A stretch of DNA of 64,000 nt from an uncultured Gemmatimonadaceae bacterium (lineage in GTDB: Bacteria; Gemmatimonadota; Gemmatimonadetes; Gemmatimonadales; Gemmatimonadaceae): assembly GCA_963716745.1 (NCBI GenBank), contig OY970320.1, positions 1,088,001-1,152,000 on the forward strand. The letters run 5' to 3'. A program made the translations under genes and the position numbers. Below the pieces are notes generated by a model, which saw only the letters and a list, made by a program, of their open reading frames with translations, did no database searches and was not told where the DNA came from. Positions within the stretch are counted from its first letter, which is position 1. Every line of letters begins with the position of its first letter. Of this stretch, positions 1 to 64,000 are shown piece after piece.

Positions 1-142
1 GCTCGTCGGAGTACAAGACGAGCACGCGCTTCGTGGGCGGCGCGACCGCCGCGGGCTCGAGGGATGGCTCCTGCGCGCTGAGAACGTATGACGCGAAGCT
101 CAGTGCGGCGAACGCGCGGCGCAGGGATACGGCGGGCAACAT
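1..142 (-). CDS. 5' part of an exported/membrane protein, possibly a sensor histidine kinase (runs off the window)
   Basis: Manual translation from ATG 142: MLPAVSLRRAFAALSFASYVLSAQEPSLEPAAVAPPTKRVLVLYSDE. Signal-like N-terminus followed by a KRVLVLYS strand resembling periplasmic sensor domains. Confidence 0.45.
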   Translation of the reverse strand, partial: MLPAVSLRRAFAALSFASYVLSAQEPSLEPAAVAPPTKRVLVLYSDE

Positions 143-179
143 CACATTAGAAGATGAGGCGTGTCCCGCCAGAGCGCAA

Positions 180-209
180 AGCGGGCGGCCCCGGAAGGGA
201 CCGCCCGCT
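180..209 (-). terminator. GC-rich hairpin downstream of the sulfatase pair
   Basis: agcgggcgg...ccgcccgct inverted repeat followed by a short T run on the minus strand. Confidence 0.5.
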
Positions 210-236
210 CGAGCATTCTCTGCTGCGTGCCGCGAG

Positions 237-1943
237 TCAGTTGCTCTGGTGCGTCTGCTGCATCTGCCTCAGGATCCCATCGAGGTTGTACGTCTCAGGC
301 GCCTGGAGCGGCGGGAACATCTTGTACGTTTCGAGCTCCTTCAGCCACAACAGCTGGCCGACCGGAAGCAGGTTCCAGTCGTATAGGTAAGCCGTAGTGG
401 GCGAAGCGAGCGCGCCGCCGTATGAGAGAACGGACTTCTGCCCATCGCCCACGGCCTGCTCGAACGGATCGCGCCGGATGTTGTCGATCTGCGTCCAATG
501 ATACGTCACCGGTGGCGCGAGCGCCGCGGCGCCGCTCGAACCGGCCATGGTATAATAGAACTTCCAATTCTTATATCGCACCGCCGACGGCGTCGCGTCC
601 GCGTAGTAGAAGAACGTATTGCGCATCGAGCTGTCCGACTTCCCAAGCAGATAGTCGGTCTGGTCCACGCCGTCGAGCATCGTCTTCACGATGCCGGGAT
701 ACTGGCCCGCCATGATCTGCTTATTCAGCGCGTCACCCTTGGGACCTCCGGCGATGTCCACGAGTGTGGGCAGCCAGTCCAGCGAAGCGAACATTTCAGT
801 CAGGAGCGTGCCCGGCTTGATGTGCCCGGGCCACCGCACGACCATCGGCACGCGCATGCCGCCTTCCCACGTCGTGAGCTTCTGCCCCTTGAACGGCGTC
901 GTGCCTCCGTCGGGGAACGTCTGCGTCTCGGCGCCATTGTCCGTGGTGAACGCAACAATCGTGTTGTCGAGCTGTCCCATCTCCTCGAGCTTCTTGATGA
1001 CGAGACCGATGTTGTCGTCCATCTGCTTCATGCCGGCCTCGTTGATCCCCCAATCCTTGCCGCCCGGCTCGCCGATCATGGCCTGGTACTTCGGCGACAA
1101 CATGGTGGTGATGTGCATGCGCGCGGGATTGTACCACACGAAGAAGGGCTTGCCCGTCTTCTTCGGATCGTTGCGGTCGAGGAAGTCGATCACGTGGGAC
1201 GAGATCTCCTCGTCCACGCCCCGCGAGCGCTCCAAGGTGAGCGGACCTTCATCCTTGCAGGTCTGATTGGCCTCGGTGCCATCCGATGATGTGCAGAGGA
1301 GCATCGGACGCGGCGGCGTGAGACACGTCGTCGTCATCGGGTCCACCGAGCCAGGGACTTCCGCGATCCCCTTGATCGGCGTGTTCTTGCACGGCGGTGC
1401 GAAGCCCTGCAACAGGGGCGTCTTGTTGATGTCGGGGAAGCTGACCTGCTCCATCGCGTCCAAGTGGTACAGATAGCCGAAGAATTCCTGGAAGCCGTGG
1501 GCCGTGGGCAGCGCGGCCGTGTGGTCGCCCAGGTGGTTCTTGCCGAACTCGCCGGTGGTGTAGCCCAGGTCATGCAGGAACTTCGCGATCGCCGGCGTGC
1601 CGGGCCGCAGATACGACGGGCTGCCGGGCAGCTGCGGCGGGATCATCCCCGTGCGGAGCGGGTGCATGCCGGTGAAGAACGCATTGCGTCCCGAGGTGCA
1701 GCTCTGCTCCGCGTAGTAGGTCGTGAACTTTGCACCTTCGCGGCCAATGCGGTCGATGTTCGGCGTCTCGCCGAGGGCCAAGCCTTCGTGGTAGAGACCC
1801 ACCTGCATCCAGCCAATGTCATCGCCCATGATGAACAGAATGTTGGGCTTCGCCGTCTTCGCCTGCGCGCCGGCGGGCGCCACGGCGAGCATCGTCGCCA
1901 TCAGCATCGAGCCGGCCAGCAGCAATTTGGTTCGAGTTCGCAT
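237..1943 (-). CDS. Arylsulfatase (Cys/formylglycine type), secreted
   Basis: KPNILFIMGDDIG, SCTSGR (CxxxR), GKNHLG, TTDNG and GGMRVP motifs; signal peptide. Confidence 0.92.
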   Translation of the reverse strand: MRTRTKLLLAGSMLMATMLAVAPAGAQAKTAKPNILFIMGDDIGWMQVGLYHEGLALGETPNIDRIGREGAKFTTYYAEQSCTSGRNAFFTGMHPLRTGMIPPQLPGSPSYLRPGTPAIAKFLHDLGYTTGEFGKNHLGDHTAALPTAHGFQEFFGYLYHLDAMEQVSFPDINKTPLLQGFAPPCKNTPIKGIAEVPGSVDPMTTTCLTPPRPMLLCTSSDGTEANQTCKDEGPLTLERSRGVDEEISSHVIDFLDRNDPKKTGKPFFVWYNPARMHITTMLSPKYQAMIGEPGGKDWGINEAGMKQMDDNIGLVIKKLEEMGQLDNTIVAFTTDNGAETQTFPDGGTTPFKGQKLTTWEGGMRVPMVVRWPGHIKPGTLLTEMFASLDWLPTLVDIAGGPKGDALNKQIMAGQYPGIVKTMLDGVDQTDYLLGKSDSSMRNTFFYYADATPSAVRYKNWKFYYTMAGSSGAAALAPPVTYHWTQIDNIRRDPFEQAVGDGQKSVLSYGGALASPTTAYLYDWNLLPVGQLLWLKELETYKMFPPLQAPETYNLDGILRQMQQTHQSN

Positions 1944-1967
1944 GATCTCCTCAGTTCCGGTAGACGT

Positions 1968-3656
1968 TTAGTCGTCGATCGCCGGCATCACCTTCACCGG
2001 CTTCTTCGGATCGAGCAACGGCACCGGGTTCCCTGGATTCTTCAGGTTCGGCACGAGATCGTTCAATGCGCCGCCCGGGATGCGCTGGATGTTCGGATAC
2101 TTCATGATCGACATGTCGAACCCGATCAGGACAGGATAGACGAGCGACAGCGCCCAGCCATTGTCTTCGCCGGCGTACTTGCCGGGCGACTCGCCGGGCA
2201 TGCGCAATGCGACGGCGCCATTGAACGTCATGGAGTACTTCTCGTACGGATCCATGGTGAGGTTGTAGATCGCGCCGATCGATCCGAGGTTCTGGTCCGG
2301 GCCCAGCCAGGTGTCCTTAGCGGTGTACAGGTACTTCCAAGCGATATGCACCCACGGCTGCGCCGGGTCGCCGCCAATGTCGGCGCGCATGCCGAGGAAA
2401 TTCTCGCCGTCGATATAGATCCAACTCTCACGCGCCGAGTGCATGGTCTTGCCCGTCACGTAGGCGCTGTTGTCGATGCCATCGAAGTAGATGGGCTTGC
2501 CGGCGTTGTCGGTCCACTCGCCCGTTGGCGGAGGCTTGAGGCCCACCATCGCGGCGACCGTCGGCCACACGTCCATGTGCGACATCATCTCATCGAGATG
2601 CATGCCCGCCGGGATCTTGCCCGGCGCCCACATGATCCCGGGCACGCGCCAACCGCCTTCGAACGCCGTTCCCTTCTCACCGCGGAACGGAACGGTACCG
2701 GCATCCGGATACGCATCCTGCCACGCTCCGTTGTCGGCGCTCACGACCACGATCGTGTTCGGCGCATCGGCGCGGATCGCATCCATGATCTTGCCCATGT
2801 TCGAATCGAGCTCGAGCATCGCATCGGAGTAATTGCCGAGGTGCGACTTGCCGGCGAATTCCTTGGACGGGTGATTCGGGTTGTGCATCTTCATGAAGTT
2901 GACGTCCATGAAGAACGGCTTCGCGTCCTTGGCGTGCTCCTTGATGTACGCGATGGCCGACGCCGTCTGGCGCACATCGAATTCCGCGAGCGACTCCCAC
3001 GTGATCAGCTCGCCCTTCACTGCGGGTTTACCGGCCGTCCCCGACCACTCGTGCAGGTTCACGGCGTCCTGGTACATCTTCCAGAATTCCCCATTGTACA
3101 GCGGGAACCACGGGTGCATATGTGCCGACGTGTCGCTGTACGTGTATACGCCGGGATAATACGCCGCGAAGTTCCGCATCTCGTCGAAGCCGTGCTCGAT
3201 CGGATAGAACTCCGGCTTGTCGCCGAGATGCCACTTGCCGGAGAAGTACGTCTGGTAGCCGTTCTTCTTGAAGAACTCGGCGATCGTGGGCGTCTCCTTG
3301 TGCAGGCCGTTCTCGTCGCCCGGCGCCACCACGATCGAGAGCGCCGAGCGAATCGGAATACGCCCCGTGATGAAGGATGCGCGGCCGGCGGTGCAGCTGG
3401 CCTGGCCATACCAGTTCGTGAAGTAGGTGCCTTCCTTCGCAATGCGGTCGATGTTCGGCGTGGGGTGGCCGAGCGCGGCGCCGCCGCCCGACATGTAGCC
3501 CCAGTCGCCCCATCCGGTGTCGTCCGTCATCAGCATGACAATGTTCGGCTTCTTGGCCGACCCTTGCGCATGCGCCGCGACAGGCGCGGCAATGATCACG
3601 GCCGCGGCCAGCGCGGCAATGCGCATCACGCTGCTTCGAACTTCCGGCATTCGCAT
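1968..3656 (-). CDS. Arylsulfatase, secreted; divergent tandem paralog
   Basis: KPNIVMLMTDDTG, SCTAGRASFITG, GKWHLG, SADNG and EGGWRVP motifs. Confidence 0.92.
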   Translation of the reverse strand: MRMPEVRSSVMRIAALAAAVIIAAPVAAHAQGSAKKPNIVMLMTDDTGWGDWGYMSGGGAALGHPTPNIDRIAKEGTYFTNWYGQASCTAGRASFITGRIPIRSALSIVVAPGDENGLHKETPTIAEFFKKNGYQTYFSGKWHLGDKPEFYPIEHGFDEMRNFAAYYPGVYTYSDTSAHMHPWFPLYNGEFWKMYQDAVNLHEWSGTAGKPAVKGELITWESLAEFDVRQTASAIAYIKEHAKDAKPFFMDVNFMKMHNPNHPSKEFAGKSHLGNYSDAMLELDSNMGKIMDAIRADAPNTIVVVSADNGAWQDAYPDAGTVPFRGEKGTAFEGGWRVPGIMWAPGKIPAGMHLDEMMSHMDVWPTVAAMVGLKPPPTGEWTDNAGKPIYFDGIDNSAYVTGKTMHSARESWIYIDGENFLGMRADIGGDPAQPWVHIAWKYLYTAKDTWLGPDQNLGSIGAIYNLTMDPYEKYSMTFNGAVALRMPGESPGKYAGEDNGWALSLVYPVLIGFDMSIMKYPNIQRIPGGALNDLVPNLKNPGNPVPLLDPKKPVKVMPAIDD

Positions 3657-3921
3657 GTTCGTATCCTCGTCAATTTTCGTTGGGAGCGATCCGGCGGGGG
3701 ACGCCAGCCTGTCTTACCGCGTACAATAGAACAGGTCTCGAAACAGCCCGGCAATACGACCAAAGGACTACGAGATGCTGGTATCGAAATCGCGGCCCTT
3801 AGCATGGTAACGAACGAGCCACGTCGCAAGCCGCGCGCCCGGCCGGAGCGCACGCGCCGCCGATAGCGCCTCACCCCGGGGGCGACTAGCGTAGTGCGTC
3901 ACCTTTTCACTGGGAGGAGCC

Positions 3922-4353
3922 ATGAACCGGAAAGCGCTTCAGATCCTGGTCCTGACCGCCGCGCTGGGCATGCTGAGTTCGGCGTTGGCCGCACAGAACC
4001 CGCCGCCGAAGAAGCCGCCGGCCCCTCCGGAGCGCCACGCGCCGCCCCCGCCACCGCCGCCGACCGGCGCAGCCGGATCGGGACCTCCGTGTCACGGCTC
4101 CGATGTCGCCCAGTATCTGCAGTCGCCGAAGACGCTCATGACGACCTGCCTGCACCGAATGGTCCAGCTCGGGACGGACACGAACGACTACACCGTGATG
4201 TCCGTGACCGATGCCGGGTTCGTGCTCGCTAGATCGGAGGCTGGCAACGAAAGAAACGGAAGCCCGGTCATGACGAAATTCGTACCGTGGAGCGCGGTGC
4301 TCTACTACAACATGATGCCGGAGTTCGTGCAGGTCGCGCTGGTGCGGCAATGA
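3922..4353 (+). CDS. Secreted hypothetical protein with Pro-rich linker; paralog of 4900..5346
   Basis: GGAGGAG RBS, signal peptide, shared C-terminal domain (YTVMSVTDAGFVLAR...KFVPWSAVLY). Confidence 0.8.
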   Translation: MNRKALQILVLTAALGMLSSALAAQNPPPKKPPAPPERHAPPPPPPPTGAAGSGPPCHGSDVAQYLQSPKTLMTTCLHRMVQLGTDTNDYTVMSVTDAGFVLARSEAGNERNGSPVMTKFVPWSAVLYYNMMPEFVQVALVRQ

Positions 4354-4844
4354 TGCGCGCCGCGGTAGTCGCGCTTGCGGCGGTCGCGATCGTGGCGGCG
4401 CGGTCGGTGGGGCAGCAGCCAGTGCCACCCAACCGGTTCCCCACGAACGCGGACGTTTCCGCGAACGTGACCACGCTGCATCCGGACTCGGCGAGAGCCG
4501 GCCAGCGGTTCGACATCACCGTCGAAGTGACGAACAACGGGCCGCAAGCCGTGGGTGCGATCGAACTCACGCTCGAGCCCACCCTGCTCGTGATCCGGAA
4601 CGTCACCGCGAGCGGACACACGCTCTCGTGCAAGAAAGGCGCCTCGCAGGCCAAGGTGCCGCCGATCACGTGCGAGTTTACGGGAACGCTGAACGTGCAC
4701 GCCCACGTGGACATCGTCGTGACGACGACCGTGACCGGCAAGAACGGTGAATTCGCGAAGCTGTCGGCCACGGTGAAGGGCGCGGCCAACGATCCGGCGC
4801 TGGCGAACAACAGAGTCACGAGGAACTTCAGCATCAGCAATTAG
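4350..4844 (+). CDS. Secreted DUF11-like Ig-fold protein
   Basis: ADVS...GQRFDITVEVTNNGPQA and DPALANN motifs; ATGA overlap with the upstream stop. Confidence 0.7.
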   Translation: MMRAAVVALAAVAIVAARSVGQQPVPPNRFPTNADVSANVTTLHPDSARAGQRFDITVEVTNNGPQAVGAIELTLEPTLLVIRNVTASGHTLSCKKGASQAKVPPITCEFTGTLNVHAHVDIVVTTTVTGKNGEFAKLSATVKGAANDPALANNRVTRNFSISN

Positions 4845-4899
4845 CGCGCGGCGCCCGGAGCGGCTACCGTAGGAGTTCACCCTCCTACGGAGCCGAGCC

Positions 4900-5346
4900 A
4901 TGCATCGGAACGCGCTTGAAACGCTCGTCGTGATCGCCGCCGCAGCTACGTTCGCCCTCGGTGTGCGCGCGCAGACCGCGGCGAAGACCGCAAAGCCGGC
5001 GACCGCCGTGAGAACGACGGTCCCGCCGCCGGCCCCCGCTCCCGCGCCGCAGGGCGGATCCGCGAACGCCAGCTGTCGCTCGACGGATCTGACCGGCCAA
5101 TGGACCTCGACGCGCGCGCTCATGACGCGCTGCCTCAACAAGGTGATCATATTCGGCTCGGACCCGAGCAGCTACAGCGTGACGGCCGTGACCGACGCCG
5201 GCTTCGTTGTCGCGCGCGTGAACATCGAGGCCAGCGGCCAGGCGCACAACCAGAAAGTCACGCGGTTCATCCCGTGGTCGTCAGTATTGTACTTCGCCAC
5301 CCTCGGAGATTTTGTGGATATCGTCCTCGTACGCGAGCCGACATGA
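4900..5346 (+). CDS. Secreted hypothetical protein; paralog of 3922..4353
   Basis: Signal peptide, Pro-rich linker, YSVTAVTDAGFVVAR...RFIPWSSVLY. Confidence 0.8.
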   Translation: MHRNALETLVVIAAAATFALGVRAQTAAKTAKPATAVRTTVPPPAPAPAPQGGSANASCRSTDLTGQWTSTRALMTRCLNKVIIFGSDPSSYSVTAVTDAGFVVARVNIEASGQAHNQKVTRFIPWSSVLYFATLGDFVDIVLVREPT

Positions 5347-6690
5347 TCACTCATTGCCGGTCGACCATGCCAATCATGTCGATCCTGTCAAAGCAGTTCT
5401 TTGACAGGATCAACATGATCTACGTGGTCGGCGCGCCAATGCTGGCTCTAGTCGTCGCATGCAGCAAGAGCGATTCCACGAGCCCCGGCGGGACCACCGG
5501 GACTCTCGCCATCACGATCACCGCGCCGGGCGGCGTGACGCCCAAGGTGACGGTGCTCGGCCCGGCCGGCTACCGCATGGTCATCACGTCGACCCAAACA
5601 CTCAACTCGCTCGCGCCGGGCAGCTACACGATCTACGCCGGCGCGGGCGCGACCACCGATCCGATCGTCGGCACGGGATACGCCGGCACGGTGACAGGCA
5701 GTCCCGCCACCGTCGCCGCCAATGCCCAGTCCGACGCAAGCGTGACGTACGCATCGGCATGGCGCAGCGCGGGTGTGCTCTGGGTGGCGAACGAAGTGGG
5801 TCTCACGATCTCCGGATTCTCTTCGGCGAATCTTGCGCACACCGGCGCGCCGACGCCCGCCGTGGTGATCGGGAACGGCACCAGCACGAGCGCGGCGCGC
5901 GCTAGTATTGCGCTCGCGCTGGATGATGCCGGCGGTCTCTGGGAGAGCAGCATCACCGACACGCTGCGCTATTGGACCGCCGCGCAGATCGCGAACAGCA
6001 CGAATGCGGCGCCGAGGATCATCGTGGTGCCCTCATTGCAGTCGCCCACCGCGCTCGCCATCGATGCGCAGGGCGATCTGTGGGTGGCCGACCAGTACGG
6101 GAACACGCTGAACGAATTCACCGCGAGCCAGATCGCAACGAGCCGGCACGAAGACGCCCGCCGTCGTCATCAGTGCGGCCTTCGGCACCATCATGCGGCC
6201 ATGGGCCCTCGCGTTCAATGCGCTCGGCAACCTGTGGGTGGCGAACCTCAATGGGAATTCGGTGGCCGGCTTCGCGGCGGCCGATCTCACGACGACCGGC
6301 TCACCGCTGCCGTTCGCCGGGATCACCGGAGCACAGGGCGTCCACAAACCCGTCGGGCTCGCGTTCGACGCGCAGGGCAATCTTTGGGTGGGCACCGTGC
6401 TCGATTCGCTGTCGCGTTTCAACGCGAGCGACCTCACGGCGATCGGGTCGCCCACGCCCACGGTGATCCTCTCGGGCGTGTTGCTCCAGAGCGAGTACGG
6501 ACTGGCGATCGACAACAGCGGCGCGTTGTGGGTGGCGAGTTGGCAGACGAACACGCTGTTGCGGTACGACGCGAACCACCTCACGACGGGAGCCTTGCCC
6601 GACGCGACGATCAGCAAGACGGGGGCATCGATCGCTTTCCCCACGGGGATCGCATTCTCGCCGGCGTGGGGGCAACTGCCGGTGCATTGA
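5343..6690 (+). CDS. Lipoprotein with NHL/Vgb-like beta-propeller repeats (frameshift ~6150; start uncertain)
   Basis: LVVAC lipobox; repeated ALAIDAQGDLWVA / LAFDAQGNLWV / LAIDNSGALWVA units spread over two frames. Confidence 0.75.
5362..5430. repeat. 9-nt-period palindrome, family G, copy A
   Basis: caatcatgtcgatcctgtcaaag-cagtt-ctttgacaggatcaacatgat. Confidence 0.85.
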
Positions 6691-6703
6691 GGCGGTTCAA
6701 CTA

Positions 6704-6770
6704 CATCGCGTACATCATTTGCATTGTGTCAACGAACTGCTTGACAGGATTGACATGATGGACACGAATG
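6704..6770. repeat. Family G palindrome, copy B (degenerate left arm), overlaps the 3' end of GxxExxY
   Basis: Right arm ttgacaggattgacatgatggacacg. Confidence 0.75.
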
Positions 6771-7191
6771 CGGGCGCGCCGTTCATAACTCCGCGCGCGC
6801 GGATCCGGGGCAGACGGTGCTTGCGTTTGAACTGCAGTCGCTCGGCGCCGAAGTTGAGTAGCAGGCCGACCTCCAAGCCAGTAGCAGTCAAATAATGCAC
6901 GAGTTGCATCTCGTGCGCCTTGTTCAACACATCTACTGCCTTCAGTTCCAGGATCACGGTACCCTGCACCGTGATGTCGGCGATATACTCGCCGACGGAT
7001 TGACCCTCATACACGACGGCGATCCGTCGCTCTCCGTCGGATTGGATCCCGGCGCGCCGCAGTTCCAGTAGGAGAGCCCTTCGATACACGATCTCGAGGA
7101 ATCCGGGTCCGAGCGTGCGGTGGACCTTCATCGCGAGCCCGATAACGCGCCCCGTCAGCGGATCATCGTGCGCAGTCCCCATCATGTCCAT
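6715..7191 (-). CDS. GxxExxY protein (PD-(D/E)XK nuclease superfamily)
   Basis: GPGFLEIVY (GxxExxY), ADITV...ILELKAV, QLVHYLTATGLEVGLLLNFG. Confidence 0.93.
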   Translation of the reverse strand: MDMMGTAHDDPLTGRVIGLAMKVHRTLGPGFLEIVYRRALLLELRRAGIQSDGERRIAVVYEGQSVGEYIADITVQGTVILELKAVDVLNKAHEMQLVHYLTATGLEVGLLLNFGAERLQFKRKHRLPRIRARGVMNGAPAFVSIMSILSSSSLTQCK

Positions 7192-7271
7192 CGTGTTAAT
7201 CCTGTCGAGCTGTTTCTTAGTACCGGCGAGATAAGGGCTTTGACAGGATTAACATGATTGACATGATGGAC
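7175..7271. repeat. Family G palindrome, copy C, contains the GxxExxY start codon(s)
   Basis: catcatgtccatcgtgttaatcctgtc ... gacaggattaacatgattgacatgatg. Confidence 0.88.
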
Positions 7272-7335
7272 GACCTCAGCATCGATCCGATGCGCCAGTC
7301 ATCGCTCGGCGCTGCACCCCGAGAGTGAACCTTGG

Positions 7336-7836
7336 ATGGCACGTCGGACGTACGGGATTCTCATGAGACTCGCCACGGTCACCATCCTCGCGCTGCTTGC
7401 CGCGCTGGCGCCGTTGCGCGCGCCGAGCATCGCCTGCCCCGCGAGCGACGCCGCCGCGTTCGCGTGGTGGCCGGGGACGTGGAGCTATTCCGTGCCGCAC
7501 TTCGATCCGGGGGTCACGACGGTGACGGCGACGAGCGGCGGCTGCGTGCTGCACGAGGAGTTCGTGGACATTCGCGACAACAAGGCGCACACCACGATCG
7601 AGTACGACGCCGCCGCGAGGATCTGGAAGCGTACCGTGACGGATCCCTTTCGCACCTATCATTCCACGGGAACATTCTCGCCCGACGGCACGATCGCGTT
7701 CTACGAGACGCTCACGGATCGCGAGAGCTACCGCCCCATCGACCACGATCACGTGCGATTCTTCGGCGAGAAATCGACCGATGACGGTAAGACATGGACG
7801 CTTCTCTTCGACGCGACCTATTCGCGGCGCCCCTGA
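7336..7836 (+). CDS. Secreted hypothetical protein (lipocalin/DUF1579-like beta-barrel)
   Basis: Signal peptide, FAWWPGTW, C-terminal EKSTDDGKTW...TYSRR. Confidence 0.65.
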   Translation: MARRTYGILMRLATVTILALLAALAPLRAPSIACPASDAAAFAWWPGTWSYSVPHFDPGVTTVTATSGGCVLHEEFVDIRDNKAHTTIEYDAAARIWKRTVTDPFRTYHSTGTFSPDGTIAFYETLTDRESYRPIDHDHVRFFGEKSTDDGKTWTLLFDATYSRRP

Positions 7837-7859
7837 GAACGGACTCGAGCAGAGTCGCA

Positions 7860-7959
7860 GTTCCAATCATGTCAATCACGTTAATCCTGTCTAGTTGTTT
7901 ACTTGGACCGGTCGAATGAAGGCATGCGACAGGATTAACATGATTGACATGATGGGAAC
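7860..7959. repeat. Family G palindrome, copy D
   Basis: gttccaatcatgtcaatcacgttaatcctgtc ... gacaggattaacatgattgacatgatgggaac. Confidence 0.9.
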
Positions 7960-7980
7960 GGCGCCGCTAACCTCTGTACG

Positions 7981-8967
7981 ATGACAGTCATCGCGCCAAC
8001 CTCCACTCTCCCGTCTCTCGCCGAGCTCGAACACGCGAGCGCGATCGTGCATGCGGTGATGCCGCCGACGCCGCAGCAGCGCTGGCCGTTGCTCGACCAG
8101 CGCGCGGGATCCGAGGTGTGGGTCAAGCACGAGAACCAGACACCCGTGGGCGCGTTCAAAGTGCGTGGCGGTCTCGTGTTCTTCCATGACCTCGTCGCGA
8201 GCGGCATCACGGTGCCCGGCGTCGTCACCGCGACGCGCGGCAATCATGGTCAATCGATCGGACTTGCCGCCGCGCGACATGGCATCAAATCCGCGGTGAT
8301 CGTGCCCCACGGAAACAGCACCGAGAAGAATGCCGCCATGCGCGCGATCGGCGTGGAACTCATCGAGCACGGCGGCGATTTCCAGGCGTCGCTCGAGTAC
8401 GCCGCTCGCCTCGCGACGGAGCGCGGATGGTATCGCGTCCCATCGTTCCATCCGTGGCTCGTGCAGGGCGTGGGCACCTACGCGCTGGAATTCCTGCGCG
8501 GCGCGCCGGCGCTCGACACTGTTTACGTGCCGATCGGGCTCGGCTCCGGCATCTGCGGCATGATCGCGGCGCGCGATGCGCTCGAACTCCCCACGGAAAT
8601 CGTTGGCGTCGTCTCATCGCACGCGCCGGCGTATGCGCTCTCGATGGCCGCGGGCGCTCCAGTGGAAGCGCCGGCCACCACGGTGCTCGCGGACGGAATG
8701 GCGTGCCGCATCCCCGTGCCGGCCGCGCTCGACGCGATGCGCGGCAAAGTCGCGCGCGTCATCAGGGTCTCGGATGCCCAGGTGGCCGACGCGATGCGCG
8801 CGCTCTTCAGCGACACGCACAACGTGGCAGAGGGCGCCGGCGCGGCAGCGCTCGCCGCGCTGCTCACCGAGGCGCCCTCTTCGCGCGGCCGCGCCGGCAT
8901 CGTGATCTCCGGCGGCAATGTGGACCGCGAACTATTCGCGCGAGTCCTCTCTGGCGGGAACTGCTGA
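7981..8967 (+). CDS. Threonine/serine dehydratase family (PLP-dependent)
   Basis: KHENQTPVGAFKVRG, TRGNHG, PIGLGSG and ISGGNVD motifs. Confidence 0.9.
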   Translation: MTVIAPTSTLPSLAELEHASAIVHAVMPPTPQQRWPLLDQRAGSEVWVKHENQTPVGAFKVRGGLVFFHDLVASGITVPGVVTATRGNHGQSIGLAAARHGIKSAVIVPHGNSTEKNAAMRAIGVELIEHGGDFQASLEYAARLATERGWYRVPSFHPWLVQGVGTYALEFLRGAPALDTVYVPIGLGSGICGMIAARDALELPTEIVGVVSSHAPAYALSMAAGAPVEAPATTVLADGMACRIPVPAALDAMRGKVARVIRVSDAQVADAMRALFSDTHNVAEGAGAAALAALLTEAPSSRGRAGIVISGGNVDRELFARVLSGGNC

Positions 8968-8969
8968 AG

Positions 8970-9034
8970 GCGCGTGTGGTCGTTGACCTGTGGCAAAGAC
9001 ACCGCCGTTGCCACACGTCAACGACCACACGCGC
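8970..9034. terminator. Long hairpin between convergent genes; shares termini with family P palindromes
   Basis: gcgcgtgtggtcgttgacctgtggcaa ... ttgccacacgtcaacgaccacacgcgc. Confidence 0.65.
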
Positions 9035-9043
9035 ATCTGCAGT

Positions 9044-9577
9044 TTATTTGTACGGCTTATATGAGAACTTCTGTCCGCCCACGCTGGCCTCGTACATCAG
9101 GCCGCCCTTCGCGACCGTGAACACCGCGACGCCGCTCGAATACTTCGCGTCGGCACTCGCACCCGCCTTGAGCGCCACAGCGCTCACCTGCGCCGCGAAC
9201 TCGAAGTCCCCCTTCTTGAAGGCCTCGAGCGACTTCTGCGTCTCGAAGAAGATGACCTCCATGTACGACTGTCCACCCAGCTGCAATCCGATCGTGATCT
9301 GGGTCATCGAGCACTCGCCGATCGCGTTGCCGCCCACGAGCAGTTCACCGTCGCCATGCGCACCACCGATGCCGATCGCGCCCTTGCCCACATTGGGCAG
9401 CACCGCGTAGCCCGCCGCCGAGCTGAAGAACTTGGCGATCCCCGGATCCGTCTTCTTGATGTCGGCGATCGCGGCCAGAACATCCGCGTGCTCATCGGCT
9501 CGCACGGTCTTGTGTCCGGCAGCCGCCATGAGTGGCAGCGACAGCACGGCGAGCGCGAGTGATTTCATTGTATGCAT
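9044..9577 (-). CDS. Ysc84/SYLF lipid-binding domain protein, secreted
   Basis: GYAVLPNVGKGAIGIGGAHG, GLQLGGQ and GGLMYEASVGGQKF motifs. Confidence 0.88.
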   Translation of the reverse strand: MHTMKSLALAVLSLPLMAAAGHKTVRADEHADVLAAIADIKKTDPGIAKFFSSAAGYAVLPNVGKGAIGIGGAHGDGELLVGGNAIGECSMTQITIGLQLGGQSYMEVIFFETQKSLEAFKKGDFEFAAQVSAVALKAGASADAKYSSGVAVFTVAKGGLMYEASVGGQKFSYKPYK

Positions 9578-9665
9578 TTCAAGCCTCCTTGGGTACTCGT
9601 TGAACTACGACCACATCCGAAGGTAGACGCGCAGCGACGATCTTGCAATTCCAGACGTGGGCAAT

Positions 9666-9856
9666 GCGCGTCTAGGCGCGAGTACCGCTGAAACAGCGCG
9701 TGTGGGCCGTAGTACCGCTTGAAAGGCGCGTATAGCAACGGAGCGTGTAGTACGGCATGGCGTGAGTTGGCGAGCGTACTACCAACTCACGCCCTGGAGT
9801 ACCATACGCTCAGTTGCCAGACGCGCCGTTTCAGTGGTACTAGGGCCTACACACGC
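9666..9856. repeat. ~160-bp palindrome, family P, copy 1 (core 9696-9856 plus an extra 30-nt unit at 9666-9695)
   Basis: gcgcgtgtgggccgtagtaccgcttgaaaggcgcgtatagcaacggagcg...cgctcagttgccagacgcgccgtttcagtggtactagggcctacac. Confidence 0.9.
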
Positions 9857-9860
9857 ACCT

Positions 9861-12561
9861 TCAGCGCAATCGTCCCAGTTTGTCGGGCGGCAATTCGGTC
9901 ACCACGATGGTCCGCGTGAGCTTCTTATCCCCCATCGTGAGGTGCACGGTGTACGTGCCCGGCGGCACGCGCACCAACTCCGCGCGGTCGGTGGGTTCGC
10001 CCAATCCGCGCGGACGCGGCCGCTGGCTCGACAGGTCCCACGTCACACGCTGCAGTCCCGGCACGCCCGATCCCGTGATCGTGCGCACGGTGTCGCCGTT
10101 CGCACTGGTGATGACCAACTTCACGCCCTCCGCCTGCGGCTCCTTGATATAGTAGGAGATCACGGCGCCGCGCGGCGGATTCTGCCCCATGAACTGCGCG
10201 CTGCCGCTCGACGGCAGCGTGTGATGCCACCGGAATTGGTACGCCGGCGCCACCTCGAACAGATGCACCGGCGCGCCGAGCAGCGAATCGCTGTACTCTT
10301 CCGCCGCGCCCACGTTCGCGATGTAGATCCCGCGGCCGTGCGTGCCCACCACCAGCTCGTTCTCGCGGTGCGCGATCGCGAGCGCTTCCACCATCACGTG
10401 CGGGAAGATCCTTGCCGAAGCGGCGCCACCGCTGGCCGCCATCGAGCGTGGCGTACACACCGTCCGATGTGCCGGCGAACAGCACGCGCGCGTTGCGCGG
10501 GCTCTCGATCACGATCATGCTCCCGCGATCGGCGGGCAATCCATTCACCAGCTCGGTCCACGTGGCGCCGAAATCAGTGGTGCGCCAGATGTGCGGCCGG
10601 TAGTCGTCGCGATGATGACAGTCGAGCGCCACCCACGCGGTGCCGTCGGCATGCGCCGAGGCCGCGATCGAGGAGACGAAGCAATCGGTCGGCGCGCCCT
10701 TCGGGAATTTTCCCGTGGTATTGATCCACGTGCGGCCGGTGTCTCGCGACACCCAGATATTACCGTCGTCGGTGCCGGTCCAGAGCACGGCCGCGCTGCG
10801 CGGGCTCTCGGCGATCGAGAAGATCGAATGATAACTCGTGCTCCCCACCTCCGGCGCCGGCTTATCGCGCGGCGTCTTGGTCATGTCGGGGCCGAGCGCT
10901 TCCCAATCTTTCCCGCCTTGCTTCAGCCGGAACAAGCGATTCGCGCCGAGGTACACCGTGCCCGAGTCGTGCGTGGAGATGAGGATCGGCGTGGTCCAAC
11001 CCCACGTGAACGCGTAGCCGCTCTCCGCGCCCGCATCGAGCGACGCAGGCACGATGTCATCGCGCTTGAACGTGCGCAGATCGAGTTTGGACACGTTGCC
11101 GTACTGCCAGCCCGAGTACACCGTGAACGGATCGCGCGGCGGCACCTGCACCCACATGCCGTCGCCGCCGTTCACCGGATACCAGTCGGCATCGTCGATC
11201 CCGCTCGAATCTCGCGACGCACTCGGCCCGCACCAGACGCCGTTGTCTTGCAGGCCGCCGCACACCTGATACGGCGCGAGCGAGCTATCCACGATCACGG
11301 TGTAGAACTGGCCGATGGGCAGCGGCATGTGCCACCACGCCTTGCCGGCGTCGTACGTAACGTAGGCGCCACCATCGTTGCCGAGGATGCGATGGCCCGC
11401 GTCGTGCGGATCCATCCAGAGCGCGTGGTTGTCCACGTGCACGTTGAACAACGATTCCGGCGCGAATGTGCGGCCGCCGTCCTTGCTCTCGAGCAGCGGA
11501 CTCGCGGCGACGAACACGTGCTGCGAATCGTTGGGGTCCACGAAGATCGCATCGTAGTAGTAGTGCGGCTCCGCCTGCAGATCGTTCACTTGCGTCCACG
11601 TGGCGCCGGCATCGGATGAGCGGAACACGCCGCCGAACGGACCCTGCCCCGGACCGGTGATGCCGCGATCCACTTCGATCATCGCGAACACGAGCTTGGG
11701 ATCCTGCGGCGAGATCGCGAGACCGATGCGGCCCATCTTATCGAAGGGCAATCCGTTCTTCTTCGCGGCGTCGGTGAGTCGCACCCACGTCTTGCCGCCA
11801 TCGGTGGTCTTGTAGATGCCGCTCCCCTTGCCAACTCCTTCCATATGCGCGCCGCCCCAGCGCAGGCGATGCCACGCCGCGGCGTAGAGCGTGTTGGGAT
11901 CCTTCGGATCCATCGCGAGATCCACGAAGCCGGTGGTGTCGTTCACGAAGAGCACGCGCGTCCACGTCTTGCCGCCGTCGGTGGTCTTGTAGACGCCGCG
12001 TTCATTGTTCGGACCCCAGAGGTGGCCGAGCGCGGCGACGTACACGATGTCGGGATTCGCGGGGTCGATGACGACACGGCCAATGGCCTTCGAATCGGCG
12101 AGGCCCATGTTCTTCCATTTCTTGCCGCCGTCCACCGACTTGTAGACGCCGTCGCCCCAGTACTGCGACCGAAGGCTGTTCTTCTCGCCGGTGCCTACCC
12201 AAATGATGTTGCTGTCGCTCGGCGCGACGGCGAGATCGCCGATCGTCTCGCTGCCGAGTCCGGAGGAGATCGAGCGCCACGTGACGCCGGCGTTCGTCGT
12301 TTTCCATACGCCGCCGCCGGCCGCGCCGATATAGAACGTCTTCGGCCGCGCCTCGGCGCTCGTGGGCACGGCGATCGCCGTGACGCGGCCGGAGTACGCG
12401 GCGGGTCCGATCGCGCGATAGCTGAAGTTCGAGAGGAACTTCGAGACAGAATCGGCAGTGGTGTCGGGAGCGGCCGCGGGAGCTTTCTTGGCGGCGGGCT
12501 TCTGCGCGGCGAGGGGGAGCGCGGCGAGCAGGACGAGCACGAGCGAGCGGGACGCGAACAT
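9861..12561 (-). CDS. Secreted BNR/VPS10 (sortilin-like) glycosyl hydrolase-like protein (frameshift ~10400)
   Basis: RAIGP...SGRV, multiple SxDGGxTW Asp-boxes, GTHGRGIY in the downstream frame. Confidence 0.85.
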
Positions 12562-12633
12562 CGGGGAGACTCTCAGGAAGGTGGCGAACAAATCCTACGA
12601 CGCGGCGCGGAGCTTCGCCAGAATCGCCAACCT

Positions 12634-12791
12634 GCGCGTGTAGGCCTTAGTACCGCTTGAGAAGCGCGTTTAGCAACTGAGCGTATGGTACGGCAGGGGC
12701 GTGAGTTGGGGTCCTTCCCACTCACGCTCCGCCGTACCATACGCTCAGTTGCCATACGCGCCGTTTCAGCGGTACCAGGGCCTACACCCGC
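12634..12791. repeat. Family P palindrome, copy 2
   Basis: gcgcgtgtaggccttagtaccgcttgagaagcgcg...cgcgccgtttcagcggtaccagggcctacac. Confidence 0.92.
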
Positions 12792-12842
12792 CGTTCATAG
12801 ATCTGCGCTGGCGAAGCTACAGTCACGTTCACAGTTTGAAGC

Positions 12843-15456
12843 ATGGCCCCGGCACACACTTCCCTCGCGGCTGCGCTCGCGGATCGCTACCGCATCGAGC
12901 GTGCGATCGGCGCCGGTGGGATGGCGACAGTCTATCTGGCGCGGGACCTCAAACACGACCGCGAGGTGGCACTCAAGGTGCTGCGCCCCGATCTCGCCGC
13001 GGTCCTCGGCGCCGACCGCTTCCTGAATGAGATCCGGATCACGGCACGGCTCAGCCACCCGCACATCCTGGCGCTCATCGACTCCGGCGCGGCGGACGGC
13101 TTTCTCTACTATGTACTCCCATACGTTCGTGGCGAGTCGCTGCGCGACCGGCTGCGCTCGGAGCGGCAGCTCAGTCTCGACGAGACGGTCCGCATCACCA
13201 CGCAGGTGGCCGCCGCGCTCGACTACGCGCACCGGCAGGGGGTGATCCACCGCGACATCAAGCCCGAGAACATCCTGCTGCAGGAAGGCGAAGCGATGCT
13301 CGCCGACTTCGGCATCGCGCTCGCGGTGAAGGAGGCCGGTGGCAACCGCCTCACGGAAACGGGACTCTCGCTCGGAACGCCGCAGTACATGAGCCCGGAA
13401 CAGGCGACCGGCGACCGCACGCTCGACGCGCGGAGCAATGTGTACTCGCTCGGTGCGGTCGTGTACGAGATGCTTGCCGGCGAGCCGCCGGTCTCGGGTG
13501 CCTCGGCGCAGGCGATCATCGCGAAGCTGCTCACCGAACGGCCCACCCGACTGCGGGTGACACGCGACACCGTGCCCGAGACGGTGGACGACGCGGTGCT
13601 CCGCGCGCTCGCGAAGGTGCCCTCGGACCGTTACGCGAGCGCCGGAGAATTCGCGGCGGCGATCGCCGCGGGCGTGGGCAAGCCTCGCGCGCGCGCGGGA
13701 ACTAGGCGGTGGCCGATAGTCGCGGCCGCGGCGCTGACCCTTCTCGCCGGTCTCGCGTGGTGGCTTGCGCGGGGGCCTGCGCGTGGTGAGCACACCGCCG
13801 CGTTCGCGTTGCGCGACCGCACGCAACTCACGTCGTCAGGACGCGCCGAGCAGGCGGCGATCTCAGTCCGACGGAAAAGAGATCGCGTACCTCACCTCGT
13901 CGTGCGGCGCAGCGGGATGCGCGAACGCAGTGGTGGTCCAGAATGTCGGTGAACCGGAGAGCCGCGAGCTGCTCACGGGACTCCAGGCTGTGAACAACAT
14001 CGAGTGGAGCCCGGACCGCCGGAATCTCCTCGTGACCGCGAGCGTCGGCGGGCGGCAGGGCGCATACCTCCTCTCCGTGTTCGGCGGCGCACCGAAGTTC
14101 CTCTCGCCTATCTGGGCGAGTTTCTTCGCCGGCGGAGATTCGATCATCATGGTGCCGCCGCAGGCGCTGAAGGGCGACTCCATGGTGCACCTGCTCATCG
14201 CCGGCCTCGATGGCGTGCCGCGCGACAGCATCGTGACCAACGGCCCGGTCGATTGGATCTTCATTTTCAACGTTCCCGGCACGACGCGCTTCGTGGCGCT
14301 CGCCACGCTCGGCCGGAACGCGGAGGTCCGCGTCATCGACCGGCAAGGCAATGGTGACGCAGCGCGGAGCCCTTCCGGGTGATCGACTTCCAACACGCCG
14401 CCGTGTGGAGGGCGTCGCGCGATGCGATCTGGATACAAATGCAGCAGGCCAACCACCCCGGACTCGTGCGCCTGCCGTTCGATGCGAAGAGCGGACGCAT
14501 CCTGCCGGCGATCGACACCGTCTATTTCGGAAGCAATGACCGGATTCGACGTCACGGCGGATGGCGGCAGCGTCGTCATGGCCGAGGACGCCGCCGAATA
14601 CGAGATCTGGGTCACGAGCGTGACCGACGCGCTGCACGGCCGCTTCGCGCCGAAGGATCGCGTGTGGCGATCCTCGGCCGTGCTCACCGCCCAGATCTCC
14701 TACGATGGGTCGCGGATCTTCTTCGTGAACACCGTGACCGGCGCATCGGGAAGTGAGCGGCTGCCCTACGTCCTTCGCGTCGCCGATCGCAGTGCCGCTC
14801 CGGTCGCGAGCCGCGGCGCATTCGTGAGGGCGTACTGGGCAGACTCCGTATCACTCGCCCTGGAGGAGCGCGACGGTCAGCACGTGCGTCTCGTGCTCGT
14901 GGACAGCCGAACCGGCCGGCGCAGCGAAGAGCGCCTGCTCGACGACTCGCTGATCGTCGACTACGCGCATCTCGGAGGAGGCGGCGGCTGGACCTGGACT
15001 CCGGCCGACGGCCAAAGCGTCCGCGTCTGGATGCCCGGCGACGCGGCGCCGCGCGTCTTTCCCAAGCCCGCGTGGTTCCTCGGCGTCGCCGGCCTGGGTT
15101 CGACGCTCGACGGGAAACGGATCGCCATTGGCGGCGTGCGTGCCGGCTTTGCCGATTCCCTGCGCTTCGACGTCATCGACGTGACGAGCGGCGCGGCGGT
15201 TCCGTGGGGAACCGTGAACATCTCATCGCTCAGCTCGACGTGTTTTCTCACGGATGGCTCGCTGCTCTTCATCGCGTTCGAGGCCGGCGGCCTGTACAAG
15301 CTGTACCGGGTGCGCAGTCCCGGCCGCGTCGAAGTGATCGGCACCGTGCCGCGCGCCGCGAAGGCGGTGGACGTTTCACGCGACTTGAAACGCGCGGCGG
15401 TCACGGTGCAGGAGGATCACGGTGATGTGTGGCGATGGAGCGTCGTGCGGCACTAG
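12843..15456 (+). CDS. Hanks-type Ser/Thr protein kinase with TM helix and TolB-like beta-propeller (frameshifts ~13866, ~14350, ~14538)
   Basis: GAGGMATVY, VALK, HRDIKPEN, DFG, GTPQYMSPEQ; downstream WSPD / SxDG propeller repeats. Confidence 0.85.
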
Positions 15457-15457
15457 G

Positions 15458-15618
15458 GCGCGTGTGGGCCTTGGTACCGCTGAAAGGGCGCGTATGGCAA
15501 CGGAGCGTATGGTACGACTCGGCGTGAGTTGGCACTACGTTCGCCCACTCACGCCCTGCCGTACCATACGCTCCGTTGCTATACGCGCTTCTCAAGCGGT
15601 ACTAGGGCCTACACGCGC
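15458..15618. repeat. Family P palindrome, copy 3 (opposite polarity to copies 1 and 2)
   Basis: gcgcgtgtgggccttggtaccgctgaaagggcgcg...cgcgcttctcaagcggtactagggcctacacgcgc. Confidence 0.92.
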
Positions 15619-15628
15619 GGTTCGGAGT

Positions 15629-18314
15629 TCAGCCATGCAACGCCGTTATCAGATCCACCCGAATGACTCGCCGCGCTGGTATGTAACAGGCCGCGAGCGC
15701 GACCACCGTGAGCAGCGCCGTCGTGAGCGTGAACGCGAGCGGGTCCATTGGACTTACGCCGTACAGCACGCCCGCGAGCAGGCGCGATGCCACGAGCGCG
15801 CCTGCGAGGCCGACCACGCCGCCCACGAGCGCGAGCTGCGCGCCCTGCCGGAGCACCATGCTCACCACGCGAGCGGGCGGCGCACCCAGCGCCAGCCGCA
15901 CGCCGATCTCCGTCGTGCGTTCGCCGACCATGTAAGAGACCACGCCGTAGATCCCGAGCGCCGACAGCACGAGCGCCGTCACGGCGAACGCCGCGATGAG
16001 CTCCATCGCGAACCGGCGCGCCGCCAGCGATGCCCACACGGTTTCGTCGAGTCGCTCCGCCGCGAACACGGGCAGCGCAGCGTTGATCGACTGCACCTGT
16101 TCGCGCATGGCGCGCTCCACCACGGCCAACTCGAATTGCCCGCGCAAGAAGATCGCGAGATGCTTGCCACGTTGCTGGTACAAGCTGGCGTACACCTGTG
16201 GAATGTCAGGGCGCGCCAGCGAGTCGGTGCGCGCGTCGCCGATGATGCCGACGACGGTGGTCCACGCCGGAGAAGACGGCGACAACTTCAGGCGTTGGCC
16301 CAGCGCATCCTGATCGGGCCAGTATGTTCGCGCCATGGCCTGGTTAATGATGGCCACCCACGGCGCCTGGTCGTCGTCGTGATCATTTAACAGGCGTCCG
16401 CGCACGAGCCGCATGCCGAGCAGGCCGAAATACTCGGGCGTCACTTCCGATGCGGTGAGGTACACGGGCTGGGCCATCGTCGCGGGCCGGTCCTCGAGCA
16501 CGACGCGGCGTACCGGCTGGTCCTGGTACGGATGATCGAGCGGCACGGCGCCGCCGCTGCCGACCGCGACGTCCTGAACGCCGCCGAGGCTCAGGGCGCG
16601 GCGGATCACCTCGCGCACGAACGGCGCCTGCGCCGCCGCCGTGGGATACAGATCCTCCTTCGGGTCGTTCGGGTACGGCAGCCGCGTGCGCACCACCATC
16701 ACACGCTGCGGATCGAAGCCCAGCGGCTCGCTCGTGAGCCGCCAGAAGCTGCGCACGAGGAGCGCCGCGCTGATCATCAAGCGTGAGCGACAGTGCGAAC
16801 TGCGCCACGACGAACGCCCGGCGGGCGCGCGCCTGCGTGCCTGAGCTCGTCGCGCCGCGGCCTTCCTGTTTCAGCGCGCCGGTGAGATTCATTCGTCTGA
16901 CCTGCAGCGCGGGCACGAGACCGAAGACGATCCCCGCCAGGAGCGACGCGCCGAGCGCGAAGCACAGCGCGACCCGATCGACTGAGATCTCGTTCAGCCT
17001 CGGCACTGCCTCGGGGATCAGGCCGGCGAGCGTGTGCTGCGCCGGAAACAGGAGCGCGAGCCCCAAGAGCGCACCAAGCATGGAGAGCACGACGCTCTCG
17101 GTGAGCAGTTGGCGGATGAGCCGCGATGGCCCGCCGCCGAGCGCCTGGCGCAGCGCCATCTCGCGCGCGCGCGCCGTGGCCCGCGTGAGCAGGAGATTGG
17201 CGACGTTCGCACACGCGATGAGCAAGACGAGCGCGACCGCGCCGAACAGGAACAATAACGGCTGGCGGACGTCGCCGTTCACCCACCGATCCAGCGGAAC
17301 GAGCCGCACGCGCCAGTCGCTCGCGGGGGGATAGTCGGCCGGATATTGGCGCCGTAGGTCTCGAACGAGTGCATCGACGCGCCGTTGCGCGTCCTCGACC
17401 GACGTGCCCGGCGCGAGGCGCGCGATGGCGCCGGGAAAGAGCGGAGTGCGCGTGGGGGGCGTCGTGAGCGGCGCGCCGGCGAATCCGAACGCGACCCACA
17501 CCTCCGTTCCGCGACCCTCTCGCGCGTGTTCCGGCGAATGGAATCCCGGCGGCATGACGCCGATGACACGATACGAGTCGGAGTCGAGTTGCACGACACG
17601 CCCGATGACGCTGGGATCGCCGCCGAACACGCGCTTCCAGAGACCGTCGCTGATCATCACTTGCTCATTGAATCCCGGCGTGCGATCCGCCGGATCGAAC
17701 GCCGACCCGAGCGCCGGCTTGACGCCGAGCAGGGAGAAATAATTCGGCGCGACGATGAGCATGCTGACTCTCTGCGCGCGATCCAATCCCGTGAGGTTGT
17801 TGTTGTCGTACCAGGTCGGCGACACGTATTGGAAAACGCCGGAGCGCTCGAGGTCCCACCACTCCGGCGTCGACATGCCGACGTCGCGCGCGCCGATGCC
17901 GGCGAGATCATCCTCGATGCGGACGAGCTGCCCGGACTGCGGGTAGGGCTGCGGCCGCAGCAGCGTGGCCTCGACGACGCTGAACATGGCCGTCGTGGTC
18001 CCAATGGCGAGCGCCATGGTGAGCACGGCGACGATCGTGAAGCCCGGCGAGCGGCGCAACATCCGCACGGCGAATCGCACGTCCTGCACGAGATGCTCGA
18101 TCCAGATACCCATACCGCCCCACTGGTCGCGGGCGATCTCTTGAACGAGTCCCGCGTTGCCGAACTCGCGCCGCGCGTTCGCCGCGGCGTCGGCCGGTGA
18201 TTCGCCGCGCGCGATGCGATCGGCCGCCGCCATCTCGAGATGCGCGCGCATCTCATCGCCGAGTTCATCGGTGCGGCGGTCACGCAGCCAGGGCACCCAG
18301 TCGGAAAGACTCAC
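15629..18314 (-). CDS. ADOP-type duplicated ABC permease (MacB/FtsX family; frameshift ~16780)
   Basis: [46 protein letters not shown] and PARR motifs; GTG start overlapping the PadR stop. Confidence 0.9.
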
Positions 18315-18670
18315 GGCTCCTCCGTGGCGGGCGGCAGCATGAGGCCGGCGATCACGTCGGCCATGGTGTTCCAGCGCGAGCGCTCGGCGTTGAGTCGCGC
18401 GCGCCCTTTGGTGGTGAGGCGATAGAGGCGAACGCGGCGTTTCGTGTCCGAGAGGCCCCACTCGGCCGCGATCGCGCGCTGCCGCACAAGGCGCTGCAGC
18501 GCCGGGTACAGCGAGCCGGTCTCGACCTGCAAGGCGTGGCCGGACTGCGCGCGGATCAGCTGGATGATGCCGTACCCGTGCGCCGGCCCCCAGCGCAGGG
18601 TCTGCAGGATGATGAGATCGAGGGTGCCTTGCAGCAGCTCGATGCGGGAGGTGGGCGTTCTGCGCGACAT
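18311..18670 (-). CDS. PadR family transcriptional regulator (ADOP-associated type)
   Basis: [31 protein letters not shown]. Confidence 0.92.
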
Positions 18671-18679
18671 GGGTTCACT

Positions 18680-18736
18680 AGGTAGACGGTCTACGTATTG
18701 CGTCTACATAGTGCGGATTGGATGCGCGACTGTCAA
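18680..18736 (-). promoter_or_regulatory. Putative sigma70 promoter and PadR operator
   Basis: Minus strand TTGACA(18736-18731)-N17-CACTAT, followed by GTAGAC half-sites including the palindrome GTAGACGGTCTAC. Confidence 0.55.
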
Positions 18737-18737
18737 G

Positions 18738-18888
18738 GCGCGTGTAGGCCCTAGTACCGCTGAAACGGCGCGTCTAGCAACTGAGCGTATGGTACGACAA
18801 AGCGTGAGTTGGAACGGCGCCACTCACGCCCTGTCGTACCATACGCTCAGTTGCTAGACGCGCTTCTCAAGAGGTACTAAGGCCTACA
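18738..18888. repeat. Family P palindrome, copy 4
   Basis: gcgcgtgtaggccctagtaccgctgaaacggcgcg...cgcgcttctcaagaggtactaaggcctaca. Confidence 0.92.
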
Positions 18889-18896
18889 GACTGCTC

Positions 18897-19647
18897 TTAA
18901 AGGAATTCGACTTGCCCTGTCTCAATGTGGTACATCGAGCCGACCATCATGATCTTCTTGTCTCTCTCGAGGCCCGCGAGCACCGGGCTGATCTTCCGGA
19001 TCTCGGCGAGCGTGAGCCTCACGTTCTCTGTGGCGACGGCATTCACGAAGTCGGGATTCTTCGCCCTGCGCTCGCCCTTGAAGTTCTTCACCGCGGCCAC
19101 GGCGGGGGTAAGTTTCTCCAGCATCTGCCGTGAGGTTGCCGAGCTTCGCGCCGTCGATCGCGCCCTTGATGGCGCCGCACGCCGTGTGGCCCATCACCAT
19201 CACCACCTTCGCGCCGGCCACCGCGCAGGCGAACTCCATGCTGCCCGCAAGATCGCGGTCCACGAAATTGCCGGCAATGCGCGCGTTGAACATGTCGCCA
19301 ATGCCCGCGTCGAGGATGATCTCGGCGGGCGCGCGTGAGTCGATGCAGCTCAGGATCACGGCGGCGGGATGCTGGCCGCCCGCGGTGATGTTCACATCGT
19401 GCAGATAGTCGCGATCCTGCCGCTCATCGCTCACGAAGCGTTTGTTCCCCGCCTTCGCGAGATCCACGATCTCCTGCGGCGTGAGCGCCGTCTGCCATTC
19501 CTTGGTGAGCGTCACCACCTTGCGCGGCTCGGCGGCGGGCGGCGCGGGGCACGGCTCCGACGGGCGGCATCCGAACAGGAGCGCGCCGGCGCCGGTGATC
19601 GCGCCGGCTCTCACGAATTGGCGGCGGTCCAACACATGCTGAGTCAT
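18897..19647 (-). CDS. Beta-class carbonic anhydrase with Tat/lipoprotein signal (frameshift ~19128)
   Basis: LSCIDSR, GHTACGA; DRRQFVR twin-Arg motif followed by LFGC. Confidence 0.88.
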
Positions 19648-19796
19648 GGGAGGAGCCCTCCATGGAGTGTGCAAGCTCGCGAGATCCTCCGTGGGATTCT
19701 TGCGGAGGTGATGTTCCGCTTTCAGCATACGCGACTCGCGAATAGCGCGCCAGCCGCACTCGCGCATCTTGGATCGTTGCAACATGTTCGATACGT

Positions 19797-20629
19797 ATGG
19801 AGACTCAACCGATGATCCGGTGGTCCGCCGCCGTGCTCGCCTGGCTCGGGTTCGCACTTCCGCGTGCGGCCATAGCGCCACCTGTAGTCGAGATCGTCGC
19901 GCGTGAATACGCCTTCGATGCGCCGGATTCGATCGCCTCGGGGCCCACAACGATCCATCTCGTCTCGCGCGGCCGCGAACAGCATTTCGTGTGGATCGCG
20001 AGGATCGCGAGCCCTCACACGTTGGCCGAATTCAAACAGACCCTCGGCAAGCCCGGCACACCGCCATGGATCACGCAGGTGGGTGGCGTGGGCACGATCG
20101 AACCGGGCGGCTCTGCGAGTACGACCATCGATCTCGCGCCGGGCTCGTACGTTCTCGAGTGCGACATGGAGGACTCGAAGGGAACGCCGCACATGATGGA
20201 GGGGATGATCCGTGAGCTCGTCGTCACCGCGGCGCGGAATGACGCGAAGATGCCGGCGGCCGACATTCGGATGGATCTCTCGGACTACGCGTTCACGCTG
20301 CCGACTCCGATCCATGCGGGCGCGCACGTGATCGAGGTACGCAACACGGGCTCGCAACCTCACATGGCGATGCTCTGGCGCTTGCACGCCGGCAAGACGC
20401 TCGCCAATGTGGTGAAATGGATGGACGCTGTCGCCGACCCGGGGCCGGCGCCTGTCACACTGCTCGGGGGAACGCCGGACATGGACCCTGGCGCTCTCCG
20501 TTGCAGCTCCCGGTGGAGCTCGCGGCGGGCAACTACGTGCTCATCTGCCTCGTGGACGATGTGCACGACCACAAGCCACACTATTCACACGGCATGGTGC
20601 GCGAGATCACGGTGGTTCACTCCTCGTAG
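19797..20629 (+). CDS. Secreted double cupredoxin-like protein (frameshift ~20495)
   Basis: Two repeats ending LAPGSYVLECxxxxxxxxPHMMEGM and LAAGNYVLICxxxxxxxxxPHYSHGM. Confidence 0.7.
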
Positions 20630-21262
20630 CGCTCGAACCGGTACGCGAGCGCGGGGCTCTCCTTTCGTTCGTACGCGAGCTGCGCGATGAGCAGCGTGAA
20701 TGGCTCGAGGTAGCGGGCGATCCGCAGCGGGCCCGGCATCCACCGGGTCGAAGCCGGCATCGCGGATCAACTGCACCGCCGCTTTCTTCGCGATCTTGTC
20801 ATCGCCGCAATACACGAGACTTGGCCGGATTTTTCTGCGCCGCGCCGCGTACACCGCGAAGAACACCTCACTCGGAAGCGTGCCGAATGCGGAAACGATC
20901 CGCGCCTTCGGCACCATCTTCGCGAGGGCCTCGGCGCCGGATGATGTGTTCGCGATGACGAGTCCGGTCTCGTCATCGTGCATCGGCAGCGAGCACGTAA
21001 CGATGATCTTGCCGGCGACATCGCCGGCCTGCTGCAGTACGTCCTCGAAGCGCGACCAGTGCACCGCGAGCAGCAGCACATCCGAACCCTGCGCCGCTTC
21101 GCCTGGCGTGCCGGCACGCGCATTCGGTCCCGCCTCGCGCGCGAGCTTCGCCAGCTTCTTCGCGGTGCGCGCGTAGCTGAAGATCACCTCGTGTCCGGCG
21201 CGCGCGAATATCGTGCCGAGTTTGCCGCCCATGAGCCCCGAGCCGAGGATGCCGACGCGCAC
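20617..21262 (-). CDS. NADP oxidoreductase, F420-dependent-like / dinucleotide-binding family (frameshift ~20722)
   Basis: MRVGILGSGLMG Rossmann motif, IVSAFGT, GFDPVDAG; C-terminus ...RYLEPF...RFERYEE* in the shifted frame. Confidence 0.82.
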
Positions 21263-21265
21263 GGC

Positions 21266-21466
21266 TCAGCGCTCCAATCGGGGAACGACGACGTTCTTGG
21301 CGAGCGTCTTGATCCGGTCGCCATTCGCCTGAACGACCGTGATCGAGACGTGGCCGGTCTTGCCGCTCTTGATGTCGCGCACGGTGCCCGACTTCCCCTT
21401 GTGCGTTCCGCCAATGACTTCGCAGTGCGCGCCATCGCGCAGCCCGTGAGGCAGTCGGTCTTTCAT
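21266..21466 (-). CDS. Small KOW-motif protein
   Basis: MKDRLPHGLRDGAHCEVIGGTHKGKSGTVRDIK (KOW-like VxxGxHKGKxGxV). Confidence 0.7.
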   Translation of the reverse strand: MKDRLPHGLRDGAHCEVIGGTHKGKSGTVRDIKSGKTGHVSITVVQANGDRIKTLAKNVVVPRLER

Positions 21467-21544
21467 CGTGCCGAGCCAGCTCGCTTGATGTCCATCGCGA
21501 ATTCCTCCACGATTCCGTTGGTGATCGAAGACTACGAGACTCCG

Positions 21545-22234
21545 ATGAGCAACGTAAAGGTGTACGTCGACCCGCAGGTGCAGAAGGTGCGCGACCTGTA
21601 CGCGGATCTTCTCACCGCGGAATTCTATGCGCTGCCGATCCGCATCCAACTCGAACTGCAGGCCGCGCGGCTGACGGAGGCGCATCGCCGGCGGAATGAC
21701 GCCGTCTGTTTCCAGATCGGATCGTGGCATCCGGAACTGACCGGACGACCGGATGAACGGATCCTCGAACACGCCTTCAGTCTCGACGACGGCAGCCTCA
21801 CCGTCGCGCGAGAATACGGATTCAAGAGCACGCGCGACGTGGATACAATTGCCGACAGGGGTTCGAACATCGCATTCGAGCGCGCGGTGAACACGATGCT
21901 CGCGGGCGACTTGGCGTCGCTCAAGACGATGATCGCAGCGCGGCCCGAATTGCTGTGCGAGCGCTCGCAGTACGGGCACGGCGCGACCCTCCTGCACTAC
22001 GCGGGCACGAACGGAGTGGAGTCGTACCGGCAAGTGGTGCCGTCGAACCTCGCCGAGATCGTCGAGTTCCTCATCGCGGCGGGCGCGGATCCCTCGAGCA
22101 CGGCCAACATCTACGGGCGCACCACTCCGCGCGAGCTGTTCGAGACCAGCAAGCATTCGCACGGATCGGGGGTGTACGGGTCGGTCATATCGGTGTTCAA
22201 GAAGCACGACGTACGGCATGACGCTATTATGTAG
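21545..22234 (+). CDS. Hypothetical protein with ankyrin-like C-terminus
   Basis: VAREYGF; AxLAGDLASLK; GATLLHY...EIVEFLIAAGADP. Confidence 0.7.
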   Translation: MSNVKVYVDPQVQKVRDLYADLLTAEFYALPIRIQLELQAARLTEAHRRRNDAVCFQIGSWHPELTGRPDERILEHAFSLDDGSLTVAREYGFKSTRDVDTIADRGSNIAFERAVNTMLAGDLASLKTMIAARPELLCERSQYGHGATLLHYAGTNGVESYRQVVPSNLAEIVEFLIAAGADPSSTANIYGRTTPRELFETSKHSHGSGVYGSVISVFKKHDVRHDAIM

Positions 22235-22315
22235 CTCGGACACATTCACGAGCGACGATGCCGACTCCGAGCGACTTCCCGGTTCCGTGCACTGCGAGCA
22301 CCGCTCGCGTGCGCG

Positions 22316-22984
22316 ATGCTGCTGCTGGCGCTCGCGCCGCGCGCCGGCGCGCAATCGAACGAGGACTTCGGCGTGTGGGCCGGCGGCTTCGTGAACGGCA
22401 AGCTTCCGCGCGCGCTCAACGACTCGAGCGGCTCGTGGCGCCTCTGGCTGGACGTGCAGGTCCGATACGGCGATGATGCGAGCACCTTCGCGCAGGGGAT
22501 ATTCCGTCCCGGCGTCGGTTACTCGCTGAGCAAGACTTGGACGGCGTGGCTCGGCTACGCGTACGTCCGCACCGAGCCGCCGTACGCGTCCACCAGCACG
22601 TACGAGTCGCGCATCTGGGAGCAGGCGAGCTGGAGCGGCCGGGTCGGAACGAGCCGCCTCTCGTCGCGCACGCGCCTCGAAGAACGATTCCTGAGCACGG
22701 GAAGCCAGACCGGCTGGCGGCTGCGCGAAATGGTGAAGCTGTCCGTGCCGCTGGGCTCGATCTGGTCGGGCGTGATCTACGACGAGTACTTCTACAATTT
22801 GAACAGCACCAACTACGGCGCGGTGGCCGGCTCCGACCGCAACCGTTTCTTCGTCGGCCCCGGAGTGGCGGTCAGTCCGACGGTGACCATTGAGTTCGGA
22901 TACCTGCACCAGCAAGTGTTCCGGAACAACGATCCGGACAAGATCGACAACGTGCTGGCGGTGAGCGCGTTCTGGAACTACTGA
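22316..22984 (+). CDS. DUF2490-like outer-membrane beta-barrel protein
   Basis: RPGVGY, ESRIWEQ, RTRLEERF, DRNRFFVG; C-terminal aromatic residue. Confidence 0.75.
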   Translation: MLLLALAPRAGAQSNEDFGVWAGGFVNGKLPRALNDSSGSWRLWLDVQVRYGDDASTFAQGIFRPGVGYSLSKTWTAWLGYAYVRTEPPYASTSTYESRIWEQASWSGRVGTSRLSSRTRLEERFLSTGSQTGWRLREMVKLSVPLGSIWSGVIYDEYFYNLNSTNYGAVAGSDRNRFFVGPGVAVSPTVTIEFGYLHQQVFRNNDPDKIDNVLAVSAFWNY

Positions 22985-23072
22985 GCGCGCGCGCCGCAGA
23001 TTTCAAAATTGAAATGCGCGGCCGTCAATCGTGACCTAGATTCGGTGCACCCCTCAGTCGCGAGCTCCACAA

Positions 23073-23327
23073 ATGGAAGGCTTCGGGATCGACAAGATCC
23101 TGCTCATTCTCGTGGTGATCCTCCTGCTGTTCGGAGCGAAGCGCATCCCCGAGATCGCCGGCTCCTTCGGCAAGGGCATCCGCGAGTTCAAGCGTCGATG
23201 AGCGGCATCGCGGACAGCGGTTCAGCGCCGCGCACGCTGCCGCCGCCACCGGCCGAGTCGGAGGCGGACGCGAACGCGAGCGCGAGCGCGAATGCCGAGA
23301 GTCGCACGCCGAAGCGACTGCATCTAG
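23073..23327 (+). CDS. tatA: Twin-arginine translocase TatA/E subunit (apparent indels ~23197 and ~23321)
   Basis: MEGFGIDKILLILVVILLLFGAKRIPEIAGSFGKGIREFKR; not in the ORF track because it is short and frameshifted. Confidence 0.85.
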
Positions 23328-23340
23328 CGGGTCCTCGAAC

Positions 23341-23726
23341 TCACTGCCCTTCCAGCGGCTGCCAGAGCTCGACCTTGTTGCCCTCCGGATCCATCACCCA
23401 TCCGAATTTCCCGTACTCGCCGTCGTCGGTCTTGTCGAGCACGTTGCAGCCTTCCTCGCGCAGCGCCTTGAGCAGCGCCGTGAGATCCTCGACGCGATAG
23501 TTCACCATGAACGTCGACTTGCTCGGCGCGAAGTGCTTGCCGTCATTCGGCTCGACCGACCAGGCCGTGGTTCCCTTCAGCGCGTTGCCTTCGCGTCGGC
23601 CCACTCGAACGCCGCGCCGCCCCAGGGCTGAACGTCGATGCCGAGATGCTTCTTGTACCAGGCGCCGAGCGCCTTGGGATCCTTCGCGCTGAAGAAGATG
23701 CCGCCGATGCCGGTGACTCTGCGCAT
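23341..23726 (-). CDS. VOC/glyoxalase family protein (frameshift ~23595)
   Basis: MRRVTGIGGIFF...WYKKHLG; FMVNYRVEDL...YGKFGWVMDPEGNKVELWQP. Confidence 0.85.
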
Positions 23727-23830
23727 TCGGACCTCCGGTGTGCGTTGAAGTCTTCGAGGGGGACGTGTATTGTGCCGCATGGCGGCTTAGCGCGCCATAG
23801 CGGGCATTCTTGCGTGACGGATCCGGAGGC

Positions 23831-24502
23831 ATGCCAATGCGAAGAACATTGATCCTGGTCTTGGCGTTATCGTTTCTTGGGACAGCGTGTGCCGCGCGAT
23901 CCAGCGCGCAGTCCGGCGAGAAGCAGCATCGCGCAGACAGCAGTGCGACCAAGACCGGCAAAGTGCCGGCCGGGTTCTTCATGTTCAAGAGCGACCCGGC
24001 GCGGCGCAGGCGTTCGGCGACGGAGACCGCTCCAATCACGCACATCGCCGAGGCGCCGGCCGCGCAGATCGCGGTGAAGTGGCAGTTCAATGGCGACCGC
24101 GGATACACGGAATTGATCCTGCTCGCGGACGGCGGCTGGAAACTCATGGGAACTTTCAACAACGCGGGATCCGCGCGCGATCTGGATGTCGTGATCGCGG
24201 TGAGGTCCAAGACCGGCACCGTCTTCATTTTCCATCGCGTGGGCAGCGCGCCGAACGGCGAACATCAGTGGGACGCCAGCGCCAGCAGCCCGACCATCGC
24301 GAAAGAATTCCACAGCCTGACGCAGGGCTTCGATGTGCGCGGCGCCTATCGCCTGCCGACGCCGGCGGTAGGAAGTTCGGAGCAGAAGGCCGAGCGGAAT
24401 GAAGGCGCCTGCGAGACCGCCGCGCCCGCCGCCGCATGGGCGCCGATCTGGACGTGGGCGGCCCCGCATCAAAAGTGCTATCAGTTCAACATCGCCAACT
24501 GA
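23831..24502 (+). CDS. Secreted hypothetical protein
   Basis: GGAGG RBS, signal peptide, uninterrupted ORF. Confidence 0.6.
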   Translation: MPMRRTLILVLALSFLGTACAARSSAQSGEKQHRADSSATKTGKVPAGFFMFKSDPARRRRSATETAPITHIAEAPAAQIAVKWQFNGDRGYTELILLADGGWKLMGTFNNAGSARDLDVVIAVRSKTGTVFIFHRVGSAPNGEHQWDASASSPTIAKEFHSLTQGFDVRGAYRLPTPAVGSSEQKAERNEGACETAAPAAAWAPIWTWAAPHQKCYQFNIAN

Positions 24503-24600
24503 TCGCGGCCGAGCGCGCGGTGCGGGTTTTTCGGGAAATAGTGGCGGCGGCCTCGCGCCCGTGTACTTGTCTCTCACCACAACTTCACGAGAGCCACTCC

Positions 24601-26040
24601 GTGCGCCCGTCATTGGTCTTGCTCGCCTGCACTGCTCTTCTCACCGCGACCGCCGCCGCTCAGGAGACGCCAACCGAGCGCAGCGCCGCCGCCAATGTCA
24701 TCAAGCGCATGAACGAGCTCGAGAGCTCGCTGCAACTCGCCGACATGGTGAAGCGCCTGAGCGCGCCCGACAAGAAGCGCGACGCCGTGATGGCCCGCGC
24801 CAAGGAGCTGATGGATCGGGAACTCCTCGCGATGGCCGACGACATCACGAAGCACCCCGAAGTGGGCTGGCACGAGACACGCTCGGTGAAGATCCTCACC
24901 GATTACCTCACCGCGCACGGATTCGCCGTAGAACAAGGCGTGGCCGGAATGCCCACGGCGTTCGTCGCGCGCTACAACAAGGGGACAGCGGGCCCGAAAC
25001 TCGGCGTGATCCTCGAATACGACGCACTGCGCGGCACGTCGCGCGATTTCCACGGCGACCAGCACAGCGCGCAGGGCCCGGTGGGGATGGCGGTCGCGGT
25101 GGCAATGGCGGAGTTCCTCACGGCGTCGAAGACGCCGGGCACGGTGATCGTCTACGGCACGCCCGCCGAAGAAGTCGGCGCGCCGGAAGCGAAGACCACG
25201 ATGTACCTCGCGGGCGTGTTCAAGGATGCCGACGTCATCGTGCGCTCGCATTCCTCCACCGAGACGCGGCGCTCCGAAGGCGGATTCGGGAGCTGCTGCC
25301 TCAACATCGACGTGCTGCGATTCACCTTCTACGGCGCGCCCGCGCACCAGCTCACGGCGTGGAACGGCCGCGACGCGCTGAGCGCGGTGATCGAGCTGTT
25401 CAATCACATCAATGCGATCCGGAAGACGATCCGCCCCGAGGCGCGCATCCAGGGGATCATCACCGAAGGCGGCAAGGCGCCGAACGTCGTGCCCGACCGC
25501 GCGGCGGCGGAGATCTGGATCCGGTATCCGGACCAGGTCTACCTCAAGCAGATCCGCGACCAGGTGGAGGACGCCGCGCGCGGCGCCGCGCTCGCCACCG
25601 GCACGAAAGTGCACATCGAGGCCGACTCGGCCGCGCGCGATGGCATCTCCGTGGCGGCGCTCAACGATCTCGCGTTCGCATTCCAGCGTCAGCTCGGCGC
25701 GACGCACGTGAACGCCGAGCCCGGCGCGCCGATCCCGTACGAGGAGACAGGCACCGTGGCGACGCAGATCCCCGGCGTGGGCGTCACCGCGTACAGCTCG
25801 AGCGGCGGCTATCACACGTTCGAAATGGAGACCGACGCGCTGAACGACATCGGGCATCATGCGTTCGTGATCGACGCGCAGACAATGACGGGCATCCTCT
25901 ACGCGTACGCGACCGACGCCAAGTACCGCGCGACCGTGACGAAGGAGTTCACGGGACTGCAGGGGCTGTACGCGGATTATCTCAAGCAATTGAGCGGCGC
26001 GTATCCGCTGCCGAACGTGCCGGATCCGGAGAAGCACTAA
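24601..26040 (+). CDS. M20 family amidohydrolase/peptidase, secreted
   Basis: HPEVGWHE, EYDAL, YGTPAEE, FYGAPAH, GGKAPNVVPD. Confidence 0.85.
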   Translation: MRPSLVLLACTALLTATAAAQETPTERSAAANVIKRMNELESSLQLADMVKRLSAPDKKRDAVMARAKELMDRELLAMADDITKHPEVGWHETRSVKILTDYLTAHGFAVEQGVAGMPTAFVARYNKGTAGPKLGVILEYDALRGTSRDFHGDQHSAQGPVGMAVAVAMAEFLTASKTPGTVIVYGTPAEEVGAPEAKTTMYLAGVFKDADVIVRSHSSTETRRSEGGFGSCCLNIDVLRFTFYGAPAHQLTAWNGRDALSAVIELFNHINAIRKTIRPEARIQGIITEGGKAPNVVPDRAAAEIWIRYPDQVYLKQIRDQVEDAARGAALATGTKVHIEADSAARDGISVAALNDLAFAFQRQLGATHVNAEPGAPIPYEETGTVATQIPGVGVTAYSSSGGYHTFEMETDALNDIGHHAFVIDAQTMTGILYAYATDAKYRATVTKEFTGLQGLYADYLKQLSGAYPLPNVPDPEKH

Positions 26041-26054
26041 CGGCGGCGCGCTCC

Positions 26055-27322
26055 CTAGTGCACTTCGAACCTCCAGAACGAGAAGCCGAAGCGCCCGGCG
26101 CTTTCGTTCTGGAGCGGAGTCACCACGGCGAGGCCGCCATCGGCGAGGAATGTGATCGCCAGATATTCTCCGGCGGTCTGGCGGACTTTGGGGTTCTCGT
26201 GACGTGAGCTGAGTCCCCAGCTGTCCGGCATGAAGGGCGCGGCCTGCACAATGACCGGCAGCGAATCGCCGCCTCGCACATCGATTACCGCGACGTGCGC
26301 TTGCAAGACTGTCGCCGGATCCTGAACTCCACGTGGCCGCGAGATGGCCGCGATCTCGCGCGATCAGGTATGGGTAGTAGCGGAGCGCGCCGCCCGCGAC
26401 GAGCTGCCACGACTTCCACGTGCTCCCTTGGTCTCGCGACTCGGCGAGCCAGAGGCCTCCACGATTCGTCCACAGCGAATAGAGCGCACCCGTCGAGTCC
26501 CACGCCAGCGGTTCCACCCACCGCGGAACGGGCTCGGCGTCGGCGGTGTCATGAGCCCACTCGCGCTCGCCCGGCGCCGGGCGGTTCGTCCACGTCGCCC
26601 CTCCATTGGTGCTCACAGCGATCTGATCGACGCCCGCATCGAACTTGTTCCCTGACGCCGAGATCGGCGCGATGCGCACCGCGAGTTCGCCGTGCGGGCC
26701 GACGGCCAGGTGGCTCGAGCCGCCCACCGTGGTGACGCGACTCAACTCGATCCATGTGGCTCCCGCATCGCGGCTCACTGCATGGCAACACCGTGGCCAT
26801 CGTTCCAGATCACGTGCACCGTGCCGTCGGGCGCGACCGCGACCCATGGGCGATCGACGAATCGCACCTTGGAAAGCGATGACCAGTGCCAAGTCGCACC
26901 AACATCATGGCTGACGCCGATCGCGATCTCCGTGCCCTGGCCCACGCTGCGATCGAACGCCATCGAGACGAAATAGAGCGTGCCGTCGCGAGCGACCGCG
27001 AGATCCACGTCGGAATTGCCGATCGCTCCATCGGCTTCCGTGCCGACATCCACGCGGGTCCACGTGACGCCGTGATCGGCGCTCTTCCAGAGCTTGGGCC
27101 CGGGGTCGCCATATCCGCTGGCGAACAGCAAACCGCTTGGAGATCTCGAGGATCATCGGCTCGCGCGCGAGCGCGCCGGCGACATCGACGTGACTGACCA
27201 ACGCGAGGAGATGGAGCCGGCGGCTGGTCGGAATTGGAACCAGCGCCGTGCGTCGAGCATCCGGTGCTCAGCGCGAGGAAGAACACCGTGCCTGCGGCAC
27301 GGCGCGAGCGATACGAGATCAT
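26055..27322 (-). CDS. Exo-sialidase-like/BNR-repeat lipoprotein (several frameshifts)
   Basis: LSTGC lipobox; KSADHGVTW, SHDVGATW, SRDAGATW, STNGGATW, SRDQGSTW Asp-boxes across frames. Confidence 0.7.
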
Positions 27323-27428
27323 TGTGTGAAAGGTCCTCGCGTGGCAGCGGAAGTAGACGATTCGCTCATGCGACTTCCACCAAGAGACACGCTGCGCCGC
27401 TCCGTCGCAATGAAGCGGCGCGCGATCT

Positions 27429-28693
27429 TCACCCGCGCCCCGATCCCTCCGCTCGCGCTAACAAGAGTTCCCGCTCGCGGCGATTCGCCGTCAGCGCCGC
27501 CGCCCGCTCGAACTCCGCCCGCGCCTCGCCGAATCTGCCCAGCTTGAACAGAAGATCCCCGCGCACGCTCGGCAGCAGATGATAGCTCTTGAGTGCCGGA
27601 TCGTCGGCGATCGCATCCACGATCGCCAAGCCTTCCGCCGGCCCGAACGCCATCGAGTATGCGACGGCGCGGTTGAGCTCTACCACCGGTGAGGGAGTGA
27701 GTTGCGCCAGCGCGTCGTACAGAGCGGTGATCTGCGTCCACGCGGTGTCCTCGGGCACAGCTGCGCGAGCATGACAGGCCGCGATCGCCGCTTGCAGCAT
27801 GTAGGGCCCGAGCGCCCCGCCCCGCTCCATCGCGCGATCGAGCGCCGCCAACCCGCGTCCGATCAGCACGCGGTCCCACCGGCTGCGATCCTGATCCATG
27901 AGCAGGATCGGCTCGCCCGTCGCGCTCACCCGCGCCCGCAGCCGCGACGCCTGGATCTCCATGAGCGATACCAGTCCGTGCACCTCCGGGTTCTCGGGCT
28001 GCAGCTCGGCGAGCACGCGGCCCAGGCGGAGCGCGTCCTCACAAAGCGCCGGCCGAACCCAGTCGTCGCCCGCAGTGGCTGAATATCCTTCGTTGAAGAT
28101 CATGTAGATCACTTCGAGCACCGATGCGAGGCGCGGCGCGCAGCTCCGTGCCGCGCGGCACCTCGAACGGCACGTGCGCCGCTGCCAGCGTGCGCTTGGC
28201 CCGCACGATCCGCTGCTGCACCGTCGGCACCGTCGTCAGGAATCCGCGCGCGATCTCCTCGGCGGTGAGGCCGCCGAGCAGGCGCAGCGTGAGCGCGAGG
28301 CGGCTCTCGACGGAGAGCACCGGGTGGCACGCGATGAAGATCAGCCGCAGCAAGTCGTCGCCGATCTCGTCGTCGATCGCCTCATCCAACTCCGCATTCG
28401 GCGTCCTCGCGCTCCTTCATCTCGACTTTCCACTCGCCGTGCTTGCGGTCGAGCATCGGCCGGCGTCGGAGGTGGTCGATCGCCCGGCGCTTGGCCGTGG
28501 ACATGAGCCACGCGCCGGGATTGTCCGGTACGCCAGTCTCCGGCCACTGCTCGAGTGCGGCCACCAGTGCGTCCTGCGCAAAATCCTCGGCCAGCCCAAC
28601 GTCGCCGACCATCCGCGCGAGGCCGGCAATGACACGCGGAGACTCGATGCGCCAAACAGCATCGATGGCGCGATGCGCGGGCGAGTCGTTCAC
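27429..28693 (-). CDS. ECF sigma factor with C-terminal TPR extension (ECF42-like; frameshifts ~28127 and ~28390)
   Basis: LAEDFAQDAL, PDNPGAWL, DDLLRLIFIACHP, QRIVRAKRTL, YMIFNEGY, PVVELNRAVA; adjacent to DGPF/YciI genes. Confidence 0.88.
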
Positions 28694-29041
28694 CTACCGT
28701 CCCAACGGCTGATCGTTGATCGGGCGGACGATCGAGCGACCATCCCCCGCGATATTCACGAATCGCGTGCTCCAATCCGCGAGCTCCTTCTGCGAGTTGA
28801 ATCGCATCACCGCGAAGCCGCCGATCACTTCCTTGGCCTCGGTGTACGGGCCGTCCTTCACTACTACTTTCCCCTGTTTCCGCGTGATCACGGTGGCCGG
28901 CGCGCCGGGATCCCACCCGCCGGTGTCGAGGAGCACGCCGGCCTTCACCGCCTCCTCAATGAAGGCGCCCATCTTCTGCATCGCCTCCGGTGTGGGCGCG
29001 CTGATGTCGCCGTCGGGATACCACAGTGCCAGGACTCGCAT
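28694..29041 (-). CDS. YciI/DGPF family protein
   Basis: KDGPYTEAKEVIGGF. Confidence 0.85.
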   Translation of the reverse strand: MRVLALWYPDGDISAPTPEAMQKMGAFIEEAVKAGVLLDTGGWDPGAPATVITRKQGKVVVKDGPYTEAKEVIGGFAVMRFNSQKELADWSTRFVNIAGDGRSIVRPINDQPLGR

Positions 29042-29070
29042 GATGAATTCTCCGAATGTGAGAGTAAAGG

Positions 29071-29458
29071 TCAGCATCGCGCCGCGGCCTGCACGTCGGC
29101 GGGAAAATCTTCCATCTCCGGGATCTGGCGGACCTCGATCATGTCGCCGTCGAGCATCGGCGCGCGCTTGGCCCACTCGATCGCCTCGTCGCGCGACTTG
29201 ACCTGGATCAGCCAGTAGCCGCCGACCATCTCCTTCGACTCCGCGAACGGTCCGTCTCTCACGCTCGGCTTGCCGGCGGAGAACGACACCCGCGCGGCCT
29301 TGGCCGGCGGAGTCAGCCCATCGAGGCCGAGCAGGACGCCGGCCTTGGTGAGCGAAGCTGTTGTACTTCGCCATCTTGGCCACGAGATCGGCGGGCGGCA
29401 CGAAATCGGCCGTCGCGTCCTCGTACGCCTTGGGGATCACCAGCATCATGAATCGCAT
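29071..29458 (-). CDS. YciI/DGPF family protein (frameshift ~29355)
   Basis: MRFMMLV...; RDGPFAESKEMVGGYWLIQVKSRDEAIEWAKR...IEVRQI. Confidence 0.85.
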
Positions 29459-29676
29459 TGAAGCATCCTCGTTGATCGAGTGAAGAAGGTAGGAGCGGCT
29501 CTCAATGGTGCGTCGAACGAGCCGCGGTAGAATCGACAGGGGAAGTCACGATAATATGATGGTTCGAATTCCGGACGAGCGATGCAAGGCTGGTAGCCGC
29601 GTCATGCCAGGCGTGCGATATTGGACGCCGTCGCGCATGGACCTTCGTGCGCCCCTCTCGGCTGGAGCGCACCACG

Positions 29677-30867
29677 ATGAGGTTGAACAGCCAGTGGCTC
29701 GCAGTGCCCATCATCGCGTGTCTCGCGGTGATCGCCGTCAGAGCCGATCAGCACTACGAGAATAGCCGCGGCCGGGAGAGGTTCATCGACGACGCAGGCA
29801 TGATCACTCCAGGATTCGGCCAACGCATAAACCGGTACCTGGACGATGTGATGGATGAATCCGGCGTAGACTTCCGCGTCAGGACCGTCAACGGTACGCG
29901 CGGGCAGCCACTGCCCGCGTTCACCTTGGACATGATGCGGAAACAAGGCATCGGGAAGGAGGTCGGCGGGCGAGGTCTGCTGTTGGTGATCGATGCCTCG
30001 ACGCGTCAGGCGCGCATCGAGGTGGGGCCGCATCTCGAGGGAGTGTTGCCCGACGGCTTGATCGGCTTCCTGCTCCGCAACGACCTTGGCGCGATATGGG
30101 ACAGTGCGGGCGCGGCATGGGGGGTCTGGACGACGCTGCTCATCGTTCATGACCGGATCCGCTTCGCCCGACTCGGCGCCGAGTTCGACCCGCGTGTGCT
30201 CGACTACATCACGGATGTGCGGAGCCTGGCGCGCGGCGGCGGTGCGTCCGTGCCCATCCCCCATCGTGCCAAGCTTGAACGCCTCTTGGGTCAGCAAACC
30301 GACTCCGCGCTCGCGGCGTACTTCGGCCCACAGCCGACCGTCGAGGAAGTCTACCAACGGGAGCTGGAGTACCTCGCCTTGGGGCTTTGGCCGCGCTACG
30401 TGCCGCTATACCTGCCGAGTTCTCGCGATCTCATGCTGATACAACCGAGTTCTCTCGGGTGGAACGACTACATCCTCATGACGAGATACCCATTCACGTA
30501 CGAGATCGATGAGCGCGGCGACTTCGCCATGCTGACCTACACATAGACGCCTTTCCAGTCTCCGCTCTTTTTTCGCAAAGGCAAAGATGGATGGCAAATG
30601 GACATGGTCGCGGAGTTTCGGAACAGCCAAGAGGTGATCGGGACGTACTTTTCGTGGCGCATTCTCGTGGGAAGGGATCGGTCGAGCAATGTCTTCGGGG
30701 ATCGGTTCGAGCAGTTCAATGGCACTGGCTTCGGCCAGTTCCTCCGCGTGCACGGCGGCGACAATCGGCCGCTGTGCATACACGGGGCCCCGAAGGGGTC
30801 CAAGTTGTCGAAACTGATTCCATCGCAGTGTCTACCCGACTCGCTGCGGGCGCGCGACTCGCAGTAG
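29677..30867 (+). CDS. TPM-domain protein, paralog of 36392..37639; in-frame TAG at 30544
   Basis: DDAGMI, GIGKEVGGRGLLLVI, ARIEVGPHLEGVLPD; homology to the paralog continues in frame after the TAG. Confidence 0.75.
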
Positions 30868-30895
30868 CCGGCATTTGCCGCGGAGGTGTGAGGCA

Positions 30896-31441
30896 ATGGC
30901 TAAGCTCGTGTTCGGCATGATGCAGTCCCTCGACGGCTACGTCGATGATGTCGCGGGCGGGTTGGTGATCCCTCCGCCCGGCGTCGCGCTTGGCCGTCAT
31001 TTCATGGATCACGTTCGCGGCCTCGCCGGCTGCTTGTACGGCCGGCGGATATACGAGATCATGCGCTACTGGGAGCACCCTCGACCCGAGTGGGATGCGG
31101 ATGACCACGCCTTCGCGGCGGCGTGGCTGTCGAAGCCGAAGTGGGTCGTCTCACGCACGTTGAAGTCGGTCGGAGCGAACGCCACACTTGTCGGCGAGAA
31201 CCTCGAGGCGTTCGTGCGCAAACTGAAGGGAGACGTCGAGGGTGAGATCGACGTCGCGGGGCCCGTGTTGGCCTCGAGCCTCACCGAGCTCGGTCTCATC
31301 GACGAGTATCGGCTGTACTATCGCCCCTTCGTGCTCGGCGCCGGCAAGCCGTACTTCGCCGGCGCCCGGCCGCCGCTCCGCATCATTGCCAGCGATCGCG
31401 TCGGCGAGGACGCGGTTCGGGTGACGTGTGTGCCAGCATGA
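30896..31441 (+). CDS. Dihydrofolate reductase-like (RibD C-terminal) protein, copy 1
   Basis: MMQSLDGY, LYGRRIYE, KWVVSRTL, GLIDEYRL, VLGAGKPYF. Confidence 0.9.
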   Translation: MAKLVFGMMQSLDGYVDDVAGGLVIPPPGVALGRHFMDHVRGLAGCLYGRRIYEIMRYWEHPRPEWDADDHAFAAAWLSKPKWVVSRTLKSVGANATLVGENLEAFVRKLKGDVEGEIDVAGPVLASSLTELGLIDEYRLYYRPFVLGAGKPYFAGARPPLRIIASDRVGEDAVRVTCVPA

Positions 31442-31599
31442 GCATGTTATTCTGTCCCGGCCTCACTCCGAGCTCGTAGCCGACCGCGAGGCCGCGGATT
31501 TGCGAATGCTGCGCATGACGCTGCCTATTTGAGCCGCCCGTAGCTGACGGGGCCAGCGTCCCGATTCGCATCCTGCATCAACCCAAATCTTCGCATCCA

Positions 31600-34500
31600 A
31601 TGACCAGATCACTACTGCTCCTCCTGGCCGCGGCTCTTCTTCGTCCGCTGCCCGCACAGTCCCCGCCCGCCCAGGCGTCAGCGTCGGCACTCGACAGCGT
31701 GTTCAAGCCCGTCAAGTGGCGTTCCATCGGGCCGTTCCGCGGCGGACGCTCGGTGGCGGGCACCGGCGTCGTGGGCGATCCGAAGACGTACTACATGGGC
31801 AGCACCGGCGGCGGCGTCTGGAAGACCGACAACATGGGGATCACCTGGCGCAATATCTCCGACGGCTATTTCAAGACGGGCTCCGTCGGCGCCATCGCGG
31901 TCGCCGAGTCCGATCCGAACGTGGTCTATGTCGGCATGGGCGAGCACGCGGTGCGCGGGGTCATGACCGGCTCGGGGGACGGGGTCTATCGCTCCACCGA
32001 CGCGGGACGCACCTGGAAGAAGATCGGCCTCGACTCGACTCGGCACATCTCCCGCATCGTCGTGGATCCGCGCAACCCGGACGTGCTCCTCGTCGGCGCG
32101 CAGGGGAACCTCTATGCGCCGTCGAAGCAGCGGGGCGTCTACAAGTCCAGCGACGGCGGCGCCACGTGGAAGAACACGTTGTTCGTGAACGAGAGGACCG
32201 GCGTCGCCGAGCTGTCCATGGATGTGCGGAACCCGCGCGTGGTGTACGCCGCGATGTGGGAGCACGGCCGGCGTCCCTGGCAGGTCACGAGTGGAGGGCC
32301 GGGCAGCGGACTCTACAAGTCCGTCGACGGCGGGGACACATGGGAGAAGATGACCAACGGACTCCCCGACAAGATGGGGAAGATGGCGATCGCCGTGAGC
32401 CGGTCGAACCCGAACAAGGTGTATGCGCTCATCGAGAGCGACTCCTACAGCCCGGAGCGCGGACTCTACATGTCCGCCGATGCCGGCCGGACGTGGAGCC
32501 AGGTGACGAGCGAGCCGCGGCTGCTGCAGCGCGCCTGGTACTACATCAAAGCTGTTCGTCGACCCCAAGGACGAGAACCGGGTGTACGTGATGAGCTCGC
32601 CCGCGCTGCGCTCGAATGACGGAGGGAAGACGTGGGAGGAGGTCCCCACCCAACACGGAGACACCCACAACCTGTGGATCAACCCGGACAACTCCGACAA
32701 CTTCATCCTCTTCGATGACGGCGGCGGCGCGATCACTTTCGACCGCGGCAAGAGCTGGAGCTCGCTGGGCACGGAGCCGACCGGGCAGTTCTATCGGATC
32801 AACGTCGACAATCAGTTCCCCTATCGCATCTACTCGGCGCAGCAGGACAACTCCTCGGTGGTCATCGCGAGCCAGGAGCTGGGGAACGATGGGATCACCA
32901 CCGACAGCTGGACCAGTTCGGCGGGCGGAGAGAGCGCGTTCCTGGCATTCGATCCGAACGACCCGCAGTACGTGATGGGCGGCAGCTACGCGGGAACGAT
33001 CGACGTCCTCGACACGAAGGCGCACGCGGGCACGAACGTCATGCCGGCGCCGATCCAGTACCAGGCCATGGACGCGAGAGACATGAAATACCGCTACGAC
33101 TGGAACGCGCCGGTCATCTGGAGCAAGTGGGAGCCGAACACCTTCTATCACGGCGCCCAGGTCCTGCTCAAGACGAGCGACCTCGGCAAGACGTGGAAGG
33201 CGATCTCCCCCGACCTCACGCGGAATGAGAGAGACAAGCAGGGGAAGGCCGGCGTCCCGTACACCAACGAGGGCGTGGGCGCCGAGACGTATGGCGTGCT
33301 CACCTACGTGGCGGAGTCGCCGCACGAACGCGGCGTGATCTGGACGGGGAGCGTCGACGGACTGGTCTACCTGACGCGCGACGGCGGGGCCACCTGGAAG
33401 AACGTGACGCCCAAGGGGCTCGCGGAATGCCTCATCAACGCGATCGAGCTGTCACCGTTCGACAAGGCCACGGCGTACATCGCGACCACTCGGTACAAGT
33501 TCAACGATCAGTCGCCCGGGCTCTACAAGACCACCGACTACGGCCAGAGCTGGACGCGCATCGATGCGGGGATCGCGCCCAATGCCTTCACGCGCGTCGT
33601 GCGTGAGGACGACATGCGGCGGGACCTGCTCTTCGCGGGCACGGAGCTGGGGCTCTACATCTCCTGGAACGGCGGGAAGAACTGGGTTCCATTCCAGCTC
33701 AATCTGCCGATCACGCCGATCACGGACCTCAAGATCCACCGGGGGAATCTGATCGCCGTCCACGTCGGGGCGCGGGCTCTGGATCCTCGACGACCTCACG
33801 CTGATCCGGCAGTATCGCGCCGATTCCTCGGGCTTCGCGGTCTTCCGCCCGGCGAACGTCATGCTGTCGAACAGCAGCAGCGAACTGGATGAGTCGAAGG
33901 AGGAGTTCACCGGCGCGGACCTGAGCCGGGGCGTCAACCCGGCAACCGGCATCGTGCTCTATTACCGGCTGCCCAAGCTCGAGAAGACCGACGTCGTGAC
34001 ACTCGAGGTGCGCGACTCCGCGGGCAAAGTGGTGCGACGCTTCTCGTCGGTGAAGGACACGACGTTCAAGAAATGGGACGGTGGTCCGCCGGCCGAGCCG
34101 GCGCTCCCGACGGCGACGGGGCTCAACCGGTTCGTCTGGGACCTGAGGTATCCGACCGTTCCGGGAGTCCCGGGCGTCCACCTCGAGGAGAGCTATCGTG
34201 GACACAAGGCGTCGCCGGGGTCGTACCGGTTCACGTTCACGGTGGGAAGCCGGACCGCTGCGACCGACGCCGCGATCCTCGCGAACCCGCTGTATCCGAC
34301 CGATGCCGCCACGTACGCCGAGTACAATGCGTTCATGTCGGGGATGGAGCGCGAGCTCACTGTGATGAACGAGACCGTCAATCGGTTGCACGCGATGCGG
34401 GAGCGGTTGGCGGCGGTGCTCGCGGCCCTTCCGCCGGGGGACAAGTACGCCGCCATTAAGAAAGACGGAGAGGCGCTCCTCGCCAAGCTCACCGCATGGG

Positions 34501-34763
34501 ATGAAGACATGGTCTCTCGGCGGACCAAGGTGTACGATGACGTGGAGAACTTCCCTCAGAAATTCACCGCCAACTACATCTTCCTCATCGAGCAGACCAA
34601 GAGCGATCTGCCACGGGTGAACCAGCCATCGCGGGACCGGCGGGCGGAGCTCGACAAGGATTGGGTGGCGCTCAAGGCGCGCTCCGACGCCATGGTGAGC
34701 GAGGACATCCCGGCGCTCAACAAAAAGATGTGGGATGCCGGCATCGGGGCGATCGGGGAGTGA
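31600..34763 (+). CDS. Secreted BNR/VPS10 glycosyl hydrolase-like protein (frameshifts ~32550 and ~33760)
   Basis: [12 protein letters not shown], multiple Asp-boxes, [11 protein letters not shown], helical C-terminus. Confidence 0.85.
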
Positions 34764-34767
34764 GCGA

Positions 34768-35313
34768 ATGGCCAAGCTCGTTTTCGGCATGATGCAGTCC
34801 CTCGACGGGTACGTCGACAACGACGCGGGCGGGCTGGTGATACCGCCGCCTGGCGCTGCGCTCGGCCGTCATTTCATGGATCATGTGCGCGGCCTGGCCG
34901 GCTGCTTGTATGGCCGGCGGATCTACGAGGTCATGCGCTACTGGGACGAGGATCGACCGGAGTGGGATGCGGGCGACCACGAATTCGCAGCGGCGTGGCG
35001 GGAGAAGCCGAAGTGGGTCGTCTCGCGTACGCTGAAGACGGTAGGCGCGAACGCCGCACTCGTCGGCGAGAACCTCGACGCGTTCGTGCGCAAACTGAAG
35101 AAAGACGTCGAGGGTGAGATCGACGTTGCGGGGCCTGTGCTGGCGGCGAGCCTCACCGAGCTCGGACTCATCGACGAGTACCGTCTCTACTTCCGCCCCT
35201 TCGTGCTCGGCGCCGGCAAGCCGTACTTCGCGGGTGCGCGGCCGCCGCTCCGCATCATTTCCAGCGAGCGTGTTGGCGAGGACGCGGTTCGGGTGACGTG
35301 TGTTCCGGCCTGA
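34768..35313 (+). CDS. Dihydrofolate reductase-like (RibD C-terminal) protein, copy 2
   Basis: Same length as, and nearly identical protein to, 30896..31441. Confidence 0.9.
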   Translation: MAKLVFGMMQSLDGYVDNDAGGLVIPPPGAALGRHFMDHVRGLAGCLYGRRIYEVMRYWDEDRPEWDAGDHEFAAAWREKPKWVVSRTLKTVGANAALVGENLDAFVRKLKKDVEGEIDVAGPVLAASLTELGLIDEYRLYFRPFVLGAGKPYFAGARPPLRIISSERVGEDAVRVTCVPA

Positions 35314-35343
35314 CTGGAGTAATCCTGATCGTCGTCTCCGCCT

Positions 35344-35841
35344 TCACGCTGCAGCTTTGACCAGGTCGTCGAGGCGCGTGTAGCTGTGCTCCATGCCGTC
35401 GGTCATGCCCGTGGAGACCGCGTCATCACGCGCTTCCTTCGACGCGAACATCAAGTTGCAGACGAGCGTCGTGACGCCGCCCCGCTCACCGAGTTGCAGT
35501 GACACGATGCAGGGATCGCCGGCCGGCATGGCGCCGCCGATGTCGCCCGGGTCGTAGTACTCATCGTGGACGAGCTTCGACGGGCGGTCGACTTCGGTGA
35601 ACGTGCCGACGAAGCCGAAATGCTTGCCGTCTTCGCGGTTTCTCCATTGCCACTTGTATTTGCCGCCGACGCGGACATCCATGTCGCACACCGGCATGTC
35701 CCAGCCATCATAGCCGAGCCATTTCCGCATGAGTTCGGGCTTGGTATGCGCATCCCACACTAATTTGCGGGGCGCATTGAACGTGCGTGTGACGCGGACT
35801 TCACGATCGCTCGGCGACGTGACTTCTGCGGGCTTGGGCAT
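35344..35841 (-). CDS. SRPBCC (AHSA1-like) domain protein
   Basis: VTRTFNAPRKLVWDAHTKPELMRKW, DVRVGGKY, GMEHSYTRLD. Confidence 0.88.
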   Translation of the reverse strand: MPKPAEVTSPSDREVRVTRTFNAPRKLVWDAHTKPELMRKWLGYDGWDMPVCDMDVRVGGKYKWQWRNREDGKHFGFVGTFTEVDRPSKLVHDEYYDPGDIGGAMPAGDPCIVSLQLGERGGVTTLVCNLMFASKEARDDAVSTGMTDGMEHSYTRLDDLVKAAA

Positions 35842-35850
35842 GGTCTTCTC

Positions 35851-36207
35851 CTATTTTCTTGTTCGTTTCCGCTTGGACCGTTTCGCTTGCAGCTCTCCGA
35901 GCAGCGCATCGAGACGCTGGTAGTTCTGTTCGAAGATCTCGCGGTACCGCTCGATCCAAGCCACGGCTTCCTTCAATCGCTTCGGTTCCAGTTTGCGCGG
36001 GCGCCGTTGCGCATCGACGTCCATCGAGATGAGGCCGGCGCGCTCGAGCACTCTCAGATGTTTGGAAATGGCCGGCTGGCTCATCGCGAACGGATCGGCG
36101 AGCTCCGTCACGGTGGCCTCCCCCGTCGCCAGCCGCGCCAGGAGGGCGCGGCGGGTGGGGTCAGCCAGGGCGGCGAAGGTCAGGTCGAGACGTCCTGAGG
36201 TTTCCAT
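35851..36207 (-). CDS. ArsR/SmtB family transcriptional regulator
   Basis: FAALADPTRRALL, MSQPAISKHLRVLERAGLI. Confidence 0.92.
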   Translation of the reverse strand: METSGRLDLTFAALADPTRRALLARLATGEATVTELADPFAMSQPAISKHLRVLERAGLISMDVDAQRRPRKLEPKRLKEAVAWIERYREIFEQNYQRLDALLGELQAKRSKRKRTRK

Positions 36208-36267
36208 AACCGTTTAGTTCCATAACATGTTGGTTATATATATACAAGAATAAGACAGGCCCGTCAA
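36206..36267 (-). promoter_or_regulatory. Putative promoter and tandem ArsR operator boxes
   Basis: Minus strand TTGACG-N17-TATATA; ATAAC-N6-GTTAT box at 36222-36237 and a degenerate copy at 36206-36221. Confidence 0.55.
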
Positions 36268-36391
36268 GGCCTCTGGGGTCATATTTCCAGCGTCTCATCG
36301 CGCCAAGTAGCGAGACGTCGCTCTTGCGTCATGCGGCCTCGACCGCCAGCGTGGGAGATCCTCGAATGCACCGGAACGTAAGAGAGGCCAG

Positions 36392-37639
36392 GTGAACAGC
36401 GTGCCCAGTCGAACGCCGCGGCGATGGTTCGTGATCGCGCTCAGGATCGTGATCGTGGCATCGATATTCGTATTGTGGGCGTCAAACTCGCCGGTCAGGC
36501 AGTGGTTCCACGCGAAGTTCTCCACGGCCAAGGTCACCGACGACGCCGCCGTCGTACCGCCCGATTATGTGGACCAGCTGAGTGAGTACCTGGACGCGCT
36601 CGAGTACGAGTCCGGCGTTGATGTCCGGGTCAGTATCGTTCGCAGTACGCACGGGCAGCCGCTGCGCGCGTTCGCCTTGGACGTGATGCGGCAGCAAGGC
36701 ATCGGGAAGGAGGTCGGAGGCCGCGGTCTGCTCATCGTGATCGACGACTCCACGAAGGAGTCGCGCATCGAAGTCGGGCCTCACCTCGAGGGAATATTCC
36801 CCGACGGCTTCGTCGGATATCTGCTGCGTGAACAGTTGGGGCCGGTCTTCAACTCCGAGGGCCGAGGACGCTACGCGGGTCCCGGGCATGCGATCTATTC
36901 GACGCTGCTCATGATCCACCATCGGATCCGACAGGCGCGGCTCGGCAAGGAGTGGGACCCCCGCACGCTCCAGTACATCGAGGAGATGCGAAGTCTCGCA
37001 CGCGGCGGCGGCGCATCGGCGGCCATCCCGCATCAAGCGCAGCTGCGTCGGATCGCAAATGCGGCGACAGACTCGGCGATCGCTGCCTATTTCGGCCCGC
37101 AGCCGAGTGTGGAGGAGGTCTATCAACGGTATATGGAGTACTTGGCGCTCGGCCTTGCGCCGCGGTGGGTGCCGCTGTTCCTGCCAACCTCGCGCGACCT
37201 TCTGAGGGAGACCGAGCCCGACACCCGCGCCGACAATGACTATCTGCTCATGGCGTACTACGGCTACCGCCATGAGATCGACGAGCGGGGAGATTATGCG
37301 ATGCTGTACTACACCGATACGCCGTTCGAGTCGCCGCAGTTCTTCCGGCGAGGCGCCGATGGCTGGCAGATGGACCTCGTCGCCGAGATCCGGAATAGTC
37401 AGGAGATCATCGGGACCTTGTACACGTGGCGCATGCGCGTCGGCAGGGATCGATCCGCCGCCGTCTTCGCGGACCGCTTTGAGAAGATCGACGGCACGAA
37501 CGTCCCCGAGCTACTGCGCATTCGCGGGGGCGATAATCGGCCGCTGTGCATCTTCGGCGACCCGAAGAAGCCGGCCGAGCAAAGAGCGCTCGCAGCGAGC
37601 TGCCTCGCGGATTCGCTGAGGTACGGGAGTGGGAGGTAG
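36392..37639 (+). CDS. TPM-domain membrane-anchored protein
   Basis: N-terminal TM, DDAAVV, GIGKEVGGRGLLIVI, SRIEVGPHLEGIFPD. Confidence 0.8.
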   Translation: MNSVPSRTPRRWFVIALRIVIVASIFVLWASNSPVRQWFHAKFSTAKVTDDAAVVPPDYVDQLSEYLDALEYESGVDVRVSIVRSTHGQPLRAFALDVMRQQGIGKEVGGRGLLIVIDDSTKESRIEVGPHLEGIFPDGFVGYLLREQLGPVFNSEGRGRYAGPGHAIYSTLLMIHHRIRQARLGKEWDPRTLQYIEEMRSLARGGGASAAIPHQAQLRRIANAATDSAIAAYFGPQPSVEEVYQRYMEYLALGLAPRWVPLFLPTSRDLLRETEPDTRADNDYLLMAYYGYRHEIDERGDYAMLYYTDTPFESPQFFRRGADGWQMDLVAEIRNSQEIIGTLYTWRMRVGRDRSAAVFADRFEKIDGTNVPELLRIRGGDNRPLCIFGDPKKPAEQRALAASCLADSLRYGSGR

Positions 37640-37668
37640 CTGCGCATCAACCTGCCGGCGAAGTCGCT

Positions 37669-38112
37669 CTACGGTATGTCCTCGAGCTCCACGTCGAGCG
37701 CATCGATCTCGATCGTCAGGCTATATCCAGGCGGAGCACCGCAAGTGCGCGACCACCCCGCGAAGAGATGCAGCCGCCCCTGCCCGACCTCGTAGAGCGA
37801 GAACGCGCCGCCCACCTCGGCATCGTCGGACAATTCGTCCTGCACGCGCCACGAACGGACCGAGCGGATGGTGAGCTTGCTCGGCACCACATGTGGCTCA
37901 TTCGCGTAGCGCGTGAGTCGAATCCCGAGAAAATCAACGACGTGGTGTGCGGCCGGCCGTCGCACCAACACCGTGATCTCTCCCGGCGCCGTGCGAACGT
38001 CCGACTTCCGAACGCCGAGGGTCCAAGTCATCTCCGCGAACCGCTCGTGATCCCGGCGTGTGCTCGCGGCGGTCAGCCGTTCGCGCAAGGGAATCGGGTA
38101 AGGGACGAGCAT
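37669..38112 (-). CDS. Hypothetical protein; paralog of 38347..38785
   Basis: Shares RKSDV..A.GE..V..RRPAA, VVPSKLT.RSV and I.ID.LDVELEDI with the divergent neighbour. Confidence 0.75.
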   Translation of the reverse strand: MLVPYPIPLRERLTAASTRRDHERFAEMTWTLGVRKSDVRTAPGEITVLVRRPAAHHVVDFLGIRLTRYANEPHVVPSKLTIRSVRSWRVQDELSDDAEVGGAFSLYEVGQGRLHLFAGWSRTCGAPPGYSLTIEIDALDVELEDIP

Positions 38113-38346
38113 GAGTGGTGATCACCTATGCAAGAAGCAAGAGACACGATTGCAATTCCCCATGCCGTCCGCGGCCCGCGTGGTGACAGATCGGCATGGT
38201 TCGCAGATACCCGGGTCATTCTCCTCAGAGTCTGACCCGGAGTACCTCGCGGGAGTAACTTCTCCGTGATGCTCGCGCTGGGATCGAGGCAGCCCACAGT
38301 AGGTCAATGCGCGAGCCATTCTTGCTTGACTAGGTGAGGAGCCGTC

Positions 38347-38785
38347 ATGCGCATCCCCTGGCCGACCCCGCTTCATGAGCAGTTGCGCCACTCGAGCACA
38401 CGCGCGGAGCGCGAGCGGTTCCAAAGCCTTGTCGAGACCATCAGTTTTCGGAAGTCGGACGTCCACATTGCACGGGGAGAGCTCTCTGTCATGATCCGCC
38501 GTCCGGCCGCGCAGCGCTTCATTGGATGCCTTGGCATTCCCTCTCATAGCAATAGGCGGTGTGGAACCGCGTGTCGTGCCAAGCAAGCTCACCGTTCGCT
38601 CTGTGCACTCATCGCGGATCGAGCATGACGAACACCCGGGAGATGAAATCGACATAGGCGCGCTGTCGCTCTATCAAGTGGACAAGGGACTCCTGTATCT
38701 CGGAGAACGCCACGAAGCGGGCGAGCGATATGATCTTGAGATACACATTGACTCTCTCGACGTCGAGCTCGAGGATATCGCATAG
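38347..38785 (+). CDS. Hypothetical protein; paralog of 37669..38112 (frameshift ~38522)
   Basis: GAGGAG RBS; ORFs 38347.. and 38522..38785 together align to the paralog. Confidence 0.72.
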
Positions 38786-38789
38786 CGCT

Positions 38790-38826
38790 TTCGGGTGACG
38801 TGTGTTCCGGCGTGAGCACGGTATTC
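38790..38826 (+). repeat. Orphan copy of the DHFR-like gene 3' end
   Basis: ttcgggtgacgtgtgttccggc identical to 35288-35309; also resembles 31416-31452 past the stop codon. Confidence 0.8.
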
Positions 38827-38907
38827 CGCTCGCGTGCTGAGGCTTGCGTTCGATACTATCCGGTGGCAACTAGACAATCGGCAGGCCCATCTTTTCGAGA
38901 GTACCGA

Positions 38908-39060
38908 ATGAGCCAACCTCTTCGACTGGCGATAGGTGTTCTCGGAATAGGATATTTCGCGGTGTCCGCCGTGTTCGGTCATGACCTCGCCGGCAATCTT
39001 GCGGGCCTCCTTATCTGTACCGTACTACTTGCGGCGCTCTGGTGGCGTCGCTCTGCCTAA
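38908..39060 (+). CDS. Small two-TM membrane protein (50 aa)
   Basis: MSQPLRLAIGVLGIGYFAVSAVFGHDLAGNLAGLLICTVLLAALWWRRSA. Confidence 0.5.
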   Translation: MSQPLRLAIGVLGIGYFAVSAVFGHDLAGNLAGLLICTVLLAALWWRRSA

Positions 39061-39121
39061 GCGCGGTTGCAGTCGATGGGTGAACTCTGGAGTGCCCTGT
39101 TCGCTCGCACTTCGGAGAACG

Positions 39122-39192
39122 AAACGCCCCGCCTCGACGGTCAAGTCGAAGCGGGGCGTGATCTTGATCGGTATGGGCCTGCGAGGAATTGA
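39122..39192 (-). repeat. att-like remnant 3: tRNA-Ile 3' fragment plus terminator hairpin
   Basis: 39122-39179 is identical over 58 bp to 41930-41987; tatgggcctgcgagga matches the tRNA 3' end. Confidence 0.88.
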
Positions 39193-39204
39193 GCACTCTC
39201 GCGA

Positions 39205-40470
39205 TCACTCGCACGGCTCGACCCGGTACCACGGCATGCCGAGTGCACCTGGATGCAGCTTCACGCAGATCGCGGCCCCGCGTGCCGCTGCGTCGTACAC
39301 CCTACGAGACACGATGACGATTTCCCACTCAGTTCGTGGTCCCCACGGTGCGAGATCGACGTAGTACGTCGTCCCATTACGTCCGGAAGAGGTGTGCGCG
39401 TCTCGCGCCTGCGGGCGGAACACCTGTGGCGCTGCACCGTCGAATACTCTGTCGCACACAGCGATCGCTCCGTAGCCGTATGCCAACGAGACGACGAAGA
39501 GCAACGCAACGTTGGCGGCGCTCGCGCGCGGCTTCCTCTCGACACGGACGGCTGTCGCCACCAACACCATCGAGACCAGCGCGGCCGGCACGAACGCCAT
39601 TCGCGAGTCCACGAGGGGGACGCTGCCCAGCGCCAGCCAACAGAGCGCCAAGCCCGGCATCAGCATGACCAGCGAAAGGTTTACGCGCGCATCGTTCTTG
39701 TCATCATGCAGCCGAAACAGCCCGTCCCAGTGGTTGACGATCAAGATCCCCAGCCACGGCAGCGCCAACGGCAGTGCGGCAGCGAGCCAGAGCGGCGTCG
39801 GAAGCAAGAGGAGCACGATCGTCGCCATGCCAGCGACGTACGCTCCGGCCTTGACCCGATTGCGGACCGTCTGCAGAGAATCGACTCGAGCCTCCCGCGT
39901 GGTGCCGAGCGCGGGATCGGAGATGATGGCCTCCTGCGAGGCCCGAGCATCTCGAGGCATCGAGGTCGGTGAGTCCGCTCATCCAAGCCTGGAAGGCGTC
40001 GTCCGTTTCGATGGCCCCGTCGATGCGCAGTGATTTCAAACTGGTGAACCGCGGCACCAGTTCGAGTATCGGCTTCGCATCTCCGATGCCCGTCTTGATC
40101 GAGCGCATCCCTAGGATGTCGGCTCGGCGGAGAGTGCGGGTTCCGGAGAGCGTGCCCGTGACCGTGATCGAGTCGGCAGAGAGCACTACCCCCGTACGCA
40201 AGACGCCGGCGATCAGGTAGATCCCGAGACCGCCGGCGAGTGCGATCAGAACCTCACCAAGCGCGAGAGCCGCGCCCGGCGTCATGCCAAAGGGGGCGCT
40301 TCCACCCGATGCGACCACGTAGGTGGGGATCACCAACAGCAGGATGGCGCCGACCCAACTGAGCCGCCTTGCAGAGCCGGCGAGGCGGTACGTGCGCGGA
40401 TATAGCTGCGGCTCTATCGCCAACGGCGGATCCTCCGGAGAGGCGCTCTGGGCAGGCTGTGATCCACGCT
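39205..40470 (-). CDS. Multi-pass membrane hypothetical protein (frameshift ~39955; start uncertain)
   Basis: YPRTYRL + two TMs + PH-like segment in one frame, continuing as DPALG... plus several TMs and LHPGALGMPWY in ORF 39205..39960. Confidence 0.6.
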
Positions 40471-40719
40471 TGATCTTACCGCGAGCTCGCGCGCGAGTCG
40501 AGTTGGTGAGCGCCAGGGTGCTGCAGTCGGTGAGTACAGCGCCCTTGATGCACGAAGCCTCGCGCAAGAGCTGTGCTCGCGCATCGAGTTCGGATAGAGC
40601 GCATCGCGCGTTCTGTTCGGGACTCGGACTTGCGAAACGGCAGGAGTCCGGGTCGAACTTACACCGCAGCGTATATCGCGGCGCATTCGACGACTGGCAG
40701 TTAGTGTCGCACGCGTGAG

Positions 40720-41355
40720 CTATCGCTCGGTACCGCTGGAGGAGTCTGGTGTTCTCAGTTGTTCGGCGGGCCGCATCGACGGAGGCAGGAGCAGCGCATC
40801 CGGCGAAAAGGAGAACGAGAAAAGCGCCCGGCGCCAACCCTCTTCTCGAATTCCGTCACGTGTGCGCATGAACAGGAAGAGCAGCCCTCCAAAGAAGATA
40901 GCGACGTCAGCGAGATTGAAGATCCCAAATCGATATCCAAGGACACGCAGAACGATGAAGTCCGTCACGGTGCCACGGAGGATGAGATCCAGCAGATTGG
41001 CGATGCCACCTCCGACCATGATCGACAACGCCATCGCGTAGTGGCGAGCAGCGGACCGCGTTCGCGCAATCATCCAGAGGACCACCGCGATCCCGATGAT
41101 TGTGATCGTGAGCGAGACGGGCATGGGTATGACGTGACCATTGATCCTCACGAAGCCGGAGTTGTAGACCAGTACGAACCGCAGCGTCGTCTCTGGCACC
41201 GGACGAGTGGCGCCGACTGGAAGCAGACCGCGCGCCAACCATTTTGACACGGCATCGACCGCGACGGTCGAAGCGATCAGCCCCGGCACGAACAGCCGCA
41301 ACCTGGACGGGCGAGCGTGGATCGTCGCGCGGCGCCGCGCACTGGCTTCTCCCAT
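40720..41355 (-). CDS. lspA: Divergent lipoprotein signal peptidase II (LspA-like)
   Basis: DAVSKW, VYNSG, GGGIANLLD, VTDFI and FNLADVAI (both catalytic Asp motifs). Confidence 0.75.
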   Translation of the reverse strand: MGEASARRRATIHARPSRLRLFVPGLIASTVAVDAVSKWLARGLLPVGATRPVPETTLRFVLVYNSGFVRINGHVIPMPVSLTITIIGIAVVLWMIARTRSAARHYAMALSIMVGGGIANLLDLILRGTVTDFIVLRVLGYRFGIFNLADVAIFFGGLLFLFMRTRDGIREEGWRRALFSFSFSPDALLLPPSMRPAEQLRTPDSSSGTER

Positions 41356-41529
41356 TGGTCGCCTGCGTCCGAGGACAGAACAGCTTGTCGGTCGATCCTA
41401 AGCACGTGAGCGCATCGTAGCGACGCGTCGCTACACGCGAATCCAGCAACGGCACTGATGGGCTATCTGGACAAGAATCGACGAACTAACATGAGGAACT
41501 TAGACCATTGTCCGAAATCAGCGGATGGG

Positions 41530-41613
41530 AAACGCCCCGCGTCGACGGTCAGGTCGAAACGGGGCGAGCACATTCACCGATATGGGCCTGCGAGGAGTTG
41601 AACCTCGGACCTC
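41530..41613 (-). repeat. att-like remnant 2: tRNA-Ile 3' fragment plus terminator hairpin
   Basis: 41581-41613 tatgggcctgcgaggagttgaacctcggacctc identical to 49258-49290; hairpin cgccccg...cggggcg. Confidence 0.9.
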
Positions 41614-41686
41614 GGTCTTCCTTGCGACCGTGCTCGGAGCGCCGCATTATCCGAGTTAGGCAGACACCGCGCACACGGGTGAGACA

Positions 41687-41851
41687 ATGGTAAAGAATGG
41701 ACGGCTGTGGTTGGCATATCTGGTAGCCGCGGCATTCCTGGCGGTTGCCGCATTTGATCTTTCGTCTGGGCATCGCATGCGTGCCGTGGGCATTCTCTCA
41801 TTCGGCGGAATCTTTTTCTCCCTGGCGTTGCGCGGCCGAACATCGGTGTAA
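41687..41851 (+). CDS. Small two-TM membrane protein (54 aa)
   Basis: Manual translation MVKNGRLWLAYLVAAAFLAVAAFDLSSGHRMRAVGILSFGGIFFSLALRGRTSV; below the ORF-track length cutoff. Confidence 0.5.
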   Translation: MVKNGRLWLAYLVAAAFLAVAAFDLSSGHRMRAVGILSFGGIFFSLALRGRTSV

Positions 41852-41929
41852 CTGCCGTTGGAGCCCATGGATGAGCGGCCCGTAGCAGGCTAAGACCTGA
41901 GCGACGCCGCGGCTCGCTACCCCCAAACC

Positions 41930-42025
41930 AAACGCCCCGCCTCGACGGTCAAGTCGAAGCGGGGCGTGATCTTGATCGGTATGGGCCAGCGAGGAGTTGA
42001 ACCTCGGACCTCACGCTTATCAGGC
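41930..42025 (-). repeat. att-like remnant 1: tRNA-Ile 3' half through the anticodon loop plus terminator hairpin
   Basis: 41978-42025 matches the tRNA 3' region with one mismatch, ending just past ttatcag (anticodon loop). Confidence 0.92.
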
Positions 42026-42243
42026 CATACTATAGTAGGCCGAAGTCCGGCACGATGCCGTGTTTCATAGAGCGGCTCGCGCGATCTGCCTGGACTTCGG
42101 ACCCGAGATACGGCAGGATGCCGGGTCGAACTTACACCACGACTTACACCACGCGACGCCGACGATCGTTCGTCAGCCGGGACTCCGAGCCAAATGCCGG
42201 TGAGCGCCAATGCGATACGGTATCTAATGCGGTGGCTACGTCA

Positions 42244-44460
42244 TTACGGCACCCAGATCGCCGAGCTGCCGCCCCCTGCGACCGCAAAGAGCGAGCCGTT
42301 CACGGGCAACGCGATGACGCCGTAGATCAGGTTGTACTGGGTGTAGAAACTCTTGTAGATACTCAGGGGGCTTGGAGGTTGGACCGACCAACTGTTGGTC
42401 GAGGGATCGTAGAGCTGGAACGCCACCCCCGAATCCGCACTCACCGCGTAGAGCCGCGCCCCCAGCGCGACGGCCGCCAATCCATTGCTTCCCATGGGCA
42501 TGGAGGGCTTGCTGGTCCAGCTATCGGCCGCTGGATCGTACGCTTCGACGACATTGTTGGGATTCGGGGACGCGTAACCGCCGAATGCGTAAAGGATCCC
42601 GTTGACCACGCCCGCGGCCAGGCCAAAGCGCGCGGTGGGTATGGAGGCTTTCGTCGTCCAGCTATCGGTGGACGGATCGTAGGCCTCGACGGTGCGGAGC
42701 AAGTTCGCTCCCTCGTAGCCCCCCACCGCGTACAAGATCCCGCCCACCACGGCGACCGCTAGCCCCCCACGAGCCGTGGGCATCGGAGCGAGCATCTTCC
42801 AGTGGTCGGCGGCCGGATCGTACGCGAAAAGGCTGTTACTCTCACGCCCGCCGTCATCGAAGCCGCCAACGGCGTAGAGGATGCCATTGATGGACGCCAT
42901 CGCCAACGCGGATCGATCCCCCGGCATGTTGGCTCGCTGGGTCCAACCATTCGTCGCCGCATCGTATGCATACAATTCATGGCCGACCGAGTCGGGACCA
43001 TAGTCGCCCCAGTCATACATCCCGCCCGCGACGTAGACGGTGCCATTGACCGACGCGGCCGCCATGTTGAAAAAAGGGCCCGGCATCTGCGCTTTCCTGG
43101 CCCAGAGGTGTTGCAGCCCGAATCGCACCGGGAAGCTCCAGGTCAGACTTCCGAACCGTGCCGTCACGACGGCCGTGCCGGTGGTCGCGGGAGCGGTCAG
43201 CGTCGCGACGTAGGTCCCGCTCCCACTGACCGGCCCGAGCGACCCGAGCGTCGTCGTCAGGATGATGCTGTCGGCCGGTTTCGAGATATAGTGGCCATAG
43301 TAATCTCTCAGCCACACCGTGACCTGGGTAGTTGAAGCGCCATCCGCCAGCACGGTGGAGTCCTCCGGCTTCGCGCCCGATGCCACTTGGTTCACCGGAC
43401 CGAGCGGCTGGTCCACGAAACGAACCGTACACGTGCTCGGCAGCTGAATTCCGCTCACCGTCGCCGAGACCCTGGCGCTACCCAGGGTGGCGGGCGGCGA
43501 GAGGATCGCGGTATAAGTGCCGTCAGCGTGATCTGTCACTCCTTGGATGAAGCCAGCGGTCGAATTGATGAGGAACGTCGCGCCACCGTGCGCGATCTGG
43601 ACGTTGGACGAATCACGAAGCGTCAACGTGATCAGCACCGGGTTCCCATCGAACCACGTCGAGTCCGGGCTCGCCGACAGCGTGGAATTCGCGACGGACA
43701 CCGAGCCCGTCGATTCCGTCGAGTCCGTCGAGAACGATTGTGTCACCGGTGCAGCGAGCGGAACGCCATTCACATCCTGGATCGCCTGCGATACGAATAC
43801 TTGGTAGCTGGTGAACTTCTCGAGAGGGCTGTCTGGATAGAACTCCGCACTGAGCCCATTCGGCCCACTCAGCCGTACCGAGCCAGCGACCGGTGCGGAT
43901 CCGCGCAGGAGGCCGAAGGAGGTCGGGCTTAGGGTGGCTGAGTCGATCGGGGCGCTGAAGACCGCCACGATCTGGGCGTTGAGCGGCACATCCTTCTTGC
44001 CGGGTGGCGGCGTGACTCGTACGACGAGGGGAGCCCTTCCCGCCGCGACGACCTGGAATCCAGTCACGGCGGCGCCACCGCCCGACAGGGTGACGTCCAC
44101 GAAGAGGGTGTCCCCTACGCTCGCCGTGACCGCCACCGGATCGAAGCCGCCGTCCACCAGGGCCACGGTGATGCTGTCCCCGCTGCGGGCATTCAGGATG
44201 GTGGCGCTCTGACCGCCGGGTACGGATGCGGGCGGGAGTGAAACCCACGCGGTAGCCACTACTACAGCGGCATTCGCGCCGCGACTCGGGCTTCGCGAGA
44301 CGCTTGCGCCGGCGGGTTGGCTCTCAGGCGACGACACGATGAGCGACGGCAGTTGGTTCACTCGCCGCTGCTGCGACGGGCCGCTGCTGTCAACGCAACT
44401 AGCCATTAGGGCGAGTGTGGCGACCGTCACCGTCGAGAGCCTTCGTGTCGGGCGATTCAT
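42244..44460 (-). CDS. Lipoprotein with bacterial Ig-like domains and C-terminal Kelch propeller
   Basis: MASC lipobox; VPLNAQIVAVFSAPID (Big_5-like), DGTYTAIL (invasin-like), repeated LYAVGG...AYDP...W Kelch units. Confidence 0.85.
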   Translation of the reverse strand: MNRPTRRLSTVTVATLALMASCVDSSGPSQQRRVNQLPSLIVSSPESQPAGASVSRSPSRGANAAVVVATAWVSLPPASVPGGQSATILNARSGDSITVALVDGGFDPVAVTASVGDTLFVDVTLSGGGAAVTGFQVVAAGRAPLVVRVTPPPGKKDVPLNAQIVAVFSAPIDSATLSPTSFGLLRGSAPVAGSVRLSGPNGLSAEFYPDSPLEKFTSYQVFVSQAIQDVNGVPLAAPVTQSFSTDSTESTGSVSVANSTLSASPDSTWFDGNPVLITLTLRDSSNVQIAHGGATFLINSTAGFIQGVTDHADGTYTAILSPPATLGSARVSATVSGIQLPSTCTVRFVDQPLGPVNQVASGAKPEDSTVLADGASTTQVTVWLRDYYGHYISKPADSIILTTTLGSLGPVSGSGTYVATLTAPATTGTAVVTARFGSLTWSFPVRFGLQHLWARKAQMPGPFFNMAAASVNGTVYVAGGMYDWGDYGPDSVGHELYAYDAATNGWTQRANMPGDRSALAMASINGILYAVGGFDDGGRESNSLFAYDPAADHWKMLAPMPTARGGLAVAVVGGILYAVGGYEGANLLRTVEAYDPSTDSWTTKASIPTARFGLAAGVVNGILYAFGGYASPNPNNVVEAYDPAADSWTSKPSMPMGSNGLAAVALGARLYAVSADSGVAFQLYDPSTNSWSVQPPSPLSIYKSFYTQYNLIYGVIALPVNGSLFAVAGGGSSAIWVP

Positions 44461-44480
44461 TGCTGTCTCCGCTGTTCTGT

Positions 44481-47400
44481 TTACCGTCCGCCACTCATCG
44501 TGAACCCTGCCCAGTAGAACGGATGAGCGGTACCCGAATTGCGCAGCATGGCGCGCTGGGCGAGGGCGAGGGCCTCCGCTTCTGACCGTCCTGCAACGAG
44601 CGACTTGTAGAACTCGGTCATGAGGGTCGCGGTGGCGCGGTCGTCCACCGGCCAGAGCGCGGCCAACACGTGCGCCGCACCCGCGGCATGGAACGCCTGC
44701 ACGAGCCCGACCCAGTCGTCACCAGCCGGCACATCTTCCATCGCCCCGGCACTCACCGCGGTCTGGCACGCACTCAACACCACGAGGCGCGCGCTGAGCT
44801 GCATCCCGAAGACGTCGTGCACCTCGAGCCGGCCGGCGGATCCGCTCGCGGGCGCCAGCTCTACGAACGAGAAGAGCGGATTATCCTGGTTCAGCACGCC
44901 GTAGGTCGCGAAGTGGATGATCCCCGCCCTTGGCGCGGCCTCGCGCAGGGCGCGCTCGGACGCCTGCGCACCGACCAACACTTCCGCCTTCGCGCCATAG
45001 AGCGTTTCGATAGCGGCCACCTCCAGCGCCGAACCGGGGAGAGCGTCCACGCGGGGCGCCAAAGCGAGCACGGTGGTCCCGGTGTACGCCGGCCGTTCGC
45101 GAAGTCGCAACCAGACCGAAGCCGAAGGCGCGTACGACAGGCGGTAACGTTGCACGAGGAACTCGTCGCCACGCAAAGTGCTCGGCAACGCCGCGAACGG
45201 GATGAAATGCAGCTCGGCGTGCGGCACGATGATGAGCGCCGTCTTACCCTCCAGCAGCCCAGATGCAGCAGCCGGCTGAATCAGGAGCGCGCCAAGGCGC
45301 CGGAGCGGCGCGCGCCAAAGGTCGGGCGGCGTCCGCTGTCCGGGCCTCACCATGACCGCGCGGCTGAAATCCACCAGCTTTGCCAATTCGTGGCGTGAGA
45401 CTCCAAGATCGATCTCCGCCAGCGTGTCCGCAGTGGCCACGAAGAGCAGCGTCGTGGAGTCCCCAACGAGGTATTCCAGTAGCGCCTCATCCGGGGCGAG
45501 CTTGGACCGGACGATGCGTGACGGAGCGATCTTGCCGCTCACGATCGCGGCGTACGCGGGGTGCGACTCGCCGATCTGCAGAAGAAGCTCTCCGTAACGC
45601 TGCTGCGCCTGCGCGAGGGCCTCGCGCACCGCGCTGGCCGATCGCTCGAGCGAGACCGGTCCGCGCAACACGCCCGCCATGCGCCCGCCCTCGAGTTCAC
45701 CGGTTAGTATGTCGACTTGCCGCCTCAGATCCTGCTCGCGAGCCACCAGCGCATCGCTCCCGCCTCCCCGAGCAGGGACCGAGACGCGCCCGCGCGCGAG
45801 AAGGTCGAGCAGTTCCCGCGCCCGCAGCTGTTCGCTCGCCTCGAAGGCCGCGCCCGTGTTTCCGCGCGCGACCTCCACGCGCGCGAGCTGGGCGTACACC
45901 TCCCTCTTGTCAGCCGCGAATCCCGCGCGCCACTCATCTACCAGCAGAGCGGCCGACATCCGTTCGATCTGACGGGTGGCTCCGCGCAATTCGATGGCGG
46001 CTTCATCCAACGCGTGCCGGCTTCGCAACGCGCTCCCGAGTCCGGCGTGGAGCTGCCACGCGATCGTGGGCGCCGTGGCGTCGCCAAGCTGCGCGAGTGC
46101 CCGTCGGTACAAAGATTCCGCGGCGAGCGGGAGTCGTTCACGCGTGGCGAGTTCCGCGAGCGCACCAAGCGTTGCCGCCGCGCTCGCCGGATCGCCGAGC
46201 GCGCGCAACAATGCCAGCGCGCCCTCCAAGAGCGCCCGCGCGGCCGCCGTGTCGCCCACCTGCGTCCGGAGAGAGCCGAGGAGGAGCCGTGTCAGCGCGA
46301 TCGCACGCGGATCGCCGAGCGCCTCTTGCGTGCGCAGCGCCAGCGAGACGTGCGAGATCGCGCCAGGGAGATCGGCGCGTGCTGCCAACAGGAGACCCAG
46401 ACCGCCCTCCGTCTCCGCCTGCCCTCGGGAGTCGCCGGCCGCTCGGAAGAGCCTGTTGGCGCGGAGGTATTGACGCTCCGCCTCGGGATATGCGTTGAAT
46501 TGCACCGAGAGGTCCGCCCGCGCTAGCGCGAGTGACGCGAGCAGGGCGGTCCGCTGTTCGGCGGAGTCACCGGCGGCGAGGTGCTCCGCGCGGCGCAACT
46601 GAATGAGCGCGCCCTGCAGGTTCCCCATCGCGGCGTGCGTGATGGCGATATCGCGGCGCACATCGATCTCGTCCGGCAGAGGGCCCGTCTCGCGGAACAC
46701 CGCAAGCGCCTCCATGAACCGGTCGAGCGCATGGTGATAATCGCCGCGTTGCAGAGCGAGCAGCCCGAGCGCGCGCAGCGCCGAGGCCGCATCCACACGA
46801 TTCCCGCGCTCGCCGTACAGCGACAGCGCGTCCCGATAAGACGACTCAGCACTCGCGTAGTCGCCCTCGAGGCTCGACAAATTCCCGAGATTGATCAGAT
46901 TCACCGCGGCCGGCTCATCGCGCCCCGCCGCCCGGTTCGAGGCGAGCGCTTCATTGAAAGCCCGGCGCGCCCGGCCGAGGTCGCCGAGCTGCTGCGCGAT
47001 CAGCCCCAGATTGTTCCCGTCCGCCGCGGCGCCGCGGAAATCTCCCGTGCGAAGGCGCATCTCCTTCGCAAGCGCGTAGAGATCGACCGCGCCGCCGAAC
47101 TCACCGCGGTCGGCCTGGATCGCGGCCAGTGTGCCGACGGCATTGCCCGCCGTTCGCCAGTCGCCCGTGCGCTCGGCGATCTCCCGTGCGCGACTTAGAT
47201 AGTGTTCCGCACTGTCCTGCTCCTCCGATCGGTAGTAACCGGCGCCGATGTTCCCGAGAGCGGCGGCCATCCCCGCCGAGTCGCCGATCTGCGCGCAGCG
47301 CTGATAGCTCGCACGCCAGTCACGGAGCGCAGCGGCGAGCCCGTCACGCCCAAGGGCATCATTGCCGGCAATGCGCAGGCTGTCCGCAGAAGCCTTGATG

Positions 47401-47681
47401 CGCCGATCGGCCAGCGGCCACGACGCGAAGCGCGCCACTTGTCGCATGGGGAAGGAGTCGTTCCACGCGCCGGCGAGCGCTTGAGCGAGCCGCTCGGCCG
47501 TGGCGAGCTCCGTTGCCGGCTCCGAGTCGGCGGCGGCGAGCGCGAGCGTACGGCGCAAGGAATCGCGGATCGCATCCGGTTGCGCACGCGCCTTGGCGAC
47601 GAGCGCGCTGTCCGGCGTGCGAGGCGGCCCCGTTCCCCCCGTGATCGCGAGGAGCACTGACAATGCACCGACCGTGATCAT
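44481..47681 (-). CDS. TPR-repeat CHAT (caspase/HetF-like) domain protein
   Basis: TPRs (ALGNIG, NNLG, LINLG); IVPHAELHFIPF, IIHFATYG, LVVLSACQT, LWPVDD, HPFYWAGF. Confidence 0.9.
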   Translation of the reverse strand: MITVGALSVLLAITGGTGPPRTPDSALVAKARAQPDAIRDSLRRTLALAAADSEPATELATAERLAQALAGAWNDSFPMRQVARFASWPLADRRIKASADSLRIAGNDALGRDGLAAALRDWRASYQRCAQIGDSAGMAAALGNIGAGYYRSEEQDSAEHYLSRAREIAERTGDWRTAGNAVGTLAAIQADRGEFGGAVDLYALAKEMRLRTGDFRGAAADGNNLGLIAQQLGDLGRARRAFNEALASNRAAGRDEPAAVNLINLGNLSSLEGDYASAESSYRDALSLYGERGNRVDAASALRALGLLALQRGDYHHALDRFMEALAVFRETGPLPDEIDVRRDIAITHAAMGNLQGALIQLRRAEHLAAGDSAEQRTALLASLALARADLSVQFNAYPEAERQYLRANRLFRAAGDSRGQAETEGGLGLLLAARADLPGAISHVSLALRTQEALGDPRAIALTRLLLGSLRTQVGDTAAARALLEGALALLRALGDPASAAATLGALAELATRERLPLAAESLYRRALAQLGDATAPTIAWQLHAGLGSALRSRHALDEAAIELRGATRQIERMSAALLVDEWRAGFAADKREVYAQLARVEVARGNTGAAFEASEQLRARELLDLLARGRVSVPARGGGSDALVAREQDLRRQVDILTGELEGGRMAGVLRGPVSLERSASAVREALAQAQQRYGELLLQIGESHPAYAAIVSGKIAPSRIVRSKLAPDEALLEYLVGDSTTLLFVATADTLAEIDLGVSRHELAKLVDFSRAVMVRPGQRTPPDLWRAPLRRLGALLIQPAAASGLLEGKTALIIVPHAELHFIPFAALPSTLRGDEFLVQRYRLSYAPSASVWLRLRERPAYTGTTVLALAPRVDALPGSALEVAAIETLYGAKAEVLVGAQASERALREAAPRAGIIHFATYGVLNQDNPLFSFVELAPASGSAGRLEVHDVFGMQLSARLVVLSACQTAVSAGAMEDVPAGDDWVGLVQAFHAAGAAHVLAALWPVDDRATATLMTEFYKSLVAGRSEAEALALAQRAMLRNSGTAHPFYWAGFTMSGGR

Positions 47682-48259
47682 GGACCCTTCGGATCGACCG
47701 AGAACTCGGTGAGTTCCGAGGGTATCCAGCGATTCCACCCGGTCTGCGCCTCGAGCTTCCAGAAGTAGCTCGTGCGAGGCTGGATATGAAGATCGGCGGG
47801 GATCGAGACGGACGTGTCTCGCGCCTGCGATTCGAAGATCGCGTTGCCGGCGTCGTCGAAGATGGTAACGCGATAGAGATCCGCGTACGGCACCGATGTC
47901 CAGATCAGCTGCGTCGGGCGGTGTACCGCCCCGCGCGGTGCGAGCGCAACGGGTACCACGGTGGTCGAGATCACTGGCTCGCGAGAGACCGGCACCGAGA
48001 TGGGCGGCGGCGCGGTATCGCGGCCCACCATCAGGAGGAGCGCAGCCGCTGCCCCGAGTGCCGCGGGCACGTACCAGCGCCGCAGCGGCGCTCGCTCGCG
48101 CGTCAGCCTCGACGCCGCGACCATATCGCCACGACAGGAATCGCAGTCCGCCATGTGCGCTTCGGCGGCCGCATGCTCCGCAGGCGGAAGCAGCCCGTCG
48201 GTGTAGGCGGCAAGTATCCCCGGGTCGAGATGGTCTCCCTCGCGATGCTCAGCGCTCAT
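47678..48259 (-). CDS. zf-HC2 anti-sigma factor with TM and extracytoplasmic domain
   Basis: LAAYTDGLL...EAHMADCDSC (HxxxCxxC), followed by a TM helix. Confidence 0.85.
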   Translation of the reverse strand: MSAEHREGDHLDPGILAAYTDGLLPPAEHAAAEAHMADCDSCRGDMVAASRLTRERAPLRRWYVPAALGAAAALLLMVGRDTAPPPISVPVSREPVISTTVVPVALAPRGAVHRPTQLIWTSVPYADLYRVTIFDDAGNAIFESQARDTSVSIPADLHIQPRTSYFWKLEAQTGWNRWIPSELTEFSVDPKGP

Positions 48260-48331
48260 TTGGACTCTGGAGAGCGGGATCGTAGACGTCCTCACACGTA
48301 TGGAACGGATGCGCCGCGCAAGATTGCGACC

Positions 48332-48982
48332 TCATGGCTCCGTCCCGTGCACACCGCGTCGCGCGAGCGCCGCTCGCAATCGTGCGAGCAGTCCGTTCAG
48401 GCGGCGGTAGATATGGAACGGACTGGGAGCCTTCACGATCCGCGCGATCTCGCGCGCGGAGAGGTCATCTTGGAACCGGAGCTTCAGGAGCAGCCGATCG
48501 CCGGCCGCGAGCGCGCCGACCGCGTCGTTAAGCGCGCCCGTCAGCTCGACGGCGCGCAGTCGGGTCTCGGCATCGTCTGGGGCATCGCTGGAGATCCCTT
48601 CGACATCGATCTCTTCGGCGACGTGATCGAGCAGCCGGCGGCGCGCGTCGTGCGCGTCGCGGCTCTCTGCACCGTCATTCTGTAAACGGCCATAGCGCTT
48701 CCGGCGGTAATCGAAGCAGAGGCGGCGTGCGACGACCACCAACCAGGTCGTAAACTTGCCGCGATCGTCCGCCGCATAGGCGCGCAGGCGCCGGCACTCG
48801 TCGCCTTGGAGTTGCTCGAGGAGAAAGGCGTACGCGTCCATCGCAGCATCGTGGTCCGATTCGACGCTACGAGCTACATGCAAGAGGAGACGGCTATGCG
48901 TCTCGACGAACTTCTGCCACGCCGCATCGCGAGCTTCGGGGTCGACCGCGTCCCGCAGAGCGGAGAGTTCCGGTGGCAGCAC
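48332..48982 (-). CDS. ECF-type RNA polymerase sigma factor
   Basis: AWQKFV...Y, KFTTWLVVVARRLCFDYRRK, DRLLLKLRFQDDLSAREIARI. Confidence 0.85.
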   Translation of the reverse strand: MLPPELSALRDAVDPEARDAAWQKFVETHSRLLLHVARSVESDHDAAMDAYAFLLEQLQGDECRRLRAYAADDRGKFTTWLVVVARRLCFDYRRKRYGRLQNDGAESRDAHDARRRLLDHVAEEIDVEGISSDAPDDAETRLRAVELTGALNDAVGALAAGDRLLLKLRFQDDLSAREIARIVKAPSPFHIYRRLNGLLARLRAALARRGVHGTEP

Positions 48983-49208
48983 GAGCGGCGCCTCATGTAG
49001 TACAGGAGAAGCAGACTAGCTCCGTCCCTTCCGGCCCGCCAGCACCCTCGCCTTCGCGCTCATCACCGCGAAAAGGAGTATCGCTGCGGAACGGATGTCT
49101 CCGGGCGCCGATGGGCAGCGGCGGTCCGGCGTCGGAGTCTCGCTGCGGCGTGTCGGAGCTTGCCACCGCTACGACGCGGCATGAGATCCGCAAAAATGCG
49201 TGTGAACG

Positions 49209-49245
49209 AAACGCCCCGCCCGAGCCATGAGCTCAAGCGGGGCGA
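49209..49245 (-). terminator. Intrinsic terminator downstream of tRNA-Ile
   Basis: Minus strand cgccccgcttgagc-tcatg-gctcgggcggggcg followed by tttcgtt. Confidence 0.75.
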
Positions 49246-49259
49246 CGTCTTGCTGGGTA

Positions 49260-49333
<74 letters not shown>

Positions 49334-49557
49334 GGTTAGCAACCAAAGTTAGCCGGGCTCTTACGCTCAGTCAACGAACGAGGCTCGAAGATGCAACGAG
49401 GGCCGTCCGACCATGCGAACGGCCCTCCGGGCCCCATGGGCTCCACCGTGTGCTGCCGACGCGATGAACTGCGCGAGTGTGCGAGACTCGGCACCGCGGC
49501 CGACACCCAATAATATACACCGTTCTGCACGCCCTCTAACGTCCAACGTCTCAGCAG

Positions 49558-50250
49558 TTACTGCTGGATCATCTCCGAGAAATCCGTACTCGTGATGGTC
49601 ACAGTGATCTGCGCCCCAGTCGCGTTCAGGGTCTTCTGGTACGCATAGAACACGCCGTTGGGGAGCGTCGCGAACGTCACGTTCGCCGTCACCGGCACCG
49701 GACTCGCCGCCGTCCCCGTGTATGTCGAGATGCTCGCCGACACAAGCTGTTTTGTGGCCGCGTTGAACACCACGGTCACATTGTCGTTCGGCATCCGGTA
49801 GTTCGAGATCACCATCTTCTTGGTGCCGTTACTCGGATCCACGGAGATCGCCACATTCCCGCCCTGGTACGCCTTTTCCACGAGCGCCGGCGCGATCGGC
49901 ACGTACTCGGCGATCAGCGTGCGCACGGTGTCCATGTACGCCTTCATCTCCCCTTCCTTCTTCTCCGCGATCCTCCGCCGCAAGAACCCACTCGGCGGCG
50001 GCGCCTGCTGCAGGCTGATCTCAGTGCACGTCGGCTTCGGAGCAGGCCCGGCGTACTGGCAGTCCGTCACCTTGGTCACCTTGATCACGCCCTGGTACGC
50101 GACATGCGTGGTCTCGAGCCAGGTGTACATCCGGCGCTTGACTTGATTCGCCGACAGCATCTGGCGGAATTCGGCGACTTGCTGCTGCGGGGCCTGGGCG
50201 GCCAATGGAGCCGATAGCAGCAACGAGGCCACGAGGAGTCTCATGCGCAT
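49558..50250 (-). CDS. Secreted hypothetical protein
   Basis: Signal peptide ...PLAA-Q; GC3-rich codon usage. Confidence 0.75.
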   Translation of the reverse strand: MRMRLLVASLLLSAPLAAQAPQQQVAEFRQMLSANQVKRRMYTWLETTHVAYQGVIKVTKVTDCQYAGPAPKPTCTEISLQQAPPPSGFLRRRIAEKKEGEMKAYMDTVRTLIAEYVPIAPALVEKAYQGGNVAISVDPSNGTKKMVISNYRMPNDNVTVVFNAATKQLVSASISTYTGTAASPVPVTANVTFATLPNGVFYAYQKTLNATGAQITVTITSTDFSEMIQQ

Positions 50251-50274
50251 ACAGGATCTCCGTTGTTCAGGTGT

Positions 50275-50375
50275 GCAGTTCCAATCATCTCAATCATGTT
50301 CATCCTGTCAAGCAGTTCTTTAAAAAACTGCTTGGACAGGATGAGCATGATTCACTTACATGATTCGCATGATGA
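50275..50375. repeat. Family G palindrome, copy E (distal)
   Basis: gcagttccaatcatctcaatcatgttcatcctgtcaagcagtt ... aactgcttggacaggatgagcatgatt. Confidence 0.85.
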
Positions 50376-50391
50376 CGGCGAAATCCGGCGA

Positions 50392-50680
50392 TCAGTCGTC
50401 GTATTTCCTGCGCGGGGCGTGCGGCGGATGCTGGCGCTCGCGGTCGCCTTCGGGGTCGTCGAATTCGTCGTCGAGATCGATGAGATCATCGTCGAGGTCG
50501 TCGTCGAGATCATCATCGTCATCATCCATCTCGTCGTCGTCGAGGTCTTCATCGTCGAAGTCATCCTCGTCGTCCGATTCCTGCGCCGCGCCAGCATCGA
50601 GGCCGTCGTTCCCGCTCATGGCACTCCGGGTTTCATCCGCCGCCTCGGGATCGTACCACATGACCAAATGCCTCCGCCAT
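50392..50680 (-). CDS. Small, extremely acidic protein (probable indel ~50668)
   Basis: Asp-rich tract DDEDDFDDEDLDDDEMDDDDDDLDDDLDDD directly downstream of typA. Confidence 0.65.
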
Positions 50681-50692
50681 TGGATTAAAGTC

Positions 50693-52540
50693 TTACAGCG
50701 ACGCCCGCTCGCGCTCCCGCTTCAGCTCCCGCGACTGCTTCCGGCGGTCATTCGTGCTCAGGGAACGCTTCCGCAGGCGGATGCTCGCCGGCGTGATCTC
50801 AATCAGTTCATCCTCGTCGATGTACTCGAGGCCCATCTCCAGCGTCATGTCGCGCGGCGGCTCCAGCTGGATATTCTCATCGGTGCCGGTCGTGCGCATG
50901 TTCGACAGCTTCTTCTCCTTCGTGGGATTCACATCCATGTCGCCCGGACGTGAATTCTCGCCGATGATCATCCCTTCGTACACCGGCGTCCCCGGACCTA
51001 CGAATAGCGTCGAGCGGTCCTGAAGGTTCCATAATCCGAACGCGACGGCGACGCCCGCCTCCATCGACACCAGCGTTCCGCGCTTGCGGCCCGCGAGCGG
51101 ACCGGCCCACGGCCCGTATTCCAGGAAGCGATGATGGATGATCCCGGTTCCCCGCGTATCGGTCAGGAATTCCGAACGGTATCCGAACAATCCGCGCGCC
51201 GGAATGCGATACAGCAGCCGCACGAGGTTCTGCCCGGGATTCTTCATCTCGAGCATTTCGGCGCGGCGCGGTCCGAGCTTCTCGATCACGGCGCCGAGGA
51301 ATTCCTCGGGCACGTCGATGGAAAGCTCTTCGTACGGCTCGAGGCGCTCGCCGCCGGGTCCTTCGCGCGTGATCACGCGGGGGCGCGACACTTGGAACTC
51401 GTAGCCCTCGCGGCGCATCGTTTCCATCAAAATGCCGAGGTGCAGCTCGCCGCGGCCTGACACGCTCCACGTGTCCGTGGCGTCGGTGTCCTCCACGCGC
51501 AGCGCGACGTTGCGCTCGAGCTCGCGATAGAGCCGTTCACGCAGCTGTCGCGACGTGACGAACTTCCCTTCCTTACCGGCAAAAGGCGAATTGTTCACCA
51601 CGAAGTCGACGCTGATCGTCGGCTCTTCCACGGCGATGCCCTCGAGGCGCTCGGGGGTGGCCGCATCAGTGACGGTGAGACCGATCTCGACGCCTTCGAG
51701 CCCCGCGAGCGCCACGATGTCGCCCGACATCGCACTCGGCACTTCGAGCCGCTCGAGCCCCTCGTAGGTGAACAGCTTGGTGACGCGCGAGCGCTGCATG
51801 GGCAGCGTCTGGTCGAGTGGCAGCAGCGCGAGCTCGCCGCCCACGTTCACCGTGCCGCGCTCAATGCGGCCAATGCCAAGACGGCCGAGGTAGGGCGAAT
51901 GATCGATCGTGGAGATGAGCATCTGGAACGGCTCATCGGGCGCGAAGCGCGGCGCGGGCACGTGATCGACGATCGTCTGGAAGAGCGGCACGAGATCGGT
52001 GCCGGGCTTGTCGGCGTCCATCGTCGCGACGCCCTGGCGCGCGGAGGCATACACGACCGGCGCATCGAGCTGCTCGTCGTTCGCTTCGAGCTCGAGGAAG
52101 AGGCCGAGCACTTCGTGATGCACGCGGTGCGGATCGGCGCCGGGCCGGTCGATCTTGTTGATGACGACGATCGGTGTGCGGCCCAAGGCGAGCGCTTTGC
52201 GCAGCACGAATCGCGTCTGCGGCATGGGGCCATCGAAGGCATCGACCACGAGCAGCACGCCGTCCACCATGCGGAGGATACGTTCCACTTCGCCGCCGAA
52301 GTCGGCGTGACCCGGGGTGTCGACGATATTGATCTTCACGCCGTGCCAGCGCACTGACGTGTTCTTGGCAAGGATCGTGATGCCACGCTCGCGCTCGAGC
52401 GGATTGGAGTCCATGACGCGTTCTTCGACGATCTGATTCTCGCGGAACGCCCCGGCTTGCCGGAGCATTTTGTCCACGAGGGTGGTTTTGCCGTGATCGA
52501 CGTGCGCGATGATGGCGATATTACGGATATCCATAGTCAA
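50693..52540 (-). CDS. typA: Translational GTPase TypA/BipA
   Basis: [57 protein letters not shown]. Confidence 0.97.
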
Positions 52541-52593
52541 TCAATATAACCGGCTGGGTAGCGAGGCCAAAGTGTAGATATCGCAACGAATTA

Positions 52594-52741
52594 ACCGCAA
52601 AGGGCGCGGTTGGTACCGCAAAGGGCGGGACTGGTACCGCTGAGGGCGGGATTGGCGTTGGATACTGCCGTTCCCAACGCTAATCCCGCCGTTAGCGGTA
52701 CCAGTCCCGCCGTCAGCGGTTCGACGCGCGCCGTTGGTGGT
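52594..52741. repeat. Palindrome built of three 21-nt units per arm
   Basis: accgcaaagggcgcggttggt / accgcaaagggcgggactggt / accgctgagggcgggattggc mirrored by gctaatcccgccgttagcggt / accagtcccgccgtcagcggt / tcgacgcgcgccgttggtggt. Confidence 0.82.
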
Positions 52742-52791
52742 CCACGACGCACGACTCGGTACTCACGGTTTTCGGGGTACGAGTCACGGAG

Positions 52792-53142
52792 TCAGGGTTG
52801 CGACTCACGCCCCTGCAGTTGTCGCGCAAATTCCGCCGCGCTCCAGGCGAGCACTCCGCCGAACACCAGCGTGAGCATAATGAGCCCCGACGCCGGCACT
52901 CCCACCACTCCGCCGAGCCGTCGAGCGAGTTCCCCCAGCGGCGCCGTCGCCGCGGTCCACAGGAGGATCAGCCCCCACCCGATCATCGCCGCAAACGCAG
53001 TTCTCCATGGCGCCCCGGATGGCCCCCGGTTCACGAACGTCCAGATCATCGCGAGCGCCGGAACCGCCCACCATCCGATCACCCACGTCGCGAGCGCGAA
53101 CGCCCCGGCCACGAGTGCCATGCGCAACAGCCCGCGCATCAC
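52792..53142 (-). CDS. Small multi-TM membrane protein
   Basis: Hydrophobic helices; ATGA-type overlap with the acylase stop. Confidence 0.7.
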   Translation of the reverse strand: MMRGLLRMALVAGAFALATWVIGWWAVPALAMIWTFVNRGPSGAPWRTAFAAMIGWGLILLWTAATAPLGELARRLGGVVGVPASGLIMLTLVFGGVLAWSAAEFARQLQGRESQP

Positions 53143-55583
53143 TTCGGCGCCGGAGTCAACGTGAGCGTCGCCATCACCAACCGGTGGTCCAGCTCCAACT
53201 CGCTATGCGGGAATCGCACGCTGTCCAGTTCGCCCTTGCTCCACGTCACCAAATGATCCTGGTACCGCGAGCTCGCCGGATTCCCGCTCTGACCGCCCGG
53301 GTATGTCGCCATCGCGTGCACCGCCGGCCCCATCTCCACCACCATGCGCCAGCTCGCCCCGTGTCGGCCGTCGGTACCCACGGGATTCAAGGTGCTCGGA
53401 CCTCCCTGGCTCGGCACCAGTAGCGCGCTCAACGCCGGGATCTCGAGCATGTGATAGATGTTCGCGTGACGCAGCCGCCCCCAGCGCCAACCGCCTTCGT
53501 CGGGCTCGCCATAATCCTTCACCGCGCGCACGTACGCCGCGGCGAGCGATGCGGCGAGGATGTCATCGCGCGTCTCCACTCTGGGCGTGCGCTTGTCGTC
53601 CCACCAGACGCTCTTCGGCTGCTGCAACAACTCCGCGAGCACGCTCCCGCTCGGCGTGGGCAGGTCGGCGTCACTCGCCGCGCCGGTGCGCAATTCATCC
53701 CACGTGCGGCTGGATACTTCCTCCATCGCGTACTCGAATAGAATGGCGTGCTGGTCGTTCCCGGTGTATGCGCGGTCCCACTCGGCGAGCACTTCGCCGG
53801 CGCGCGCGAGCACCGGGTCGGAATTCACGCGCGCGTGCGCGGCGGCGATGAACGCGGGCACGAACAGCTCGGCGCGCGCGCTGCGCGGATCGGTCTGCCA
53901 CTTCCGCATGTCGTCCATGGTGACGTTCGCATCGGCGCGCATGAGCTCGTTGATGCGGATCGCGCGCCACGGCGGCGGCCAGTCGCTGCCGAGGTAGTGC
54001 GCGTTGTTCGCGGGATCCACCGGCTGCTGATTGTTCGACGAGAGATAACCGCGCGCCGGGTCGATCGACTGCGGATACTTGGCCAGCGGCAGATATCCCG
54101 TCCAGTCGCTCTTGCTCGTGGACCCATCGCGCATGAGATCGCCGCGGCCGTCGCCGGGCCGGATCGGGTACAAGCCCGTGGAGCGTATCCCGATCGAACC
54201 CGCGCGGTCGGCGGCCAGCATGTTCTGCGGCGGCGAGGCGTAGGGCGCCATTGTCGTCATGAATTCCGCGACCGATCGCGCGTGCGCGGCCTGATCGAAG
54301 TACACCGAATTAAGCGAGCTGTCGTTGGCGGTCCATCGCGTGGAGATCCAGCGGCCGAGCGCGCGACGCATGGGGCCGCGGTGCGTCCAGTACGTCGTGT
54401 CGGTCGCGATCGCGGCGCCGTGCTGGTCGCGGTACGTCTCGGTGCGCGTCACGAGCGGGCGCCACTTGCCATCGACCATGTACTTGGTGGGATGCGCGGT
54501 GTCGTCCACCGTTTCGAAGTAGCGGTCCACGAAATCGCCCGAGACGTTCGTGAACGTCCACGCCACGTCGCGATTGAAGCCGATGATGATCGACGGCGCG
54601 CCGGGGATCGTCACGCCATACACGTCGAGCGCGCCGGGCACGACGAGATGCGCTTCGTACCAGATGGACGGCAGCGAGAGCGTGAGATGCGGATCGCCCG
54701 CGAGGATCGCGTGGCCGTCGTGCGTACGCCGCGGCGACACGGCCCAATTGTTCGAGCCGATGACGAGATCCTCGTTCGACGGCTTGAACTCGGCAACGCG
54801 CGCGCGCGCCGGCTCCGGCTTGGCGGGCGGCGGGATCACGTGGAAATCCGTGCGCGGTTCGGGGCGATCCGATACCTGGATCGGCTCCTGAATGGGACTG
54901 TTCACCGGGAAGAGCGCGTCGGCGGCCGCGCGGCCAACACGCTGGCGCACGGCGTAGTTCACGATCTCGTCGTCGTTGTACGAGAGATCGAGGGTCATGT
55001 TGTTGAACAGATGGATGCTGTTGATCGGCTGCCAGGGATCCGGCGCGCGGGACAGCAGCTTGTCTTCGAACGGGTAGTCGCGCGGCGCCAAATGGCTGAT
55101 GTAGGCGTTGACGCCGTCAGCAAAGGCGACAAGGCCGACGGCGGACTGTCGGCTGTCGGCTGTCGCGAGCTTCCACTCGGCGGAGAGCGGGAGCCCCAGG
55201 CCGCGCATGCGGCGGTCGACGGGTAGTGCGAGTCTGCCCACCATCTCCGTGAGCGTGCCGGCGCCGGCGTGCGCGTGGAGTTCCAGCTGGAACAGGCGGT
55301 CGCGGGCGACCACGTAGCCGAGTGCGCGCTGCGCGTCGCGCTCGGTGGCGGCGAAGATGTGCGGCACGGCGCGATCGTCGTACACGACGCGCACTGGAGC
55401 GGTGAGTCCGGGGATCGTGGCGCGCGCATCGCGCGGCAACTCGGCGTTCGCCGCGACGTGCCAGATGCCGTTGGCCGGATCGAGCAGTGGACCGAGCGCG
55501 GGTACGCCGCGCACGCTGAACGCGCCCACCCAGAGGCCGCCGAAGAGGACGGCGGCGGCGAGGAGCGCGCGGAAGATCCTCAG
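53139..55583 (-). CDS. Penicillin acylase (Ntn hydrolase, peptidase S45) family; start uncertain
   Basis: VPHIFA, ARDRLFQ, GSNNWAV (catalytic Ser), DPHL...PSIWYE, PGGQSGNP. An in-frame hydrophobic N-terminus extends to a CTG at 55583; the first canonical start is GTG 55529. Confidence 0.92.
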   Translation of the reverse strand: MRIFRALLAAAVLFGGLWVGAFSVRGVPALGPLLDPANGIWHVAANAELPRDARATIPGLTAPVRVVYDDRAVPHIFAATERDAQRALGYVVARDRLFQLELHAHAGAGTLTEMVGRLALPVDRRMRGLGLPLSAEWKLATADSRQSAVGLVAFADGVNAYISHLAPRDYPFEDKLLSRAPDPWQPINSIHLFNNMTLDLSYNDDEIVNYAVRQRVGRAAADALFPVNSPIQEPIQVSDRPEPRTDFHVIPPPAKPEPARARVAEFKPSNEDLVIGSNNWAVSPRRTHDGHAILAGDPHLTLSLPSIWYEAHLVVPGALDVYGVTIPGAPSIIIGFNRDVAWTFTNVSGDFVDRYFETVDDTAHPTKYMVDGKWRPLVTRTETYRDQHGAAIATDTTYWTHRGPMRRALGRWISTRWTANDSSLNSVYFDQAAHARSVAEFMTTMAPYASPPQNMLAADRAGSIGIRSTGLYPIRPGDGRGDLMRDGSTSKSDWTGYLPLAKYPQSIDPARGYLSSNNQQPVDPANNAHYLGSDWPPPWRAIRINELMRADANVTMDDMRKWQTDPRSARAELFVPAFIAAAHARVNSDPVLARAGEVLAEWDRAYTGNDQHAILFEYAMEEVSSRTWDELRTGAASDADLPTPSGSVLAELLQQPKSVWWDDKRTPRVETRDDILAASLAAAYVRAVKDYGEPDEGGWRWGRLRHANIYHMLEIPALSALLVPSQGGPSTLNPVGTDGRHGASWRMVVEMGPAVHAMATYPGGQSGNPASSRYQDHLVTWSKGELDSVRFPHSELELDHRLVMATLTLTPAPK
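55140..55166. repeat. 7-nt-period repeat inside the acylase CDS
   Basis: ggcggactgtcggctgtcggctgtcgc identical to 57190-57216. Confidence 0.8.
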
Positions 55584-57172
55584 CGGCCCTTGCCGGCGGG
55601 CACTGCGGCGGCCGGCGGAGCGGAGCCCACCGTCGCGGCGAGCTCGATGCCGTCGAGGAACGACACGTCGTGCCCCTTGGCGCGCAGGAGATTCACGAAG
55701 CCCGGCTTGTCATTCGCCTTGAAGTAGGCTTCTTGCGGCTCGACCTGTTCCTGGTCCACGAGATCGATGAGTGCATCGCTGAGCGGCACCATGCCGATCT
55801 TCTTGGACGTCTGCAGCACGCTCTGCAGCTGGAACGTCTTCCCCTCTCGAATGAGGTTGGACACGCCCTGCGTGCTGAGCAGGATCTCGCGCGCGGCCAC
55901 GCGGCCGCCGCCGATCTTCTTGCACAGCGTTTGTGAGATCACGCCCTTGAGACTCTCGGAGAGCATCACGCGGATCTGCTCCTGCGCATCGGCGGGGAAC
56001 TGGTCGATGAGGCGGTCGATCGTTTGAGCGGCGCCGGTGGTGTGAAGCGTCCCGAACACCAAGTGTCCCGTTTCGGCGGTCTCGATCGCGATCGACACTG
56101 TCTCGAGGTCGCGCAGTTCGCCCACGAGCACGATGTCGGGATCCTCACGGAGCGCGGCACGGAGCGCGTGTTTGAACGAGCTCGTGTGCACGCCCACCTG
56201 CCGCTGCGTGATGACGCATTTCTTGTTGTGGTGCACGAACTCGATCGGGTCCTCGATCGTGATCACGTGATCGTTGCGCGTGGCGTTGCAGCGATCGACC
56301 AGCGCGCAGAGCGTGGTGGACTTGCCGCTGCCGGTGGGACCGGTCACGAGCACGAGTCCGCGCGTGAGGTTGCAGAGTTGCTGCACCTCTTCGCTGAGGC
56401 CGAGCTGTTCGACCGTGACGACCTTGGCGGGGATCACGCGGAATACCGCGCCCGCGCCGTGATGGTCGCGCAGCGCGTTGCAGCGGAAGCGCGCGACGCC
56501 GGTGATCTCGTAGGCGAAGTCGCTGTCGTTGATCGCGGCGTATTCGTCGCGATTCCGCTCGGGCATGATCGTGCGCAGCATCACCTCGAGCCGCGCGTTG
56601 TCGAGCGGGCGCTGGTCGGTGAGGCGCTTCATCTCGCCGTCCTTGCGCAGCACCGGCGGCTCGCCCACGCGGAGGTGCAAGTCGCTGCCGCCGTCCACCA
56701 CGAGTCGGCGGAGCAGCGTATCGAGTTCATCGCGGTACGCACTGTCGGCCGGCTCGGAATCGGCGTTCACGCGGATCTCCGCGCGCGCCGGATTCGCCGC
56801 GACCGCCACCGCTTCGGCGGCGGTCGCGGGCGTTGCCTCGCGCGCGGCGGACGGTTCCTCTTCGCCATCGGCGCCGTCGGGGCGGATGCTCGCCGCGAGG
56901 CGGCCGGCCGCGAGGCCATAGCGCGCGGTGAATCCCCACTCGGTGGTCTTGTACTTGAAGGTGATGTCGCGCCCCGCGTCGATGTCGGCGTGGATATCTG
57001 CGGGCGCGATCTCCTTCATGAGTGCCGCGAGCTGCGATCCAGTGATCGGTTGCTTCGTGACCGGCCGCGGACTTCCCGCGAAATCGAATTGCGCGCAGTC
57101 GTCGGCCTGCAACAGCAAGGCCGTCGCGCCGTTAGTCAGCAACGCGGAGAGGAAGCGGTCCAAGTGGGGCAT
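55580..57172 (-). CDS. pilT: Type IV pilus retraction ATPase PilT family with extra N-terminal domain
   Basis: SDLHL, GPTGSGKSTT, TIEDPIE, LREDPDIVLVGELRD, GHLVFGTLHT, NLIREGK. Confidence 0.9.
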   Translation of the reverse strand: MPHLDRFLSALLTNGATALLLQADDCAQFDFAGSPRPVTKQPITGSQLAALMKEIAPADIHADIDAGRDITFKYKTTEWGFTARYGLAAGRLAASIRPDGADGEEEPSAAREATPATAAEAVAVAANPARAEIRVNADSEPADSAYRDELDTLLRRLVVDGGSDLHLRVGEPPVLRKDGEMKRLTDQRPLDNARLEVMLRTIMPERNRDEYAAINDSDFAYEITGVARFRCNALRDHHGAGAVFRVIPAKVVTVEQLGLSEEVQQLCNLTRGLVLVTGPTGSGKSTTLCALVDRCNATRNDHVITIEDPIEFVHHNKKCVITQRQVGVHTSSFKHALRAALREDPDIVLVGELRDLETVSIAIETAETGHLVFGTLHTTGAAQTIDRLIDQFPADAQEQIRVMLSESLKGVISQTLCKKIGGGRVAAREILLSTQGVSNLIREGKTFQLQSVLQTSKKIGMVPLSDALIDLVDQEQVEPQEAYFKANDKPGFVNLLRAKGHDVSFLDGIELAATVGSAPPAAAVPAGKGR

Positions 57173-57189
57173 GACGCTCGGGAAGAAAG

Positions 57190-57313
57190 GGCGGACTGTC
57201 GGCTGTCGGCTGTCGCCTGCAAGACTACTGAAGCGGCCCAGAGTATCACGAAAAGCAGAGCCGCGCGCAACGGTGTCGAAGGGCGTACGCGACAGCCGAC
57301 AGCCGACAGCCCG
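57190..57313. repeat. Inverted pair of 7-nt-period (CTGTCGG) repeats
   Basis: 57190-57216 versus gcgacagccgacagccgacagcccg at 57289-57313. Confidence 0.82.
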
Positions 57314-57322
57314 TATCTGCTC

Positions 57323-58259
57323 TTAGGCGTGCCGGTGCCCTTCCTTCTCGAACATCTCCGTGCGCTCCATTTGAATCGTCAAATGTTCGATCCCGAAGAG
57401 CGCCATCGCGTCGTGGATGTGCTCGAGCACGTGCTGGTGGCGCTCGGGCTGGCGGACGATCGCGTGGGCGCTCATCGCGATCACGCCCGAGGTGACGGTC
57501 CACACGTGCAGGTCATGCACGCTCTCGACGCCGGGGATCGCTTCGAGCTGTTCGCGCACCTTGCCCAGCGAGATGTACGACGGCGTGGACTCGAGCAGCA
57601 CGTCCACCGAATCGCGCACGAGCGCCCACGCGCCGCGCACGATGAGCAGCGTGACGAAGATCGGACGCGATGGTGTCGGCCGGCAGCCAGCCCGTGCGCC
57701 AGATGATGAGCGCCGCCACAATGGTGCCGATGAAGCCGAGCACGTCGCCCAGAATGTGGAGATAGGCGCCGCGCATATTCAGATTGTCGTGGCTCGCGGG
57801 GTGCAGCACTTTGGCCGACGCGAGATTCGCGACGAGGCCGAGCAATCCCACCGCGAACATGAGCGGGCCCGCCACCGGCTCCGGGTGGCGCAGCCGCGCG
57901 ACCGCCTCCCAGATGATGAGCGCACAGATGAGCAGCAACGTCGATCCGTTCGCGAAGGCGGCGAGGATCTCGAGGCGGCGGTAGCCGTACGTGCGGCGCG
58001 GCGTCTCGGGGCGGCGGCTCAGGATCGCGACGAGCAGCGAGAGGCCGAGCGCGGCGACGTCGGTGAGCAGATGCCCCGCGTCGGCGAGCAGCGCCAGCGA
58101 GTTCGCGAGCCACCCGCCCACGAACTCGGCGACGAGCAGCAGCGCCGTGATCGTGAGCGCGATCGTGAGACGCCGCTGCTGGTCCGCGCCGCCATCGCCG
58201 TGGTCGTGCGTGTGTCCGTGAGCGTGGTCGTGCGAGTGGCCGGCGTGGCTATGCCCCAT
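57323..58259 (-). CDS. Cation diffusion facilitator (CzcD/ZitB-like; frameshift ~57662)
   Basis: His-rich N-terminus, SLALLADAGHLLTD, TYGYRRLEILAA, AYLHILGD, VHDLHVW. Confidence 0.9.
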
Positions 58260-59130
58260 GGATCACCTTGGCGATGCGCGCGCATTCGAGGATCGCGAGG
58301 ATCATGCTCTCCGGCTTCGCGCGTCCGGTGCCGGCAATGTCCTTCGCCGTGCCATGATCGGGCGACGTGCGCGGGAACGGAAGGCCGAGCGTGACGTTCA
58401 CGGCGCTGCCGAAGGAGGCGACCTTGATCGCGGTCATGCCTACATCATGGTACGGCGCGATCACGGCGTCGAATTCGCCCTGCATCGCGCGCACGAATAC
58501 CGTGTCCGCCGGGAAGGGTCCGGCGATCCCGGCGGCGCGCGCGGCGGGGGCGAGCAGCGTGTCGTCCTCGCTGCCGAAACTCCCCTTGTCGCCGGCGTGC
58601 GGGTTCAGTGCACAGAGCGCGATGCGCGGCTCGGCGATGCCGTACCAGTCGCGCAATCCAGCTGTCGCGATCTTCGCGGTGGCGGCGATGCGTTCGCCGG
58701 TGAGCATCGTGGGCACGTCGCGCAGGGCGATGTGCGTGGTCGCCAGGATCACGCGCAGCTTCTCGGACGCGAGCATCATCGCGACGGGCACGTGCGTGAG
58801 GCGCGCGAGCATTTCCGTGTGACCGGGATCGGTGTGCCCCGCCTGGTGCAGTTCGTGCTTGTCGATGGGCGCGGTGACGATGCCTTGCACGTAACCCGAT
58901 TGCGCGAGCATCACCGCGCGCTCGATCGCTTTCGCGGCGAGCGCGCCGGCTGAGTCTTCGCCATTCCATTGTCCCACCGATTCATCGACGGCAGTGCCCG
59001 TCCCCTCGGGACCTACGATGATCAGTTCGCACGCCGCCGTCACGCGCGCGTCGGCCATCGCGGCGCGCACGATCTCCGGCCCGATCCCCGCCGGGTCGCC
59101 GAGCGTCACCGCGAGCTTGGGGCGCGTCAC
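58249..59130 (-). CDS. pdxA: 4-hydroxythreonine-4-phosphate dehydrogenase
   Basis: VTLGDPAGIGPE, TAPIDK, PGHTE, LNPHAG, YHDVG, RTSPDHGTA. Confidence 0.95.
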   Translation of the reverse strand: MTRPKLAVTLGDPAGIGPEIVRAAMADARVTAACELIIVGPEGTGTAVDESVGQWNGEDSAGALAAKAIERAVMLAQSGYVQGIVTAPIDKHELHQAGHTDPGHTEMLARLTHVPVAMMLASEKLRVILATTHIALRDVPTMLTGERIAATAKIATAGLRDWYGIAEPRIALCALNPHAGDKGSFGSEDDTLLAPAARAAGIAGPFPADTVFVRAMQGEFDAVIAPYHDVGMTAIKVASFGSAVNVTLGLPFPRTSPDHGTAKDIAGTGRAKPESMILAILECARIAKVIHGA

Positions 59131-59387
59131 GGCGCGCGGTCGTCGCGCACGATGGTGTACAGCGTCTTCGCCTGTGCGCGGCTCACGCTCTTGCCGATGT
59201 CGCCCGTGAGTTGGATCTCGAGCGTGCGATCGGCGTAGTCGATGCGCACGCGGTCCCCGGTGCGCACTTCCGCGGAGGCCTTCGCGCGCGCGCCGTTCAC
59301 CATCACGGCCCCCACATCGCACGCCTCCTTGCCCTCGGTGCGGCTCTTCACGAGCAGGAGCCGCTTCAGCGCGAGGTCCACGCGCAC
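59127..59387 (-). CDS. S4 RNA-binding domain protein (Hsp15/YabO-like)
   Basis: MRVDLALKRLLLVKSRTEGKEACDVGAVMVNG...KASAEVRTGD. Confidence 0.88.
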   Translation of the reverse strand: MRVDLALKRLLLVKSRTEGKEACDVGAVMVNGARAKASAEVRTGDRVRIDYADRTLEIQLTGDIGKSVSRAQAKTLYTIVRDDRAP

Positions 59388-59390
59388 AAC

Positions 59391-60737
59391 CTAGAGGCGC
59401 ACCACCACGAACGTCTGGCGCCGAAGGGTGTCGAGGTAGCGCCGGATGGCCTTCTCCTGCGCGAGCTGGTCGCGGATCCGGTCGCGCCAGTCGGCGACGG
59501 ATGGATCGCGATCGTCATCGATCGTCACGATCTCCACCACGAAGAACTTCGGCACGCCACGCTGCTTGTCCTCCATCGAGAATGGATCGAGGATGTCGCC
59601 CGGCTTGTGCCCCTTGATCGCCGTTTGATATTCGATCGGCAGCTGCGACTGGGGGAAGGGATTCAGGATCGCCTTCTCCTCCGTGGGATCGTGGTACTTC
59701 TTCACGAGCGTGTCGAACTTCGCGCCCGCGCGCCACGCGGCCATCACGCTGTCGGCGCGCCGCCGCGCTCTGGCCACATCCAACGAATCGATCTTGGGAC
59801 GGATCAGGATCTGGCGGCCCTTCACTTCGGACGGCTGCACGCGGTCCACGCGCACGATGTGCCAACCGATCATGGTGCGGAACGGCGGGCTCACGTGCCC
59901 GGGGAGCAGGCCGAAGTACACCTGGTCGAACTCCGGCACGAAATCGCCGCGGCGCCGCCAGCCGAAATCGCCGCCGAGTTCGCGCGTGGCCTGGTCCTCG
60001 GAAACGCGCTTCGCGATCTGCTCGAAGTCGCCGCCCTTCACGATCTGCTGGTAGATGGTGTCGGCGCGGTAGTACGCCACCGAGTCGGCGTGCGGACTCG
60101 GCAGTGGCGTGATGACCACCTGCCGCAGCGTCACCGAGGGAGGCAGGCGCGGGATCGAATCCTTGTGCGCCTGGAAATACGCCGTCACTTCCGCATCGGT
60201 CACGGGCACGGCCGGCAACTTCTTGTCCTCTTTCAGCCGCTCGAAGAGTTTCTGCTCCAGCGCCTGCTTCTTGGCGCCGTCGATCATGAACTTGCGATAC
60301 TCCTCGGGGGAGCCGAAGCCCGCCTTGCGGAGCTCGCTGCGATACTCGGCGTCGCTGGTGAATCGCGCGCGGATCTGCGCGACCTGCTTGTCCACCATCG
60401 GCGAGACGTCGTTCTCGTTGACGGTCACCTTGAGCTCGTTCGCTTTCTGCACGAGCAGTTCCTCATCGATCAACTCGTTGAGGAAGCGGACCATGAGCGC
60501 GCGCTGCCCCGCGGAATCCGTTGGGAGCGACGCACCGGTGGCGCGGTAGCCGACGATCCGCTCCTCGAGATCGGTGCGGAGGATGGCGTCGGCGCCGACG
60601 ATCGCGACCACGCCATCCATCGTGCCGTTAGCCGAGGCGGGTGCCATGTTCTGCGCCGCCGCGGCGCGCGCGAGCCCTGCCGTGCCCGCCAATGCGGCGA
60701 GCAGGGACAGGGCCAGTGCGTTGCGAATCTCCATCAT
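59391..60737 (-). CDS. surA: SurA-like periplasmic chaperone/PPIase
   Basis: DGVVAIVG, LIDEELLVQKA, two parvulin domains (FEQIAKRVSED...GGDFG). Confidence 0.85.
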   Translation of the reverse strand: MMEIRNALALSLLAALAGTAGLARAAAAQNMAPASANGTMDGVVAIVGADAILRTDLEERIVGYRATGASLPTDSAGQRALMVRFLNELIDEELLVQKANELKVTVNENDVSPMVDKQVAQIRARFTSDAEYRSELRKAGFGSPEEYRKFMIDGAKKQALEQKLFERLKEDKKLPAVPVTDAEVTAYFQAHKDSIPRLPPSVTLRQVVITPLPSPHADSVAYYRADTIYQQIVKGGDFEQIAKRVSEDQATRELGGDFGWRRRGDFVPEFDQVYFGLLPGHVSPPFRTMIGWHIVRVDRVQPSEVKGRQILIRPKIDSLDVARARRRADSVMAAWRAGAKFDTLVKKYHDPTEEKAILNPFPQSQLPIEYQTAIKGHKPGDILDPFSMEDKQRGVPKFFVVEIVTIDDDRDPSVADWRDRIRDQLAQEKAIRRYLDTLRRQTFVVVRL

Positions 60738-60774
60738 GCTCTCCAATACCCCCGACGCTGCGTGGCGGTCCGGC

Positions 60775-62229
60775 TCAGGGCTTCGGCTTGGGTGGGGCCG
60801 CGGGCGGCGTCGTGCCCATGGGCACTTCGCTCGGCGGACGCGTGGCCGTCTTCACCGAGTCGGCCGTCTTCTTCATCTTCATGCCCATCTCCACCGCGCG
60901 CTGCAGCCCGGCGGTGCTGAGATTGAAGCCGTACTTCGTGCGCGCCACGCTCTCCACCGGCGGCGCGATCGCCACGAACTGCGCCTGCTGGTTCATGAGG
61001 CGATCCATGAACGAATTCGCCATGCCGGCCGCGACGCGCTCGCGCGCCGCCGCGGTCTTGCCGCTGTCGGCGAGCACCGACGGCGTGATGCCGAGCTGCG
61101 TCCACGAATTGACGACGGCCGCGGTGTAGCGCTCATGGATCGTCGCCATCTCCGCGGAATCGATCACGACTCTCGCGCTGTCGGCCGCCTTGAGCACGAG
61201 CTCATTGCGGAGGATCTGCTTGAGGATGCCCACCACCGACGAATCCGGCATCTGGCGCACCTGATCGGCCATCTGCTCCTTCTGCGGCGCCGCGGACAGC
61301 CACTTCACGAGGCGCGCGACGGTGAAGTCGCCGCCCTTGTACGTCGCGAGCACGGTGTTGTCCTTCGCATGACCATCGAGATCGGTCACGACGGTCTTCA
61401 CCGTGGCCGCGGCGGTGGGCTTGATCACGATGTTCGCCGCCGTTTCCATGCCGGTCATATAGATGCTGTCGGCCTTCTGGATCGCCGGGCCGTTCGCCAT
61501 GCGCTCGTACTCATCCTTCACTTCGGCGTACGTGTTGCGGCGAATGATGTGGAAGCCGAACTGCGTCTCGACCAGGCCGGAGATCTGTCCCGGCTGGAGC
61601 GCTTCCACCGCCTGCTGGAACTGCGGCACCATCGCGCCCTTGTTGAACACGCCCAGCGAGCCGCCCTTCGATGCCGAGCCCGGATCGCCGCTGTACTTCT
61701 GCGCCATCGCCGCAAAGTTCGCCGACGTCACCATGCCCTTCACTTTCTGCGCTTCGCGCCGCACGGAGTCTTTCTGCGCTGGCGTGGCGGTGGGCTGCAC
61801 GATGAACAGGATGTGCTGCGCCGCGAGCACGTCGCCCTTCGCGTAAGCCGCGGGGCCGGACGAGGCGGGAATGTTGTACGTCTTCACGATCTGCTCGTGG
61901 TACTTGCCCACGCGCTGCTGCGCGAGGAATGCCCAGAGCGCGTCGTCCACGAGCTTCGGATCGTTGAGCGTGTCGTTCTTCGCCGCGGCCACGCCGAGCA
62001 GCTGGTAGTCCACCCAGATGTTCGCGATCGCCTTGGCGATGTCGGCGGTGAGGGGCACCTGGACGCCCGCCAGCAGCTTGCTCAGCTGATCGACGGTGAG
62101 CTCCTGCGAGCCGGCCTTGGCGGCAACGTTGACGTGCGCGGTGAGCGCTTCCTTGAGACCCTGGCAGGCGGCGACGCCGAACGAAAGGGCGAGGGCGGCG
62201 GCAAGAGCGAGAACGGTGCGACGCTTCAT
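60775..62229 (-). CDS. PpiC-type peptidylprolyl isomerase lipoprotein
   Basis: VAAC lipobox; QHILF, FAAMAQKYSGDPGSASKGGSLG, VETQFGFHII. Confidence 0.88.
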   Translation of the reverse strand: MKRRTVLALAAALALSFGVAACQGLKEALTAHVNVAAKAGSQELTVDQLSKLLAGVQVPLTADIAKAIANIWVDYQLLGVAAAKNDTLNDPKLVDDALWAFLAQQRVGKYHEQIVKTYNIPASSGPAAYAKGDVLAAQHILFIVQPTATPAQKDSVRREAQKVKGMVTSANFAAMAQKYSGDPGSASKGGSLGVFNKGAMVPQFQQAVEALQPGQISGLVETQFGFHIIRRNTYAEVKDEYERMANGPAIQKADSIYMTGMETAANIVIKPTAAATVKTVVTDLDGHAKDNTVLATYKGGDFTVARLVKWLSAAPQKEQMADQVRQMPDSSVVGILKQILRNELVLKAADSARVVIDSAEMATIHERYTAAVVNSWTQLGITPSVLADSGKTAAARERVAAGMANSFMDRLMNQQAQFVAIAPPVESVARTKYGFNLSTAGLQRAVEMGMKMKKTADSVKTATRPPSEVPMGTTPPAAPPKPKP

Positions 62230-62260
62230 GTGGGCGTGTGGGGTAGGCGTGATTGTGGGA

Positions 62261-64000
62261 TCAGGATCTGACTGTCAGGCTTCTCAGCGCCCGCGCGAGG
62301 CCATCCAGCAGCGTAGCGCCTCCCAGTCGCGTGAGCTTGAGCGACAGCGGGTTCGTGCGGCGGACTTCGGCCTGGAATTGCACCTCGTGAAAGGCCGCGG
62401 TCAGCCCCTTCAATCGAGGCGCCGCATCAGCCCGAAATGTAATACGGGCCTCCTCGCCGCGCACCAGCACCCCCTCGATCCCCAGACGCCCGCCCAGCAC
62501 GCGCAACAGCGCGGCGTACAGCAGCGCCTCCGCCGGCGGCGGCAGCGGGCCGAACCGGTCGCGCAGCTCGGCGCGCATCGCATCGATCTCGTCCGGCTCG
62601 GTGGCGGCGGAGACGCGCCGGTAGAAGCCGAGCTTCACTTCGGGCACGCCGAGGTAGTCGTCGGGGAGATAGCTAGGCGCGTCGAGCGTCACGTCGGCGG
62701 GCACGATCGCCGGCGCGTCGGGACCGCGCATGACGCGATGCACCGTTTGCTCGAGCATCTTGAGGTACAGTTCGAATCCCACCGCCTGCACGAATCCGCT
62801 CTGCTCGGGGCCGAGGAGGTTCCCCGCCCCGCGCATCTCGAGATCCTTCATCGCCACGCGATAGCCGGCGCCGAGTTCGGTGTGGTGCTCGAGCACCTCG
62901 AGACGGCGTTCCGCGTCGGGATCCACTTCGTCGGGCACGAGCAGGTAGCAGTACGCGCGGCGGTGCGATCGCCCCACGCGGCCGCGCAGCTGATAGAGCT
63001 GCGCGAGACCCGAGATGGTCGGCGCGGCTCACGAACATCGTGTTGGCGTTGGGCACGTCGAGGCCGGACTCCACGATGAGCGTGCTCACGAGCACCGTGA
63101 TCTCGCCGGCGACGAAGCGGCGCATCACGTCATCCAGATCGCGCTCGCGCATCTGGCCGTGCGCGACGGCCACCACCGCGCGCGGCGCGAGGCGGCGCAC
63201 ATGGTCGGCGATCGCTTCGATCGTCTCGATGCGGTTGTGCACGAAGAACACCTGGCCGCCGCGGTCGAGCTCGCGCGCGATGCCTTCCTCGATGAGCCCG
63301 TCGTCCCACGGCTCGACGAAGGTCAGCACCGGAGAGCGGTCGCGCGGCGGCGTCTCGATCACGGTCATGTCGCGCAGGCCGGCGAGCGACTGGTGGAGCG
63401 TGCGCGGGATCGGCGTCGCGGTGAGCGTGAGGACGTCGGTCTCGAGCTTGAGCTGCTTGAGCCGCTCCTTGTGCTTGACCCCGAATCGGTGTTCTTCATC
63501 AACGATGACGAGGCCGAGATCGGAGAACTTCACATCGGGGCTCAGCAGCCGGTGCGTGCCGATCACGATGTCGATCTGCTTCGCGGCGAGCGCGGCGAGC
63601 ACGCCCGTCTGCTCCTTCGCGGTCTGGAATCGCGACAGCGTGGCGATCTTCATCGGGAAATCGGCGAGGCGGTCGCCGAAGGTGCGGCCATGCTGTTCGG
63701 CGAGGATGGTCGTGGGCACGAGCACGGCCACCTGCCGCCCCGACTGCACCGCCTTGAACGCGGCGCGCACGGCGATCTCGGTCTTCCCGTAGCCGACATC
63801 GCCCACGAGCAGGCGGTCCATCGGGCGCGCGCTCTCCATGTCGCGTTTCACTTCCACGGTGGCGCGTCGCTGGTCGGGCGTGTCTTCGAAGAGGAAGCTC
63901 GACTCGAGCTGACGCTGCCAGCTGCCGTCGGGATGCGCCGGCTGTTTCGACGCGACCCGTCTCCGCGCGTAGAGGACGAGCAGCTCCTCGGTCATCTCCT
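62261..64000 (-). CDS. mfd: Transcription-repair coupling factor (partial; frameshift ~63010)
   Basis: MDRLLVGDVGYGKTE, VDEEHRFGV, LTATPIPRTL, QLRGRVGRS, DLEMRGAGNLLG, TRCF C-terminus. Confidence 0.96.

Follow-up and report, generated by a model that had tools for sequence, protein, structure and literature searches.

The window analysed here is a 64,000-nt stretch of DNA, and the positions of the palindromes are counted from its first letter. In the part considered in the present work, four long palindromes (copies 1 to 4), all of them placed between protein-coding genes, delimit three intervals, as follows (coordinates, strand, and feature):

9666..9701, + strand, partial 30-nt sub-unit (GCGCGT..GTACCGCTGAAACA) adjoining copy 1
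9696..9856, + strand, copy 1, a palindrome of the family called F1 below, with left arm TTGAAAGG and right arm TGAAACGG; nhmmer score of 175.7 bits on the + strand vs 126.1 on the - strand
9857..12633, - strand, interval 1, Sortilin-Vps10/BNR-repeat gene
12634..12791, + strand, copy 2, flanked by the VPS10/BNR and kinase genes, which start divergently from it
12792..15457, + strand, interval 2, Ser/Thr protein kinase, as three ORFs in the window
15458..15618, - strand, copy 3, flanked by the stop codons of convergent genes, at distances of 1 nt and 10 nt
15619..18737, - strand, interval 3, PadR regulator and ADOP duplicated permease, the latter over two frames in the window
18738..18888, - strand, copy 4, with an eroded outer right end (..CTACAGACTGC vs ..CTACACGCGC)

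The genes of the three intervals lie on the -, +, and - strands, respectively, and the gene context of copies 1 to 4 is tandem, divergent, convergent, and tandem, in agreement with the first-pass annotation of this DNA. Several genes of the window are frame-disrupted, and all the data come from metagenome-assembled genomes; in CAVTUD010000003.1, the ortholog of the interval 1 gene is intact (909 aa), with its stop codon 4 nt from the copy, as is the ortholog of the kinase (869 aa). The only RNA gene recognised by Rfam in the window is a tRNA.

The four palindromes are real and far beyond chance. An inverted-repeat search found them where they had been annotated, with arms of 61–85 nt and a complementarity of 79–87%. 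A 14-nt arm motif, searched with up to 2 mismatches, has 8 matches in the window vs 0.48 expected, a number reached by none of 100 shuffles, and all 8 matches fall inside the four copies, with none elsewhere in the 64 kb. The inner motif CGGCGTGAGT, also shared by the copies, is not enriched outside them (16 matches in the window vs 11.7 expected, with 16 of 100 shuffles reaching 16). The fold z-score of copy 1 as DNA is -10.4, and those of copy 2 as RNA are -16.1 and -15.8 for the two strands. Reverse-complementing copies 3 and 4 brings all four into one alignment (mean column identity of 84%), in which the arms of one side are of the TTGAGAAG type and those of the opposite side of the TGAAACGG type. 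The sub-unit at 9666–9701 has parallels in the ACCGCTGAAACA extension carried by the flanks of other copies.

Furthermore, the four palindromes do belong to a previously undescribed, dispersed repeat family (F1) of the Gemmatimonadaceae. A 19-nt arm pattern retrieved 77 loci from the genome collection, 69 of them in three Gemmatimonadaceae assemblies. The nhmmer search of the window and of the DNA fetched from these three assemblies gave 98 hit groups, 77 of which are full length (40 in CAVTUD01, 23 in CAVSYH01, 10 in CAVVTZ01, and 4 in the window), and it retrieved no F1 copy from 8 loci belonging to other taxa. The family has no match in Rfam at the gathering threshold (the best one, mir-1781, scores 43 bits vs 68), nor in the DNA searches of plasmids and phages, and the earlier designation of an unnamed hairpin-type repeat is, in this respect, borne out. 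The literature search, mainly limited to open-access texts, did not retrieve any paper on palindromic repeats in Gemmatimonadetes. The sub-threshold Rfam matches of F1 are microRNA hairpins.

Regarding the placement of the copies, 15 out of 77 lie between divergent genes and 57 in tandem or convergent contexts; according to a crude gene caller, 41 of the 77 have a stop codon within 12 nt or slightly overlap one. An intrinsic terminator was considered and rejected, as no T-run follows the F1 hairpin (consensus flank CGTTAGAG); the lack of a T-tract and the 15 copies between divergent genes agree with the previous statement that the palindromes are not simple terminators. In CAVTUD01, 19 of the 40 copies have a neighbour within 3.5 kb vs 9% expected (p = 3e-10). 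The description of the intervals as cassette-like units of about 3 kb is correct in that each interval of the window holds one gene or operon, but it does not extend to a fixed unit size, the spacing between neighbours in the CAVTUD01 clusters ranging from 753 to 5205 bp. As for a local duplication, copies less than 10 kb apart are barely closer in sequence than distant ones in CAVTUD01 (14.5% vs 15.3%, p = 0.11), CAVSYH01 (13.9% vs 16.1%, p = 0.015), and CAVVTZ01 (19.9% vs 22.6%, p = 0.13); between paralogous copies of CAVTUD01, the divergence is 4.9% for the closest ones and 15.3% at the median.

An F1 element is a palindrome of roughly 155 bp; its arms consist of sub-units of about 30 nt, and many copies carry an additional partial one. 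The conserved boxes GCGCGT-N-TAGGCC, AGTACCGC, GCGCGT-N-T-R-GCAAC-N-GAGCGTATGGTAC, and GGCGTGAGT alternate with free-running spacers, and the ends of the element are GCGCGTGT...ACACGCGC. One of the arm spacers is the "asymmetric bulge" that the first-pass annotation considered conserved and responsible for the polarity of the copies. This view fits the four window copies, as their alignment revealed, and does not fit the family. Both arms could be typed in 61 copies: the TGNAAC-type occupies both in 37 of them, 17 copies are asymmetric, TTGAG occurs on both sides in 1, and 6 are of other types; the CAVTUD010000003.1 orthologs of copies 1 and 2 are symmetric, and no part of the arm varies more than the asymmetric spacer, whose columns differ in 5–10 of 17 ortholog pairs. 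The in-place flips described below also speak against a fixed polarity.

F1 is constrained in sequence, beyond pairing alone. In the 17 CAVTUD01–CAVSYH01 ortholog pairs, the divergence of the core is 10.8% vs 12.2% at the third codon positions of 141 genes, and 68 of the 158 columns never differ vs 23.6 expected (the maximum over 2000 simulations being 38). The covariation signal is weak: the RNAalifold covariation term is 0.09, a compensatory change occurs in 7 of 37 pairs, and arm pairing is 87.2% vs 84.3 ± 0.3% when the partner arms are shuffled between copies. Moreover, the two arms of the same copy differ by 15.1% (non-Watson-Crick) vs 15.3% between different copies, which indicates that the arms are, at present, hardly homogenised and hardly selected for perfect pairing.

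The analysis of split copies in CAVTUD01, CAVSYH01, and CAVVTZ01 revealed complete F1 arms around 480–510 bp harboring one ORF, so that one F1 copy per genome bears, at the tip of the hairpin, the gene for a four-helix-bundle protein of about 137 aa. The loop ORF matches PF05635 (E 4e-11 and 5e-13) and TIGR02436 (E 9e-13 and 7e-15), i.e., the "23S rRNA intervening-sequence protein", whose gene is the sole one found between two F1 arms; no transposase lies between the split arms. Proteins of this kind are widespread, often multi-copy, and were first met inside rRNA intervening sequences. The profile of the loop ORFs matches PDB 2gsc (E 4.7e-5), that is, XCC0516 of Xanthomonas; the protein used as a single sequence retrieved no PDB match, and tblastn did not retrieve any from plasmids. 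The differences between loop ORFs at the three codon positions (6:6:28 and 17:14:58) are those expected of a protein subject to purifying selection.

In the DNA fetched from CAVTUD01, all three PF05635 paralogs are located inside long inverted repeats, the F1 locus having been fetched on account of its arms. The arms of the other two are unlike F1, one being 45 nt long and the other exceeding 200 nt and made up of 37-nt tandem units, and both types recur as gene-less intergenic palindromes of about 155–280 nt. There are, in other words, three arm families, each tied to its own PF05635 paralog and each with gene-less palindromes; the link between gene and hairpin comprises these three CAVTUD01 paralogs plus the orthologs of one of them in the other two assemblies. 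The same literature search, again mainly open access, gave no paper in which dispersed palindromes are associated with genes of the PF05635 or GxxExxY families.

The comparison of orthologous sites revealed that part of a copy can be inverted in place. At one site, 28 mismatches are counted in the collinear alignment vs 9 in the flipped one, the outermost 15 nt or so remaining collinear; two weaker cases (30 vs 22 and 28 vs 21 mismatches, respectively) bring the flips flagged to 3 out of 27 ortholog pairs. Gene blocks bounded by copies differ as well. In CAVSYH010000003.1, a single copy replaces copy 3, the PadR-ADOP genes, and copy 4 of the window; this copy mixes copy-3 and copy-4 states in patches and is not the product of one crossover, so that gain and loss are indistinguishable. 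In CAVVTZ010000007.1, a single copy corresponds to three copies and two genes (peptidase/GSDH) of CAVTUD01 and CAVSYH01. The idea that gene order between copies varies among relatives is supported by these two presence/absence cases, but the gene order of CAVTUD01 is otherwise collinear with that of the window.

At some sites, the copies of CAVVTZ01, which is more distant, are different from those of the other genomes. The alignment of three candidate presence/absence sites did not disclose any clean insertion, since the flanks differ and no target sequence is definable; one candidate empty site is occupied, in the other genomes, by an unrelated palindrome. No direct repeat attributable to a target-site duplication was found in the flanks of the 54 copies (out of 77) with both ends anchored, and many flanks prolong the palindrome (AACG|...|CGTT) or bear an extra sub-unit. 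No movement of F1 was seen in the data from the three assemblies and the window. Throughout the DNA fetched (about 1 Mb), intervals 1–3 of the window match only orthologous places, with no near-identical copy elsewhere; the remaining matches are distant paralogs with 64–77% identity.

In the literature (PMC4990558), the 23S rRNA intervening sequences (IVS) are described as having a terminal inverted-repeat stem, an S23p ORF in the loop, and RNase III excision, and are called selfish, with an unclear origin. IVS with the S23p ORF occur in Leptospira, Coxiella, Xanthomonas, and Brucella. The split F1 copies share with them the terminal inverted-repeat stem and the PF05635 ORF in the loop and, in both cases, ORF-bearing and ORF-less forms coexist, the four window copies representing the latter. 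F1 differs in its location between protein-coding genes, the IVS occupying helix 25 or 45 of 23S rRNA, in its arms of about 70 nt compared to the 28-bp stem of Coxiella, and in the dispersal of its ORF-less form in dozens of copies.

A second likeness concerns the REPIN-RAYT system, for which Bertels and Rainey (2011, PMC3116915) report three REPIN groups tied to three RAYT genes. According to the same work (PMC3116915), these are extragenic, hairpin-forming inverted doublets, vertically inherited and with no target duplication, in which each sequence group has its own flanked gene (three to three) and clusters occur near the flanked gene, features that recall those of F1. F1 shares the REPIN-RAYT logic without being a member of the system: the gene flanked by F1 codes for a PF05635/TIGR02436 four-helix bundle and not for a Y1/HUH transposase, the arms are about 70 nt of 30-nt sub-units and not pairs of short REP palindromes, and no transposition intermediates have been seen for F1.

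The ERIC/IRU sequences, the Yersinia YPAL, and the Neisseria Correia elements are imperfect intergenic palindromes of 100–170 bp, often 3' untranslated, which can form long RNA hairpins and serve as recombination and typing landmarks. F1 is an imperfect intergenic palindrome of similar size; no sequence relation to them was found, however, and F1 lacks the TA or any other target duplication and has a coding member. Lastly, the attC sites of integrons are imperfect palindromes, thought to be active when folded, whose unpaired bases set the polarity and which bound single-gene units. The F1 copies, too, are imperfect palindromes bounding single-gene units, but their unpaired segment is hypervariable and not conserved, the genes between them are not co-oriented, and no intI is present among the window ORFs scanned. 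Moreover, as had already been observed, the RYYYAAC/GTTRRRY ends are missing: both the four window copies and the 77-copy consensus end with GCGCGTGTAGGCC ... GGCCTACACGCGC.

Taken together, these data lead us to propose, with a probability of roughly 0.55, that F1 is a lineage-specific family of IVS-like hairpin elements, to whose gene-less members the four palindromes belong. In the best reading of the data, F1 elements would be old, vertically inherited, and sequence-constrained, would act as recombination substrates, and would have spread by a route that we can only infer. The gene-less copies would stand to the gene-bearing one as REPINs stand to the RAYT gene, or as ORF-less to ORF-bearing rRNA intervening sequences, and their spread would have been ancient and would have followed a route without target duplication. 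The boxes might have been preserved because they are read in a sequence-specific manner, most likely by the loop-encoded protein. In this reading, present-day copies pass vertically at fixed intergenic sites, usually right after a stop codon, and recombination is the activity that shows in the data: the arms recombine with each other, flipping the inner part in place, and the differences in copy-bounded gene blocks between relatives make the copies landmarks of where genes were gained or lost. Judging from the rRNA case only, the stem of about 70 bp of a transcribed copy would be a double-stranded RNA and a substrate of the RNase III type.

To our knowledge, four-helix-bundle proteins have no catalytic activity able to move DNA, and the relation may be the reverse one, a palindrome already in place having received the gene in its loop. 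A broader and distinctly tentative extension, which we consider possible rather than probable, is that IVS proteins (the PF05635 four-helix bundles, which are related to the DGR accessory protein Avd, and perhaps also the GxxExxY PD-(D/E)XK proteins) are dedicated, non-transposase partners of hairpin repeat families, each recognising, maintaining, or spreading its own palindrome in the manner of RAYTs and REPINs, and that the 23S rRNA IVS are copies that landed in rRNA helix tips. Both the function of IVS proteins and the origin of rRNA IVS gain a handle from a lineage where every paralog occupies the loop of its own hairpin and every hairpin has gene-less copies, and the co-occurrence of paralogs and repeat families, the binding of the boxes, and the cutting of the stem become testable.

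Other scenarios can be depicted. F1 might be an ordinary MITE, i.e., the deletion derivative of an IS, mobilised in trans by a transposase from another part of the genome, with the IVS-protein gene as a passenger. The family is indeed dispersed, non-coding, intergenic, and MITE-sized, its sites differ between CAVVTZ01 and the other genomes, and the transposase could lie beyond the approximately 1 Mb of partial genomes examined. We nevertheless consider this origin unlikely in view of the 54 anchored copies devoid of a target-site duplication, of a conservation running along the whole arm and beyond short terminal repeats, of the lack of a transposase in the window, and of PF05635 as the sole ORF between the split arms; a chance passenger would not explain the gene-in-hairpin arrangement with three unrelated arm sequences. 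On the other hand, the position of so many copies at or near called stop codons (41/77) and in tandem or convergent contexts (57/77), their very stable folds, and the cutting of comparable rRNA IVS stems by RNase III, reported in PMC4990558, would be in line with host RNA elements, that is, 3'-UTR hairpins (RNase III sites, exonuclease blocks, or factor-dependent terminators) maintained by selection on gene expression, the repetition and the link with the IVS gene being secondary. This explanation, too, appears improbable: G-U and A-C pairs on the sense strand of 34 tandem-context copies are equal in number (89 vs 89), with no RNA-strand signature; 15 copies, copy 2 included, lie between divergent starts; there is no T-tract, and a scan of 9500–19100 gave 0 promoter-like and 3 terminator-like sites, none of them in the copies; the boxes are conserved in sequence with hardly any covariation; and flips occur in place without loss.

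The first-pass annotation had also envisaged the shuffling of cassettes by an enzyme encoded elsewhere, and a dedicated integron- or invertase-like recombination system inserting, excising, and inverting the blocks between copies would account for both instances of a copy-genes-copy arrangement that another genome has as a single copy, for the clustering in CAVTUD01, and for the CAVSYH010000003.1 copy, which is no simple one-crossover hybrid. This appears very unlikely, and the shuffling idea is not upheld: no recombinase, integrase, or transposase family was recognised among the 62 window ORFs scanned (15 + 47), attC-type ends are lacking, the genes between copies face either way, the gene order of CAVTUD01 is otherwise collinear, and no near-identical copy of the intervals occurs at another place in the DNA fetched. 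Two palindromes can always be read as a direct and as an inverted repeat pair, so that general homologous recombination suffices.

In practical terms, the repeats mark gene-block differences between close Gemmatimonadaceae and are likely break points in assemblies; contig CAVSYH010000016.1 (10.4 kb) ends at F1 copies. Finally, a link with ADOP permease genes was considered and set aside: 13 of the 77 copies adjoin one of 8 ADOP-like gene calls, but several of these gene calls are orthologs of one locus.

The palindromes reported by the first-pass annotation are present at 9696-9856, 12634-12791, 15458-15618 and 18738-18888 (copies 1 to 4); their arms measure 61-85 nt, with 79-87% complementarity, and their loops 9-36 nt. 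A 14-nt arm motif, allowing up to two mismatches, matched the window eight times compared with 0.48 expected (0 of 100 shuffles reached eight); since all eight matches fall inside the four copies, the remaining 55 kb of the window harbors none. Single-strand folding was far more stable than that of shuffled sequences: copy 1, folded as DNA, had a z-score of -10.4, and the strands of copy 2, folded as RNA, had z-scores of -16.1 and -15.8. The alignment of the four copies (3 and 4 reverse-complemented) revealed a mean column identity of 84%; a partial 30-nt sub-unit lies ahead of copy 1 (9666-9701). The surrounding genes are the following:

9044-9577, minus strand, SYLF/Ysc84 lipoprotein
9925-12591, minus strand, Vps10/BNR protein
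12843-15456, plus strand, Ser/Thr kinase
15629-18461, minus strand, ADOP permease
18311-18670, minus strand, PadR regulator
18922-19950, minus strand, carbonic anhydrase

Two divergent start codons flank copy 2 at distances of 42 and 51 nt, and copy 3 occupies the space between two stop codons (1 and 10 nt away); a site scan retrieved no promoter-like or terminator-like sites in copies 1-4. Some genes in the window show frame breaks: the kinase is spread over three ORFs; two overlapping frames share the ADOP permease, one covering TIGR03434 positions 1-430 and the other 431-801; and Vps10 changes frame at its 3' end (9861-10460). The orthologs of Vps10, kinase and ADOP in CAVTUD010000003.1 are whole (909, 869 and 943 aa, respectively). 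The breaks represent either assembly indel errors or pseudogenes; the comparison genomes are all metagenome assemblies, and long genes are frame-disrupted in the window and in some relatives.

The four copies belong to a dispersed palindrome family, hereafter F1. Of the 77 loci that a 19-nt arm pattern retrieved from the genome collection, 69 belong to the Gemmatimonadaceae assemblies CAVTUD01, CAVSYH01 and CAVVTZ01; eight are lone matches in unrelated taxa, and nhmmer found no F1 element in any of these eight. Probing the DNA fetched from the three assemblies, together with the window, with an nhmmer profile of copies 1-4 yielded 98 hit groups, 77 of them reaching full length (at least 120 nt): CAVTUD01 has 40, CAVSYH01 23, CAVVTZ01 10 and the window four. 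These counts are lower bounds, the search having covered about 1 Mb around pattern matches, that is, part of each genome. The repeat had been called unnamed, and so it stands: no Rfam family matched at threshold (the best was a microRNA hairpin model, scoring 43 bits where the gathering score is 68), the plasmid and phage collections held nothing resembling F1, and no description of the family was found in the literature.

Three F1 hits, one per assembly, are split, with a whole left arm and a whole right arm separated by 480-510 bp, and probably represent a single orthologous locus. The insert contains one ORF, about 137 aa long, which matches Pfam PF05635, the 23S rRNA intervening-sequence (IVS) protein (E 4e-11 and 5e-13), and NCBIfam TIGR02436, the four helix bundle protein (E 9e-13 and 7e-15). 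A mobility gene flanked by the repeat had been envisaged; no transposase appeared in the DNA covered, and the gene between F1 arms is a PF05635 one. Differences between loop-protein orthologs fall mainly at third codon positions (6:6:28 and 17:14:58), which indicates purifying selection. A profile of five loop proteins matches PDB 2gsc, XCC0516 of Xanthomonas (E 4.7e-5); we infer that this is the solved Xanthomonas S23p pentamer mentioned in PMC4990558. Moreover, the DNA fetched from CAVTUD01 harbors two further PF05635 paralogs (54-60% identical), both between long inverted repeats of a sequence other than F1, one with a pair of 45-nt arms and the other with arms of more than 200 nt made of 37-nt tandem units. 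Each arm type is also found in intergenic palindromes (about 155-280 nt) that lack a gene, four for the 45-nt type and at least three for the 37-nt-unit type; hence, all three PF05635 paralogs in the fetched CAVTUD01 DNA lie at a hairpin tip and have their own matching gene-less family. Two solitary F1 arms occur within 4 kb of the F1 IVS-protein gene (fetched segment L012, 9962-10061 and 11358-11455, in the same orientation and 2.3-3.8 kb from the element); the ORFs between or beside them (117, 116 and 539 aa) have no Pfam match.

Across 141 genes, CAVTUD01 and CAVSYH01 differ by 3.9%, 2.0% and 12.2% at codon positions 1, 2 and 3, respectively; the F1 core differs between their ortholog pairs at 10.8% of sites, near the neutral rate given by third positions. 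The core harbors 68 invariant columns out of 158, against 23.6 expected and a maximum of 38 in 2000 simulations, and these columns group into boxes that are identical in both arms. Compensatory change in the stems is rare: among 31 ortholog pairs, 196 single changes broke or made a base pair and 77 kept one, while 15 double changes were pair-keeping and 43 were of other kinds, and RNAalifold returned a covariation term of 0.09, with compensatory change in 7 of 37 pairs. Arms of the same copy pair at 87.2% of positions, little more than the 84.3 ± 0.3% for arms shuffled between copies, and differ by 15.1%, compared with a median of 15.3% between copies; the closest F1 paralogs differ by 4.9%. 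In the 34 copies between tandem genes, the sense strand has as many G-U as A-C pairs (89 of each). Taken as a whole, these comparisons depict an old expansion, passed on vertically today. The pattern describes selection on sequence blocks in both arms, rather than on a perfect stem or on one RNA strand.

According to a crude gene caller, 34 of the 77 full-length copies lie between tandem genes, 23 between convergent and 15 between divergent ones, three inside a gene call and two at a contig edge; in the context table from the same caller, a stop codon is found within 12 nt of 41 copies. Many palindromes are prolonged by AACG/CGTT or by a further partial sub-unit. In one copy (L047, 9988-10285, CAVTUD010000002.1) one side carries four to five repeats of an inner arm segment, a tandem array with a 41-nt period, so that arm sub-units can grow by slippage. 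No target duplication was found at the ends of the 54 copies (of 77) that could be anchored on both sides, and the window has no integrase or transposase gene.

Two known systems are close to this organization. ORF-bearing 23S rRNA IVSs have a terminal-inverted-repeat stem whose loop carries the S23p ORF; RNase III excises them, and their origin is debated (PMC4990558). They share the gene-in-hairpin layout with the split F1 copies, but sit in rRNA, whereas the elements considered here do not. REPINs were tied to RAYTs by pairing repeat families with genes (PMC3116915), much as three repeat families are paired with three paralogs here; there, however, the paired gene is a transposase, which the PF05635 gene is not. 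An IVS-like layout outside rRNA, together with a REPIN-RAYT-like pairing without transposase, leaves copies 1-4 under no known family. By analogy, they would work like IVS elements and be organized like REPIN-RAYT systems, and they may be related to the former. Avd of diversity-generating retroelements is a member of the PF05635 family too, and a review of these retroelements reportedly cites PF05635.

In this scheme, the loop protein would read the conserved boxes, the gene-less copies would derive from or depend on a gene-bearing one, and RNase III would cut the stems when transcribed; we likewise infer a past route of F1 spread. The alternative is the opposite order of events, with a PF05635 gene landing in an already existing palindrome.

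A polarity had been assigned to the palindromes on the basis of their asymmetric bulge. It is real for copies 1-4, since each of them, when aligned, has one TTGAGAAG-type arm and a TGAAACGG-type segment in the opposite arm, but it does not extend to the family. Among the 61 copies with both arms typed, 37 are TGNAAC-type in both, 17 are asymmetric like those of the window, one is TTGAG-type in both and six carry other types; the orthologs of copies 1 and 2 in CAVTUD010000003.1 are symmetric. The bulge columns vary in 5-10 of 17 CAVTUD01-CAVSYH01 ortholog pairs and are the fastest-changing of the element; this, together with the asymmetry in only 17 of 61 copies, makes the bulge a free spacer between conserved boxes rather than a conserved mark. 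Nor is orientation fixed: at the orthologous site of CAVSYH010000018.1 and CAVTUD010000001.1, the copies show 28 differences when collinear with the flanks and nine when one element is flipped. The loop is clearly inverted and the outermost 15 nt or so are collinear, as expected from an arm-arm exchange within a copy. Such in-place flips were flagged in three of 27 ortholog pairs, two of them weaker.

The proposed cassette unit of about 3 kb is not borne out, as neighbours in CAVTUD01 clusters are 753 to 5205 bp apart, corresponding to one gene or operon. The clustering itself is real: 19 of the 40 CAVTUD01 copies have a neighbour within 3.5 kb, compared with 9% expected (p = 3e-10), a figure slightly biased in that neighbours within 10 kb were detected without an exact pattern match. 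The window represents a fourth genome, about 90% identical to syntenic stretches of CAVTUD010000003.1 and CAVSYH010000003.1. As for the suggested shuffling, two copy-bounded gene blocks do differ between relatives, but none of the three window intervals (Vps10/BNR, kinase, PadR-ADOP) has a near-identical copy at other places in the fetched DNA. CAVSYH010000003.1 has one copy where the window has copy 3, PadR-ADOP and copy 4, a block that is present in CAVTUD010000003.1 and CAVSYH010000016.1; the single copy beside a YceI gene in CAVVTZ010000007.1 corresponds to three in CAVTUD01 and CAVSYH01, with peptidase S9 and glucose/sorbosone dehydrogenase genes between them. The lone CAVSYH010000003.1 copy combines states of copies 3 and 4 in patchwork fashion, and its outer end is intact, unlike that of copy 4; it is no simple one-crossover hybrid, so that the PadR-ADOP difference fits gain or loss alike. 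Each palindrome is at once a direct and an inverted repeat of any other, which allows ordinary homologous recombination to delete or invert the DNA between two of them.

The small contig CAVSYH010000016.1 (L062, 10.4 kb) matches window positions 9863-19013 at 94.7% identity, and the match edges adjoin palindrome copies. Given that the contig 3 locus is about 90% identical and lacks PadR-ADOP, the CAVSYH01 bin seems to mix two related strains with two versions of the locus. In CAVVTZ010000007.1 (L035, 9912-10058) an F1 copy lies between convergent genes, and the matching slot in CAVSYH01 and CAVTUD01 (L006, about 455-512; L017/L070 region) holds an unrelated palindrome of about 75 nt, of the GACGCTAGACCTAGACG... 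type; the same intergenic slot is therefore used by different hairpin repeats.

The window harbors other hairpins. A GxxExxY/PD-(D/E)XK_3 protein gene (6715-7191, minus strand; TIGR04256, E 2.6e-39) lies between inverted arms (6735-6767 and 7182-7214) from a different dispersed palindrome, about 100 nt long, which also occurs whole at 7179-7269 and 7856-7964 and has further copies in many fetched segments; the layout is the same gene-in-hairpin one as at the IVS-protein loci. A further palindrome (52594-52741), upstream of the BipA gene, has 68-nt arms of three 21-nt tandem units, 81% complementary, and is adjoined by a 39-nt fragment (52729-52767) 90% identical to the 37-nt hairpin unit of the third IVS-protein paralog. 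Unrelated to the palindromes are two adjoining minus-strand genes, coding for a Kelch/Big_5/Invasin_D3 repeat protein (42244-44460, 738 aa) and a TPR and CHAT-domain protein (44481-47738, 1085 aa).
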